From Antedon mediterranea (Eukaryota > Animalia > Echinodermata), in assembly GCF_964355755.1 (NCBI RefSeq), contig NC_092677.1, positions 4,052,101 through 4,116,100 on the forward strand: 64,000 bases of DNA, written 5' to 3'. Shown one piece after another: positions 1 to 64,000 of the stretch. How positions within the stretch are numbered: the first letter of the stretch is position 1; each line of letters starts with the position of its first letter. The translations under genes and the position numbers were made by a program. The notes beneath the pieces are model-generated. The model saw nothing but the letters and a program-made list of their open reading frames with translations, had not been told where the DNA came from and made no database searches.

Positions 1-302
1 AAACAAGCCCCTAGATTATGTCTTTTAAAGGTTGCTTGTATAAATGTTGGCAACGGCGAGCCTACAGTGAGTCCTAGATAACCAGGGAACCTAATGATGA
101 CCTAATTCTATCAGCATGGTATTGACCCCTGGATGTGACATTTACATTGCATCATTTAAAAATTTTTTAAAATGATTTATTTTTAAATTTAACCAAACAA
201 AGATCTACAGATAGCAACAAGAATTGTGAATTTTATATTCAAATTGAAAAAAAAATTGTTGACTGACAAAATATAATATTAGGACCATACAAATTAACTT
301 AC

Positions 303-403
303 GAACTCTCATGAATATGAGGACTTTTGTCTTTATCTTCTCCAAGATGCCAAGTGCAACGAGAAACAGCATCTGGTCGAATCCACTCTGAAGAATTACT
401 CAT
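303..403 (-). CDS. CBS: Cystathionine beta-synthase, first coding exon (gene continues beyond the left edge of the window)
   Basis: Minus strand ATG at 403 reads MSNSSEWIRPDAVSRCTWHLGEDKDKSPHIHES then a GTAAGT donor. This matches the animal CBS heme-binding N-terminus (WIRPDAPSRCTWQLG...SPHHH), with the Cys and His heme ligands 13 residues apart. Too short for the ORF track. Confidence 0.88.
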
Positions 404-3380
404 GTTGTGTTTTTTTTTCCAAGTTAAATTATAATAACTAAAAATTAATAACAAAATGGAGATAATCAAACCAATTTAATGTTATGTGAAGAACAGGAAG
501 CATTTATGATGAAAATCTTAAATTCATTTTAAAACCAGTTCTTATCAAACAGCGCATGGATGTACCGTACAGTAATTAGGCGGATGGTGGCTTGGAATAA
601 GGTCCTGTTTCTACTTCACCGGTTTTTAACCATGTGAATATAAAAATTAAACCCAATTTCTTGGCCACCAGGACCGATTGCATTTCTATCAACGACCACC
701 CACTGATTTAAATGGTTATTCAGGAGCAAAAAATGAGCATAAATGCAGTCCATATAAAAATTATATTTTAAATCTATTTTGAAATAAATGGTTTATTCAG
801 CGCTATGGAGCAGAAACTTTAAGGCACCTAGAATTATAAACCGTTTGTTATTTACCCTTTATTTATTTTAGCACGTACCGAACATTATAACTTCTATAGC
901 GTATATTAATTATTCTATAATTTGTGTTTCCTTGAAACCAGAAGTACTGTGTTTTCACTCATTAAAAATTAACAGATGGTCCAGGTAGAAAAATGAATTT
1001 ACTCATACAGTAAAAATATCAAAAAATGTGTTTTTATACCAAAAAATAAAACAAAATTATCAGCAGTTAGGTCTAGTAGGCATACATCTGAAATTGTAAG
1101 TATTTTTCTACCAAAAATAAACATATTATTAATCATCTCTTTATGTTATTGTTACTGTTAGCACAATTATTACAACACCACAAACAAAAACAAAATTACA
1201 ATTTATTTACTGTAATGTAAGGCTAATGGTAGATGCACATTTTAAAATTCTTAATTCTGCTATAACATATTGTTAATCATAATTTAAACGCTCACAATCA
1301 ACATTAATAATGCAGATGTAATTCTATAAATATCTTTAAATTACTAACTAAATTGGCATACGTCAAACTGCATAAATAGCATTATGGAATAAACTAATTG
1401 TTTGACCAATAACTGAAAACAGGTGTGACAAGGCATGGGGGAAAATTTCCATTATATGGTCAAATGGAGGTAAAATGGAGGTAAAATGGAGGTCAACTAG
1501 TATATCATTTATGATTTCCTAAATAAAATTTACAGCAATATAGAAACAGTTATAAAAGTGAAGCGTGGTCTTTTATTAAAGTTAAAAATTAATTATTAGT
1601 GTTACTGTTAATTAACAGCCAAAAAACAGAAGTAAAATTTCACGACAAATGTCAACACACAGAGTTTAAAATCAAACATTAAAATAAATGTTTAAAAATG
1701 ACAGTAAAAAGAGTGAATCCATCTTTGTTTGAATTGATTAAATTTTTTTAGTATCTTCACTTGTATTGTATAGATAGTTATAAATAGTATAAATATAATT
1801 AAACAGTAGGCTTGGCCCTTGGCTAGAGCTTATATAATAGGTACTGCAGTTGTTAGCATACACTTTGCTGGTGGTGGTATATAGCATAGTAGTTCTAGGC
1901 CTAGTAGTAGGCCTAGTTAAGTAGTTAGTGTAGTAAAGAAGTAGATGACCTTTTTTGTTATCCACCACCACCCGGACATGGATTTAATAAATTTGTTTAA
2001 GTGACCACAACAAAACGTACGTGACTTTTCCGACATCGACAACACTGCAGTCTCATATAATTATACCAACGATAGAATTTTCGCTTGGTTTCTAAGCCTA
2101 GTTTATAGAAAAATTAAAATTAGGCTAGGCCTAGGCCATGTAGCACATTCTCTCTATAGGAGGTGTGAAGTGGGTGTGTATTCCCCATTGAATAGTTAAC
2201 CAATCAGTTATTACGTCATGGAAAATACACACTGCATATTTCAACCGAAACTGTGTAATATGATGGGGGATAGGAAAACTACCATCTTAAGCCTACCTGT
2301 TGAAAAAATACTAAATTAAATCAAATACCAATATTATGTACATTTGTGATACTCAGTGGAATTTAAGAATAAAAACTTACAATTTCTACAGCTGCCTTGT
2401 CCACCAACGGAGGTCTAGACAATGATCGGATACGTGAGGTGTGTAGAGAAAAAGTGGACCACGTTTGATCGTCGAAAAATAAGTATAGCCTCGTTTTGGT
2501 ACCGAAAGGGCATTCTCTGTAAGCGGATTGGTCAAATCAGTTTTGACATGCGTACACGATTTACAGTACTGTATTTTGTTGCACACAATATTATTTTATT
2601 AAGATATATATATTATATTATTGGTAAATTTTTGTAGGAAATGGAAGAGGAGGAAAAAGCAAATAAGTAACTCAGTTCATAAAATAATATTGTATAGATT
2701 GATTAATTAAAATGATATGATTAAAATACATTACTGTACCATACCCAAGAGCAAATTAATAACATATTGCTGATGACAAGTATGTTTCCTCAGAAGGCCA
2801 TCAATTTCTCAATCATTATTCACATCAGTATGGTAACATTATAATAAATTTCAATATTAGTACAGTACAAACAAAAGAAATATTTTGCTACATAATCATA
2901 CATAAAAATAGTATTTAAAAAAATGAAATATGTTAATTATTGTCATAAAAATGTACTTTTTAAAATAAATCAGTCACTTTATTAGTACAATCATGGATCT
3001 ATAAATTAGGTCCATGGTACAATCAATCTAATTATCTGCTTTCTGCCTGTAAGTTTATTAATTAAAATAACTTTATATATTTTATTTACATAATATTTAA
3101 TAAAATAATATTTAATAGTACCTATTGTATCTTAGATAATATAGAATGCATTTAATGAATTTTAAACAATTGTTGAGAGATTATTCATTTTTGGTCCTTC
3201 AGGTTCCAGTGACACCATAAAAATAAATTGTCTACATAGCTTACAAATTCAAAACAACCAGTCCGGAATATCACTTTGTTTCCATTGCCCATTTACAGCC
3301 TTTTTGAACAATTGGTGGTTACTGCAATACTGGATATACTGCAGTAATAATATATTATTGTAATAACATAATTAATAATA

Positions 3381-3438
3381 TTATGCATAGTTTTAAGATA
3401 ATTGGAAAGTTCTCTGTTATCCGGTGATCATCTTGTAA
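3381..3438 (-). repeat. Diverged duplicate of the last VPS26C coding segment lying in the 3' UTR
   Basis: Minus strand reads TTACAAGATGATCACCGGATAACAGAGAACTTTCCAATT, closely matching 3594-3556 (TTACAAGATGATCACCTGATAACAGAAAACTTTCCAATT). Confidence 0.8.
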
Positions 3439-3537
3439 AGTTGGTAGTTACTGCAGTAGTGAATTTATTGCAGTAGTAAATTTATTGCAGTAGTGAATTT
3501 ACTGCAGTAGTGAATTTACTGCAGTATTAACATCATT

Positions 3538-6500
3538 TTATGCACGGTTCAACTTAATTGGAAAGTTTTCTGTTATCAGGTGATCATCTTGTAATACCAC
3601 AACAACATTTACTTCAAATTCTGAAAAAAAAAAACACAGAAAAATGACAATGGTGTGGCTGGATCTCAATGGAGATAGAAAATAAAATAAGCAAAAAGCT
3701 AAATCAAAACAATAAAGTAAAACAGCAAGAAAAATTAAGAGCTTTCAGGCTACACTGTGCCTTCAGCACATACAGAATGTAATCACCATCAATGCAATGG
3801 CCACAATACTTACCTATTTTGAAATTACTAGTAGCAAGGGTTGGACACGTGAATAATCGCGGAAATACCATGTAGATTGGAATCGTTAAACCACGACAGA
3901 CATCGCCCTCACCAATCTGAATATTTTGAATTTCGGTAGCTAAAAAAAAATATATTGGGATGATTTTTTGATGTATTTAGATATGACATATGTATGACAC
4001 TAGATTTTACATATGACCCTAGATATGACATATGACCCTAGATATGACATATGACCCTAGATATGACATATGACCCTAGATTTGACATATGACCCTAGAT
4101 ATGACATATGACCCTAGATTTGACATCTGACCCTAGATTTGACATATGACCCTATATTTGACATATGACCCTAGATTTGACATATGGCCCTAGATTTGAC
4201 CTATAATCCTAGAAGAGGACCTCTGACCCTAGAACTTACCATCTCTAGCATAACCCTCAGCACATCCACAAGTTTCCACTCTGACCAGTTGAATTTCGAT
4301 GGACTTGATAGGTGCATCGCAGTGGTCAACTACCAACTGACCGGTCAGTGGTTTTGTGATGTTACAGTGAGCTGAATCTAGTCGTCCCTTTACAAGAAAC
4401 TTGGGAAGATTTGATTTCTGTGAAGGAGAAACATTTAGTATGAAAAATAATGTCCTAAAAATGTCATGGAAAGATTTTTTTTAAATAAAAATAAATTTGG
4501 CAATAGAAAAAATAAGTTTTTGGTAAATTTCTGCATACAGGGATTGTATAAGATGTAATGGTGCGTGGCTGCGTCGTAGTGGACGGGACTTCAAAATAGC
4601 AATATCTGATTGGCCAATGTGATGAATCAACATTCTATGGTTTTTTTGCATCTTGAATCACTTTTTGAACTGTAATTACATTGTAGTTAACCCTCTAGTT
4701 AATTATATAATCTCTTTGGTAAATATAATAACTGTCTGATCGCAATCCCTTTACATCTTCAACTTACATCTTTAACATTCTGGAGCGTTTCTGGCTTGAT
4801 TGAAAATGAAACAGGATTTGGAATTATCTTTTCCTTTTGTGGTTTGTACTCGATGATAAACTCAACCGTCTTTGTTAGATCTTTAGCCAGTAGAGGCCGC
4901 TTTATATCCGTCTTGATTAAATACTGCAAATAAATGAAAATCATTAAAAATAATTTGCACCATTTTCATATTTATATATATTTTATTACAAAGTAAAATC
5001 TTTCCATCAATTAAAAGAAAAAAATAATGTCAAAGGTCATACCAGTACCTGTATATTGACAAACACCCCATGGTATGTCTCATGAAGAGCTTTATTTCCT
5101 TTCGGTTTTAATGGAACTTCAAATGGAATTTCAGTCCTTCCTGATGGAAGCTTCCCTGGTTTAGCAACCACTAAACTATAATTCAGTAACGTGATGGGCT
5201 GCAAGTACAAAAAAAAAGACAAACTTAAAATTGGCAACAATTTCGTTTCAATAAGGTTGAGCGTAAATAGCTAATAAATAATACTAATGGTAAAATTATA
5301 CACATATTTTTATAAATACCTTTAGTGAACTGTAAAATGCCTCAAATAGGCCAACACTTTTTGAGCTCAGCTGCAATGTAACTAAGCCTTCTATTAACAG
5401 ATTAATACCCTGGTGCTGTAACTCTCCTTTACTATCGACCACTACAACACCAGCCAATACCTCCTGCAAAAAAAACCCCAAAAACAAAAACATTGAAAAA
5501 AATCGAAAAAAAAAAGCAAATATGCTCTAGAAAAAAACAGTCAAACCCAGACAGACCCTTTTTTAATTAAAAAAAAATGTTTTTATTTTTAGGCTGATAA
5601 ATTAAAAAGACTATAAAAATAAATAAATCTATGCCTAGAGGTTTGTAGTACTACAGTATATATATGGGATTATGGTCGAAGCGGCCGCCAACCAAAGTGG
5701 CCGCTAGTTCAATAACGGTAATTTGTATGGAACGCCGTGTGTGCTTTGATTGTCGTTGTTTTGTAATTTTTGATTGTCATTGTTTTGATCAACAGGTTTT
5801 CTTTTCCTCGGACGTAAATAACAACCTACATATTATTAATATTATGTAATTTATTCTCTTTTTTTACAGATTGAATATGATACGTTCTTTTAAACGAAAT
5901 GGCGAATCGATGATTACTTACTTTAACTGTTCTAAATGATATAGGCCTATATGTTTAATAAAGTCAATAAAATACATTGTGGTGTTTGTATTGTATATTA
6001 ATATAATATATAATAAGCCAATTATTAAGAATGATATATATATTTTTTCAATAAAGTATAACAAAATATATTTATTGTATATTAATATATTAGTAAAGTA
6101 ACTACTGTAAGTAGTACGTGTTCGCAAACATAATTTAATTACAATAACATGATGACATCAATTTATTTATTTAATATCCTTAATTGTTTTATACCTTCAG
6201 ATATATAAATATTGATCAATTTAAAATGAGTTTTAAATACTAAAATAAGATGCGTCTGTACGGTACGGTAATTAATTACGCGAATTTCTGCTAATAACTC
6301 GACTGGCGGCCGGCCAGGAATAGTGCTGTAGAAGGTTGCGTTTTCGTCTTTACGTTGCTTTTATTAAAAACACAAACAATGTATTACAATGGAATAACAC
6401 TTAAATGTATAACACACCCTATTACTAATCAATAAAAACAAGATTCGATAGTACAGTGTAAACTAAACGAGATATAAAAATTCGGCAATACCGTACGTAA

Positions 6501-9500
6501 ATTATTATTGCAATAATGTATAAAGATTCGATGTAAATGAGATATAAAGATTCGGCAATACCGTACGTAAATTATTAATGCAATACCGTATAAAGATTCG
6601 ATAGTATGTAAATGAGATATAAATATTCGGCAATACCGTACGTAAATTATTATTGCAATACTGAAAGATTTGATAGTATGTAAATGAGATATAAATATTC
6701 GGCAATACCGTACGTAAATTATTATTGTAATACTGAAAGATTTGATAGTATGTAAATGAGATATAAATATTCGGCAATACCGTACGTAAATTATTAATGC
6801 AATACTGTATAAATGAGATAAATATTCGGCAATACCGTACGTAAATTATTAAAGCAATACTGTATAAAGATTCGATAGGAGAGTGCTCAAGAAACGTCGG
6901 GTCAGTTCAACGTTATTTTTTATGTATTTAAAAAAAAAGGAGATATAAATAAACTAATAAATAGTACGTAAATGAGACATAAAGGTTCAATAGTATGTGG
7001 ATTATGATGCATAAATGATTAATGATTCGATAGTATATGTAAATATATTTAGTTAGTTAATATTAAAATACAAATAAAAATACATTGGTTTATCGGCAGG
7101 CAAACTTAATTATTATAGAAATATAAAGATTCGATAGTACATGATTTGGCTTATATTTATTGGTTTGACCATTTATTTATTTGGAATTACACCTTTAGAT
7201 CGGTGGCACACTTAGCACAAAGGTGCATCCTTTACAATAACAATATAAAATATAACAATTAACAGAAAAAGTAAAAAGGCAAAAGCAACTATCAACCCTA
7301 TCCTACCACCCCCCCCCCCCCCTCCAATTTACATCGATACATACAGTAGATCATTACTTTACACAATTGAATACAAAACAAACACAGGTTATTACGCAAA
7401 CCCACCAACCCCCTCACCCACCCCTCAATTTACTTAATGTAGCAATGTAGATAACATAGTTATTGAGTCATGGAATTCAGTGAATCATTTCGAAATTTCC
7501 ATGCTTGTTTTAGGTATCTTTTACAAAAACTATCCAAAATATTTTCACACTCTTCATCAATTAAATTATCTGAGTATCCCAAAATATATTTAAGTTTGTC
7601 ATTTTCATGAGAAGTATAAAAAGTATCAAACATATCTTTGCTGCCATTTCTATACATATCCACATATTAATTAAATAATTCCTGATTACGTATATTATTT
7701 AAAGCTGGACAATTAAGGATGAAATGATGGATGTCTTCGTTCGAATTTGTACCGCATAATTTACATTTTTTATTATTATATCAATATTCCAATTTGCAGT
7801 TCTATCATTCAAAGGTAGAGTATTTGAACGAGCTTTAAATTTTAATGCAGCACCTTCAAAATTAGTTTTATCAATTAAGTAGTTTTCAAGTCCATGTTTT
7901 GATTTTTAATGTTTCATAGATGTGGAGACTTGATTTGTAATTCAATTCTCCATTCATCTATCATTATAGAGTTAAGTTTTCTTAAGATTTCAGAAATTGG
8001 AAAGTAGACTTCTTTATAATTTGAGACTAGAGAGTGGTGAAAATATTTTTGGAATAACAATTACACTTCAAGAGAATATCGTTTATACAAGATAGAAACT
8101 TATACCTTAAGTCTTTAAATACACAATTAAGTTGTAGCATTCCAATAAACATAATTTTTGGCCATCGATAGTTTTCCATCTTTATAATTCTATGGAAGTA
8201 TTTCATACGAAGAGCGTTATGGATCTCGTTAATTGGAGACCAACCAAACTCTCCATATAAGGCGGCACAAGGTGTATTTCGAGGTGCTTTTAAGATATAA
8301 CGCGCCATTTGGAGCTGGAGAAGCTCTAGTTTACCATACATACAGCTGTAACTCAACTCGCCATAGGCCATGGCGTTGACAACGACAATCAAAGATTAAA
8401 GCGCACATGGCGTTCCATACAAATGACGATACAGTCGACCTTCTCATTTACACACTTCTCAATTACGAACCTTCTATTTTACGAACGCCGTTCGAACGAT
8501 GACGTCATCAGTACCATTAATAAAACTTTTACGTACCTACTAATTTATTATCTTCTTAATTTATTAAACTACCCCAAAACAATTATTTCATAAATAAAGC
8601 AAAGCTTATTAAAAACGATCCACGATTTATTTCTAGTTTAAAAGTTGTCTATTCCTAGGCCGTTAGCTAGGCCGTTTAGTCTAGGCCTAAGCTAGAGATC
8701 ATCATCCCCACTGCTGGGAGTGCATGGAGAGCACCCTGCACGTGTTTTTGAAAAAAACAAATGTTGATCGCGAACTGCAAAAAGGGCTAGCTACGATGAC
8801 CATACTATCAATTTAGTTTTGTTTGTGGGATCAGGTGCCGTTTTCGGCCACCTCGACTTATATGGACTATACCATTATTATGATAGGGGTGTGGTGTATT
8901 ATGTTTTATGTAGAGAAGGGTGGCTATTGAATGGGAAGACAATACAATTGTTATGTTATGTAACCTACAGTACAAACTACAAGGAACAATACAGAACATC
9001 AAAAACTAGCAATGCATGTACTTTTTATAAGGCATGTTATTATTAGGTACTGTGTGCCAAGATTTTGTAACAATTACTATATATTAACTAAAGATATTTT
9101 AAATAAAACAAATTTTATAGACAAATTTAATGAAGAACCATCTACTAACTGGATAAAGCCATTTAGGAAAAATAATAAACAAGTTGATCATAACGAGTGG
9201 TTTTCAAAGGCCCAAAGCAAAACGAAATTCCATGCAAAACAACTTTAACGGAATATACTATGTATAAAGGAACCAAACCTTGAACAATATTTGTTAGATA
9301 AAACTAATTTTAAGAGTATCAATTTAAAATTTAAAGAAAGATCAAACTCTCTAGATCTTGAGGGTCGTAGACAATCCTGGTCAAATCATAACACAGGATT
9401 ATGTAAGATGTGTACAGTACTAACGAAAAAGAAACAGTAAACCATTTTTTATTTAAATGTCCTTCATTAAACTCTGTTAGACAAATTAAGTGTGTACCGG

Positions 9501-11439
9501 GATAATTTTAATTGTGGACCTTAGGAATTAAAACACCACTTTATGCTAGACAATTTATTCACTGAAAATGAAACATTAGGAAAAATCTTTGATTTTTATT
9601 GTAAAAAATATTTAATGAAAGCATGGGTTACTAGATCTACAATGTTATCAGTTATCGGCCCAATCCTATCGGTAGATAAATCATATATTTTATTTTCTTG
9701 AACTAAACATAAATAAAACGAAAGAAATAAGGATTGATTTTCGAAAAACATAATTGGTCTGACAGTATACATTAATTAAAGTAAAGGAAGTAGAGATTGT
9801 TAACAATTATAAGTATCTGGCAGTAGTGTTTGACTAAAGCTAAATGGGTGGACATGATCGTAGTTAAGAAGTTAAATACAAGGCTGTACTGCTTGAGGAA
9901 ACTCGGTTCTTTGGGGTAAAGCAGCATATTTGTACTATAGAATGTTTATGTTTTACTAATCAGTGATGTTCTATTTGGGCATATTGTATATTGGGCTAGG
10001 AATATCAGTAAGGGAATGTAAGGGGGATAAAGACCGAATTGAGAAGGTGCTGGGTAGAGCGGGGAAAGTAATTGGTTTGTCTAGTATGCAAATGCTTGAC
10101 TCGTTCTACAGCGAACGGCTTTCCGATGTATTCCATGCTATATTGGAAGACACCAATGCACTTGAACATACTGTATAAGTAAATAAAATAAATAAAATGT
10201 ATTTCTACACAGAAACGTTTAAAAACGTGTTTAAAACATTTTTTTAGAAAGAAAAGACCAAACCTAAAAACATACAATGTCAAACGCTGTGTTTTCTGAG
10301 AACAAAATGGTACAGATTCATTGACAAAATTATAATGTTTATTTGTTTTACTGATTACCTAATAATCAGTATGTGATAAATATACTACTGTCATCTTTAT
10401 TAAATGTACTACTGTGTTATCGTTAGGTAAATTATATTTTTTATTTGTAACTCAAATAAAAACTTTCTTTATAAATTATATACTTTTTGTATCTATAAAT
10501 CTGTAAAAATTATATAGAAATAAAGAGCCATAATATACTGCATTAACTTGAAAACTGAAATTAATTCTACGGCATGCAGGGCGTAGTTGTTTTCCCTTTG
10601 TTGCTGAAACAACAAGAAAAACAAAAGAACAAAAGCAGCAGTATTTTAACATCTTTTTATAATGGTATAGTCCATACAAGTCGAGGTGGCCGAAAACGGC
10701 ACCTGATCCTGTTTGTGCATGTGGTTACGATATAAAAAAACACTTGACTCTTATTTATTAACATTTTAAAACTTTGTTGTCAGTCGTCGCGTATCGTAGC
10801 CATTTTTCTGGGAATTCCATTTTACTTGCTGTCAAACACCACACATACATAGTAGCTTAAAAATGTAAATATTTGCGGTCCAGAACGGATTTGATATTAT
10901 TACTTTAGGAACGAGTTCGTAAATTACAGTTTGTGTCAAAATATGCACAATAAAAAGTAAACGATGGAATTTTGGTACAGAGAGTGTGTGTAACGTAACA
11001 AAATGCAGAAATATCAATCTTTTTGGCATTTAAGGTGTTAATTTACATGTTAAATCTAATTCAAATTGTTTTATACTGTATTTTTAATACTGTTTGTTCT
11101 TTATAGTGTACTATATACACAGTAAGTTGTACATAGGGCATTTTGTTTGGACATGTTTTTACCACTGATTTAATAGAGGGCGCTTTTTTCCGAACCTTCC
11201 CATTTACGAACTTTTTCATTTACGAACGCCTCTCTCAGACCAAGGGGTACGTAAATGAGAAGGTCGACTGTATTATTAAACTGGCGGCCGCTTCGACCAC
11301 CATGATACTCCGGCTAGGCCTAGGCCAGGCCCTGGCCTAGCTTGTTTCATGTTTATTATAAATGAGTTTTAAAAACTGAACTTACCCCTTCGTGGTAAAC
11401 TTTATTAACCTTCTTAAGTCGTACATCGAGAGCAGCCAT
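3538..11439 (-). CDS. VPS26C: VPS26C / DSCR3 (retriever complex subunit), 7 coding exons
   Basis: Exons with GT-AG ends and consistent phases: 11439-11386 (MAALDVRLKKVNKVYHEG), 5463-5320 (EVLAGVVVV...GLFEAFYSSLK), 5198-5049 (...HETYHGVFVNIQ), 4923-4768, 4417-4240 (...IQLVRVETCGCAEGYARD), 3939-3814 (ATEIQNIQIGEGDVCRG...FPRLFTCPTL), 3620-3538 (EFEVNVVVVLQDDHLITENFPIKLNRA*). These are diagnostic DSCR3 motifs. Confidence 0.95.
3975..4232. repeat. 19-bp minisatellite (AGATATGACATATGACCCT)n in VPS26C intron 5
   Basis: About a dozen tandem copies visible, degenerating at both ends. Confidence 0.9.
6445..6880. repeat. Tandem repeat of about 72 bp, about 6 copies
   Basis: CGGCAATACCGTACGTAAATTATTA recurs at about 6483, 6553, 6628, 6700, 6772 and 6827. 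Confidence 0.9.
7171..8345 (-). mobile_element. 5'-truncated non-LTR retrotransposon (LINE) 3' end, degraded
   Basis: ORF pieces 8027-8392 (MARYILKAPRNTPCAALYGEFGW...RWPK) and 7460-7663 (FCKRYLKQAWKFR), an intervening CKLC...EDIHHFILNC zinc-knuckle typical of the LINE ORF2 C-terminus, and an (AAAT)n-type tail near 7171. Confidence 0.8.
9057..9720 (+). mobile_element. Degraded LINE 3' fragment related to the 7171-8345 element
   Basis: Frameshifted pieces NLEQYLLDKTNF, GLCKMC...ETVNHFLFKCPSLN and FDFYCKKYLMKAW parallel the minus-strand LINE; A-rich tail near 9710. Confidence 0.65.
9725..10260 (+). mobile_element. Degraded LINE reverse-transcriptase C-terminal fragment of a second family
   Basis: Pieces KEVEIVNNYKYLAVVF and RLYCLRKL, plus ORF 9963-10178 (DKDRIEKVLGRAGKVIG), resemble the RT thumb region of non-LTR elements. 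Confidence 0.6.
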
Positions 11440-12289
11440 GTTATCGTTAATTAAGCTTTAAAAACACAACAAATTGTTTACCTAGTAGTAGGCCTTGTAA
11501 CGCCAAATGAAGTGACATTGCCAAATGAGGTTCGCGTGGCCTGTATCGCACAAGGCTAGGTCACTTAATTTGGCAGCACGTTTCTGGCGAGCTAATCGTG
11601 TTATAAATATTGATATTACTTATTTCCAAATAAACACAAACTGAAAATTATTAACCGGAGTATTTCTAACCTAATAACCTTTACTCATTGTATGAAATTA
11701 AACCATTATAACTGAAACATACGACGAAAATTTACTATTTTAGTGTAAAAAACGTTCATCGAAAAATCTAGAAAACTCGAAATGCATGATGGGAAGCCTA
11801 CCGACCCCTTTCTAAGCAGCTGGAAAAGAAGACTACTCGTTTTAGCGCCAAAGGAAAGTGTCTGAAGTCACGTCTGCATGTTATGCGGACATGGTCTGGG
11901 ACAATTTTCCTTTGGCGCTAAAGCGTTTAGTGTTTGAGTTATGGGACGCTATTGCTGCATTATTTTCTAGTAATATTTTGATTTGACGTTCCTTTCGTCG
12001 GTACATTATTCCCGTTATTATTTTGTTCGGTTTTATGAATTTCTATGTTTATGTTTTCAAATTAAAATGATTATTCGTTGAATATGAATGTATCCTGTTA
12101 TTCTACTGATTATTATATATTTTTTTTTTTTTTAACATTGCTTACTATTTAATCAATTCCGTTTTTTTAAATGTATATGACCAATGTTATTTAGGCCTAT
12201 GTTTTTTATTTATAAGTTCTTTAAAAATATTAGTTACATGATCACATTTTTGTCACTTATTATACCTACAGTATAACACTATATTTCCT

Positions 12290-13365
12290 TTGATGTCTGA
12301 AACATTAAAACATAAATTCGCAATACTATGGCGAACCTAAGTCGCAAATTGTTAGTTGGATATTCGTTATAATTTCATCATCTCATTTGTTACACATGTG
12401 TGTGTGACCTATAATAAATAAATAAGGGATGGTAGGCCTAAAGGTAGTCGAGGGGAAATTCATCAAATTGTTTCATCAAAACAATAACTCATAAGGTCGG
12501 AAACATTTAGATAATGGAACCAAATTTTGCAATAAAGTCTTTATTGCAAAATTTGGTTCCATTATCTAAATATTAAAAGATGAGATATTGCCTTGTTCTC
12601 TTTTGTTATCAATCTTTTCATGTCACGTACCGTAATAGAATGTAACAGTTGAACATGCATATCACAATAAATAAATAATGGCACCTAATTAGTTAAGCAT
12701 TTTCATCAAGTTTTAACAATATTTGATGTCGGAAACATTTCCAATAATAGAGACTAATTTTGCAATATGTTAGATATTTTATTCAGCTGGTACTTTTTAC
12801 CTTGATGTCGGAAACATTTGAACATAAATACGCAATAATGGATCATAATTGTGCAATGAAGTTGTCATCTCATTTGTTCATATGGATGTGAGAAACAGTT
12901 TGGATGGGAATGTGGTGAGCGAAATTCTAAGCAAGCTAAATACATGATACAGTTATTTTAAGGTTGGGAATTACACAACGTGAATTCGCAAATAATTGAA
13001 CGTAATTTTGCAATAAAGTCGTCCAATAAAGTAGTTTGTTCATATTACGATGTGGGAAACAAGTTTGGATGGGAATGGGGTGGTGAGCAAAATTCTAAGT
13101 AAGTATTACTTCGAAGTCGGAAACAACCTTAAATTCGCAATAATGCAATGGAACCTAATTTTGCAATGAAGTCGGTCACCTTGTTTGTTCATACGATGTT
13201 GAAAACATGTTCGGAGGGGTGGACGAAATTCTAGGAAGCTAAATACAGTTACCGTAGTTATAACACTAATTATTTTGAGGTCGGGAATATTAGAATTTAT
13301 ACTTAAATGGAACCTAATTTTGCAATGGAGATTGCATGCGTTATTTTCATCTCGATTGTTCGTTC
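12290..13365. repeat. Diverged tandem repeats inside the TGT...ACA element
   Basis: Recurring blocks GTCGGAAACA, ATGGAACCTAATTTTGCAATGAAGT and CATCTCATTTGTT. Confidence 0.7.
12505..12571. repeat. Perfect palindrome with 33-bp arms and a 1-nt loop
   Basis: ATTTAGATAATGGAACCAAATTTTGCAATAAAG-T-CTTTATTGCAAAATTTGGTTCCATTATCTAAAT. Confidence 0.95.
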
Positions 13366-15302
13366 CATCAATTCATACGTCGTACATAATATGGAACATG
13401 CATGCACTTTTATACTTTGTGGGGTGATGAGAGTGGGACGCTACTGTAAGTTAATATTTTTTATTTATTGACATACAGTAATTTAATTAGCTATATCGAT
13501 GGAATAATAGTAGATTAGGCTTATATATACACATTTGCAGCCTTCACTATTTATAGAATAAATCAGCATTAAATAAGCCAGTGGGTAAATCTTTATGGAA
13601 TTCATTCAAAAGGAAAGCAATATGCTTAACATTGAATGTGAAAGATATAACAATAAAGAAACAAGTATAGAAAAATGGGTAGCTTTAAGAAATACTATTA
13701 TGTTAATATAAATTCTAATTTGCTCGATTATCAGAAAAGGAATTCACTGTGATATGAGTTACAGGTGGTGCTGATCTGATTTAATTCGTTTTATCTTTAA
13801 TTCGTTTTATCTTGTATATAAATACATTGTATAATCCGGGTTGTAAAATTAAAACAAACAATTGAAAATCTCACAAATTCTTTATGTGTAAAATATTTTA
13901 AAACGAAGAACATTAATGAAAATAGGAGGCAATACGGAATTCATAAATGTAAAAATGTTACTGATGAATTGTAACGACATTGGGAATTAACAAATGTGTT
14001 AAATAATATGATTTTATGTAATGACATGAGATAATATATGAATGTGGATAAAAGTGGTGTTTGCGCCACAAAAGAGAAAAAAAAAGCTATCGATGGAATG
14101 GTGGGTACGAAATCCATGATAATTTAGTTACTTATCTAAAATAAATTCGACGGGAACCTGATTTTACAAGAGGACCTCTTATATGAGTTTGTGAGGACTC
14201 CGTTTATAGAGGACATCTTAATATCTATTCTAAAGACTCCTTAATATCAGTTCTAGAATTAACCTTAATTCAATTCAAATAGATCAGTTCTTTTCTAATG
14301 AAGAATCTGGGCAATTTACAATCAAGCAACAACACCACATAATTCTACGTGAATTCTGCTGTACGTGAGCTAGCCTTAATAATACCGCCTGATTACGGTA
14401 TATAGGCCTACAGTATTATGACGACGCATTCTACCGATATTAAAACAAAATGAAAATATTAAATTGGCTTCGTCGAAATGTTGTACCTTGATAGACAGAC
14501 CCCCAAGCAGACAGCCCACATTACTGTACAGACAATCTGCACTGCAGCACAATCTATTGGTTTTAACTGTACACGCGGTGATTCAACTAAAAGCAGTAAA
14601 AACACACAAGGCGTATCATATAATTTGCGGACCATGACCGAAGCACTTCCGCTTTGATCTATTCGACGAAAATCAAAAAAGGATAACTATTTTCTGCTTT
14701 ATATTTAATTTAATGTAATTACTAATAGCTTGATCTAATAACAGGCGTAACAACACAGAATACATATTGTAGTTTAATACTGGCTTAAATATGTTTGTTT
14801 TATATAAACTGTATTTTACAAAATTACAATAGAACTTCATTTTGCAATAGTACCTAATTTGGCGCCTTAGACGCCAAATTAAGTGCGGTACCTCATTTGG
14901 CAGTGGTACCTCATTTGGCGTGACAGGCCTCTCTCAAGTCCTCAGTCTACCGATTGAATCCTATTCTATTCTAAACACAAACTCGAGCGTAAAGAGGCCC
15001 TCTACATATTTGTGGAGAAATGAATGGAGAGAGAAAGGGAAATTAATGAAATTGAATGTACAAATTCTGAAAAATACAAGCTCAACGAACATTATTTTAC
15101 TTCTCAGGTCGGTCTAGCCTAGGTCTATATATTTCTTTTTTCATTTTTATTTTATTTTTGTTTAATGAATGATTGCGAGCCAATTACTATTTATATTTAG
15201 CAAATAGTCTAGTAAGACACCAATGGCATCCCATACATATTGGTTATTTCACGCTCGAGTTTTTCACGCTCGTCAAAAAAACCGACAAAATTCAACCTGC
15301 AA

Positions 15303-15798
15303 ATGATGCAAAACCTTAGCTTCGGAAAGGTAGCGATTGGTAGAATCTTATATAATAAGTTGTCGAGTACATTTGCTTTCAGATGTGGCATTTCTAGTTT
15401 TGATCCAAAGATTCTAGATACAATCGCCTGTCCATTAAGTAAAGAAAAGCTAAGGTAGGTCGGATGAAAAATGTGTCAGGGGGTTGTGAAAGCTATCGCA
15501 TGGCTGGTGTCTCTCTGGTGGTGGGTTAGATAAATTCAGTAAGAGGCCTAGGATATTGGAAGTTATGAAACGCCAAATACGCCTTTAAGCACGGTATAAA
15601 ACAATTTATATAAAATAAAAGCATTTAAAAATATCACATCTTTTTATTTCCAGATATGATCCTGTCAATGATGAGCTGATTAATGATAAACTTGGTGTCT
15701 CGTATAAAATTACCAATGGAATCCCAAACTTAATTCCGAGTGATGGAAAAGTTATCAAGGAAAAAGAAAATTCAAATAATAATATGAAAGAAACATAA
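15303..15798 (+). CDS. PYURF: PYURF / PreY (mitochondrial Trm112-like methyltransferase chaperone), 2 exons, 98 aa
   Basis: Exon 1 15303-15454 (MMQNLSFGKVAIGRILYNKLSSTFAFRCGISSFDPKILDTIACPLSKEKL, AG|GTAGGT) plus exon 2 15654-15798 (CAG|, RYDPVNDELINDKLGVSYKITNGIPNLIPSDGKVIKEKENSNNNMKET*). Matches the PreY pattern FD..L..LVCPLSK..LRY....ELIN..LG..Y.I..GIPNMIP. The basic, acid-free N-terminus resembles a mitochondrial presequence. Confidence 0.92.
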
Positions 15799-15830
15799 CA
15801 ATACATTCTATCGGAACAAATTTGTTTTAG

Positions 15831-15931
15831 GTACGTGTATAGGCCAGCCAACTATATCCGGATTATTTTACATCCATATATTCCTAAACAACATGATTTT
15901 ATTTAATTAACATGTTTATTATTTTCTATAG
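15831..15931 (+). other. Predicted 101-bp intron in the PYURF-MVK intercistronic spacer
   Basis: Donor TAG|GTACGT 32 nt after the PYURF stop; pyrimidine-rich acceptor TTTATTATTTTCTATAG| 15 nt before the MVK ATG. Confidence 0.7.
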
Positions 15932-15946
15932 GGAAATGAAGATTTA

Positions 15947-17110
15947 ATGATGGAGGAAAAGACAGAAGAGATTTGCGTAAGCTCCCCAGGTAAAGCGATC
16001 TTGTTCGGGGAGCATGCTGTGGTGTATGACAAGCCAGCATTAGCAGCAAGTTTAGATATGTGTACATTTGTACGCGCTAAGATTAGCAAAGGCAACGATG
16101 TCCATCTTAAACTCGTAGATTTTAACAAGACATTCAAATGGCCAATCAAACAAATAACAGAGACGTTGTATCAACCCTCAGGAGGTGGTGATGTGAAGAA
16201 TGTACCAGATTTGTCGGTGGAAGACATCGAGTGTTTATGGTCAAAAGTTAAATCCTCGTTTCCATCTGATTATGATAATACAGCCGTATTAGTATTTCTT
16301 TATCTATATTCATCGATAGTGTGTTCAAATGAACCTCTCCCATTGGACGTTGAAGTTGCATCGTGTCTTCCTATTGGTGCAGGTCTTGGATCGTCTGCGT
16401 CGTATACAACGTGTCTTTCTGCAACTATGCTAACCGCCGTAAAAGCAATCAAAGAATTTAGTAATACCGATCTTGACCTGGTGAACCGATGGGCGTTTTC
16501 AGCCGAACGGATCCTACACGGGAACCCATCCGGCGTTGATAATTCAGTCAGTGTGTTTGGCGGGTTGATTAAATACCAATCTGGTGTAATAACTCGCGTA
16601 AAATGTCCAACTACTTTAGAAATTATTCTTATTAACACTAAAGTTCAACGAGAAACGAAAAAATTAGTTGAGAAAGTGCGAAAACGAAACATAGAATGGC
16701 CAAAGGTTATTCAACCTGTATTGGATGGTATTGGTGCTATTATTGAATCAGTGGAGAATATCTTTCAGGATGTTTCTCGCATTAATATCGATAAATTAAA
16801 TGAACTTGTCCATATAAACCAGGGACTGTTATGTGCACTCGGCGTATCGCATCCTAAACTCAATGAAATTTGTCAGCTAGCTGCTGAATGTGGTTTTAGT
16901 GCTAAACTCACAGGTGCTGGGGGTGGAGGAGGTGCTTTTTGCTTTGTACCCACTAGCTGTTCAAAGTCAGAAGATTTTATGAGCAAGTTAGAGGGTAGGG
17001 GATTTAGTTGCTGGAAAACAAAGGTTGGAGGACCAGGTGTTTTACTTCATCAAAACATTGATGAATTTAGAAAAACTAGAAATAACATACCAGAACATTT
17101 TGCCCAGTAA
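15947..17110 (+). CDS. MVK: Mevalonate kinase (GHMP kinase family), single coding exon, 387 aa
   Basis: Uninterrupted ORF with SPGKAILFGEHAVVY, LPIGAGLGSSA (ATP-binding motif), HGNPSGVDN (catalytic Asp), NQGLLCALGVSHP and KLTGAGGGG. Confidence 0.97.
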   Translation: MMEEKTEEICVSSPGKAILFGEHAVVYDKPALAASLDMCTFVRAKISKGNDVHLKLVDFNKTFKWPIKQITETLYQPSGGGDVKNVPDLSVEDIECLWSKVKSSFPSDYDNTAVLVFLYLYSSIVCSNEPLPLDVEVASCLPIGAGLGSSASYTTCLSATMLTAVKAIKEFSNTDLDLVNRWAFSAERILHGNPSGVDNSVSVFGGLIKYQSGVITRVKCPTTLEIILINTKVQRETKKLVEKVRKRNIEWPKVIQPVLDGIGAIIESVENIFQDVSRINIDKLNELVHINQGLLCALGVSHPKLNEICQLAAECGFSAKLTGAGGGGGAFCFVPTSCSKSEDFMSKLEGRGFSCWKTKVGGPGVLLHQNIDEFRKTRNNIPEHFAQ

Positions 17111-17118
17111 CAAACCTG

Positions 17119-17124
17119 AATAAA
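17119..17124 (+). promoter_or_regulatory. Candidate poly(A) signal for the (PYURF-)MVK transcript
   Basis: AATAAA 8 nt after the MVK stop; a more distal site is possible. Confidence 0.4.
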
Positions 17125-17589
17125 TCAATTAACAAATTTTCTGAACAAATTGTCCACTTTTCTTCCTATGCCTAAAAGAGCACCATTTACATATTCGTAA
17201 AATCTTGTACGTGTATGTAGATTAACAAAATTAACGTATAGATATAGTCTAAAGTAATTTTATTACCATCGGTATAAAAAAAACCATTATTTACATACAA
17301 TACTTTGACACAGGGATGTGGAAATATTCTTTTGGGGAATTAATTTGATTTAGACATAATTTCAATTGTATATCTAAGTTATAAGTGACTGTTTGGTGTG
17401 AAAAGTGATAGCTAAATGAAATATAAGATATAGTATTAGTGGTAGACCTCTCTTAAATTTCTAGGATTTTCTTCCTATTTGTGGTCGGTTATTTGTAAAC
17501 AATAGCGAGTTCAATAACAAAATGTAACTTTGCTGGGCAACGCTGTGTACTTCAGAAGTATCAAAATAAATTTGTCAATTTGTTTTTTC

Positions 17590-20500
17590 TCAAAAATGTG
17601 TTGTTTGCCGTTCAACATCCATTATATCATCAAGAATCTGAAAAAAGAAAAAAAAAACCCAAATCATCAAAGACTGCTTGAAAACCTCTATTCTATAAAC
17701 TAATCAATATTTTCTTTAGCAAAAACAGCTGGTGGCCTTTTGTGTTTGTGGAAATAAAAAAAAAAAAACTCCTATCTTTTGCAAACGTTCTGAACGAGTT
17801 TTATTTACCTGGTCTACGGTTGTACCAATACGTCTTGCCAGCTCGTTTCGTTCAACGACGCTGAGGTAGTTGAAATGCCACAGTAAATCACCATCCACAA
17901 TATTCTTACTTGGGTTAATCAGCATTTTTTCATTGTACTTTATATGTCTGTAACAATACAACGTGCCATTGTAAACTCTATTTTTTCAATAGCATTATAT
18001 ATATATATATATATATTAGGCCTATATATTTTATTATTTAAAGATTTGGTGCAATGCTTATTCTATCAAACTTCACTGTATATGCCCTAACAACAGAATG
18101 ACCAAGGCCTCTAATAATAGGATGCCAAGTTCCGGAGATCAAAGGGTTTATCTGTGGCTGCGACATGATCAGTTCCACGCCCCTTAACAGACACTGCACG
18201 GCGGAGATTAGTACAGTACTGTATTTGTCGCAGCCAGCCAGACACAAGATCAAAGGACTGTTAATTTGGCACTTATGGGAGAAGCATGTTTTTGTTTGTT
18301 GCTAATAACTATCATAATCATTTATTTAGTATGGTTTTTCTTTTTGGAATTTCTATGTCCGGTTTACCTATATGCCTTTGGGTTCAGTCCAGCTACGTGG
18401 GGATAACTCGTCGTCAACACGTTCTGCAACATCAACATTCGGCGGTACGTTTTCTCAGATACAGGCACAAGAAAACCCATGGCTCCATCCAGTGTAGCTG
18501 TGAACAATATTACATTTCTATACATTAATATTTCAATAATAACTCTGAAGAAAATTTTATTAATTCTTATGGATGTTTTCACAGTATATGGATGTTTACC
18601 ACACATTACAATTTTTTACAATGTCACCCACATCTGTAATACAATAAAAATTATAAATATTCTTATAATAAGTTTAATGAAACGACCAATGATTTGCAGA
18701 AAAGGTACGGTATGAATTGCTTCCTTACCAAAATATGTTACATGTCTTCTCTCTGATGGGCCTGACATAAGTTTATCACTAGCTGGGTCCTGTCTCTTAC
18801 AGCGCACTCGAACAAAAGTGTTGACCCGACCTCCGATGTTGATGTCGCATCTGCGGAGAAGACGGGTGCCACCATAGCTCTCTGGTGCTACAGTGCAGAT
18901 AAATGTAATTATTAAAGCTTTAATGTATCTTAAATTACATTTGAAAAAGTGGAAAAGAGCGAATTCAGATTATCCTTGGGATTTGGTCTATTCTCAATCT
19001 TGGTTATTGCCTACAGAATCTCCTATGATATGTAAATACACCACTGTACTATATGTCCATGGTTTTGCCAAAAAAGGTCTTTAATTAGGAACACTTTCTG
19101 ATTACAAAGACTTAAGCCCTGTCTAAACTATCAAACTTTATATGATGTGGCCATATATGGACATGATGGTGTCATATCACTACCTTTTTTTAGTATATCA
19201 CTACCATATTTGGGCACATCACACTTTTTTGATAGTGTGGACAGAGCTTAAGAAGACAATACATACCTTCTGGTTGGTAATGATAGATAATGAGATTCTT
19301 GTCAGCATCAGAAACTACAAAGAGAAAATATTGTTACTTATACTGCAGTTACTGCAGTAATTAAATTTTGGTTACTGTGTTTATACAAACATTTAAAAAG
19401 CTTAATATATGAGCATGTAGATGTCCTACTAAATATGTAAGCTCTGTCTACACCAACTTTGTGACAAACAAATTTGCCCATATATGGACATGATGTCATA
19501 TCACTACCATATTTGGTAGTTTGATAGTGTAGACAGAGCTTAAGAGTTTAATATTTAGAAGTAAAATAAATGTAAGCTTACCTAGGAATGTTAATTGTTT
19601 ATCATCAATCATAAACTCGGCACTGTATATTCTTAAAGGTTTCGTGTCCTGAAAATGATTAAAATTAATAATATTGAAAAAATAACAAAATTGATAATTA
19701 ATCTTAATTAGTAACTGTGAAGTAGTTATTATTTAACAAGTTATAACAAAAATATGCATGTTATAATATTTATTAATTTATTTTGAATTTCATATGCATC
19801 CAACAGTGAGCCAAAACTCGCCAATTACAGGATGGATAAACTATTTTATAATTTATCGTGGTTATAAACTAAGTCTCGTTTGAGGCTTAGGGAGGGGAGT
19901 TGAAAGAGACGCGAGTTACAACCCTGGGACTAGGTCAGGATTGAACCCTGGACCTTTGAATTGGAAGGCAAGCACGATAACCACCAAGCTACAGCTCCAC
20001 TACATAAATGTCTACAACCTACCCTGCTAACAAGAGCAAGTGTTCTGTCTTCTTCTTGATACTGAAGGAGGAACAGACTATTTGTGATGTCAGCAATGAT
20101 GACAAAGTTCTTAATGCTAAGAGCCTTGTGTATGTATACCTGGGTGTCGATAAAGGCTAGGCCTATCAAGTCGTTATCTTTGAATGTCCATAGGTAAATC
20201 TATACAAGAACCAGAAAAAAACTTATATAAAGCTTAGTCTACACAAAATGTTATGCGACAAAAATGTGATGTGCCCATCTTAAACCTTCCAATGGATTGA
20301 TTTTAAATAAGAAAGTTGTCTGTGTGGGTCAAAAATTCTGCAATTTACAAGTAGTAATAATGTACTTTCTAGATTAAAGTTAGAATTTATTCATTCTTAC
20401 CTTCTGTCCAATGCAGGATAGGAGGAAGCCACAGACATCGCATATACAACTCACAGGACCTTTTTGCTCTTTCTCGTACAGTGTCTATGAATATAGATAA

Positions 20501-23500
20501 TATTAGTATTAATTTTTTTTTTTTACTTCTGACCAACTGACTGCCTTTTCAATTGATGTTGTGTTTGGGTAACAACGTTTTTTATGCCTAATATTAAGTA
20601 ATTAAATTTAAATTTTATTTAATTCTTTGCCATTTAAAAAATATTATAACCAAATCAAGTTGACTTTTATCTTACCTTTATTTTGTTTTTGGTGAGTGGT
20701 TGACCTGGTTCTGGTACAACTTCAATAATATCGTAAATAAATATCTGCAAAGTCGAAAACCATTTTGATTTTTAAATGCAACAGTAATGTAATATTTAAT
20801 CTGATAGATTCAACATTATATGTTTGTTAATGTTATTTGGTAAAAAAACAAAAAACAAAAATAGGCGGTTCTTCTTACCCTTCCTCTACATTGAATATCC
20901 TCATTGTAAACAAAAGTTGATGTCATGACGATGTAGTCTTTCTTTCCAGACACAGTTCCTTCGCAATTTAAGCTAACTGCTTTCAGGCAAGTCACATGCT
21001 CATACTCTTCCAATTGGATTCTTATTAAAATTATATTAAAAAAATTAAATATTGAAAAAAAAGTTACTTTCTGTAAATGTATGCAGTAAAATCCTATTAA
21101 AGTAACACCTCTATTAGGGGGACACATTCTGATGAAGAATTAGGGAGCATATATATTTTAACACTTCGCCAAGCCCTATTCAGAGGACACTTTTGTCATA
21201 ATACTTACTTTGTGTTTGGAATTGGTTCCCAGCTTAAAGGTGAAAACAACTGAATGGTGAAATAATCTTTTGTAGGGTAGACAAATCGATCATCTAAAAG
21301 AAAACATCACATATTAGGAATAAATAAAATTCATTTTAAACCTCATTTTTGATCAGATATTTTCCAGCATTGTTACTAACCTCTTTCTGCAACCACAACA
21401 TCCCGTTCATCATTTGTAATGACAACCATCTTGTCTGTGGTTTCAAGTGTACTGGTTACAACTGCATATGTCTATAAAAAAACAATAATTTATGAATATC
21501 ACACTACTACTGTACCATACACGCTAACGCTCTGTCTACACTATTAAACTTTATGTGACAGAAAACATACCTTGCTTTCGATGTGGTAGGCCAAGAAATT
21601 CGGTGTACACCTTAATGGTACCTTGCGCACAGGCCATGGCGCATCGTATGACAGATGAGACGGTAATACACATATCCTCAGGTCACCCTAGAAAAATTAG
21701 TCAATTATACATTTTACTAAGAGTGAGTGGCCGAGCGGTTTAGACAGTGGAACCGTAATCACGTAGCCATAACATCGGCAGGGGTTCGAGGCTCACTCAC
21801 TCCATGGTTCTGGTGGTAGAACGAGTCTTCTCGGATAAGGACTATAAACCGTAGGTCCAGTGTACACAACTTGCTCGTGTGCACTTTAAAGAACCTAGTA
21901 CATCTTTCGAGATGAGTAGGGGGTTACCCCGGTGTATTAGTACATCACAGCCACTGATCACCAACTGGGCCCTCTGGGAGATCAGTCTTTGACTGAAGAG
22001 GTTACCCAGTATAAAGATAAAACAAACAAAACAAACTTAAAAACAAACATTTTGATGTACATACTCTAAACATCTTAATTATTATGGTTCAAATTTTCAG
22101 AAAGTGAAATTTTTTTTTATACCTGTTTGTTAAAATACAAAAACCCCTTGGGGCAATTAATGTTATTGAAATCTGCGAAGCAAGTAACAGCGCCATCAAC
22201 AGGCATGGGATGCATTCGCAGTGATCCACGAGCCGTGACAAACAACCAGTATGGATAAGGTCCACAGATGAACACCTGTAAAAAACAAAATATTTAAATA
22301 AGCAAAATATTTAATACAGTAGTATAATTTTGAAAATTGTTAAATATTGTGGGTTATGATCAGGGACTGAACCTCAATGGAGATACACATTTTTATGTTA
22401 AATCTTTATGTTTATATTAAATAATATAAAAAATGTTAATGTTAATCTTAATTATTAGTTTCAATCAATACAAACTTACCCCCGAATAAGATGAAGAAGA
22501 AACCCCAGCAAATGTCCTCAACCTGTTGGCTCTTCTCTGTTTTACTACTGGTTCCTCCTCTTCTTGTGCCTTTTCTTTCTGTCTACTCTTTCTTGCCTTT
22601 TTCTCCTTCATCATCATTGAGTGAGGAATCTTCCAATTAAAAAGGTAATAAACTTTTAATATTATGTAAATATAATTACACACATATTCTTACATACAAT
22701 ATTGCATACTTGTATATCAATTCCATGGGTTTGAATACTCCTATCGCAGGAGAAATTTTTACTTCATGGTTTAAAAGGGTGTGTCCAGGGTCCAGAAAGT
22801 GGGCAAGAGAAATCTATGACCATTATCAGGTGACTAAAGATAGAACATAATAATACTTCTGAATTGAGGTGAAAAAAAACCCAATTTGTGATGAACTCTT
22901 ACCTTCTTAAACCTGACCTTTAACCTGTCTTGATCTGAATGTACAGCGTAAATGAAGGCTTCGTATATTATCAGATCATCATCAACAATTGCCTACAAAA
23001 CGAGCAGAATTTGTATTAAATTATTCATTTTAACAAAAATTGATGAACAAACTTCTGTGTGCGGATACAAAATAGAAGGTTAACACGGAACACAAAGCTC
23101 TGTCTACACTATCAAACTTTATGTGATGTGCTCATATATGGACTTGATGTCATATCACTACAATATTTATTTGGGCACATCACACTTTTCTTTTTTCAAA
23201 CTAGTTTGATAGTGTAGACCGAGCTTAAGACTTACAAACAAGTATGGCCGACTGTTACCCTTGCCTAGGCCAGTTATCATAATCTCTTTCACCACCGGTA
23301 ACATCTGATGTTGCTGCTGTTGTGTCTGCTCACTATAAAGTGGGTAAAACAAAACGCATCAATCATTGCTGAATACAAGCAAAGGAATATTCCACCTCAG
23401 AGTGGCTTTTAAAATGGGTTTACTACTTTTTTGGAGGGAGAGGGTTTCACAGAGTACAGTAGAACCTGTGTTTTACGTACCCTGATTTTACGTTCCCTCG

Positions 23501-26500
23501 ATTTTACGTACGCTTAAAATAACCGATGACGTCATCATTTTGTTACATTGCGGGCGCAATTTAACAACAACAAAGCACACAAAGCCACAATCATGGCTGT
23601 GTGAGGAATTCTGCTGTGTGTGGGGGACAAGCTACGCACGTGCATTCCCCCTAAAGCAGCGACTGTTTTTATTGATAGAAAACAATTATATTTTACACTT
23701 TATTTAAACATCGCACAGCCTGTATAACTGTACTTTTCTAGTTAGGCCTCACATCTTGCTAGCCCTGCTAGCCTAGCCTGAATAGCCTAGGCCTAGCTAA
23801 GCTAGTGACGCATACTGTACACAGTACTGAGTTCAGAAGTAGGCAAATACGGCTAGCTACGATCTCTACGTATTTGGGGTCAAGTTAAGGTCAACCTTGA
23901 TTTTACGAATCCCTTGTTTTACGTACGCCTTTCGGTCCCGTACCGTACGTAAAATGGAGGTTCTACTGTATAAGTTTTTGGGAGAGCATACCTTGTGATT
24001 GCCAATGGACTGTCCACGAGTACCTTTCCGGCCATCGGGAAATTCCGCACTACAAAAACACATTGAAATGAGGGTAGAGAGTATATCTAGAATAAGAGAA
24101 AAGAACTTTATAAAATATGATTGACATTTATTTGAGTAAAAACTATTTTTAATGCATTACATCATGTTACATGAATATTCATAAAGCTAAATTATTCGTC
24201 TTAATAGCCAATTAGATAGCAGAAAGAAATCATATATATATTGTATGTAGTGATTTTCATATTTTAACCTTCCTACCTCAAGTAAACCATTCTCCCTGCA
24301 AACAGCACACCAATAGCTTAGGTTAATAACCTCCTCCTTGACCTCTTCTGGTTTACTAAAAGTAATAGAAAACATATATACTTATGTACATGGGGTTAAA
24401 TTTATGAAACATGCTTAGTACAAAATTCATCTTTACGTTGTCTTAAGTTAATTATTTTTATTAAGTCAGTTTCCAAAATAACCTATTAACTTAAGAAAAT
24501 ATATTTACTTACAAAAATACTGTCAAAATACTATGCTATAGATCAAAATAACTGGTTTGATAAATAAGGTATCTTAACTACATTGACTTAAGCAAAAACA
24601 TTGATAAATTTGCCTAAATATATGAACAGAAAAAAATTCCCACTCTCTTAATAACAACAATAAAAAATACACAATATTACCTGCTTTCGGTCGTACTTGT
24701 CTCTTCAGTCGTAGGTTTAAACATAGTGGGTTCAGAATCACCATATAATAACTCATCTTCATCATCTACATTTCTATAATAAATAAATAAAATGTTTTTG
24801 ATTAAATGATTAAAAAATAATAGAGATCTGTGGTCATATTCATCAATCAAACTTAAGTGAGATATTTCCCTTAAGTATTTTACTTAAGTTAATAAATATT
24901 TAAGGATTCTTCTTAAGTGGATAGGAGAGTTTTTGGATTTTATGGTATATCCCTTAGCCTTAGCATTATTGTTGAATACAACATCTGAGGTATGTAAGTG
25001 TTTACCTAGACAGTTCAATAGATAGATGTCATGACTTGTTAATTTTTGGGAACAAGGAATTATAGTGTGGGTAGATAAAATAACCAAGGTCAAATATCTT
25101 GATATGAAAACATTTCAGAAATCTTGATAGCATTTTTGTAACGTATTATAAAACAATACCTTGTTTCAGAAACAGATATAGATTCGGATTTCTTCCTATC
25201 TTTTTTCACAGGAGTCTTCGCAACTTTACATTTGGTCGTAAACATACCGCCCTCATTGACATAAGCACTCAGAGCAAGAATCTTTGATGTCTGCAATATG
25301 TATGGAGGGAAAACAATTATTTTTAAGAATTGGTTGTTGAAAACTATGTTTGTTCTAGTGTGAGAAAATATGTATTGTTGATTTGGTTAGTGTGCTTTTG
25401 TGGGTTTTTAACTATCTATATCTTTATCTGTCTGTCTGTCCGTCCAATCATCCATCTTTCTATTTATCCTTAGTACCTATATATAATGCCCAAATATGGT
25501 AGTGATGTGCACAAATATAGCAGTGATATGACATCATCATGTCCATATATGGGCACATCACATTTTGTTGTCAGTTTGATAGTGTAGACAGAGCTTTAGG
25601 TTGTATGGACAATGTTAAAAAGGAGAGGCAAGGGTGTAAAAAGGAGTTACTTAAAAATCGTACTACTTGAGAAAAAGTGTTTTAACTTTTGTTAAATAGT
25701 TTTTAAAACTTACTAACCTGAGAAATCTCTGGTTTGAGTATACTCAATCGATGACCGGTACCATGAGAGTCCTCTTTCAGACTTAGTAGCACTATATGCC
25801 CACTCTCACTCATGATGACGACAAAAGGATCAGCCACTGAACACAGCATGATGGGAGAGCCGATGTCTAGTGGAATATGCTGCAGTTGATTGGCTACAAG
25901 AATCATAATATAATATAAACGTGCATACTATTCTGTTTTTTTTTCATAAAAAAAATAAACAAAAGATTGATTGATATATTGTTTTCTAGATTATGATATA
26001 AAGAAAAATTGCCTAAAATACCTCCTTCTAACAGCCTGACACCCATCTGTGAGACTTGCAAGATGTATTTATTGTTGCCTAGGTTACCAGCGTAAACAGT
26101 TGGCCCTTGTGTACTAAAACCACTTTGATCCAGCTCTGTAATTTCTTGTCCTGTTTGAAGAATCTAAAACAAAATGATGTCATCAAAATATTATTTAGAA
26201 TGTGATCAGTTGATTGTAGTCAACATAAAATAAAAAGGTATTAATTCTGATCCAATTTTGGGTCAAAGTAGATAACTGTTATGTGACATCAAAATGGCAT
26301 ATTCAACCAAAAATGTTTTAAGAATTATTTTTTCAGAGAGACAATACATCTTAAATATTCCAACTTTCTATACTAAGAAGATACAATACAATATCATTCT
26401 TAATACCTTCGCTATTGGTATATAAATAGTTGTTACCTACCATAGTAGAATCCAGCCTGCTGAGAATCAAGAACGAATGGCTTATTTCTGTACTTGTATT

Positions 26501-29500
26501 GGTCTTTGTTTCACCCTCTACACCTTCAGTTTCCTTAGAGCAAAATAATAAATGATCATTATCAAACTAGTTGGACAAAAAAGTGTTATATATAGAAATA
26601 GAAAGTGCTTGTTTAATGTTATATTTTGAAAGTTAAACAGAATACAATGTGTACCTTAATCGCTTCTTTCTGACCAATCACTGTCCACATATCCAAGCAA
26701 CCAGGAAGTTCAAAGGTTGTGACAACTTGTGGTCTTATAGTACGCTGAAATTTAAATGTACACAGTGTTACATACAAGAAAGTGTTATAAAACAAAGATG
26801 GTATAGTCATGTAGGGCTGATATAAAAGCATACAGCTTAAAGTTATTATAAACATTTTCTCATAACACCCACAGAAATATTAAAGTTTAGCATGAATGAT
26901 AAAAAATAACTCACCCTTAAAACAGATAGAGCTCCATTCTTACCATAGCCTGAACAAATCACCAATTCGATATCTGGGTCTGGGTTATTTTGAAACTAAG
27001 AAAACAGGGGGTATTACTATTATGAAGTATTATGAAGTATGATTATTATCTATTATTATACCTATTCAGAAAATAATTTATATATATATATAATTAATAA
27101 AAGGGAGACAGACAGATATACAATTCTTGCTAAGCATTCAATCGCTGTAACAGAATAACTGAAGAAGGTGTCCCCTTAATAGGTCCACTGAATAGGGGTT
27201 GGATGTATTTTTAAACATGTTGCTCCTTATCCTCATGGGAAAGTGTCCCCTTAATAGGGGTGTCCCCTGAATAGAGGAGGGATTCTACTGTAATACAATA
27301 AATTCTTACCTCCTCAGAAAGAAATGCTGGCTCACCCATAACCATACTTCCACATGGCCCTATATTAAGCAGACTGTCTGAAACCTAATGAATAATCATT
27401 ATCCATTACAATAATTATAAAAACCTAATCGGAATGTCATAATGATAAAAGCATGTTTGGAACCTAATGAATATCCATTACTCATTATAATAATAATAAT
27501 TATAAAAGCCTAAATGAGACGTTTTATCAACTCATCATAATAATAAAAGACTGTGTGGAATCTAATGAATATTCATAACTTATAAATATTTTATAAGCTT
27601 GATTGCAATGTAAGCAATGCTATGGTTTTACAGTAACGTATGGAGTGCTAAAAAGTAACAAACGGTAGCATACCTCAAATGTATAGCTTTTAACTTGCGT
27701 GCCAGTTTTCTGTGCTTGCTTGCCATACACTTCAAGTTCATCAGGATCTTCAAGTAGGTTCACGTCAGATGCTGAAGTGAAAAGAAAAAAAAATGTACTT
27801 ACCAAATAAGGAACAGTGAGGAGGAGGCGAGTCCCGTGTTCTCTGTTAGGAGCTCATTGTACTAAGCCTCGGCATTATGTGGTAGGGTGGCCAGTTCCCT
27901 TCCATGCCGCCTTTTTTCTCCCTAGTATTTTCAACCAGGTACTCATTTACAGCTGAGTGGACTGGGAGTTGTCGGGAATTGAACCCGGGTCTATCTGTAT
28001 GACAGTCAAGTGTCCTAACCACTCGGCTATCCAACTCCTAGGAACAGTACTTACCAAATAAGGAACAGTACTTACCAAATAAGGAACAGTACTTACCAAA
28101 TAAGGAACAGTACTTACCAAATAAGGAACAGTACTTACCAAATAAGGAACAGTACTTACCAAATAAGGAACAGTACTTACCAAATAAGGAACAGTACTTA
28201 CCAAATAAGGAACAGTACTTACCAAATAAGGAACAGTACTTACCAAATAAGGAACAGTACTTACCAAATAAGGAACAGTACTTACCAAATAAGGGACAGT
28301 ACTTACCAAATAAGGGACAGTACTTACCAAATAAGGAACAGTACTTACCAAATAAGGAACAGTACTTACCAAATAAGGAACAGTACTTACCAAATAAGGA
28401 ACAGTACTTACCAAATAAGGAACAGTACTTACCAAATAAGGAACAGTACTTACCAAATAAGGAACAGTACTTACCAAATAAGGAACAGTACTTACCAAAT
28501 AAGGAACAGTACTTACCAAATAAGGAACAGTACTTACCAAATAAGGAACAGTACTTACCAAATAAGGAACAGTACTTACCAAATAAGGAACAGTACTTAC
28601 CAAATAAGGAACAGTACTTACCAAATAAGGAACAGTACTTACCAAATAAGGAACAGTACTTACCAAATAAGGAACAGTACTTACCAAATAAGGGACATTA
28701 CTTACCAAATAAGGGACATTACTTACCAAATAAGGGACATTACTTACCAAATAAGGAACAGTACTTACCAAATAAGGAACAGTACTTACCAAATAAGGAA
28801 CAGTACTTACCAAATAAGGAACAGTACTTACCAAATAAGGGACAGTACTTACCAAATAAGGGACAGTACTTACCAAATAAGGGACAGTACTTACCAAATA
28901 AGGGACAGTACTTACCAAATAAGGGACAGTACTTACCAAATAAGGAACAGTACTTACCAAATAAGGAACAGTACTTACCAAATAAGGAACAGTACTTACC
29001 AAATAAGGAACAGTACTTACCAAATAAGGAACAGTACTTACCAAATAAGGAACAGTACTTACCAAATAAGGAACAGTACTTACCAAATAAGGAACAGTAC
29101 TTACCAAATAAGGAACAGTACTTACCAAATAAGGAACAGTACTTACCAAATAAGGAACAGTACTTACCAAATAAGGAACAGTACTTACCAAATAAAAAAC
29201 AGTACTTACCAAATAAAAAACAGTACTTACCAAATAAGGAAGAGTACTTACCAAATAAGGAACAGTACTTACCAAATAAGGAACAGTACTTACCAAATAA
29301 GGAACAGTACTTACCAAATAAGGAACAGTACTTACCAAATAAGGAACAGTACTTACCAAATAAGGAACAGTACTTACCAAATAAGGAACAGTACTTACCA
29401 AATAAGGAACAGTACTTACCAAATAAGGAACAGTACTTACCAAATAAGGAACAGTACTTACCAAATAAGGAACAGTACTTACCAAATAAGGAACAGTACT

Positions 29501-32500
29501 TACCAAATAAGGAACAGTACTTACCAAATAAGGAACAGTACTTACCAAATAAGGAACAGTACTTACCAAATAAGGAACAGTACTTACCAAATAAGGAACA
29601 GTACTTACCAAATAAGGAACAGTACTTACCAAATAAGGAACAGTACTTACCAAATAAGGAACAGTACTTACCAAATAAGGAACAGTACTTACCAAATAAG
29701 GAACAGTACTTACCAAATAAGGAACAGTACTTACCAAATAAGGAACAGTACTTACCAAATAAGGAACAGTACTTACCAAATAAGGAACAGTACTTACCAA
29801 ATAAGGAACAGTACTTACCAAATAAGGAACAGTACTTACCAAATAAGGAACAGTACTTACCAAATAAGGAACAGTACTTACCAAATAAGGAACAGTACTT
29901 ACCAAATAAGGAACAGTACTTACCAAATAAGGAACAGTACTTACCAAATAAGGAACAGTACTTACCAAATAAGGAACAGTACTTACCAAATAAGGAACAG
30001 TACTTACCAAATAAGGAACAGTACTTACCAAATAAGGAACAGTACTTACCAAATAAGGAACAGTACTTACCAAATAAGGAACAGTACTTACCAAATAAGG
30101 AACAGTACTTACCAAATAAGGAACAGTACTTACCAAATAAGGAACAGTACTTACCAAATAAGGAACAGTACTTACCAAATAAGGAACAGTACTTACCAAA
30201 TAAGGAACAGTACTTACCAAATAAGGAACAGTACTTACCAAATAAGGAACAGTACTTACCAAATAAGGAACAGTACTTACCAAATAAGGAACAGTACTTA
30301 CCAAATAAGGGACATTACTTACCAAATAAGGAACAGTACTTACCAAATAAGGAACAGTACTTACCAAATAAGGGACAGTACTTACCAAATAAGGAATAGT
30401 ACTTACCAAATAAGGGACACTACTTACCAAATAAGGGACAGTACTTACCAAATAAGGAACAGTACTTACCAAATAAGGGACAGTACTTACCAAATAAGGA
30501 ACAGTACTTACCAAATAAGGGACACTACTTACAAAATAAGGGACAGTACTTACCAATCCAGTCGCTTGCATCTTCTCCTCTCACTTTCTTAGTTGGTGGT
30601 TCTCCCTGAAAAAAAAATAAGATGGTACTTCAGAAATAAAGAAGATAAAGGCATAACAACATAAGAGAATTTTTACAAATATTTGATACTAACCTCTTTT
30701 CTTTCTTTCTTGACAGCATCTAAAAAACAACAAAACCATGTAATATAAATAATCACATATAAACATTATTATTACCACAACATACAATAAACAACTCTAA
30801 CTGACCAAAACATAATTATCTAATTACGGCCTACCTTCTGTTTCAGCTTTTTCTGTATATTTAAGAAGTAGAGAATTTCCCAGTCTGGATCCAAGAAATA
30901 AATAGCCCTCTTCCATTTTACATATCTAAAAAAGAATACGTTATTTTATTTTAGGTATTTGTTCTTACCGAGATGGAAAATTTAGCAACCAATATAGTGT
31001 GGATTATTGAATTGTTTTTAAAGGTCATTTTCAAAATTGACGAAGGTGGCTTGCTAGTCCTTTTAACCGAAGTGGGAGAGTGCATGGTCATCTTCTGCAC
31101 TAAAAACCGCAGCTGAACAAAGGGTAAAAAAAACCCCGAGCCATGGTCAAATATTAATTTAAAAAGTAGGTATAATTAGCTGAGTTAAACGATGTTACAG
31201 GATGATACTTAAATTGTTTGGAATATACAACATAAATACATATACTGGAATTTGGCCAGCTTTCAACCAGTCATTCATAATAAAATTACTAATAACGAAA
31301 ATCTACCTGGTGGTGGTCACTATTGACTGGATTTTAGACATGACTAATTTCAACTAAATTTATATACATGTTACTCACACAAGTCGTCAGTACACTAGCC
31401 GCCGCCTTGTAAAAATGAAACCCTCTAACACTCCTCATGCCATCAATCATCAAAGTTAAAACATAGCTGAAAATATTAAAATACAACTCTCCAAACAAAA
31501 TTGTTCATATTAAAAGAGTAGCTGTAGGTCTAAAAATATGGAATGTGGAGTCCTATTATTATATCTTGCATATCATCAATCAAAAACAATTTTTTTTCAC
31601 CCAAATTTCATAAGCTGTTGCTGGAACATTCCTCTCTCATTACCATTTATTTAAAAAAAATGTAATGATGAATTAAAATTTAGTTATAGATATACAGTCA
31701 ACTCTCCCAATACCGGACATCTTTGGGCTGGCAAAATATGTCAGTTTTTTTCAAAAAGTCTTGTATATAAAAAGTGTTTTAATTGTAAAAAGGAATTTTG
31801 AACCTTTTGGACTTTTTTTTTTGGACGGTTTTCTGAGAGTCCGGTATTGGGAGAGTTGACTGCATACAAAAAAGCCCTGTAGCACTACTTTTTTCATAAA
31901 AAATTGGCTTATTTTCATGTTAGTTCTATTTCACTGCAGTCAAAAAATTAGTAGAGTTACTATCAATGCCATCGCAAAGTCTTATAATAGAAATTTTAAA
32001 CATGTTTATTAAAAATATTATATATCTTACATTTCTCCTCCTTTTAGTGACAGCACTAACTTATCAAAACTAATGAATGTAATTTGGCAGCAGTCCAATG
32101 ATATCGTTACTCCACTTTGTTTTTCTAAAAATTGTAAAATATTTGAAATTTAATAAAACAAAACGATATTATTAATATTAATTTTTTAAATGATCATACA
32201 AAATAAAAAATATTTATTAATACATTACAACTATCCAAAGTGTCTCCTAAATAGGGGTTGGCCTTAGTGTTAAAATATATAATGCTTCTCATTCATGTCC
32301 TCTGAAAAGAGGGTGTCCCCAAAGAACCGGTATATAATGCTTCTCATTCATGTCCCCTGAATAGAGGGTGTCCCCAAAGAACCGGTATATAATGCTTCTG
32401 ATTCATGTCCCCTGAATAGAAGGTGTCCCCAAAGAACCGGTATATAATGCTTCTCATTCATATCCCCTGAATAGAGGGTGTCCCCAAAGAACCGGTATAT

Positions 32501-35500
32501 AATGCTTCTCATTCATGTCCCCTGAATAGAAGGTGTCCCCAAAGAACCGGTATATAATGCTTCTCATTCATATCCCCTGAATAGAGGGTGTCCCCAAAGA
32601 ACCGGTATATAATGCTTCTCATTCATGTCCCCTGAATAGAGGGTGTCCCCAAAGAACCGGTATATAATGCTTCTCATTCATGTCCCCTGAATAGAGGGTG
32701 TCCCCAAAGAACCGGTATATAATGCTTCTCATTCATGTCCCCTGAATAGAGGGTGTCCCCAAAGAACCGGTATATAATGCTTCTCATTCATGTCCCCTGA
32801 ATAGAAGGTGTCCCCAAAGAACCGGTATATAATGCTTCTCATTCATGTCCCCTGAATAGAGGGTGTCCCCAAAGAACCGGTATATAATGCTTCTCACTCA
32901 TGTCCCCTGAATAGAGGGTGTCCCCAAAGAACCGGTATATAATGCTTCTCATTCATGTCCCCTGAATAGAGGGTGTCCCCAAAGAACCGGTATATAATGC
33001 TTCTCATTCATGTCCCCTGAATAGAGGGTGTCCCCAAAGAACCGGTATATAATGCTTCTCACTCATGTCCCCTGAATAGAGGGTGTCCCCAAAGAACCGG
33101 TATATAATGCTTCTCATTCATGTCCCCTGAATAGAGGGTGTCCCCAAAGAACCGGTATATAATGCTTCTCATTCATGTCCCCTGAATAGAGGGTGTCCCC
33201 AAAGAACCGGTATATAATGCTTCTCATTCATGTCCCCTGAATAGAGGGTGTCCCCAAAGAACCGGTATATAATGCTTCTCATTCATGTCCTCTGAATAGA
33301 GGGTGTCCCCAAAGAACCGGTATATAATGCTTCTCATTCATGTCCCCTGAATAGAGGGTGTCACCAAAGAACCGGTATATAATGCTTCTCATTCATGTCC
33401 CCTGAATAGAGGGTGTCCCCAAAGAACCGGTATATAATGCTTCTCATTCATTTCCCCTGAATAGAGGGTGTCCCCAAAGAACCGGTATATAATGCTTCTC
33501 ATTCATGTCCCCTGAATAGAGGGTGTCCCCAAAGAACCGGTATATAATGCTTCTCATTCATGTCCCCTGAATAGAGGGTGTCCCCAAAGAACCGGTATAT
33601 AATGCTTCTGATTCATGTCCCCTGAATAGAAGGTGTCACCAAAGAACCGGTATATAATGCTTCTCATTCATGTCCCCTGAATAGAGGGTGTCCCCAAAGA
33701 ACCGGTATATAATGCTTCTCATTCATGTCCCCTGAATAGAGGGTGTCCCCAAAGAACCGGTATATAATGCTTCTCATTCATGTCCCCTGAATAGAGGGTG
33801 TCCCCAAAGAACCGGTATATAATGCTTCTCATTCATGTCCCCTGAATAGAGGGTGTCCCCAAAGAACCGGTATATAATGCTTCTCATTCATGTCCCCTGA
33901 ATAGAGGGTGTCCCCAAAGAACCGGTATATAATGCTTCTCATTCATGTCCCCTGAATAGAGGGTGTCCCCAAAGAACCGGTATATAATGCTTCTCATTCA
34001 TGTCCCCTGAATAGAGGGTGTCCCCAAAGAACCGGTATATAATGCTTCTCATTCATGTCCCCTGAATAGAGGGTGTCCCCAAAGAACCGGTATATAATGC
34101 TTCTCACTCATGTCCCCTGAATAGAGGGTGTCCCCAAAGAACCGGTATATAATGCTTCTCATTCATATCCCCTGAATAGAGGGTGTCCCCAAAGAACCGG
34201 TATATAATGCTTCTCATTCATGTCCCCTGAATAGAGGGTGTCCCCAAAGAACCGGTATATAATGCTTCTCATTCATATCCCCTGAATAGAGGGTGTCCCC
34301 AAAGAACCGGTATATAATGCTTCTCATTCATGTCCCCTGAATAGAGGGTGTCCCCAAAGAACCGGTATATAATGCTTCTCATTCATGTCCCCTGAATAGA
34401 GGGTGTCCCCAAAGAACCGGTATATAATGCTTCTCATTCATGTCCCCTGAATAGAGAGTGTCCCCAAAGAACCGGTATATAATGCTTCTCATTCATGTCC
34501 CCTGAATAGAGGGTGTCCCCAAAGAACCGGTATATAATGCTTCTCATTCATGTCCCCTGAATAGAGGGTGTCCCCAAAGAACCGGTATATAATGCTTCTC
34601 ATTCATATCCCCTGAATAGAGGGTGTCCCCAAAGAACCGGTATATAATGCTTCTCATTCATGTCCCCTGAATAGAGGGTGTCCCCAAAGAACCGGTATAT
34701 AATGCTTCTCATTCATGTCCCCTGAATAGAGGGTGTCCCCAACGAACCGGTATATAATGCTTCTCATTCATGTCCCCTGAATAGAGGGTGTCCCCAAAGA
34801 ACCGGTATATAATGCTTCTCATTCATGTCCCCTGAATAGAGGGTGTCCCCAAAGAACCGGTATATAATGCTTCTCATTCATGTCCCCTGAATAGAGGGTG
34901 TCCCCAAAGAACCGGTATATAATGCTTCTCATTCATGTCCCCTGAATAGAGGGTGTCCCCAAAGAACCGGTATATAATGCTTCTCATTCATGTCCCCTGA
35001 ATAGAGGGTGTCCCCAAAGAACCGGTATATAATGCTTCTCATTCATGTCCCCTGAATAGAGGGTGTCCCCAAAGAACCGGTATATAATGCTTCTCATTCA
35101 TGTCCTCTGAATAGAGGGTGTCCCCAAAGAACCGGTATATAATGCTTCTCATTCATGTCCCCTGAATAGAGGGTGTCCCCAAAGAACCGGTATATAATGC
35201 TTCTCATTCATGTCCCCTGAATAGAGGGTGTCCCCAAAGAACCGGTATATAATGCTTCTCATTCATGTCCCCTGAATAGAGGGTGTCCCCAAAGAACCGG
35301 TATATAATGCTTCTCATTCATGTCCCCTGAATAGAGGGTGTCCCCAAAGAACCGGTATATAATGCTTCTCATTCATGTCCCCTGAATAGAGGGTGTCCCC
35401 AAAGAACCGGTATATAATGCTTCTCATTCATGTCCCCTGAATAGAGGGTGTCCCCAAAGAACCGGTATATAATGCTTCTCATTCATATCCCCTGAATAGA

Positions 35501-38500
35501 GGGTGTCCCCAAAGAACCGGTATATAATGCTTCTCATTCATGTCCCCTGAATAGAGGGTGTCCCCAAAGAACCGGTATATAATGCTTCTCATTCATGTCC
35601 CCTGAATAGAGGGTGTCCCCAAAGAACCGGTATATAATGCTTCTCACTCATGTCCCCTGAATAGAGGGTGTCCCCAAAGAACCGGTATATAATGCTTCTC
35701 ATTCATATCCCCTGAATAGAGGGTGTCCCCAAAGAACCGGTATATAATGCTTCTCATTCATGTCCCCTGAATAGAGGGTGTCCCCAAAGAACCGGTATAT
35801 AATGCTTCTCATTCATGTCCCCTGAATAGAGGGTGTCCCCAAAGAACCGGTATATAATGCTTCTCACTCATGTCCCCTGAATAGAGGGTGTCCCCAAAGA
35901 ACCGGTATATAATGCTTCTCATTCATATCCCCTGAATAGAGGGTGTCCCCAAAGAACCGGTATATAATGCTTCTCATTCATATCCCCTGAATAGAGGGTG
36001 TCCCCAAAGAACCGGTATATAATGCTTCTCATTCATGTCCCCTGAATAGAGGGTGTCCCCAAAGAACCGGTATATAATGCTTCTCATTCATGTCCCCTGA
36101 ATAGAAGGTGTCCCCAAAGAACCGGTATATAATGCTTCTCATTCATGTCCCCTGAATAGAGGGTGTCCCCAAAGAACCGGTATATAATGCTTCTCACTCA
36201 TGTCCCCTGAATAGAGGGTGTCCCCAAAGAACCGGTATATAATGCTTCTCATTCATGTCCCCTGAATAGAGGGTGTCCCCAAAGAACCGGTATATAATGC
36301 TTCTCATTCATGTCCCCTGAATAGAGGGTGTCCCCAAAGAACCGGTATATAATGCTTCTCACTCATGTCCCCTGAATAGAGGGTGTCCCCAAAGAACCGG
36401 TATATAATGCTTCTCATTCATGTCCCCTGAATAGAGGGTGTCCCCAAAGAACCGGTATATAATGCTTCTCATTCATGTCCCCTGAATAGAGGGTGTCCCC
36501 AAAGAACCGGTATATAATGCTTCTCATTCATGTCCCCTGAATAGAGGGTGTCCCCAAAGAACCGGTATATAATGCTTCTCATTCATGTCCTCTGAATAGA
36601 GGGTGTCCCCAAAGAACCGGTATATAATGCTTCTCATTCATGTCCCCTGAATAGAGGGTGTCACCAAAGAACCGGTATATAATGCTTCTCATTCATGTCC
36701 CCTGAATAGAGGGTGTCCCCAAAGAACCGGTATATAATGCTTCTCATTCATTTCCCCTGAATAGAGGGTGTCCCCAAAGAACCGGTATATAATGCTTCTC
36801 ATTCATGTCCCCTGAATAGAGGGTGTCCCCAAAGAACCGGTATATAATGCTTCTCATTCATGTCCCCTGAATAGAGGGTGTCCCCAAAGAACCGGTATAT
36901 AATGCTTCTGATTCATGTCCCCTGAATAGAAGGTGTCACCAAAGAACCGGTATATAATGCTTCTCATTCATGTCCCCTGAATAGAGGGTGTCCCCAAAGA
37001 ACCGGTATATAATGCTTCTCATTCATGTCCCCTGAATAGAGGGTGTCCCCAAAGAACCGGTATATAATGCTTCTCATTCATGTCCCCTGAATAGAGGGTG
37101 TCCCCAAAGAACCGGTATATAATGCTTCTGATTCATGTCCCCTGAATAGAGGGTGTCCCCAAAGAACCGGTATATAATGCTTCTCATTCATGTCCCCTGA
37201 ATAGAGGGTGTCCCCAAAGAACCGGTATATAATGCTTCTCATTCATATCCCCTGAATAGAGGGTGTCCCCAAAGAACCGGTATATAATGCTTCTCATTCA
37301 TGTCCCCTGAATAGAGGGTGTCCCCAAAGAACCGGTATATAATGCTTCTGATTCATGTCCCCTGAATAGAAGGTGTCACCAAAGAACCGGTATATAATGC
37401 TTCTCATTCATGTCCCCTGAATAGAGGGTGTCCCCAAAGAACCGGTATATAATGCTTCTCATTCATATCCCCTGAATAGAGGGTGTCCCCAAAGAACCGG
37501 TATATAATGCTTCTCATTCATGTCCCCTGAATAGAGGGTGTCCCCAAAGAACCGGTATATAATGCTTCTCATTCATGTCCCCTGAATAGAGGGTGTCCCC
37601 AAAGAACCGGTATATAATGCTTCTCACTCATGTCCCCTGAATAGAGGGTGTCCCCAAAGAACCGGTATATAATGCTTCTCATTCATATCCCCTGAATAGA
37701 GGGTGTCCCCAAAGAACCGGTATATAATGCTTCTCATTCATGTCCCCTGAATAGAGGGTGTCCCCAAAGAACCGGTATATAATGCTTCTCATTCATATCC
37801 CCTGAATAGAGGGTGTCCCCAAAGAACCGGTATATAATGCTTCTCATTCATGTCCCCTGAATAGAGGGTGTCCCCAAAGAACCGGTATATAATGCTTCTC
37901 ATTCATGTCCCCTGAATAGAGGGTGTCCCCAAAGAACCGGTATATAATGCTTCTCATTCATGTCCCCTGAATAGAGAGTGTCCCCAAAGAACCGGTATAT
38001 AATGCTTCTCATTCATGTCCCCTGAATAGAGGGTGTCCCCAAAGAACCGGTATATAATGCTTCTCATTCATGTCCCCTGAATAGAGGGTGTCCCCAAAGA
38101 ACCGGTATATAATGCTTCTCATTCATATCCCCTGAATAGAGGGTGTCCCCAAAGAACCGGTATATAATGCTTCTCATTCATGTCCCCTGAATAGAGGGTG
38201 TCCCCAAAGAACCGGTATATAATGCTTCTCATTCATGTCCCCTGAATAGAGGGTGTCCCCAAAGAACCGGTATATAATGCTTCTCATTCATGTCCCCTGA
38301 ATAGAGGGTGTCCCCAAAGAACCGGTATATAATGCTTCTCATTCATGTCCCCTGAATAGAGGGTGTCCCCAAAGAACCGGTATATAATGCTTCTCATTCA
38401 TGTCCCCTGAATAGAGGGTGTCCCCAAAGAACCGGTATATAATGCTTCTGATTCATGTCCCCTGAATAGAGGGTGTCCCCAAAGAACCGGTATATAATGC

Positions 38501-41500
38501 TTCTCATTCATGTCCCCTGAATAGAGGGTGTCCCCAAAGAACCGGTATATAATGCTTCTCATTCATGTCCCCTGAATAGAGGGTGTCCCCAAAGAACCGG
38601 TATATAATGCTTCTCATTCATGTCCTCTGAATAGAGGGTGTCCCCAAAGAACCGGTATATAATGCTTCTCATTCATGTCCCCTGAATAGAGGGTGTCCCC
38701 AAAGAACCGGTATATAATGCTTCTCATTCATGTCCCCTGAATAGAGGGTGTCCCCAAAGAACCGGTATATAATGCTTCTCATTCATGTCCCCTGAATAGA
38801 AGGTGTCCCCAAAGAACCGGTATATAATGCTTCTCATTCATGTCCCCTGAATAGAGGGTGTCCCCAAAGAACCGGTATATAATGCTTCTCACTCATGTCC
38901 CCTGAATAGAGGGTGTCCCCAAAGAACCGGTATATAATGCTTCTCATTCATGTCCCCTGAATAGAGGGTGTCCCCAAAGAACCGGTATATAATGCTTCTC
39001 ATTCATGTCCCCTGAATAGAGGGTGTCCCCAAAGAACCGGTATATAATGCTTCTCACTCATGTCCCCTGAATAGAGGGTGTCCCCAAAGAACCGGTATAT
39101 AATGCTTCTCATTCATGTCCCCTGAATAGAGGGTGTCCCCAAAGAACCGGTATATAATGCTTCTCATTCATGTCCCCTGAATAGAGGGTGTCCCCAAAGA
39201 ACCGGTATATAATGCTTCTCATTCATGTCCCCTGAATAGAGGGTGTCCCCAAAGAACTGGTATATAATGCTTCTCATTCATGTCCTCTGAATAGAGGGTG
39301 TCCCCAAAGAACCGGTATATAATGCTTCTCATTCATGTCCCCTGAATAGAGGGTGTCACCAAAGAACCGGTATATAATGCTTCTCATTCATGTCCCCTGA
39401 ATAGAGGGTGTCCCCAAAGAACCGGTATATAATGCTTCTCATTCATTTCCCCTGAATAGAGGGTGTCCCCAAAGAACCGGTATATAATGCTTCTCATTCA
39501 TGTCCCCTGAATAGAGGGTGTCCCCAAAGAACCGGTATATAATGCTTCTCATTCATGTCCCCTGAATAGAGGGTGTCCCCAAAGAACCGGTATATAATGC
39601 TTCTGATTCATGTCCCCTGAATAGAAGGTGTCACCAAAGAACCGGTATATAATGCTTCTCATTCATGTCCCCTGAATAGAGGGTGTCCCCAAAGAACCGG
39701 TATATAATGCTTCTCATTCATGTCCCCTGAATAGAGGGTGTCCCCAAAGAACCGGTATATAATGCTTCTCATTCATGTCCCCTGAATAGAGGGTGTCCCC
39801 AAAGAACCGGTATATAATGCTTCTGATTCATGTCCCCTGAATAGAGGGTGTCCCCAAAGAACCGGTATATAATGCTTTTCATTCATGTCCCCTGAATAGA
39901 GGGTGTCCCCAAAGAACCGGTATATAATGCTTCTCATTCATGTCCCCTGAATAGAGGGTGTCACCAAAGAACCGGTATATAATGCTTCTCATTCATGTCC
40001 CCTGAATAGAGGGTGTCCCCAAAGAACCGGTATATAATGCTTCTCATTCATGTCCCCTGAATAGAGGGTGTCCCCAAAGAACCGGTATATAATGCTTCTC
40101 ATTCATGTCCTCTGAATAGAGGGTGTCCCCAAAGAACCGGTATATAATGCTTCTCATTCATGTCCCCTGAATAGAGGGTGTCACCAAAGAACCGGTATAT
40201 AATGCTTCTCATTCATGTCCCCTGAATAGAGGGTGTCCCCAAAGAACCGGTATATAATGCTTCTCATTCATTTCCCCTGAATAGAGGGTGTCCCCAAAGA
40301 ACCGGTATATAATGCTTCTCATTCATGTCCCCTGAATAGAGGGTGTCCCCAAAGAACCGGTATATAATGCTTCTCATTCATGTCCCCTGAATAGAGGGTG
40401 TCCCCAAAGAACCGGTATATAATGCTTCTGATTCATGTCCCCTGAATAGAGGGTGTCCCCAAAGAACCGGTATATAATGCTTCTGATTCATGTCCCCTGA
40501 ATAGAGGGTGTCCCCAAAGAACCGGTATATAATGCTTCTCATTCATGTCCCCTGAATAGAGGGTGTCCCCAAAGAACCGGTATATAATGCTTCTCATTCA
40601 TATCCCCTGAATAGAGGGTGTCCCCAAAGAACCGGTATATAATGCTTCTCATTCATGTCCCCTGAATAGAGGGTGTCCCCAAAGAACCGGTATATAATGC
40701 TTCTGATTCATGTCCCCTGAATAGAAGGTGTCACCAAAGAACCGGTATATAATGCTTCTCATTCATGTCCCCTGAATAGAGGGTGTCCCCAAAGAACCGG
40801 TATATAATGCTTCTCATTCATATCCCCTGAATAGAGGGTGTCCCCAAAGAACCGGTATATAATGCTTCTCATTCATGTCCCCTGAATAGAGGGTGTCCCC
40901 AAAGAACCGGTATATAATGCTTCTCATTCATGTCCCCTGAATAGAGGGTGTCCCCAAAGAACCGGTATATAATGCTTCTCACTCATGTCCCCTGAATAGA
41001 GGGTGTCCCCAAAGAACCGGTATATAATGCTTCTCATTCATATCCCCTGAATAGAGGGTGTCCCCAAAGAACCGGTATATAATGCTTCTCATTCATGTCC
41101 CCTGAATAGAGGGTGTCCCCAAAGAACCGGTATATAATGCTTCTCATTCATATCCCCTGAATAGAGGGTGTCCCCAAAGAACCGGTATATAATGCTTCTC
41201 ATTCATGTCCACTGAATAGAGGGTGTCCCCAAAGAACCGGTATATAATGCTTCTCATTCATGTCCCCTGAATAGAGGGTGTCCCCAAAGAACCGGTATAT
41301 AATGCTTCTCATTCATGTCCCCTGAATAGAGAGTGTCCCCAAAGAACCGGTATATAATGCTTCTCATTCATGTCCCCTGAATAGAGGGTGTCCCCAAAGA
41401 ACCGGTATATAATGCTTCTCATTCATGTCCCCTGAATAGAGGGTGTCCCCAAAGAACCGGTATATAATGCTTCTCATTCATATCCCCTGAATAGAGGGTG

Positions 41501-44500
41501 TCCCCAAAGAACCGGTATATAATGCTTCTCATTCATGTCCCCTGAATAGAGGGTGTCCCCAAAGAACCGGTATATAATGCTTCTCATTCATGTCCCCTGA
41601 ATAGAGGGTGTCCCCAAAGAACCGGTATATAATGCTTCTCATTCATGTCCCCTGAATAGAGGGTGTCCCCAAAGAACCGGTATATAATGCTTCTCATTCA
41701 TGTCCCCTGAATAGAGGGTGTCCCCAAAGAACCGGTATATAATGCTTCTCATTCATGTCCCCTGAATAGAGGGTGTCCCCAAAGAACCGGTATATAATGC
41801 TTCTGATTCATGTCCCCTGAATAGAGGGTGTCCCCAAAGAACCGGTATATAATGCTTCTCATTCATGTCCCCTGAATAGAGGGTGTCCCCAAAGAACCGG
41901 TATATAATGCTTCTCATTCATGTCCCCTGAATAGAGGGTGTCCCCAAAGAACCGGTATATAATGCTTCTCATTCATGTCCTCTGAATAGAGGGTGTCCCC
42001 AAAGAACCGGTATATAATGCTTCTCATTCATGTCCCCTGAATAGAGGGTGTCCCCAAAGAACCGGTATATAATGCTTCTCATTCATGTCCCCTGAATAGA
42101 GGGTGTCCCCAAAGAACCGGTATATAATGCTTCTCATTCATGTCCCCTGAATAGAAGGTGTCCCCAAAGAACCGGTATATAATGCTTCTCATTCATGTCC
42201 CCTGAATAGAGGGTGTCCCCAAAGAACCGGTATATAATGCTTCTCACTCATGTCCCCTGAATAGAGGGTGTCCCCAAAGAACCGGTATATAATGCTTCTC
42301 ATTCATGTCCCCTGAATAGAGGGTGTCCCCAAAGAACCGGTATATAATGCTTCTCATTCATGTCCCCTGAATAGAGGGTGTCCCCAAAGAACCGGTATAT
42401 AATGCTTCTCACTCATGTCCCCTGAATAGAGGGTGTCCCCAAAGAACCGGTATATAATGCTTCTCATTCATGTCCCCTGAATAGAGGGTGTCCCCAAAGA
42501 ACCGGTATATAATGCTTCTCATTCATGTCCCCTGAATAGAGGGTGTCCCCAAAGAACCGGTATATAATGCTTCTCATTCATGTCCCCTGAATAGAGGGTG
42601 TCCCCAAAGAACCGGTATATAATGCTTCTCATTCATGTCCTCTGAATAGAGGGTGTCCCCAAAGAACCGGTATATAATGCTTCTCATTCATGTCCCCTGA
42701 ATAGAGGGTGTCACCAAAGAACCGGTATATAATGCTTCTCATTCATGTCCCCTGAATAGAGGGTGTCCCCAAAGAACCGGTATATAATGCTTCTCATTCA
42801 TTTCCCCTGAATAGAGGGTGTCCCCAAAGAACCGGTATATAATGCTTCTCATTCATGTCCCCTGAATAGAGGGTGTCCCCAAAGAACCGGTATATAATGC
42901 TTCTCATTCATGTCCCCTGAATAGAGGGTGTCCCCAAAGAACCGGTATATAATGCTTCTGATTCATGTCCCCTGAATAGAAGGTGTCACCAAAGAACCGG
43001 TATATAATGCTTCTCATTCATGTCCCCTGAATAGAGGGTGTCCCCAAAGAACCGGTATATAATGCTTCTCATTCATGTCCCCTGAATAGAGGGTGTCCCC
43101 AAAGAACCGGTATATAATGCTTCTCATTCATGTCCCCTGAATAGAGGGTGTCCCCAAAGAACTGGTATATAATGCTTCTGATTCATGTCCCCTGAATAGA
43201 GGGTGTCCCCAAAGAACCGGTATATAATGCTTCTCATTCATGTCCCCTGAATAGAGGGTGTCCCCAAAGAACCGGTATATAATGCTTCTCATTCATGTCC
43301 CCTGAATAGAGGGTGTCCCCAAAGAACCGGTATATAATGCTTCTCATTCATGTCCCCTGAATAGAGGGTGTCCCCAAAGAACCGGTATATAATGCTTCTC
43401 ATTCATGTCCCCTGAATAGAGGGTGTCCCCAAAGAACCGGTATATAATGCTTCTGATTCATGTCCCCTGAATAGAGGGTGTCCCCAAAGAACCGGTATAT
43501 AATGCTTCTCATTCATGTCCCCTGAATAGAGGGTGTCCCCAAAGAACCGGTATATAATGCTTCTCATTCATGTCCTCTGAATAGAGGGTGTCCCCAAAGA
43601 ACCGGTATATAATGCTTCTCATTCATGTCCCCTGAATAGAGGGTGTCCCCAAAGAACCGGTATATAATGCTTCTCATTCATATCCCCTGAATAGAGGGTG
43701 TCCCCAAAGAACCGGTATATAATGCTTCTCATTCATGTCCCCTGAATAGAGGGTGTCCCCAAAGAACCGGTATATAATGCTTCTCATTCATGTCCCCTGA
43801 ATAGAGGGTGTCCCCAAAGAACCGGTATATAATGCTTCTCATTCATATCCCCTGAATAGAGGGTGTCCCCAAAGAACCGGTATATAATGCTTCTCATTCA
43901 TGTCCCCTGAATAGAGGGTGTCCCCAAAGAACCGGTATATAATGCTTCTCATTCATATCCCCTGAATAGAGGGTGTCCCCAAAGAACCGGTATATAATGC
44001 TTCTCATTCATGTCCCCTGAATAGAGGGTGTCCCCAAAGAACCGGTATATAATGCTTCTCATTCATGTCCCCTGAATAGAGGGTGTCCCCAAAGAACCGG
44101 TATATAATGCTTCTCACTCATGTCCCCTGAATAGAGGGTGTCCCCAAAGAACCGGTATATAATGCTTCTCATTCATATCCCCTGAATAGAGGGTGTCCCC
44201 AAAGAACCGGTATATAATGCTTCTCATTCATGTCCCCTGAATAGAGGGTGTCCCCAAAGAACCGGTATATAATGCTTCTCATTCATATCCCCTGCCCTGA
44301 ATAGAGGGTGTCCCCAAAGAACCGGTATATAATGCTTCTCATTCATGTCCCCTGAATAGAGGGTGTCCCCAAAGAACCGGTATATAATGCTTCTCATTCA
44401 TGTCCCCTGAATAGAGGGTGTCCCCAAAGAACCGGTATATAATGCTTCTCATTCATGTCCCCTGAATAGAGAGTGTCCCCAAAGAACCGGTATATAATGC

Positions 44501-47500
44501 TTCTCATTCATGTCCCCTGAATAGAGGGTGTCCCCAAAGAACCGGTATATAATGCTTCTCATTCATGTCCCCTGAATAGAGGGTGTCCCCAAAGAACCGG
44601 TATATAATGCTTCTCATTCATATCCCCTGAATAGAGGGTGTCCCCAAAGAACCGGTATATAATGCTTCTCATTCATGTCCCCTGAATAGAGGGTGTCCCC
44701 AAAGAACCGGTATATAATGCTTCTCATTCATGTCCCCTGAATAGAGGGTGTCCCCAAAGAACCGGTATATAATGCTTCTCATTCATGTCCCCTGAATAGA
44801 GGGTGTCCCCAAAGAACCGGTATATAATGCTTCTCATTCATGTCCCCTGAATAGAGGGTGTCCCCAAAGAACCGGTATATAATGCTTCTCATTCATGTCC
44901 CCTGAATAGAGGGTGTCCCCAAAGAACCGGTATATAATGCTTCTCATTCATGTCCCCTGAATAGAGGGTGTCCCCAAAGAACCGGTATATAATGCTTCTC
45001 ATTCATGTCCCCTGAATAGAGGGTGTCCCCAAAGAACCGGTATATAATGCTTCTCATTCATGTCCCCTGAATAGAGAGTGTCCCCAAAGAACCGGTATAT
45101 AATGCTTCTCATTCATGTCCCCTGAATAGAGGGTGTCCCCAAAGAACCGGTATATAATGCTTCTCATTCATATCCCCTGAATAGAGGGTGTCCCCAAAGA
45201 ACCGGTATATAATGCTTCTCATTCATGTCCCCTGAATAGAGGGTGTCCCCAAAGAACCGGTATATAATGCTTCTCATTCATGTCCCCTGAATAGAGGGTG
45301 TCCCCAAAGAACCGGTATATAATGCTTCTCATTCATGTCCCCTGAATAGAGGGTGTCCCCAAAGAACCGGTATATAATGCTTCTCATTCATGTCCCCTGA
45401 ATAGAGGGTGTCCCCAAAGAACCGGTATATAATGCTTCTCATTCATGTCCCCTGAATAGAGGGTGTCCCCAAAGAACCGGTATATAATGCTTCTCATTCA
45501 TGTCCCCTGAATAGAGGGTGTCCCCAAAGAACCGGTATATAATGCTTCTCATTCATGTCCCCTGAATAGAGGGTGTCCCCAAAGAACCAGTATATAATGC
45601 TTCTCATTCATGTCCCCTGAATAGAGGGTGTCCCCAAATAACCGGTATATAATGCTTCTCATTCATATCCCCTGAATAGAGGGTGTCCCCAAAGAACCGG
45701 TATATAATGCTTCTCATTCATGTCCCCTGAATAGAGGGTGTCCCCAAAGAACCGGTATATAATGCTTCTCATTCATGTCCCCTGAATAGAGGGTGTCCCC
45801 AAAGAACCGGTATATAATGCTTCTCATTCATGTCCCCTGAATAGAGGGTGTCCCCAAAGAACCGGTATATAATGCTTCTGATTCATGTCCCCTGAATAGA
45901 GGGTGTCCCCAAAGAACCGGTATATAATGCTTCTCATTCATGTCCCCTGAATAGAGGGTGTCCCCAAAGAACCGGTATATAATGCTTCTCATTCATGTCC
46001 CCTGAATAGAGGGTGTCCCCAAAGAACCGGTATATAATGCTTCTCATTCATGTCCCCTGAATAGAGGGTGTCCCCAAAGAACCGGTATATAATGCTTCTC
46101 ATTCATATCCCCTGAATAGAGGGTGTCCCCAAAGAACCGGTATATAATGCTTCTCATTCATGTCCCCTGAATAGAGGGTGTCCCCAAAGAACCGGTATAT
46201 AATGCTTCTCATTCATGTCCCCTGAATAGAGGGTGTCCCCAAAGAACCGGTATATAATGCTTCTCATTCATGTCCCCTGAATAGAGGGTGTCCCCAAAGA
46301 ACCGGTATATAATGCTTCTCATTCATGTCCCCTGAATAGAGGGTGTCCCCAAAGAACCGGTATATAATGCTTCTCATTCATGTCCCCTGAATAGAGGGTG
46401 TCCCCAAAGAACCGGTTTAACTGTACAATACAAAACATTTAAATATATTTTCGTGAAAATGGTATTATGTTTGTTATATTAATTGCTACTTACTCAGTGG
46501 AAATGCTGTTGATTTTTCCGTTATGGAGTTTAAAGAAACACCAAATGGAGGCACACTCTGGTTAAGATACAAAAGTGAGTTTACAGCAAATATTAAGACT
46601 CCACCTTGAAAATAAGAAAAATGCTATTATAATTTGTGATAAACAAATAAATTATGTTCTCAAAAAATTTCAAATAGATATTTAAAAATAAATTATTTTA
46701 TAATAAATTATGACCCCTCATTCGTATCACGGAAAATGTCCAATTACAGGGGTGTCACCTGAATAAATGGTTTTTCACACCTGTTCCAGTCGGGGGTACA
46801 TCATTACGTTTCGAAACAGCTACACGCATATTGATTGGTTCTTAGTGAAAATGAAACATTGACGTTTGATTTGATTTGCCGGTGCCGGACCGGGACAGTA
46901 CCAGAACAGGTGTGAAACGCCCTTAAGGGTGTCCCAAAGATGGGCTTCTACTGTATTTTATCCTTTTTATCTGCATAGTCTTACCGATAGGTTTTGGAAC
47001 GGCTTGTATTTGTGTACAATCAAAGGGCAAGTTACTCTGCGCCCAGATTACAGGATGAACTTTCTCGGCAATATTTAGCGACAATGCTACAATTGAACAT
47101 GTGTCATTACGAACAGCAATACGTCTGAGGAGAAACCATGTATTCAAAATATTCCATTGTAAATTAAAAGTTCCAAAGGAGATTTTCCACTTTAGTATTT
47201 AATTATACTATTTAGTATATTAAAATCACAACAAAAGAAAAATCCACTGGATGGTTGTTGGTTTTTTTTTATATGGAGGTAAACAAAATTGAAAAAAAAA
47301 AGGCAAGGAATGTGATACGCTTACCCCGGACAAGTACGCAGCGGCTCATGAAGAACAAGCAACGTTGGTTCGTAGTAACCATGCAGAAACTGTATGTCAA
47401 TCACATGGAAAATGTTCTCGTCCAATGTGTTTAAATCTATCATGTATGTCGGTTGCACTGCTGATCGACTAATACACAAGAAAAAATAATACAGTCTCAA

Positions 47501-49678
47501 GATATGCATGCAATAGTACCTCCAATTGTTGAGAATAGACGGTAATGATGATAATAGTTGTCTTTTGTATAGAGCCTAATAAATTTTCTCTAAAAAAAAG
47601 CTCAAACTATGTAGAAATTATGTCATTTCATACTATGTTTTCAGCAACTGTTTGAGTAGAGTTGGCATTCTTGATTGGTTGATTGATTTTACATGATTTA
47701 AAATCAACCAATCAAATGGTATGTTATAAAACAATTCTTCTTTTATCAATACTTTAAAAGACTTTTACACCATTTAAAATACATTTTAAAAATATAATGA
47801 TTTTTTGCACCCTACCTTTCAGTTATAATGTCAACGTCATCTAAAACGCTTTCTTTCTTAAATGGAACTACGACTAACTTGGTAGAGTACACCACCATAG
47901 CGGCACATCGATTCTCAGGATCCACACGCACTTCAGGGATCGTGAAACGATCAAAATATCCATTCTGTAATTAATAACATAAATTTATTTTTAAACAAAA
48001 TAGCAATCAGGGGACATCCCTATTAGGGGGAAACAAGGTCAACCCCTATTTATGCGAAACCCCTATCAAACTAGTTTGACAACAAAATCTGTGAAGTGCC
48101 CAAATATCGTAGTGATATGCCCAAATATGGTAGTGATATGACATCTTCGTGTACATATATGGGCACATCACATTTTTTGTCACATAAAGTTTGATAGCGT
48201 AGACAGAGCTTAAGGGCAAGGGACACTTTGTTCAGTCCAAAAGGTATTCCTCTAACATGGATTTTATAGTGTAGTATACCAACTAATATTATAAACCAAG
48301 CGGTCTGTTGTTACAATTTACATGGATAAATCTAGATAACTAACCTTTAATTCGTTGTCCTCAAAATGGTGCATAGACAGGGTCTTCAGATCGTGAGTGC
48401 CAGGATCATACTCCACCAAAGATATCTAATTGTATCAGAAACATAAAATATATTCATTAACATAGAAGATTTGTTAATGCAAATTTTAAGAGAAAATATC
48501 ATCATCATATCATCATTTGAATCCATTGCATGGTTTCAAAGCCATCATGTTTTTTAGGAGAATTTAAAGAACATGTTCACAAGTCAGAATAATAGAGCAG
48601 GTGGAAAAATTCAACTATAGACCAGTGTCAAAACTCACCTACAGCTGAGAACTGTCTTAAAATTTTTACCAACTATTGACCAGAATCAGAATGAACTACA
48701 CTATCAAACTTTATGTGACAAAAAAGTGTGATGTTCCCAAATATGGTAGTGATATGATGTCATCATGTCCATATATGGGCACATCACATTTTTTGTTCAC
48801 TTAAAGTTTAATAGTGTAGACAGAGCTTAACAGTATACTCATTTATGAGAAGACAAAGCTACGTTACCTTAGCCTCACTAAAGCTGATAAGTAGGGAATC
48901 TCTTGAGGAGCCTGATAGCTGGACTGGCTTCACTGACATGATGCTGCCAAACATAGAGAATGTCTGTAAGTGTTCTAACCTGTCCTTCTTGGGTTTTAAG
49001 TCTGCAAATGAGGCATAATGAATACACAAATCAAAATGTATAGCACAGTACAGTAAAACCCTTCAGCTGGAACACCCCTATTCAGGGGACAATCATATTA
49101 CTATTAAGGGGACACTTTAATGTAAAACAAATGAGGGGTAACATGGGGTAATGTTTTAACAGGGGCCACATTAAATTGATAATGATTATTTTTTTTACCT
49201 GCAGATGTTTCTGTGTTCTTAGAGCCTTCATTTTCCTGATTTTCCTGCAAAAGATATAACCATATTTGGGCATCCACTATTTATACTACAATGCTAGTTA
49301 TAAAAAGTCTGAATGATAAAAGTATTTGTATTTAAAAGATATATTAAGGGACCATGTCTAAAATATTATACAACAGTTACTACATATTCTTTTCTTTAAC
49401 CTGTTTATGCAAACATTTTGAATTATTTAGCCAGTTTTTTTAGATAAGCATACGCAAAATATTTATTTAAGTTACGGCCCTCATACTACATACTAAAAAA
49501 AATCGTACATTATTGCAGTAATAGACAGTGTTACCTGATTGTCTTTAGAAAGCCTATAAACATGAAGTTGGTTTGTGTCCGCTATGAGTAGGCTCTCTTC
49601 GTCACCGTTGTAGAAATTGCAGTAAACGCAATGCTCTATGCCAGTTGGCGGGTGCGTTTGCTTGTACATAGCATACAT
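17590..49678 (-). CDS. CPSF1: Cleavage and polyadenylation specificity factor subunit 1 (CPSF160), more than 30 small exons
   Basis: Starts [22 protein letters not shown] (49678-49535). Internal exons include [128 protein letters not shown] and [10 protein letters not shown]. Last exon [15 protein letters not shown] with TGA at 17592-17590. The exons checked have GT-AG ends. Confidence 0.97.
19113..19250. mobile_element. About 140-bp MITE (AGCTCTGTCTACACTATCAAACT TIR family); representative copy
   Basis: TIR ...CTGTCTACACTATCAAACT / AGTTTGATAGTGTAGACAGAGCT with a shared core CCCATATATGGACATGATG...CACTACCATATTTGGGCACATCAC. Other full or partial copies at about 19440-19543, 20230-20280, 21528-21565, 23096-23228, 25485-25597, 48063-48213 and 48698-48830. 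Confidence 0.85.
19860..19998 (-). mobile_element. tRNA-derived SINE fragment
   Basis: Minus strand GGAGCTGTAGCTTGGTGGTTA (A box) ... CAGGGTTCAATCCTG (B box), followed by a non-tRNA body. Confidence 0.6.
21720..22036 (+). mobile_element. tRNA-derived SINE with a Deu/Nin-like central domain
   Basis: A box TGGCCGAGCGG, B box GGTTCGAGGC, central GGATAAGGACTATAAACCGTAGGTCC...TTAAAGAACC...GAGTAGGGG resembling the DeuSINE domain (from memory), and an (AAAC)n tail. Confidence 0.75.
23457..23968. mobile_element. Tc1/mariner-pogo-type MITE
   Basis: TA|CAGTAGAACCT...TTTTACGTAC at the left end and GTACGTAAAATGGAGGTTCTACTG|TA at the right end; subterminal TTTTACGT repeats. Confidence 0.85.
27818..28039 (-). 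mobile_element. tRNA-derived SINE inserted into the 21-bp array, with a 9-bp TSD
   Basis: Minus strand GGAGTTGGATAGCCGAGTGGTTAG (A box), GGGTTCAATTCCC (B box), then CCAGTCCACTCAGCTGTAAATGAGTACC. Flanked by AGGAACAGT at 27809-27817 and 28040-28048. Confidence 0.85.
28040..30556. repeat. 21-bp minisatellite (AGGAACAGTACTTACCAAATA)n, about 120 copies; each unit contains the CPSF1 5' splice site TTG|GTAAGT on the coding strand
   Basis: Direct reading. The last unit overlaps the authentic donor (exon ends 30554; intron 30553-27772). Confidence 0.98.
31695..31862. mobile_element. Short MITE
   Basis: TIRs CAGTCAACTCTCCCAAATACCGGAC / GTCCGGTATTGGGAGAGTTGACTG. Confidence 0.8.
32276..46415. repeat. 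55-bp satellite, 257 copies, inside a CPSF1 intron (32125-46493)
   Basis: Unit TATATAATGCTTCTCATTCATGTCCCCTGAATAGAGGGTGTCCCCAAAGAACCGG; 14140 bp = 257 x 55 plus one 5-bp insertion near 44291; only scattered single-base variants. Confidence 0.98.
46769..46922. mobile_element. Short TIR element nested in a GGGGTGTC-family MITE remnant
   Basis: TTTCACACCTGTTC at the left end and GAACAGGTGTGAAA at the right end; the host remnant ends GGCTTCTACTGTA. Confidence 0.55.
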
Positions 49679-49699
49679 GATTAGTTTTAGCAGTCATTC

Positions 49700-50770
49700 A
49701 TATCAAACAAACTGTAAACAAACTAAACACATTTCCTCATTTTTTATCATAAATTACATTAAAATGTATAAAATGTACAATTAAACTTAAAAAAAATTAA
49801 ATGATAATGTTAGCATGTACTTGATAACATTTTATATCATAAAACAACGGTCCCTACCGGGCGTAGCTTAATATGCACCGGTCGTTGATTAGAATGATCG
49901 GTACGAAATGACCACTGAGATTCATAAGGACACGATACCAAACATTAGGTGTGGATTATATTTATGCTAGCTGGGCCTGGGAGCTACACATTACAATTGT
50001 GATCTGAAATGCAAAAAGAAATACCTATATCTAAAATGTACTAAACTGCATTACAATTAATCATTGAAATACCTACAATAAACCATTTACAGTGGTAGTA
50101 AACTTGAGAAACTAAGCAAATACATCAACAAGTAGTGCAAAAAGAAGCGTGTGTTGGTACTGACTGAACTTTGAACTCTGACCTGACCTGAAATATCAAC
50201 ACAAACACACATGTTTCGTGTGTTTACATCATTTGTTGTCTCAAATTAATGTAACTTATTGATCTAATGATACTATACTATACTACTTGTTTTTATTTAC
50301 TTGATTCATAATCTAGGTTTGCTGAATACTAGGCCTAGCTAGGCTAATTATTGATTATTTATTGGCATAAAATAGGGTTTTTTCCTCACTCGTTCAGACC
50401 AGGCCAGGCAGTAAGTCACAGTCACAGAGGACGGTGGCCCTCTACTCTACTCACTGTCTATATACGTCGCCGCCTTAGGTAGGCTAGCTTAGATAGGCCC
50501 TATGTAGTAGATTAGAGGTAGATCATGGAGTATATATATGCATACTGTAGGCTTAATATATAGTTAGAATAAAAGGTATTATTAAATATTAATGATCAAT
50601 AAATTTTATTAATAAGCCTATATTATTATTAGTTTTACAATTTTTTTACAAATAAAACACTGTTTTGTTAATAATTAAATTCAATAATAAAATAAAAATT
50701 GATTTAATCAGTACTTGTTGCAGAGAAGTATCTAATCCTCACACACCAATAGGCCTACATAATAGTAGAA
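49700..50770. promoter_or_regulatory. Divergent promoter and 5' UTR region shared by CPSF1 and POP4
   Basis: Start codons at 49678 (-) and 50772 (+) are about 1.1 kb apart. Likely POP4 non-coding exon donor AG|GTAGGC near 50478 and acceptor TTGCAG| near 50723. Confidence 0.55.
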
Positions 50771-50771
50771 G

Positions 50772-53700
50772 ATGGATGAAAAACAATTGGTTTCTGGTCT
50801 ATACAGAGGGTTATCACAGAACATCGTCGTGGATGAGGATACAGATATCAAGGTAGAAGTTATACTGAAGACCTAATGACTAGAAGACATGTCTATCACA
50901 CACAATGATGTTGTAACACATTTTCATTTAGACATTCATATTATGCGTTGTCATAAAGTAAACCATCTCCTTTGTTTTAATTGCAGGAAGCCGGAAATTC
51001 TCAAAAGTTCATAAATAGTTTTATTACACGGAATGTGCCAGCAAGTCGTCAAACGACCATAGAAGGGTTGACGGAAGGCAAAGGAAAATGTTTTTTAAGC
51101 TTGGAAAAAGTGAAGTTGAACCGTACGAACCGGAAGCGAGTCGCCAAAGGAAAGCAGAAAAGATTAACATCAAAAGAAAAAAAAGCATTGAAACTGTTTG
51201 AGATTTCAAAAGAACATCAAAAGTAAAGAATAGATGTTTATTTTGTATTTTTCTGTTTTTCAGAGAGAATATAATCCCACTAAACTTAACATTGGCTTAT
51301 AACAGATGGTCAAACTGAGCGCTAACTGTATACAGTCAAAATTTGATCTAGTATCACACTTACAAGGACCAGTACCAGTACTCCATGATACTCGCGGGTG
51401 CAGGTCAAGTCGGCCCCAAACCGTCTCGGCCAAAGTCAAGTCGGCCCCACGTCAACTCGGCCTCAAGTCAACTCGGCCTCACGTCAACTCGGCCAAAAAC
51501 TAATCGGTCAACTCGGCCACAATAAAGTATGGAACGCAAAAAGTGCTTAATATTATTACGATTCTTACTATCCACGTTTTAAAAAAAATGAAGAAATAAA
51601 AAATATAATATCATATAAAAAAATGAACTCATTGCCGATGAATAGAAGTACCCGCGTGTTACAAAAAACATGTGCAGGTACCGTATTTTAGGAAATCGAA
51701 GACGGAGGCGTTTTTGTGCATGATTTGCGTTTTTAAAAAAGGGGAATCCCCCGGTCAGCGAAAACACGTAGCAGTTGTAGATATCGAAAAAGCTGGCAAA
51801 CGCGCAGGGAGGCTCAGCTACGAAATTTTATTAAACGTAAATAAAGGAAAGTTGGTGAAATCCTTCCTATTTTTTTTGCTAAATATATTATTGTCTAAAT
51901 AATAATATTCATTAAAAGTCAGAATTATTCATAGTTAAAAAATTGTGAAGAAATATTATTTTATCAATCCCCTTCATTTGCACTTTTTGTGTTCCATACT
52001 TTAACGGGGCCGAGTTGACAGATTATTTTTTGGCCGAGTTGACGTGAGGCCGAGTTGACTTGAGGCCGAGTTGACGTGAGGCCGACTTGACTTGGGGCCG
52101 ACTTGACTTTGGCCGAGACGGTTTAGGGCCGACTTGGATTGCACTATGTTTATGATGTGTTGCAAGGTTGTGATTAGTCTATTGTTGAGCCTTAAGTGCA
52201 ATACAGTAAAACCACTATGAAGGGGACATCTTTGGACATAATACAGTGTACCATTATATAGGGGTATCCTCTGAATAGGGGTGTTCTAAAAAAGGGGTAG
52301 TATTTATTAGTCACGGAAGAATACTAGATGAAATAAAATAAATACACTGCATGATACCACTAACAAGTATTCAATTCACAGTACCCTGTATTAATAAACT
52401 ATTTAGACTATGGAGCCCTCTAGAAGTAAAAAACTTTCTTTTTATTTTTTTTAGATATGAAATGTATATACCACTGCATCAGCTATGGCTTGAATACATT
52501 AAAGAATACATGTTAACACACCTACCTAAACAGTGAGTTAATGACATCCAAAACAGCTGTAAACTTGCTTTTTTTTTAAATTATTTTATTAATAGGAGAG
52601 AGTTTTTCTTTTTTGTTGATCCAATCAATTGAAAAGTACGTTTCACAAACATTCAGTTTGCATTCACAAGTAGACTGTTGATCTTGGTTAGTCTGGACAA
52701 TATGTTACCTCTGTGTTTTTTAGGGTGCTGTGTTTTTCTGCGACATTGACGTTTGTTTCCCTGGGTTTAAATAATGTCATCATATATATGTGAGAGGTTG
52801 CGTCCACTGTCATTTTGTTTATTGTATCTGTGGTTTTTCTTATCAAAATAGATTCTCTTGCTTTTCTTTCAAGTCACAAATTTTCTTTTTGTAATATTTT
52901 ATTAATAGTCAGGCAGCATTTGTCACTATATTAACTTTACTTCATATATTTAGCCAAGTTTGATTTTTCACTTTTAAGTGATCAAGGACATCACAAGACA
53001 CAACTTCCAACTTGTTGTCCAAATTCTAAACGCGTTTTTCATTCGCTGGGGGCGCTTTTTCAAAATGGCCGCCTATGCTATCAAGTACTTATATCTCGGC
53101 AACCACTAATCGTAGAGACTTGGTTTTAGTCTTAAAATGTTCGTAAGGTACATAATTCTATTCACTATAATGGAATATTTTGCCATAGAATGACCGTAAA
53201 TACTATTTCTGACCATTTGACCTTTAACCTAATCTTATCATATCTCAATAACTATTGGTCAGAAAGAGTTGATATTTATCCCAAATTGTTCAGAAAATAC
53301 ATGTTTCTATTTGCTTTAATGCAAAGGTTTGTTTCAAGATGGCTGGAAAAACCATATCTAACCTTTGACCATAACCTGTGTGATATCCGCAACATGTTGG
53401 TTATAGATAACATTTTTCGACAGATTGCTCAGAACATCCATATTTGTAACACATTATTGATTTTTGAATTATTGATGCTTTAAAACATTCACTTAAGCTT
53501 GGAAATTAAAGTTTTAAAATAAATAAAAGCCACTCATTATCTCCATACATAATCCTAGCCTGTGATTGGCTGAAAGTTCAAGCAGATTACATTTCATGAG
53601 TTTAAATGGTAAGTGTTTTTTAAACCGATTTAAACAGTGTTTGCTGGGAAATCATACTTATTATTAGTACATATACATTTACTTGTATAATAATGTACCT

Positions 53701-56700
53701 ATGCTGATATAAATATTGTACAGAGGCCTTAGTTAAATAGTTATAAACTATAGTTTCAGCCTAGGCCTTGTCGCTAACACCTAGCAAACAATGCTAGCCT
53801 GGTGAGATCCCCGTGGAACTCAGTGACAAGCCAACTCAGTGCCTGGCATGGTAACCTCCGATGATGTCAGTCAAACGATTGAAAAGCAAGACCAATTAGG
53901 AAAAGAAGCATTGGATAAATTTGTGACTTCACGAATGGTTGAAAAAACCGTAACATTTTGGGACCCTCAAAAGAAAAACAACTTCTCTTATTTCAAGCAT
54001 GTAGGAGCAGTGGTGAAAACCAAAATTAATGGTCAACTAGTTTCAATTAAGCAAGAGAGAAAGCTGCTGTCTAGATTGTTAGTTGTGGCGAAGAGCAGGC
54101 CAGAGTTCGCTCTAAAGGATGTCTTAGGCAACTATGAGTTCAATAGCACTCCACCATCAAATTTCCATCCAGATGGAAGAATGATAATGCTTTCTGGAAA
54201 ATCCAAGGTATTGCAGTCAATAACAGAACTCCCTCTACCAGATAATGTCAGCAGGCCTGTACAGAAAGATGATAAAAAGCAGCATCAATCCCAATTATTG
54301 ATGGCATGTGTGTCATCAATATGGTAAAAAAGGTGTCTGATAAGTTCAATGCTTCTGACTTTGCATCTGAATTTGTTAACCTGATTGTTGGTATGAGCAA
54401 ACCATATGATGAAGTTCGTCTTTTATTTGATCAATATCTATCAGGATCTTTAAAAGAATCTACACGAGAAAGAGAACACAGAAAACAACTACCATTCACT
54501 ACCATGTCAATGACAACACTGAGATTAAGAACATTAAGACATTTTTATCGCACAAAGAGACCAAAGCTGAACTTACAAAATATCTGTCAGAGAAGATACC
54601 TAATCACTTCAAGAACAACACGAAGAAGGTCCTAGTAACACATCACACGTCCATGATGGCAAACTGCAATCTCTCAGAAGTTATCATGATGCCAGAGATG
54701 AAACACGGACAACACACATTGGAAGAAGGGGACCAACTGGTCTTATTGTATGCCTTTGATTGTATGAACAAAGACCCAAGTGCCAATGTTGACATATTTT
54801 CTGTAGATACTGATGTCTTTATCCTTTTAACAGGAAGCTATCCTCTACTTCCTCCAATGACCACATTTGTAGGAAAAGAGGGAAAAAAATACCTATATGG
54901 GAATGCTATTACCGACTTGGAAAACAAATATCAGCAGCACTGATTGGATGGTACGCATTTAAAGGTACAGATAACACAGGTACATTTGCTGGAAAAGGAG
55001 TGTCCGCCCATTTCAAAGCACTTTTGAAATGTGACGATGAAATACTAGATGCATTTACTGTATATGGACTGACCTCTGAAATACCAAATTGGATTTTCAG
55101 GCAAATGGAAAGATATGTTTGCATATTATACAGTACTTCTAAGATCAAGGCAGATTATGTCACAGACTTGAGATGGATGTTATTTGCACAGAAAGGCAAG
55201 GAAGGACAACAATTACCCACAACCATGGAAACTCTTAGATCCCACGTGGAAAGAGCATACTACATGTCTATTGTATGTAATTCATCATGCAAGCCAACTC
55301 CATCTATTCCACCAGCAACTGACTACTCCTGGTAACTAGAAGATGGTCACTTGAAGCCGGTATTTTTCAACAATCCACCAGCACCAGAAGCTCTTCTAGA
55401 AATTCGTCGATGTACCTGCAATGGTTCATGTTCAACAAATCACTGTAGTTGTAAGAAAAACAACTTGCTCTGTACTGATGCATATGAGTGTGGTGATGGA
55501 TGTGAGAATACAAAGGACTGGAATGTAGAGCTAGTAGACAATATCGATGAACTTTATTGACTGGAGAGGGTAATCTGACTATTTTCAATATTTATGGTAT
55601 GTATTTATTTATTATAACAGTTCCATTGGTGATTTGAAATATTGATTTTGGAACAAGGGATATCATCAACAAAACCACAAGTACCGGTACAAGTTATAAA
55701 CAATACTAGACAAATCTATAGTCTCTCAGTTGTGGATATTACTGTACATGCATTAGGGCAAGAGGTCAGATATGGCATTTCTGTTTGCTTTAAAACAAAA
55801 CATTTAATTACAGTAAATATAAAAAGGCATACTGCGAACAATTTGAAACAAATGTCAAGTCTGTGTGACCATTAGTTACCGAGATATGATGATAGAAGGT
55901 CAAAGGTCAAACGGTCAGAAATGGCATTTTCAGTCATTTCTGGTCAAAATATTCCATTAGAGTAAATATAAATATGTACCTTACAAACATTTTAAGATTA
56001 AAACCAAGTCTCTACGATTAGTGGTTGCCGAGATATAAGTACTTGATAGCATAAGCGGCCATTTTGAAAAAGCGCCCCCAGCGAATGAAAAACGCGTTTA
56101 GAATTTGGACAACAAGTTGGAAGTTGTTCGTTGTGACGTCCTTGATCACTTAAAAGTGAAAAATCAAACTTGGCTAAATATATGAAGTAAAATACAAATG
56201 CTGCCTGACTATAATAATTTTAATGAAGAATATTTAAAAATAAATTGTCATCAAATTAAGACTGAACATAAATTATGCTATTGAAAGAAACCATAGATTC
56301 TGAAGCAAATAAACATCTAAAAATAGCACAATATGTATTCTATTAATAAACCTAATTGGTAATTATAAATATTACTATACTTCCCCCTTGTGTGAATAAT
56401 TTGCAGATGGTACAATTTCGATAGATGTTTACACACATTTCCCATCTATTAATGATCTATGATATGATTAATAATTGAAAAATAAGACAGAATAATTAAT
56501 TAATTACTTTATTGATAAACATAATCAATATACAGCTATATTTGGAAAGTTTTCTTTTCAGTCTTTTTTGTGAATCATTTACAGATGGTACAGTTTTCGT
56601 AAATGTTGTTTACAAAAGTTCCGTCTTCTCTCCTGATCTAAGATGATATTGATTATTTTCAAGGAAGCATCAATAACTGCTCAGACGTTTTTGAAAACAT

Positions 56701-58176
56701 TCTTTTTCTTTGAGTACTGATCCAAAAAATATGTTTAATTAATCAAAGTTGTTTATCTTGTTCGTACCAAGCAATGACGACAACGACGACGGGCTTTGCG
56801 TCATACGTACGCTTCGAATGATGATTGCCTTGTATGTTATTGATAAACGATTAAGAAAGAAAATAATTAGATTTGCTTTCAACGTTTCAAAACAACTTTG
56901 TTTATCATCAAATGATGAAAGGAAATTTAAAAAGAGAATTTAGTTTAGAGATTATTTATTTATTCAAATTTGTTTTACAAGGGTAGCTCTCACAGCTGTA
57001 CAGCTTACTTAAAGAGGCACTCTTAAAAACAATAAAGAAATATATACATTATAAATACATTCAAACATAAAGATACAAGAGGATTTATAAAGTTAAAATT
57101 CTCAAATTCATTACAAAATTAAACTTAGAAATTATTCTACTGCAGTTACTGCAGTAAACTGCATTTTTCCCTACAATAAAGTATGATTTCGTTTGTCTCA
57201 ATGTACAAGTTTATAAGGGAATAAAAATAAAATTTCATTAATTTTCTCAATATTAAAGAGATGGTCCATACTGTGCATGTTAAAGATCATGGTATGTTAT
57301 TCGAAAAGAGTAGGTGATCGTTTCCTCCGTTGATGTGCTGATTTGGTAGGCGCTGCACTGCTGCCGTGGGTCCGTAACCTAATCCGAATTTCCTTAGTTT
57401 CCAGTTAAGCTTAAGGACCAGTATAAACACCACCTTAAATTTGGTTTTTTATGTTTTTTTTATCCAGAGACATGAAGCAATTTCAAGCAAAACTTCTAAA
57501 AGCAGATCTTCATGGATGCATCATGACAGGTAAGTAGAACCTATTAAGGGGACACCTTTGGGACCCAAAAAAGTGTCCCCTGGTTGGTCATATATCGTTT
57601 GTTTCATGGTAAAGTGTCGCCCTTAATCGGGGTGTGTATAATTGTTTTCTTTGCTGCAAATATGTTTTTATATTATTATTGTTCTTTTGCAGTAACCAAA
57701 TCTAAATGTCCAACATACATCGGACAGTCTGGTATCTTACTACAAGAAACAAGAAACGTCTTCAAGATAATCACCAAAGAAGACAAACTCAAAAGTAAGA
57801 ACAACAACCAGAATTACCACAGACCACAATTGTTCTTACCACACCATTACCAGTACCACTACCAACACCACAATTATTACCATTATTGGTTCAATACTGT
57901 ATAACCACAGACATTACCACCAACCATTATTCATCACCATTATTCACCAACAGTTACCATTAACAGTTAACCATACCATTTACCGTTGCTAAAATTCCAA
58001 TTTCCACAACCACAATGATAAAACATTTTTTTTTTACAGCGATTCCAAAAGCAAACTCTATATTCACATATGAATTCTGTGGTCATGTGGTGGACATTTA
58101 TGGAAATCAGTTCAAACACAGGTCAAGTCAAAGGTCAGCGAGACGGTTTAAGACCAAACCAACAGTAGATTTGTAA
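50772..58176 (+). CDS. POP4: Ribonuclease P/MRP protein subunit p29, 6 coding exons
   Basis: Exons 50772-50852 (MDEKQLVSGLYRGLSQ...), 50987-51222 (...LTSKEKKALKLFEISKEHQ), 52455-52532 (YEMYIPLHQLWLEYI), 57468-57529 (AKLLKADLHGCIMT), 57693-57794 (VTKSKCPTYIGQSGILLQETRNVFKIITKEDKLK), 58040-58176 (IPKANSIFT...IYGNQFKHRSSQRSARRFKTKPTVDL*). Phases are consistent. Confidence 0.95.
51398..52144. mobile_element. Non-autonomous DNA element with long TIRs built from GTCAA(C/G)TCGGCC subrepeats
   Basis: 51398-51545 (GTGCAGGTCAAGTCGGCCCCAAACCGTCTCGGCCAAAG...AAAGTATGGAACGCAAAAAGTGC) is mirrored at about 51980-52144. Confidence 0.85.
52906..56211 (+). mobile_element. Academ-type DNA transposon, internally deleted and frameshifted, in POP4 intron 3
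   Basis: About 320-bp TIRs starting TAGTCAGGCAGCATTTG, with a TAA 3-bp TSD. Broken ORF 53839-55560 carries LLFDQY, TLEEGDQLV, SVDTDVFILL, GTDNTGTFAGKG, LPTT..TLRSHVERAYY and a C-terminal Cys cluster (CTCNGSCSTNHCSCKKNNLLCT), consistent with the XPG/PIN-like nuclease plus CXC region of Academ elements. Confidence 0.8.
57800..58012. repeat. Low-complexity (ACC/ATT)-rich tract in the last POP4 intron
   Basis: Repeated ACCATT/ACCAC motifs. Confidence 0.7.
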
Positions 58177-58456
58177 CATTCTTACTGTAAGCCCGAACAA
58201 TAGATTTGTGATGTACCGGATTCATATTTCGAAACAACCTGATATTTAAAAATACAAACTGCATCAATTTTATTTTTCAAATATAAAATTTATTCATACT
58301 ATATAAACAATAAAATTAAATAGATTTTTTATATACAGTATAAACAAAACTTTTTATTTATTGTTGTTTAAAAATGTTTGCTTTTATGTTGAAAAAGTCA
58401 TTTAAATCTCAATATTATTTTGAAAAAGTTTCTGGAGAAAGTTATTGTGCAAAAGT

Positions 58457-59038
58457 TTATTGTAGATGTTCCGAAGAAGATGTTTGTGTGTTACTGTGAC
58501 CCTTGTGTCGAATGTGCTCTTTTTTGTGATGCGTCTTTCCATGGTGGCGCCGATTTAAAGCATCTTTAATGTGTAGATTTTCTTTTCTTATTTCACTCAC
58601 ATAATCTTCTAAATGTTTTACTGACGTTACTTCGACATTTTCCGAATTTTTTACTGATGTTGTCTCATAACCAGCATTGTTGAGAAGTGATTGAATTAAA
58701 GAAGAATGGTTTGGTTTCGGTAATGATACAGTCTGGCGACCTTTCTCGTTGGCTCGATCAATAACCGGTGCTCCGTCCGTGTCTTGTACCATTTTCGGAT
58801 ATTCAAAGTTTTTATCGTTGTTGAATGATATCGTCGGGAATGTGCTTGTTTGTTTTTTTGAAGAAATGTACCATTCAAGGAAAACATCTTCAGAGTTTCC
58901 GTCAAAGTTTTTCAGCATTTTTTTCCAGAACTGCTTGCATAATTTATGATGTAGATGTCTGATGTTGTTGTCGTTAACTTCCTCTGCTAGCAGACAAGTA
59001 ACCATGGTGATGAGAATAAACAAAGTAGAACAATGCAT
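58457..59038 (-). CDS. Uncharacterised secreted protein, 193 aa, with a His/Lys-rich C-terminus
   Basis: Single ORF with a signal-peptide-like start (MHCSTLFILITMVTCLLA|EE) and acceptor TTTTTCAG| at 59061, 22 nt upstream of the ATG. A matching upstream non-coding exon ends GAG|GTGAGT at 61316. Confidence 0.7.
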   Translation of the reverse strand: MHCSTLFILITMVTCLLAEEVNDNNIRHLHHKLCKQFWKKMLKNFDGNSEDVFLEWYISSKKQTSTFPTISFNNDKNFEYPKMVQDTDGAPVIDRANEKGRQTVSLPKPNHSSLIQSLLNNAGYETTSVKNSENVEVTSVKHLEDYVSEIRKENLHIKDALNRRHHGKTHHKKEHIRHKGHSNTQTSSSEHLQ

Positions 59039-61417
59039 CTTGGGAGTTTTCTTTAATAGTCTGAAAAATACAAATAAAAAACTTAATTTTTTAATTTAAT
59101 TAAAAAAAATGTTAATTTATAAAAGATGTATTTACATATGTAAATGTATTTATATGTAATTACAACTACTTTAGGATATAAAAAGTGTATATTTATTTTT
59201 TTTAAATGAAAGAAAATAAATTAAGACTAATTTCACTTTTGTAATGATTGTATGTGTATGTTAGAAGTCTTCTTTGGGCATCCCTATTCTGGAGACACCT
59301 CTGTTCAGGGTACAGGGGAGTTGATATGATTTTACAGCCAACCCCGATTCAAGCGACACCCGTAAGGAGATACGTATACCACCTTAAGATAGACTCTACT
59401 CTATTTGCATGGTACACATTAAGTACACACTTAATGCGCTTAAGTTGGTTAGGCATTTAACAAAAATTATTAATACATGTAACACCTTTCATGACAATTG
59501 GATTTTTATATGAAGGACATCATCCCCTGTGGACTAAAACCTTGGAATTTTTTATTTTCTTAACCAATGTATCTCTGAAGGCATTGATGAATTAATACTC
59601 ATCAATAATTATTAAAGGCATCACCGAAATTGAACAATGTACGCATATTTGATTCGGATACTGAAACAATTTTTCTATATTGATTATGAAATGATATTCA
59701 ATAATCATAAGCGAAGGCTATTGTCTGAACTAGTGTAGGTATCGTACGTTTCATTAAAATCAATGATCTTCAGCAAATTAGCGACATATCTGCCGCGTGA
59801 TTGGTTAAAAAGTACGTGGGGCATAAGACCTTCAAATCGCAACCTGCTCGTCCCTTGCTGAGAACTTGAGACAAAAGAATTCTTGTCGTGGAAATACTTC
59901 AAATACCTATCAGTGAGTTTTCTCACACGCGCATCTGTAGCGCGTTACCAAGCCTGATCTTTTCATTTGTTTACAAACCAAGGTGTAACCTAGCAACAAA
60001 CACCTTGATTCTATGAGTATTTCTGGTAACGAGCAACTATTCTATTACATTTTTCATTTATACTAATTATAAATATATTTTGTTGTTGTAAAATAAGGTG
60101 TCACCCACCAAGCAACAAACTCCCTGATTCTATGAGTAACTTTCGTAACTTTATTTTAACAAACTATTTTATACCATTTTTTTTTAGAAATTTGTACTTA
60201 TAATAACTTTTTTAATTTTGCAAGATATTTTAGTTAGGCTAGATTTTAATTTTAAAATGTGTATACTTGGTAATAATAATAATTGGTAATAATATAAATG
60301 TAATATTAATAATTTAAATACATTAATATTTATTTATTCTTTATTTATTTAAACAAGCTAATCTTAAACTTAATAGGTTAATATGTTTTTTGGTTATTCT
60401 ACTGAAATAATCCTGCATCATAAATGTATATTTTCTTACCAATTATTAAATTTGAACTAAATGTTTAAAAATCTGGCCAATTATGTTCAGTTTACTTTTC
60501 TATGGTTAAAATTAATTTAAAATAATTATATTATATTATTATAAGTCATTTATTTAGAAAACATTGCTAATTGAAGTTCTAATTAGTTTAAAATAAATAA
60601 TTACACATTGCAAATCTTTGAACATTTAATGTGAATATTCAAAATATATGCAAATATTCAAATATATGCAAATGTTCAGAAAAAAAAACTTGCACCTATG
60701 CATATAATAATATAATAGCATATAATTATAAAATAGCAAGTAAAGTATATTTTGCTTTTAAACTTTACAAATTTAGATATTTTTAATTTCAATGTGATGG
60801 CTGATATTATATGTGAATATTCAAAATAATATGCAAAATAATATGCAAATATTGAAAATATATGCTAATTCAGAACATCAATACACTTGCACCAAATAGA
60901 ATTATATAAAACCTGTCAAGCAAAATATTTTGTTAAAAAGTAAATTTACATATTTCTAATTTCTATGTAGATATGCCGGATATTATGTATTTATAATTTA
61001 ACAACTTCAAATAGACATTTTCACTTCTGCAGTATTGTAAATTTTATTTTATTAATTATAATATTGTCATATGCTTTTTAATTTCTTATACGTATAAATA
61101 AAAAACATTCTGACATAAAAATATTTTTATATAATAGAACAAAATAAAAGGCGACATCTTCAGGACCCAACAAAGTGTCCCAAGACCCAACCTCTTGTCA
61201 GGGGTGTTAAATTGGCTCCTTAATAAGGATGTCCAAAAAGGGGATCTACTAAACTATTAATTAAGTTATTAGTACTTAATGAAGTATGAATACAATTTTA
61301 ATTATTACAACTCACCTCCACTTAAATACACCAAGTGTTGTTGTAAGAGCTCTGTTGTGATGTGTACACTGCAATGGTTTCATAGCAAATGAAGAGAGGC
61401 CGCATCATCTTTTACAA

Positions 61418-61423
61418 TTTATA
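61418..61423 (-). promoter_or_regulatory. Candidate TATA box for the secreted-protein gene
   Basis: TATAAA on the minus strand about 100 nt upstream of the 61316 donor, implying a non-coding first exon of about 75 nt. Confidence 0.45.
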
Positions 61424-64000
61424 CGTTCATCTCAGTCGGCAGGGGGTAACTTTGATTAAGATGTCTGCGCTAATGAGGCAAAAGATATCTCATTGGTTCT
61501 CAATTAGCCGTATCATTGTCCTTACATGAACACATCAGCTGGAAAATTACAACCGAAACTTTTTTGTTCGTTAGCGCGTTAATACGCTGTATCACTATCA
61601 ATCGATATTCTTAATCAATACTATTAAAAAATTCAACAACGGAATCAGAGATTATATATCGACGAAGATTATTGTGCCATGAATTATTTAAAACAATTGA
61701 CAATATCATTTAACAGCACTAATTCCTTTACGACTCGATTTCACGCTTTGTACCATTTGATACATTACGCAAGCTGTCAGAACATTGAGTTACTGGCCTC
61801 TGACGCGTCAGACCGTTTAATATGCCATGGTGGTCTGTAGTCGATGAGACGTAAACTGGTATTGTACTTGAAACACGTTCTTATCTAGTTTGCACTGCGA
61901 AATGAGGACATTTATTTCTGAATTTATTGATTTTTGTAATTGATCTATTAATGCCTTGAGATTATCAGTAGAATGATCGCAAACGCAATTCGTTTCCGAC
62001 GTGGGGGCATTGAAGGTGGTCTATAATAATGTTGGTGGGAGGTACAATTGTTAACGCAAAACTAGATAACTTCTAAAGAGTTTTACAAAGCAGAAAATGG
62101 TTTTAAAGACCATAAGAAAAATGTAAAATATTTGCAAAAGACAAGGTTTTTGATTGGATGATACATATGCCCTTCATCGGTATTGAACACAATGTTTTTG
62201 ATGGAAATATATTTTAATATTAACCTATATTTTCAATGTCAACAAAATAAACAAATTGTCATTTTTTCAATATTCTTTTAAAGATTGATATTAATTAGTG
62301 GTAAACAGGAGACCAACTGGGTTTGAAGTTCATTGACCTTTGTGCAATTCTTGGTTGTTTTTGCATCATGGTATTGGAAATTATTTGTTTTGAACATCAC
62401 ATTTGAAGCCTGTATGATATACCATAACCCTTAATCTAATCATGATACAGGCACCACGTGTGATACTGTATTGCAGAATCTGCGAGATAATCTGAAAAAT
62501 ATTCATATATGAAAATACAATACAGAAAATCAGTTTGAAAATAATACACTGAATATAATATACAATGTAGTTAAACATTTTAAATAATTTATTAATATCA
62601 TCAACAATTAGTTCAGCAGATAAAAAACAATTGGATATAATAATATTAACAGAGCAATGTGACAATAAGTTAAACTTATGTATATATTACACAGTATATT
62701 ATGCTATAAATGTACATGTTGTAAAGATGTGTCCTTATAGACATACAGTACCATATCACATAAATGACATATATTTGGCCAAAAAAATAAATAAATATCA
62801 ATTGTCAAATTGATATTGATAAATGTTGAACATTGATTCTAGCAGACAGACTTAATTGTGGAAAAGTTTTATCAGATTTCATCTTTCGTTTATTGGCTTT
62901 ATGTGTTTTATCGTGCTTTGGGTTGGGAGCACTTCCTGTGCCAAGACTTGACTAGAAACTGTTTTAGCCCGAAAAAAAATGGAAGAAAAGCATTCAAAAT
63001 TATGTCGTTGTTATGCAAATGGAGTAGTTTACTTTAGGCACAGGTATGTATGTGAAGTCGTAGACACGTGCTGGGATGTGCAGTAGTAATTAGGTAGCTT
63101 TAGGGAGCAACAACCAACGACGTTAGGAACAAGGTCATGTCAAAATTCATTGTGCTAACGCCGGGAAGTTGGGAAATCACTCTATTTCCTGACTTTTTTT
63201 GTATTTTAAAGTTCAGACTATAAGACCAACGATGCATCAATGCGCATAGTCTATAAAATATGCGGAAAAGTAAAAGACCCATACTGTAACAAATAAAAAC
63301 ACCCTCAGATCATCAAAAGGGTTAAATATTAGAATGCCTTATTGTACTGTATATACAGTACGCTTGCAATACGCGTTCAAGAATTTGTTCAAACCTAATG
63401 TATTAATACGGGTACAGATGGCTGTGTACCTAACAATATGTGAGGACATTTGTAAAAGGGTTTTAACAGGTAAATATATTTACAGTCCTGTCTATAGTTT
63501 AAAAAAAAACCTGGAATGTTTATTATTTTACAATAAATTAAGATTAATTAATTACAAACATACAGAATTTTATATCAAGGTCCAGGTGGAAAAATATAGA
63601 AGAGGTCTGTTTTTCTGTAGAGCAAAACAAAAAAACAAAAATAGTCTAGGGAGCTTTTATTAGTTTAGAAGATTGATGCATTGCTGTCAATATTTCTTTG
63701 CTGTATGGTTGTATATTATAAAAAAAAATATTTTATAATAATTCACAAATATTATAAAAATGAAATATACTGCATATATAGCCAGTTCACATTGAAATAA
63801 TTATGGTGCTTTAGCACAAAACACTTTATATAATCTAAACAGTACATTTAAGGTTTGTTGAATTGTAATACTGTAATATAAACACACACGCACCAGGGAG
63901 TTGTAATTAATTATTAACTCCATACACACACTAAGCAACCATGTTTAATAATGATCATACCTTGAAACTTCATTCTTATAAAATACATACATAACGAAAA

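What the first reader, a model, noticed from the sequence alone, without database searches (positions are those of the whole stretch)
15303..17124. Apparent PYURF(PreY)-mevalonate kinase bicistronic transcript
Seen: an intact two-exon PYURF ORF stops at 15798 and an intact MVK ORF starts 148 bp later on the same strand. The spacer has no AATAAA or ATTAAA, leaves little room for a promoter, and is mostly a canonical GT-AG intron (15831-15931) whose donor lies on the PYURF side, leaving a 47-nt spliced spacer. Known: human PYURF is the upstream ORF of a bicistronic mRNA with PIGY and acts as a chaperone of the SAM-dependent methyltransferases COQ5 and NDUFAF5; MVK feeds the isoprenoid tail of coenzyme Q. 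Inference: here PYURF hosts a different downstream cistron, giving an operon-like unit that couples CoQ head-group methylation to tail supply. I do not recall this pairing being described but cannot check.
Basis: partly seen in the sequence, partly recalled or inferred. Interest (0 to 1): 0.88.

Follow-up and report, generated by a model that had tools for sequence, protein, structure and literature searches.

The report
Mevalonate kinase spliced behind PYURF
In what is likely a feather star (crinoid), the intron-free mevalonate kinase gene is spliced onto the last exon of the small mitochondrial-protein gene PYURF, so the two likely share one messenger RNA; this is a new pairing of a known kind, probably born when a gene copy landed behind a host gene, and any role in coordinating coenzyme Q synthesis is untested.

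Summary
The anatomy is real: an intact two-exon PYURF (98 aa, ancestral intron), then an intact single-exon mevalonate kinase (387 aa) 148 bp downstream. One assembled contig from one probably-RNA run covers all of PYURF exon 2, skips the 101-nt GT-AG spacer intron and runs through MVK; three DNA-like runs keep the intron. MVK is therefore transcribed through PYURF exon 2. A full bicistronic mRNA was not seen. That run has no cover on PYURF exon 1 and shows a second junction, from beside the divergent VPS26C-like gene into exon 2, that skips PYURF's start (an MVK-only isoform). Contigs also merge overlapping neighbours. The missing poly(A) hexamer means little (P about 0.6 by chance). Best reading: a retroposed MVK captured by the PYURF transcription unit, matching the published 'gene symbiosis' model. 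The pairing is absent in the other animals checked. Both partners have known, unrelated bicistronic partners elsewhere (PYURF-PIGY in humans, BolA-Mvk in insects), which argues against a CoQ operon. No paper or earlier scan note on this pairing was found.

The parts
15303..15454 (+). PYURF (PreY) coding exon 1: N-terminal peptide like a mitochondrial targeting signal plus first half of the Trm112p domain
   Evidence: Pfam Trm112p positions 1-17/40, E 0.18 alone; first 33 aa: 4 K/R, 0 D/E; not covered in run X1
15455..15653 (+). PYURF intron 1 (199 nt, GT-AG, phase 2 in the Arg codon), ancestral position
   Evidence: same donor and acceptor position in 5 of 5 other animal loci showing both ends (L004, L005, L008, L010, L011); acceptor only in L012
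15654..15830 (+). PYURF exon 2 (coding to the stop at 15796-15798, then 32 nt); also serves as a leader exon of MVK transcripts
   Evidence: X1 contig 1 starts exactly at 15654
15831..15931 (+). 101-nt GT-AG intron in the inter-ORF spacer
   Evidence: spliced out in X1, unspliced in X2, X3, X5; chance control 1 of 330
15936..15947 (+). 3-codon uORF (MKI*) whose TAA overlaps the first MVK ATG (TAATG); in the X5 allele it reads MKIY* and overlaps the second ATG (TGATG)
15947..17110 (+). Mevalonate kinase ORF, 387 aa, no coding intron; second ATG (15950) has the stronger context and survives in the X5 allele
17119..17124 (+). AATAAA, first candidate poly(A) signal of the unit
   Evidence: use not shown
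11455..11484 (+). 3' end of an alternative, non-coding first exon overlapping the VPS26C-like 5' UTR, joined in X1 to 15654 (GT at 11485, weak donor)
   Evidence: (loose end); inferred from a 30-letter loose-end consensus and a length match
3538..11439 (-). VPS26C-like gene (7 coding exons, 296 aa), head-to-head with PYURF; ATGs 427 bp apart in the insertion-free allele
   Evidence: (Pfam Vps26); the subfamily name VPS26C is recalled, not tested
11496..14925 (.). Polymorphic 3430-bp insertion with TGT...ACA inverted ends and a 5-bp GGCCT duplication in the shared promoter region
   Evidence: (empty site in X2, X3, X5); no Pfam hit in the 4 ORFs inside it that one search scanned

Best explanation
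The intron-free MVK exon is spliced onto PYURF exon 2, and it is likely a retroposed copy that now borrows PYURF's promoter region, so that transcripts from PYURF exon 1 would be bicistronic (PYURF then MVK) while transcripts from an upstream first exon would carry MVK only. Shown: both ORFs are intact, the exon 2-MVK junction is in an RNA-type assembly, and a second junction skips exon 1. Inferred: (a) the origin by retroposition into the PYURF 3' UTR, with a new splice acceptor 15 nt before the ATG, probably on the crinoid stem; (b) exon-1 transcripts run on into MVK, because exon 2 has no other continuation in the assembly; (c) PYURF is made by normal scanning, and its stop, 32 nt before the last junction, would escape junction-triggered decay (50-55-nt rule, recalled), which an MVK with coding introns would not allow; (d) MVK is made at lower yield by reinitiation or leaky scanning ending at the stop-start uORF, or mainly from the exon-1-skipping isoform. 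The link is most likely a shared housekeeping promoter ('gene symbiosis'), not a selected CoQ operon.
For:: X1 contig 1 covers 15654-15827 and 15929-17600, skips 101 nt GT..AG, and starts exactly at the exon-2 acceptor; X2, X3 and X5 are unspliced. X1 contigs 1 and 2 overlap by 30 letters at the acceptor without being merged, which suggests a second incoming path, such as exon 1, that was not displayed (inference). Exon 1 is intact and conserved: 46 of 86 local alignments reach into it and the intron position is ancestral. MVK has no coding intron, whereas human MVK has 11 exons, 10 coding (PMC11590122 passage) and the two neighbouring genes here are intron-rich. The two crinoid MVKs form a clade on a long stem (1.2 changes per column, SH-aLRT 100, quick tree only). 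The linkage is absent elsewhere: 8 of 8 species listed in both searches give different longest-contig lengths (3 of the 8 are single-member clusters on both sides); no MVK in 13 of 13 loci; sea-urchin PYURF is a 1100-nt mRNA model, too short for an MVK CDS (PMC13303939 supplement 10). Published model: 50% of downstream ORFs in human bicistrons are intronless, and origin is by retroposition (PMC13303939 section 13). Weak hint: the window's MVK is in NCBI/UniRef as an exact match, but no crinoid-named or window-encoded PYURF appeared or in the top 120 of 905 hits, as expected if annotators merged both into one model.
Against: No read or contig joins exon 1 to exon 2; X1 depth is 0 over 14900-15627 (the tool warns that a hole proves nothing). 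The only 5' junction seen skips exon 1. All RNA evidence is one run, labelled RNA by guess, held as contigs; these merge overlapping transcripts (contig 2 matches the antisense VPS26C-like mRNA in length, and contig 1 runs 4094 letters past 17600, towards the convergent CPSF1 gene). The bicistronic leader holds 11 upstream AUGs and the alternative leader 9, and PYURF is not depleted of out-of-frame AUGs (7 seen, 5.3 expected), so efficient leaky scanning is unlikely. AATACA plus a T/GT-rich stretch directly after the PYURF stop could end a PYURF-only mRNA. Intron loss in place is not excluded, and the arrangement in a second crinoid could not be read.
Confidence: 0.6

Rival explanations
1. Overlapping but essentially monocistronic genes: PYURF mRNA ends at a variant poly(A) site just after its stop or in the spacer intron, and MVK is transcribed from the upstream first exon or from a start inside PYURF exon 2, using exon 2 only as 5' UTR.
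For: The exon-1-skipping junction is the only 5' junction seen. AATACA with a downstream T/GT-rich stretch follows the stop. Many upstream AUGs make a long leader costly. Contigs would merge overlapping mRNAs.
Against: The alternative donor is weak (4 of 9 consensus matches against 6-8 for the eight other donors scored; X1's own intron-side letters are unknown), so it is probably minor. The spacer donor is strong (7 of 9) and lies 32 nt after the stop, where it should compete with 3'-end formation (inference). X1 shows no cover across the spacer intron.
Confidence: 0.25
2. One reading: a selected operon-like unit that co-regulates CoQ head-group methylation (PYURF with COQ3/COQ5) and isoprenoid tail supply (MVK).
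For: [quoted passage not shown] MVK supplies isoprenoids (established pathway knowledge). The junction is real.
Against: The pairing is lineage-restricted. PYURF's human passenger is a GPI-pathway subunit and insect Mvk's upstream partner is a BolA-like protein. STREMI-SLC35A4 lacks functional interdependence. MVK feeds all isoprenoid branches, not only CoQ. An isoform that drops PYURF would uncouple the two.
Confidence: 0.1
3. MVK here is a redundant, decaying retrocopy carried passively in PYURF's 3' UTR, with the working MVK elsewhere in the genome.
For: Variants among the laid runs are 14 nonsynonymous to 5 synonymous (pN/pS 0.87; X1 alone 11 to 0); long branch; poor translation context.
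Against: A 387-codon open frame with the GHMP motifs and the residues matching rat K13, E193 and D204 kept (their catalytic role is recalled). A 59%-identical intact relative exists in Anneissia, and no second crinoid-named MVK is among the top 120 of 3155 hits. X5 alone gives pN/pS 0.31.
Confidence: 0.05

Closest known systems
Human PYURF-PIGY bicistronic mRNA (NM_032906 / NM_001042616; PMC13303939)
   Same: Same upstream gene with two coding exons (142-nt second coding part in human, 145 here), followed closely by an intronless ORF (98-nt gap computed from the supplement's coordinates).
   Different: The passenger is a 387-aa enzyme, not the 71-aa PIGY; the spacer holds an intron; an exon-1-skipping isoform exists. 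PYURF and PIGY are 5.6 Mb apart in amphioxus, so the two captures are independent.
Insect BolA-like uORF / mevalonate kinase dicistron (Drosophila CG33672-CG33671; PMC2276209)
   Same: MVK as the downstream ORF behind a small conserved protein (86 aa), conserved to honeybee ESTs.
   Different: Different, unrelated upstream protein and lineage.
'Gene symbiosis' bicistrons such as STREMI-SLC35A4 (PMC13303939)
   Same: Small mitochondrial protein upstream, intronless larger CDS downstream, both genes older than their linkage.
   Different: There both translation and the bicistronic mRNA are shown by Ribo-seq and long reads; here neither is. Described for vertebrates.

Membership tests
PYURF/PreY (Trm112p-like, PF03966) | Trm112p-like domain homologous to named PreY proteins | tested here: met
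   Complementary halves 1-17 and 19-40 of the Pfam model, each below cut-off alone; 84 relatives at E<=0.001, with PreY-named members in Branchiostoma and Dreissena
PYURF/PreY (Trm112p-like, PF03966) | N-terminal mitochondrial targeting peptide | tested here: inconclusive
   Composition fits (4 K/R, 0 D/E in 33 aa); no predictor or import assay run
PYURF/PreY (Trm112p-like, PF03966) | Binds COQ3/COQ5/NDUFAF5 | not tested
   Human data only (PMC12489013 passage)
Mevalonate kinase (GHMP) | GHMP N and C domains, PxGxGLGSS and GAGGGG motifs, residues matching rat K13/E193/D204 | tested here: met
   (E 1e-73 to 1kvk; K16, E187, D198); catalytic numbering recalled
Mevalonate kinase (GHMP) | Enzyme activity | not testable with these tools
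   Needs assay
Retroposition-born bicistronic locus (gene symbiosis) | Downstream CDS intronless while homologues have introns | tested here: met
   Single-exon ORF; human MVK has 10 coding exons; echinoderm outgroup structure not seen
Retroposition-born bicistronic locus (gene symbiosis) | Both genes older than, and unlinked outside, the pairing | tested here: met
   8 of 8 shared species differ in contig length; 0 of 13 loci
Retroposition-born bicistronic locus (gene symbiosis) | Both complete ORFs on one mature mRNA, as the main form | tested here: inconclusive
   Exon 2-MVK junction seen; exon 1 not covered; exon-1-skipping junction seen
Retroposition-born bicistronic locus (gene symbiosis) | Both ORFs translated | not testable with these tools
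   No ribosome profiling or proteomics
Retroposition-born bicistronic locus (gene symbiosis) | Both ORFs under purifying selection | tested here: inconclusive
   Both intact and conserved at protein level, but MVK pN/pS is 0.87 among runs
PYURF-PIGY locus | PIGY ORF directly downstream of PYURF | tested here: not met
   MVK follows instead; no PIG-Y Pfam hit in the 39 window frames scanned
Operon resolved by spliced-leader trans-splicing | Downstream cistron receives a trans-spliced leader at its acceptor | tested here: inconclusive
   The acceptor at 15931 is joined in cis to exon 2 and shows no loose end in X1; contigs can drop short leaders

The most novel reading that the evidence does not exclude
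PYURF has independently captured a second retroposed passenger, and in crinoids the choice between two first exons at a bidirectional promoter switches between a PYURF+MVK bicistronic mRNA and an MVK-only mRNA, tying mitochondrial CoQ and complex I assembly to isoprenoid supply in a regulated way.
Probability: 0.12. Interest if true: 0.75.

Novelty: new member of a known kind. Interest (0 to 1): 0.45.

Why it matters
If the bicistronic mRNA is confirmed, this is a double convergence: PYURF has become a host cistron twice (PIGY in humans, MVK here) and MVK a passenger twice (behind BolA in insects, behind PYURF here). It would extend the retroposition-born bicistron model from vertebrates to echinoderms and give a natural test of whether such pairs are picked for function or arise because some short genes make good hosts. 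It would also show how PYURF can be lost from gene annotations as '5' UTR'. A CoQ operon would matter much more, but nothing here supports it beyond pathway names.

Tried and rejected
No whole genome is held, so a second MVK or PIGY elsewhere could not be sought. No holder is on record as RNA; X1 is a guess that its splice junctions support. X1's lack of cover on exon 1 and the flat contig depths cannot show absence or level. In-frame PYURF-MVK fusion: exon 2 to MVK is out of frame and the MVK frame is closed upstream; three GT sites in exon 2 would fuse in frame, but they match the donor consensus poorly and have no RNA support, so rejected. Absence of AATAAA as evidence: rejected (P0 about 0.6). 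Structured RNA or IRES-like element: exon 2 folds no better than shuffles (z 0.85); no Rfam hit in 11000-18000. A search with exon 2 for longer or fused proteins found none (weak). The Atlas gave no answer. Rensvold 2022 is not held. Earlier scan notes: nothing relevant. The careful tree did not finish; only the quick tree is cited. In one search variant 16865 was listed under X1 by mistake; one search corrected it and the distinct count is unchanged. No complex was folded: the proteins are expected in different compartments and no binding is claimed. Of the 13 loci, L013 is probably prokaryotic (62% GC), several are near-duplicates, and only 6 hold 1.9 kb or more downstream of PYURF.

Full report
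Anatomy. The window holds, on the + strand, a 98-aa ORF in two exons (15303-15454, 15654-15798) and a 387-aa single-exon ORF (15947-17110), 148 nt apart; a 101-nt GT-AG intron (15831-15931) fills most of the spacer. The first is PYURF/PreY. The two exons match complementary halves of Pfam Trm112p, each below cut-off alone. Exon 2 finds 84 relatives, with PreY-named members among the 10 clusters looked up. 46 of 86 local alignments reach into exon 1, and the intron is at the same codon position in 5 of 5 other animal loci showing both ends. The second is mevalonate kinase with its motifs intact. Its closest relative is from the crinoid Anneissia japonica at 59%, so the organism is likely a crinoid. 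A VPS26-family gene (VPS26C-like; name recalled) lies head-to-head upstream and CPSF1 lies tail-to-tail downstream.

RNA evidence. Five runs hold the stretch, none on record as RNA; 4 of the 5 were laid on 14900-17600. X2, X3 and X5 (one sample) read through both introns. X1 (another study, RNA by guess) gives one 5936-nt contig that begins exactly at the exon-2 acceptor, covers 15654-15827, skips 101 nt GT..AG and continues through MVK. X1 has no cover on exon 1. A second X1 contig (1028 nt) ends in the first 30 letters of exon 2, and its loose end matches window 11455-11484 with one mismatch; the next genomic letters are GT. Its 998 loose letters equal 45 nt of VPS26C-like 5' UTR plus 891 nt of CDS plus 62 nt ending in a tandem repeat. 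I read it as the antisense VPS26C-like mRNA merged with a + strand molecule spliced from 11484 to 15654. That molecule skips PYURF's start codon and would encode MVK only. Its donor is weak (4 of 9). That the two contigs overlap at the acceptor but are not merged suggests another incoming path, such as exon 1, but this is inference. Contigs merge overlapping transcripts at both ends of this locus, so continuity does not prove one molecule; only the junction words do.

Chance controls. A donor/acceptor pair this good occurs in 1 of 330 control windows (thresholds fitted after the fact). The lack of AATAAA/ATTAAA in 148 nt is expected 56-60% of the time, and AATACA with a T/GT-rich stretch follows the PYURF stop. 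MVK lies behind 11 upstream AUGs in the bicistronic leader and 9 in the alternative one; PYURF is not AUG-depleted (7 against 5.3). The last uORF overlaps the MVK start as stop-start in both the window and X5 alleles. The PYURF stop lies 32 nt before the last junction, inside the distance that escapes junction-triggered decay (rule recalled); the geometry of the spacer makes this likely anyway.

Comparison. Eight species appear by name in both the MVK list (top 120 of 3155) and the PYURF list (top 120 of 905); all 8 differ in longest-contig length (compared by eye; 3 are single-member clusters on both sides). None of 13 PYURF-like loci from metagenome contigs holds MVK, and 0 of 22 downstream same-strand ORFs hit Pfam. 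In the supplement of PMC13303939, sea-urchin PYURF is a 1100-nt model and amphioxus PYURF and PIGY are 5.6 Mb apart. The two crinoid MVKs share a long stem in a quick tree of 27 stored homologues picked. The arrangement in Anneissia could not be read.

Mechanism. Most likely (0.6) a processed MVK copy landed in the PYURF 3' UTR, gained an acceptor 15 nt before its ATG and uses the promoter region shared with the VPS26C-like gene. Exon-1 transcripts would be bicistronic and upstream-exon transcripts MVK-only. Rivals: overlapping monocistronic genes (0.25), a selected CoQ unit (0.1), a decaying copy (0.05).

Literature. PMC13303939 (abstract, passages, section 13 whole, rows of supplementary files 2, 4, 5, 10 and 11) lists PYURF-PIGY among human bicistrons and proposes retroposition-born 'gene symbiosis'; its homologue table had no hit for mevalonate, Anneissia or Antedon. 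PMC2276209 (passages) and PMC13240139 (passages) give the insect BolA-Mvk dicistron. PMC12489013 (passages) gives PYURF's partners. PMC11590122 (passages) gives human MVK exon numbers. Searches for the pairing: PYURF + mevalonate kinase, 0 papers; PreY + mevalonate kinase + polycistronic, 0; PIG-Y + PreY + bicistronic, 0; PYURF + bicistronic, 4, of which 1 was read; crinoid + polycistronic, 3, none relevant by title. Searches were otherwise seen as listings only. The library lacks most subscription journals, bioRxiv supplements are closed, and figure 7D of PMC13303939 could not be seen.

Verdict. This is a new member of a known kind, with a notable double convergence of host and passenger. Interest 0.45.

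Noticed in passing
window 11496-14925: Polymorphic 3430-bp insertion with TGT...ACA inverted ends and a 5-bp GGCCT duplication, 57 bp upstream of the VPS26C-like ATG and 378 bp upstream of the PYURF ATG; it splits the head-to-head promoter region, and runs X2, X3, X5 show the empty site. Ends resemble Ginger-type DNA transposons (recalled).
   Followed up: partly
window 15947-17110: MVK variants among runs are mostly amino-acid-changing (14 to 5; X1 11 to 0); two X1 residues (C329, P336) match Anneissia where the window differs. Relaxed or diversifying selection, or X1 is a sister lineage.
   Followed up: partly
window 15947: The X5 allele loses the first MVK ATG; the second ATG remains and still overlaps the uORF stop.
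   Followed up: yes
window 17119-17264: The first poly(A) hexamers of MVK (+, 17119) and CPSF1 (-, 17259) would leave a gap, yet X1's contig is continuous across it, so one gene reads past its first signal and the 3' ends overlap.
   Followed up: no
window 8429-11273: Nested inverted repeats (8429-8451 with 11251-11273; 8828-8878 with 10659-10709) in the first intron of the VPS26C-like gene, probably further mobile elements, near ORF fragments at 7463-8395 and 9249-10358 that look like decayed retroelement pieces (no Pfam hit).
   Followed up: no
window 28040-30556 and 32276-46416: Large homogeneous tandem arrays: 21-bp unit x120 and 55-bp unit x257, both 98% matches.
   Followed up: no
L001:3248-4687, L002:1648-3069, L003:1671-3041 (minus strand): In other animal loci PYURF lies tail-to-tail with a single long bHLH ORF; in L002 and L006 it begins MPRSFLVK, a SNAG-like motif (motif name recalled).
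   Followed up: partly
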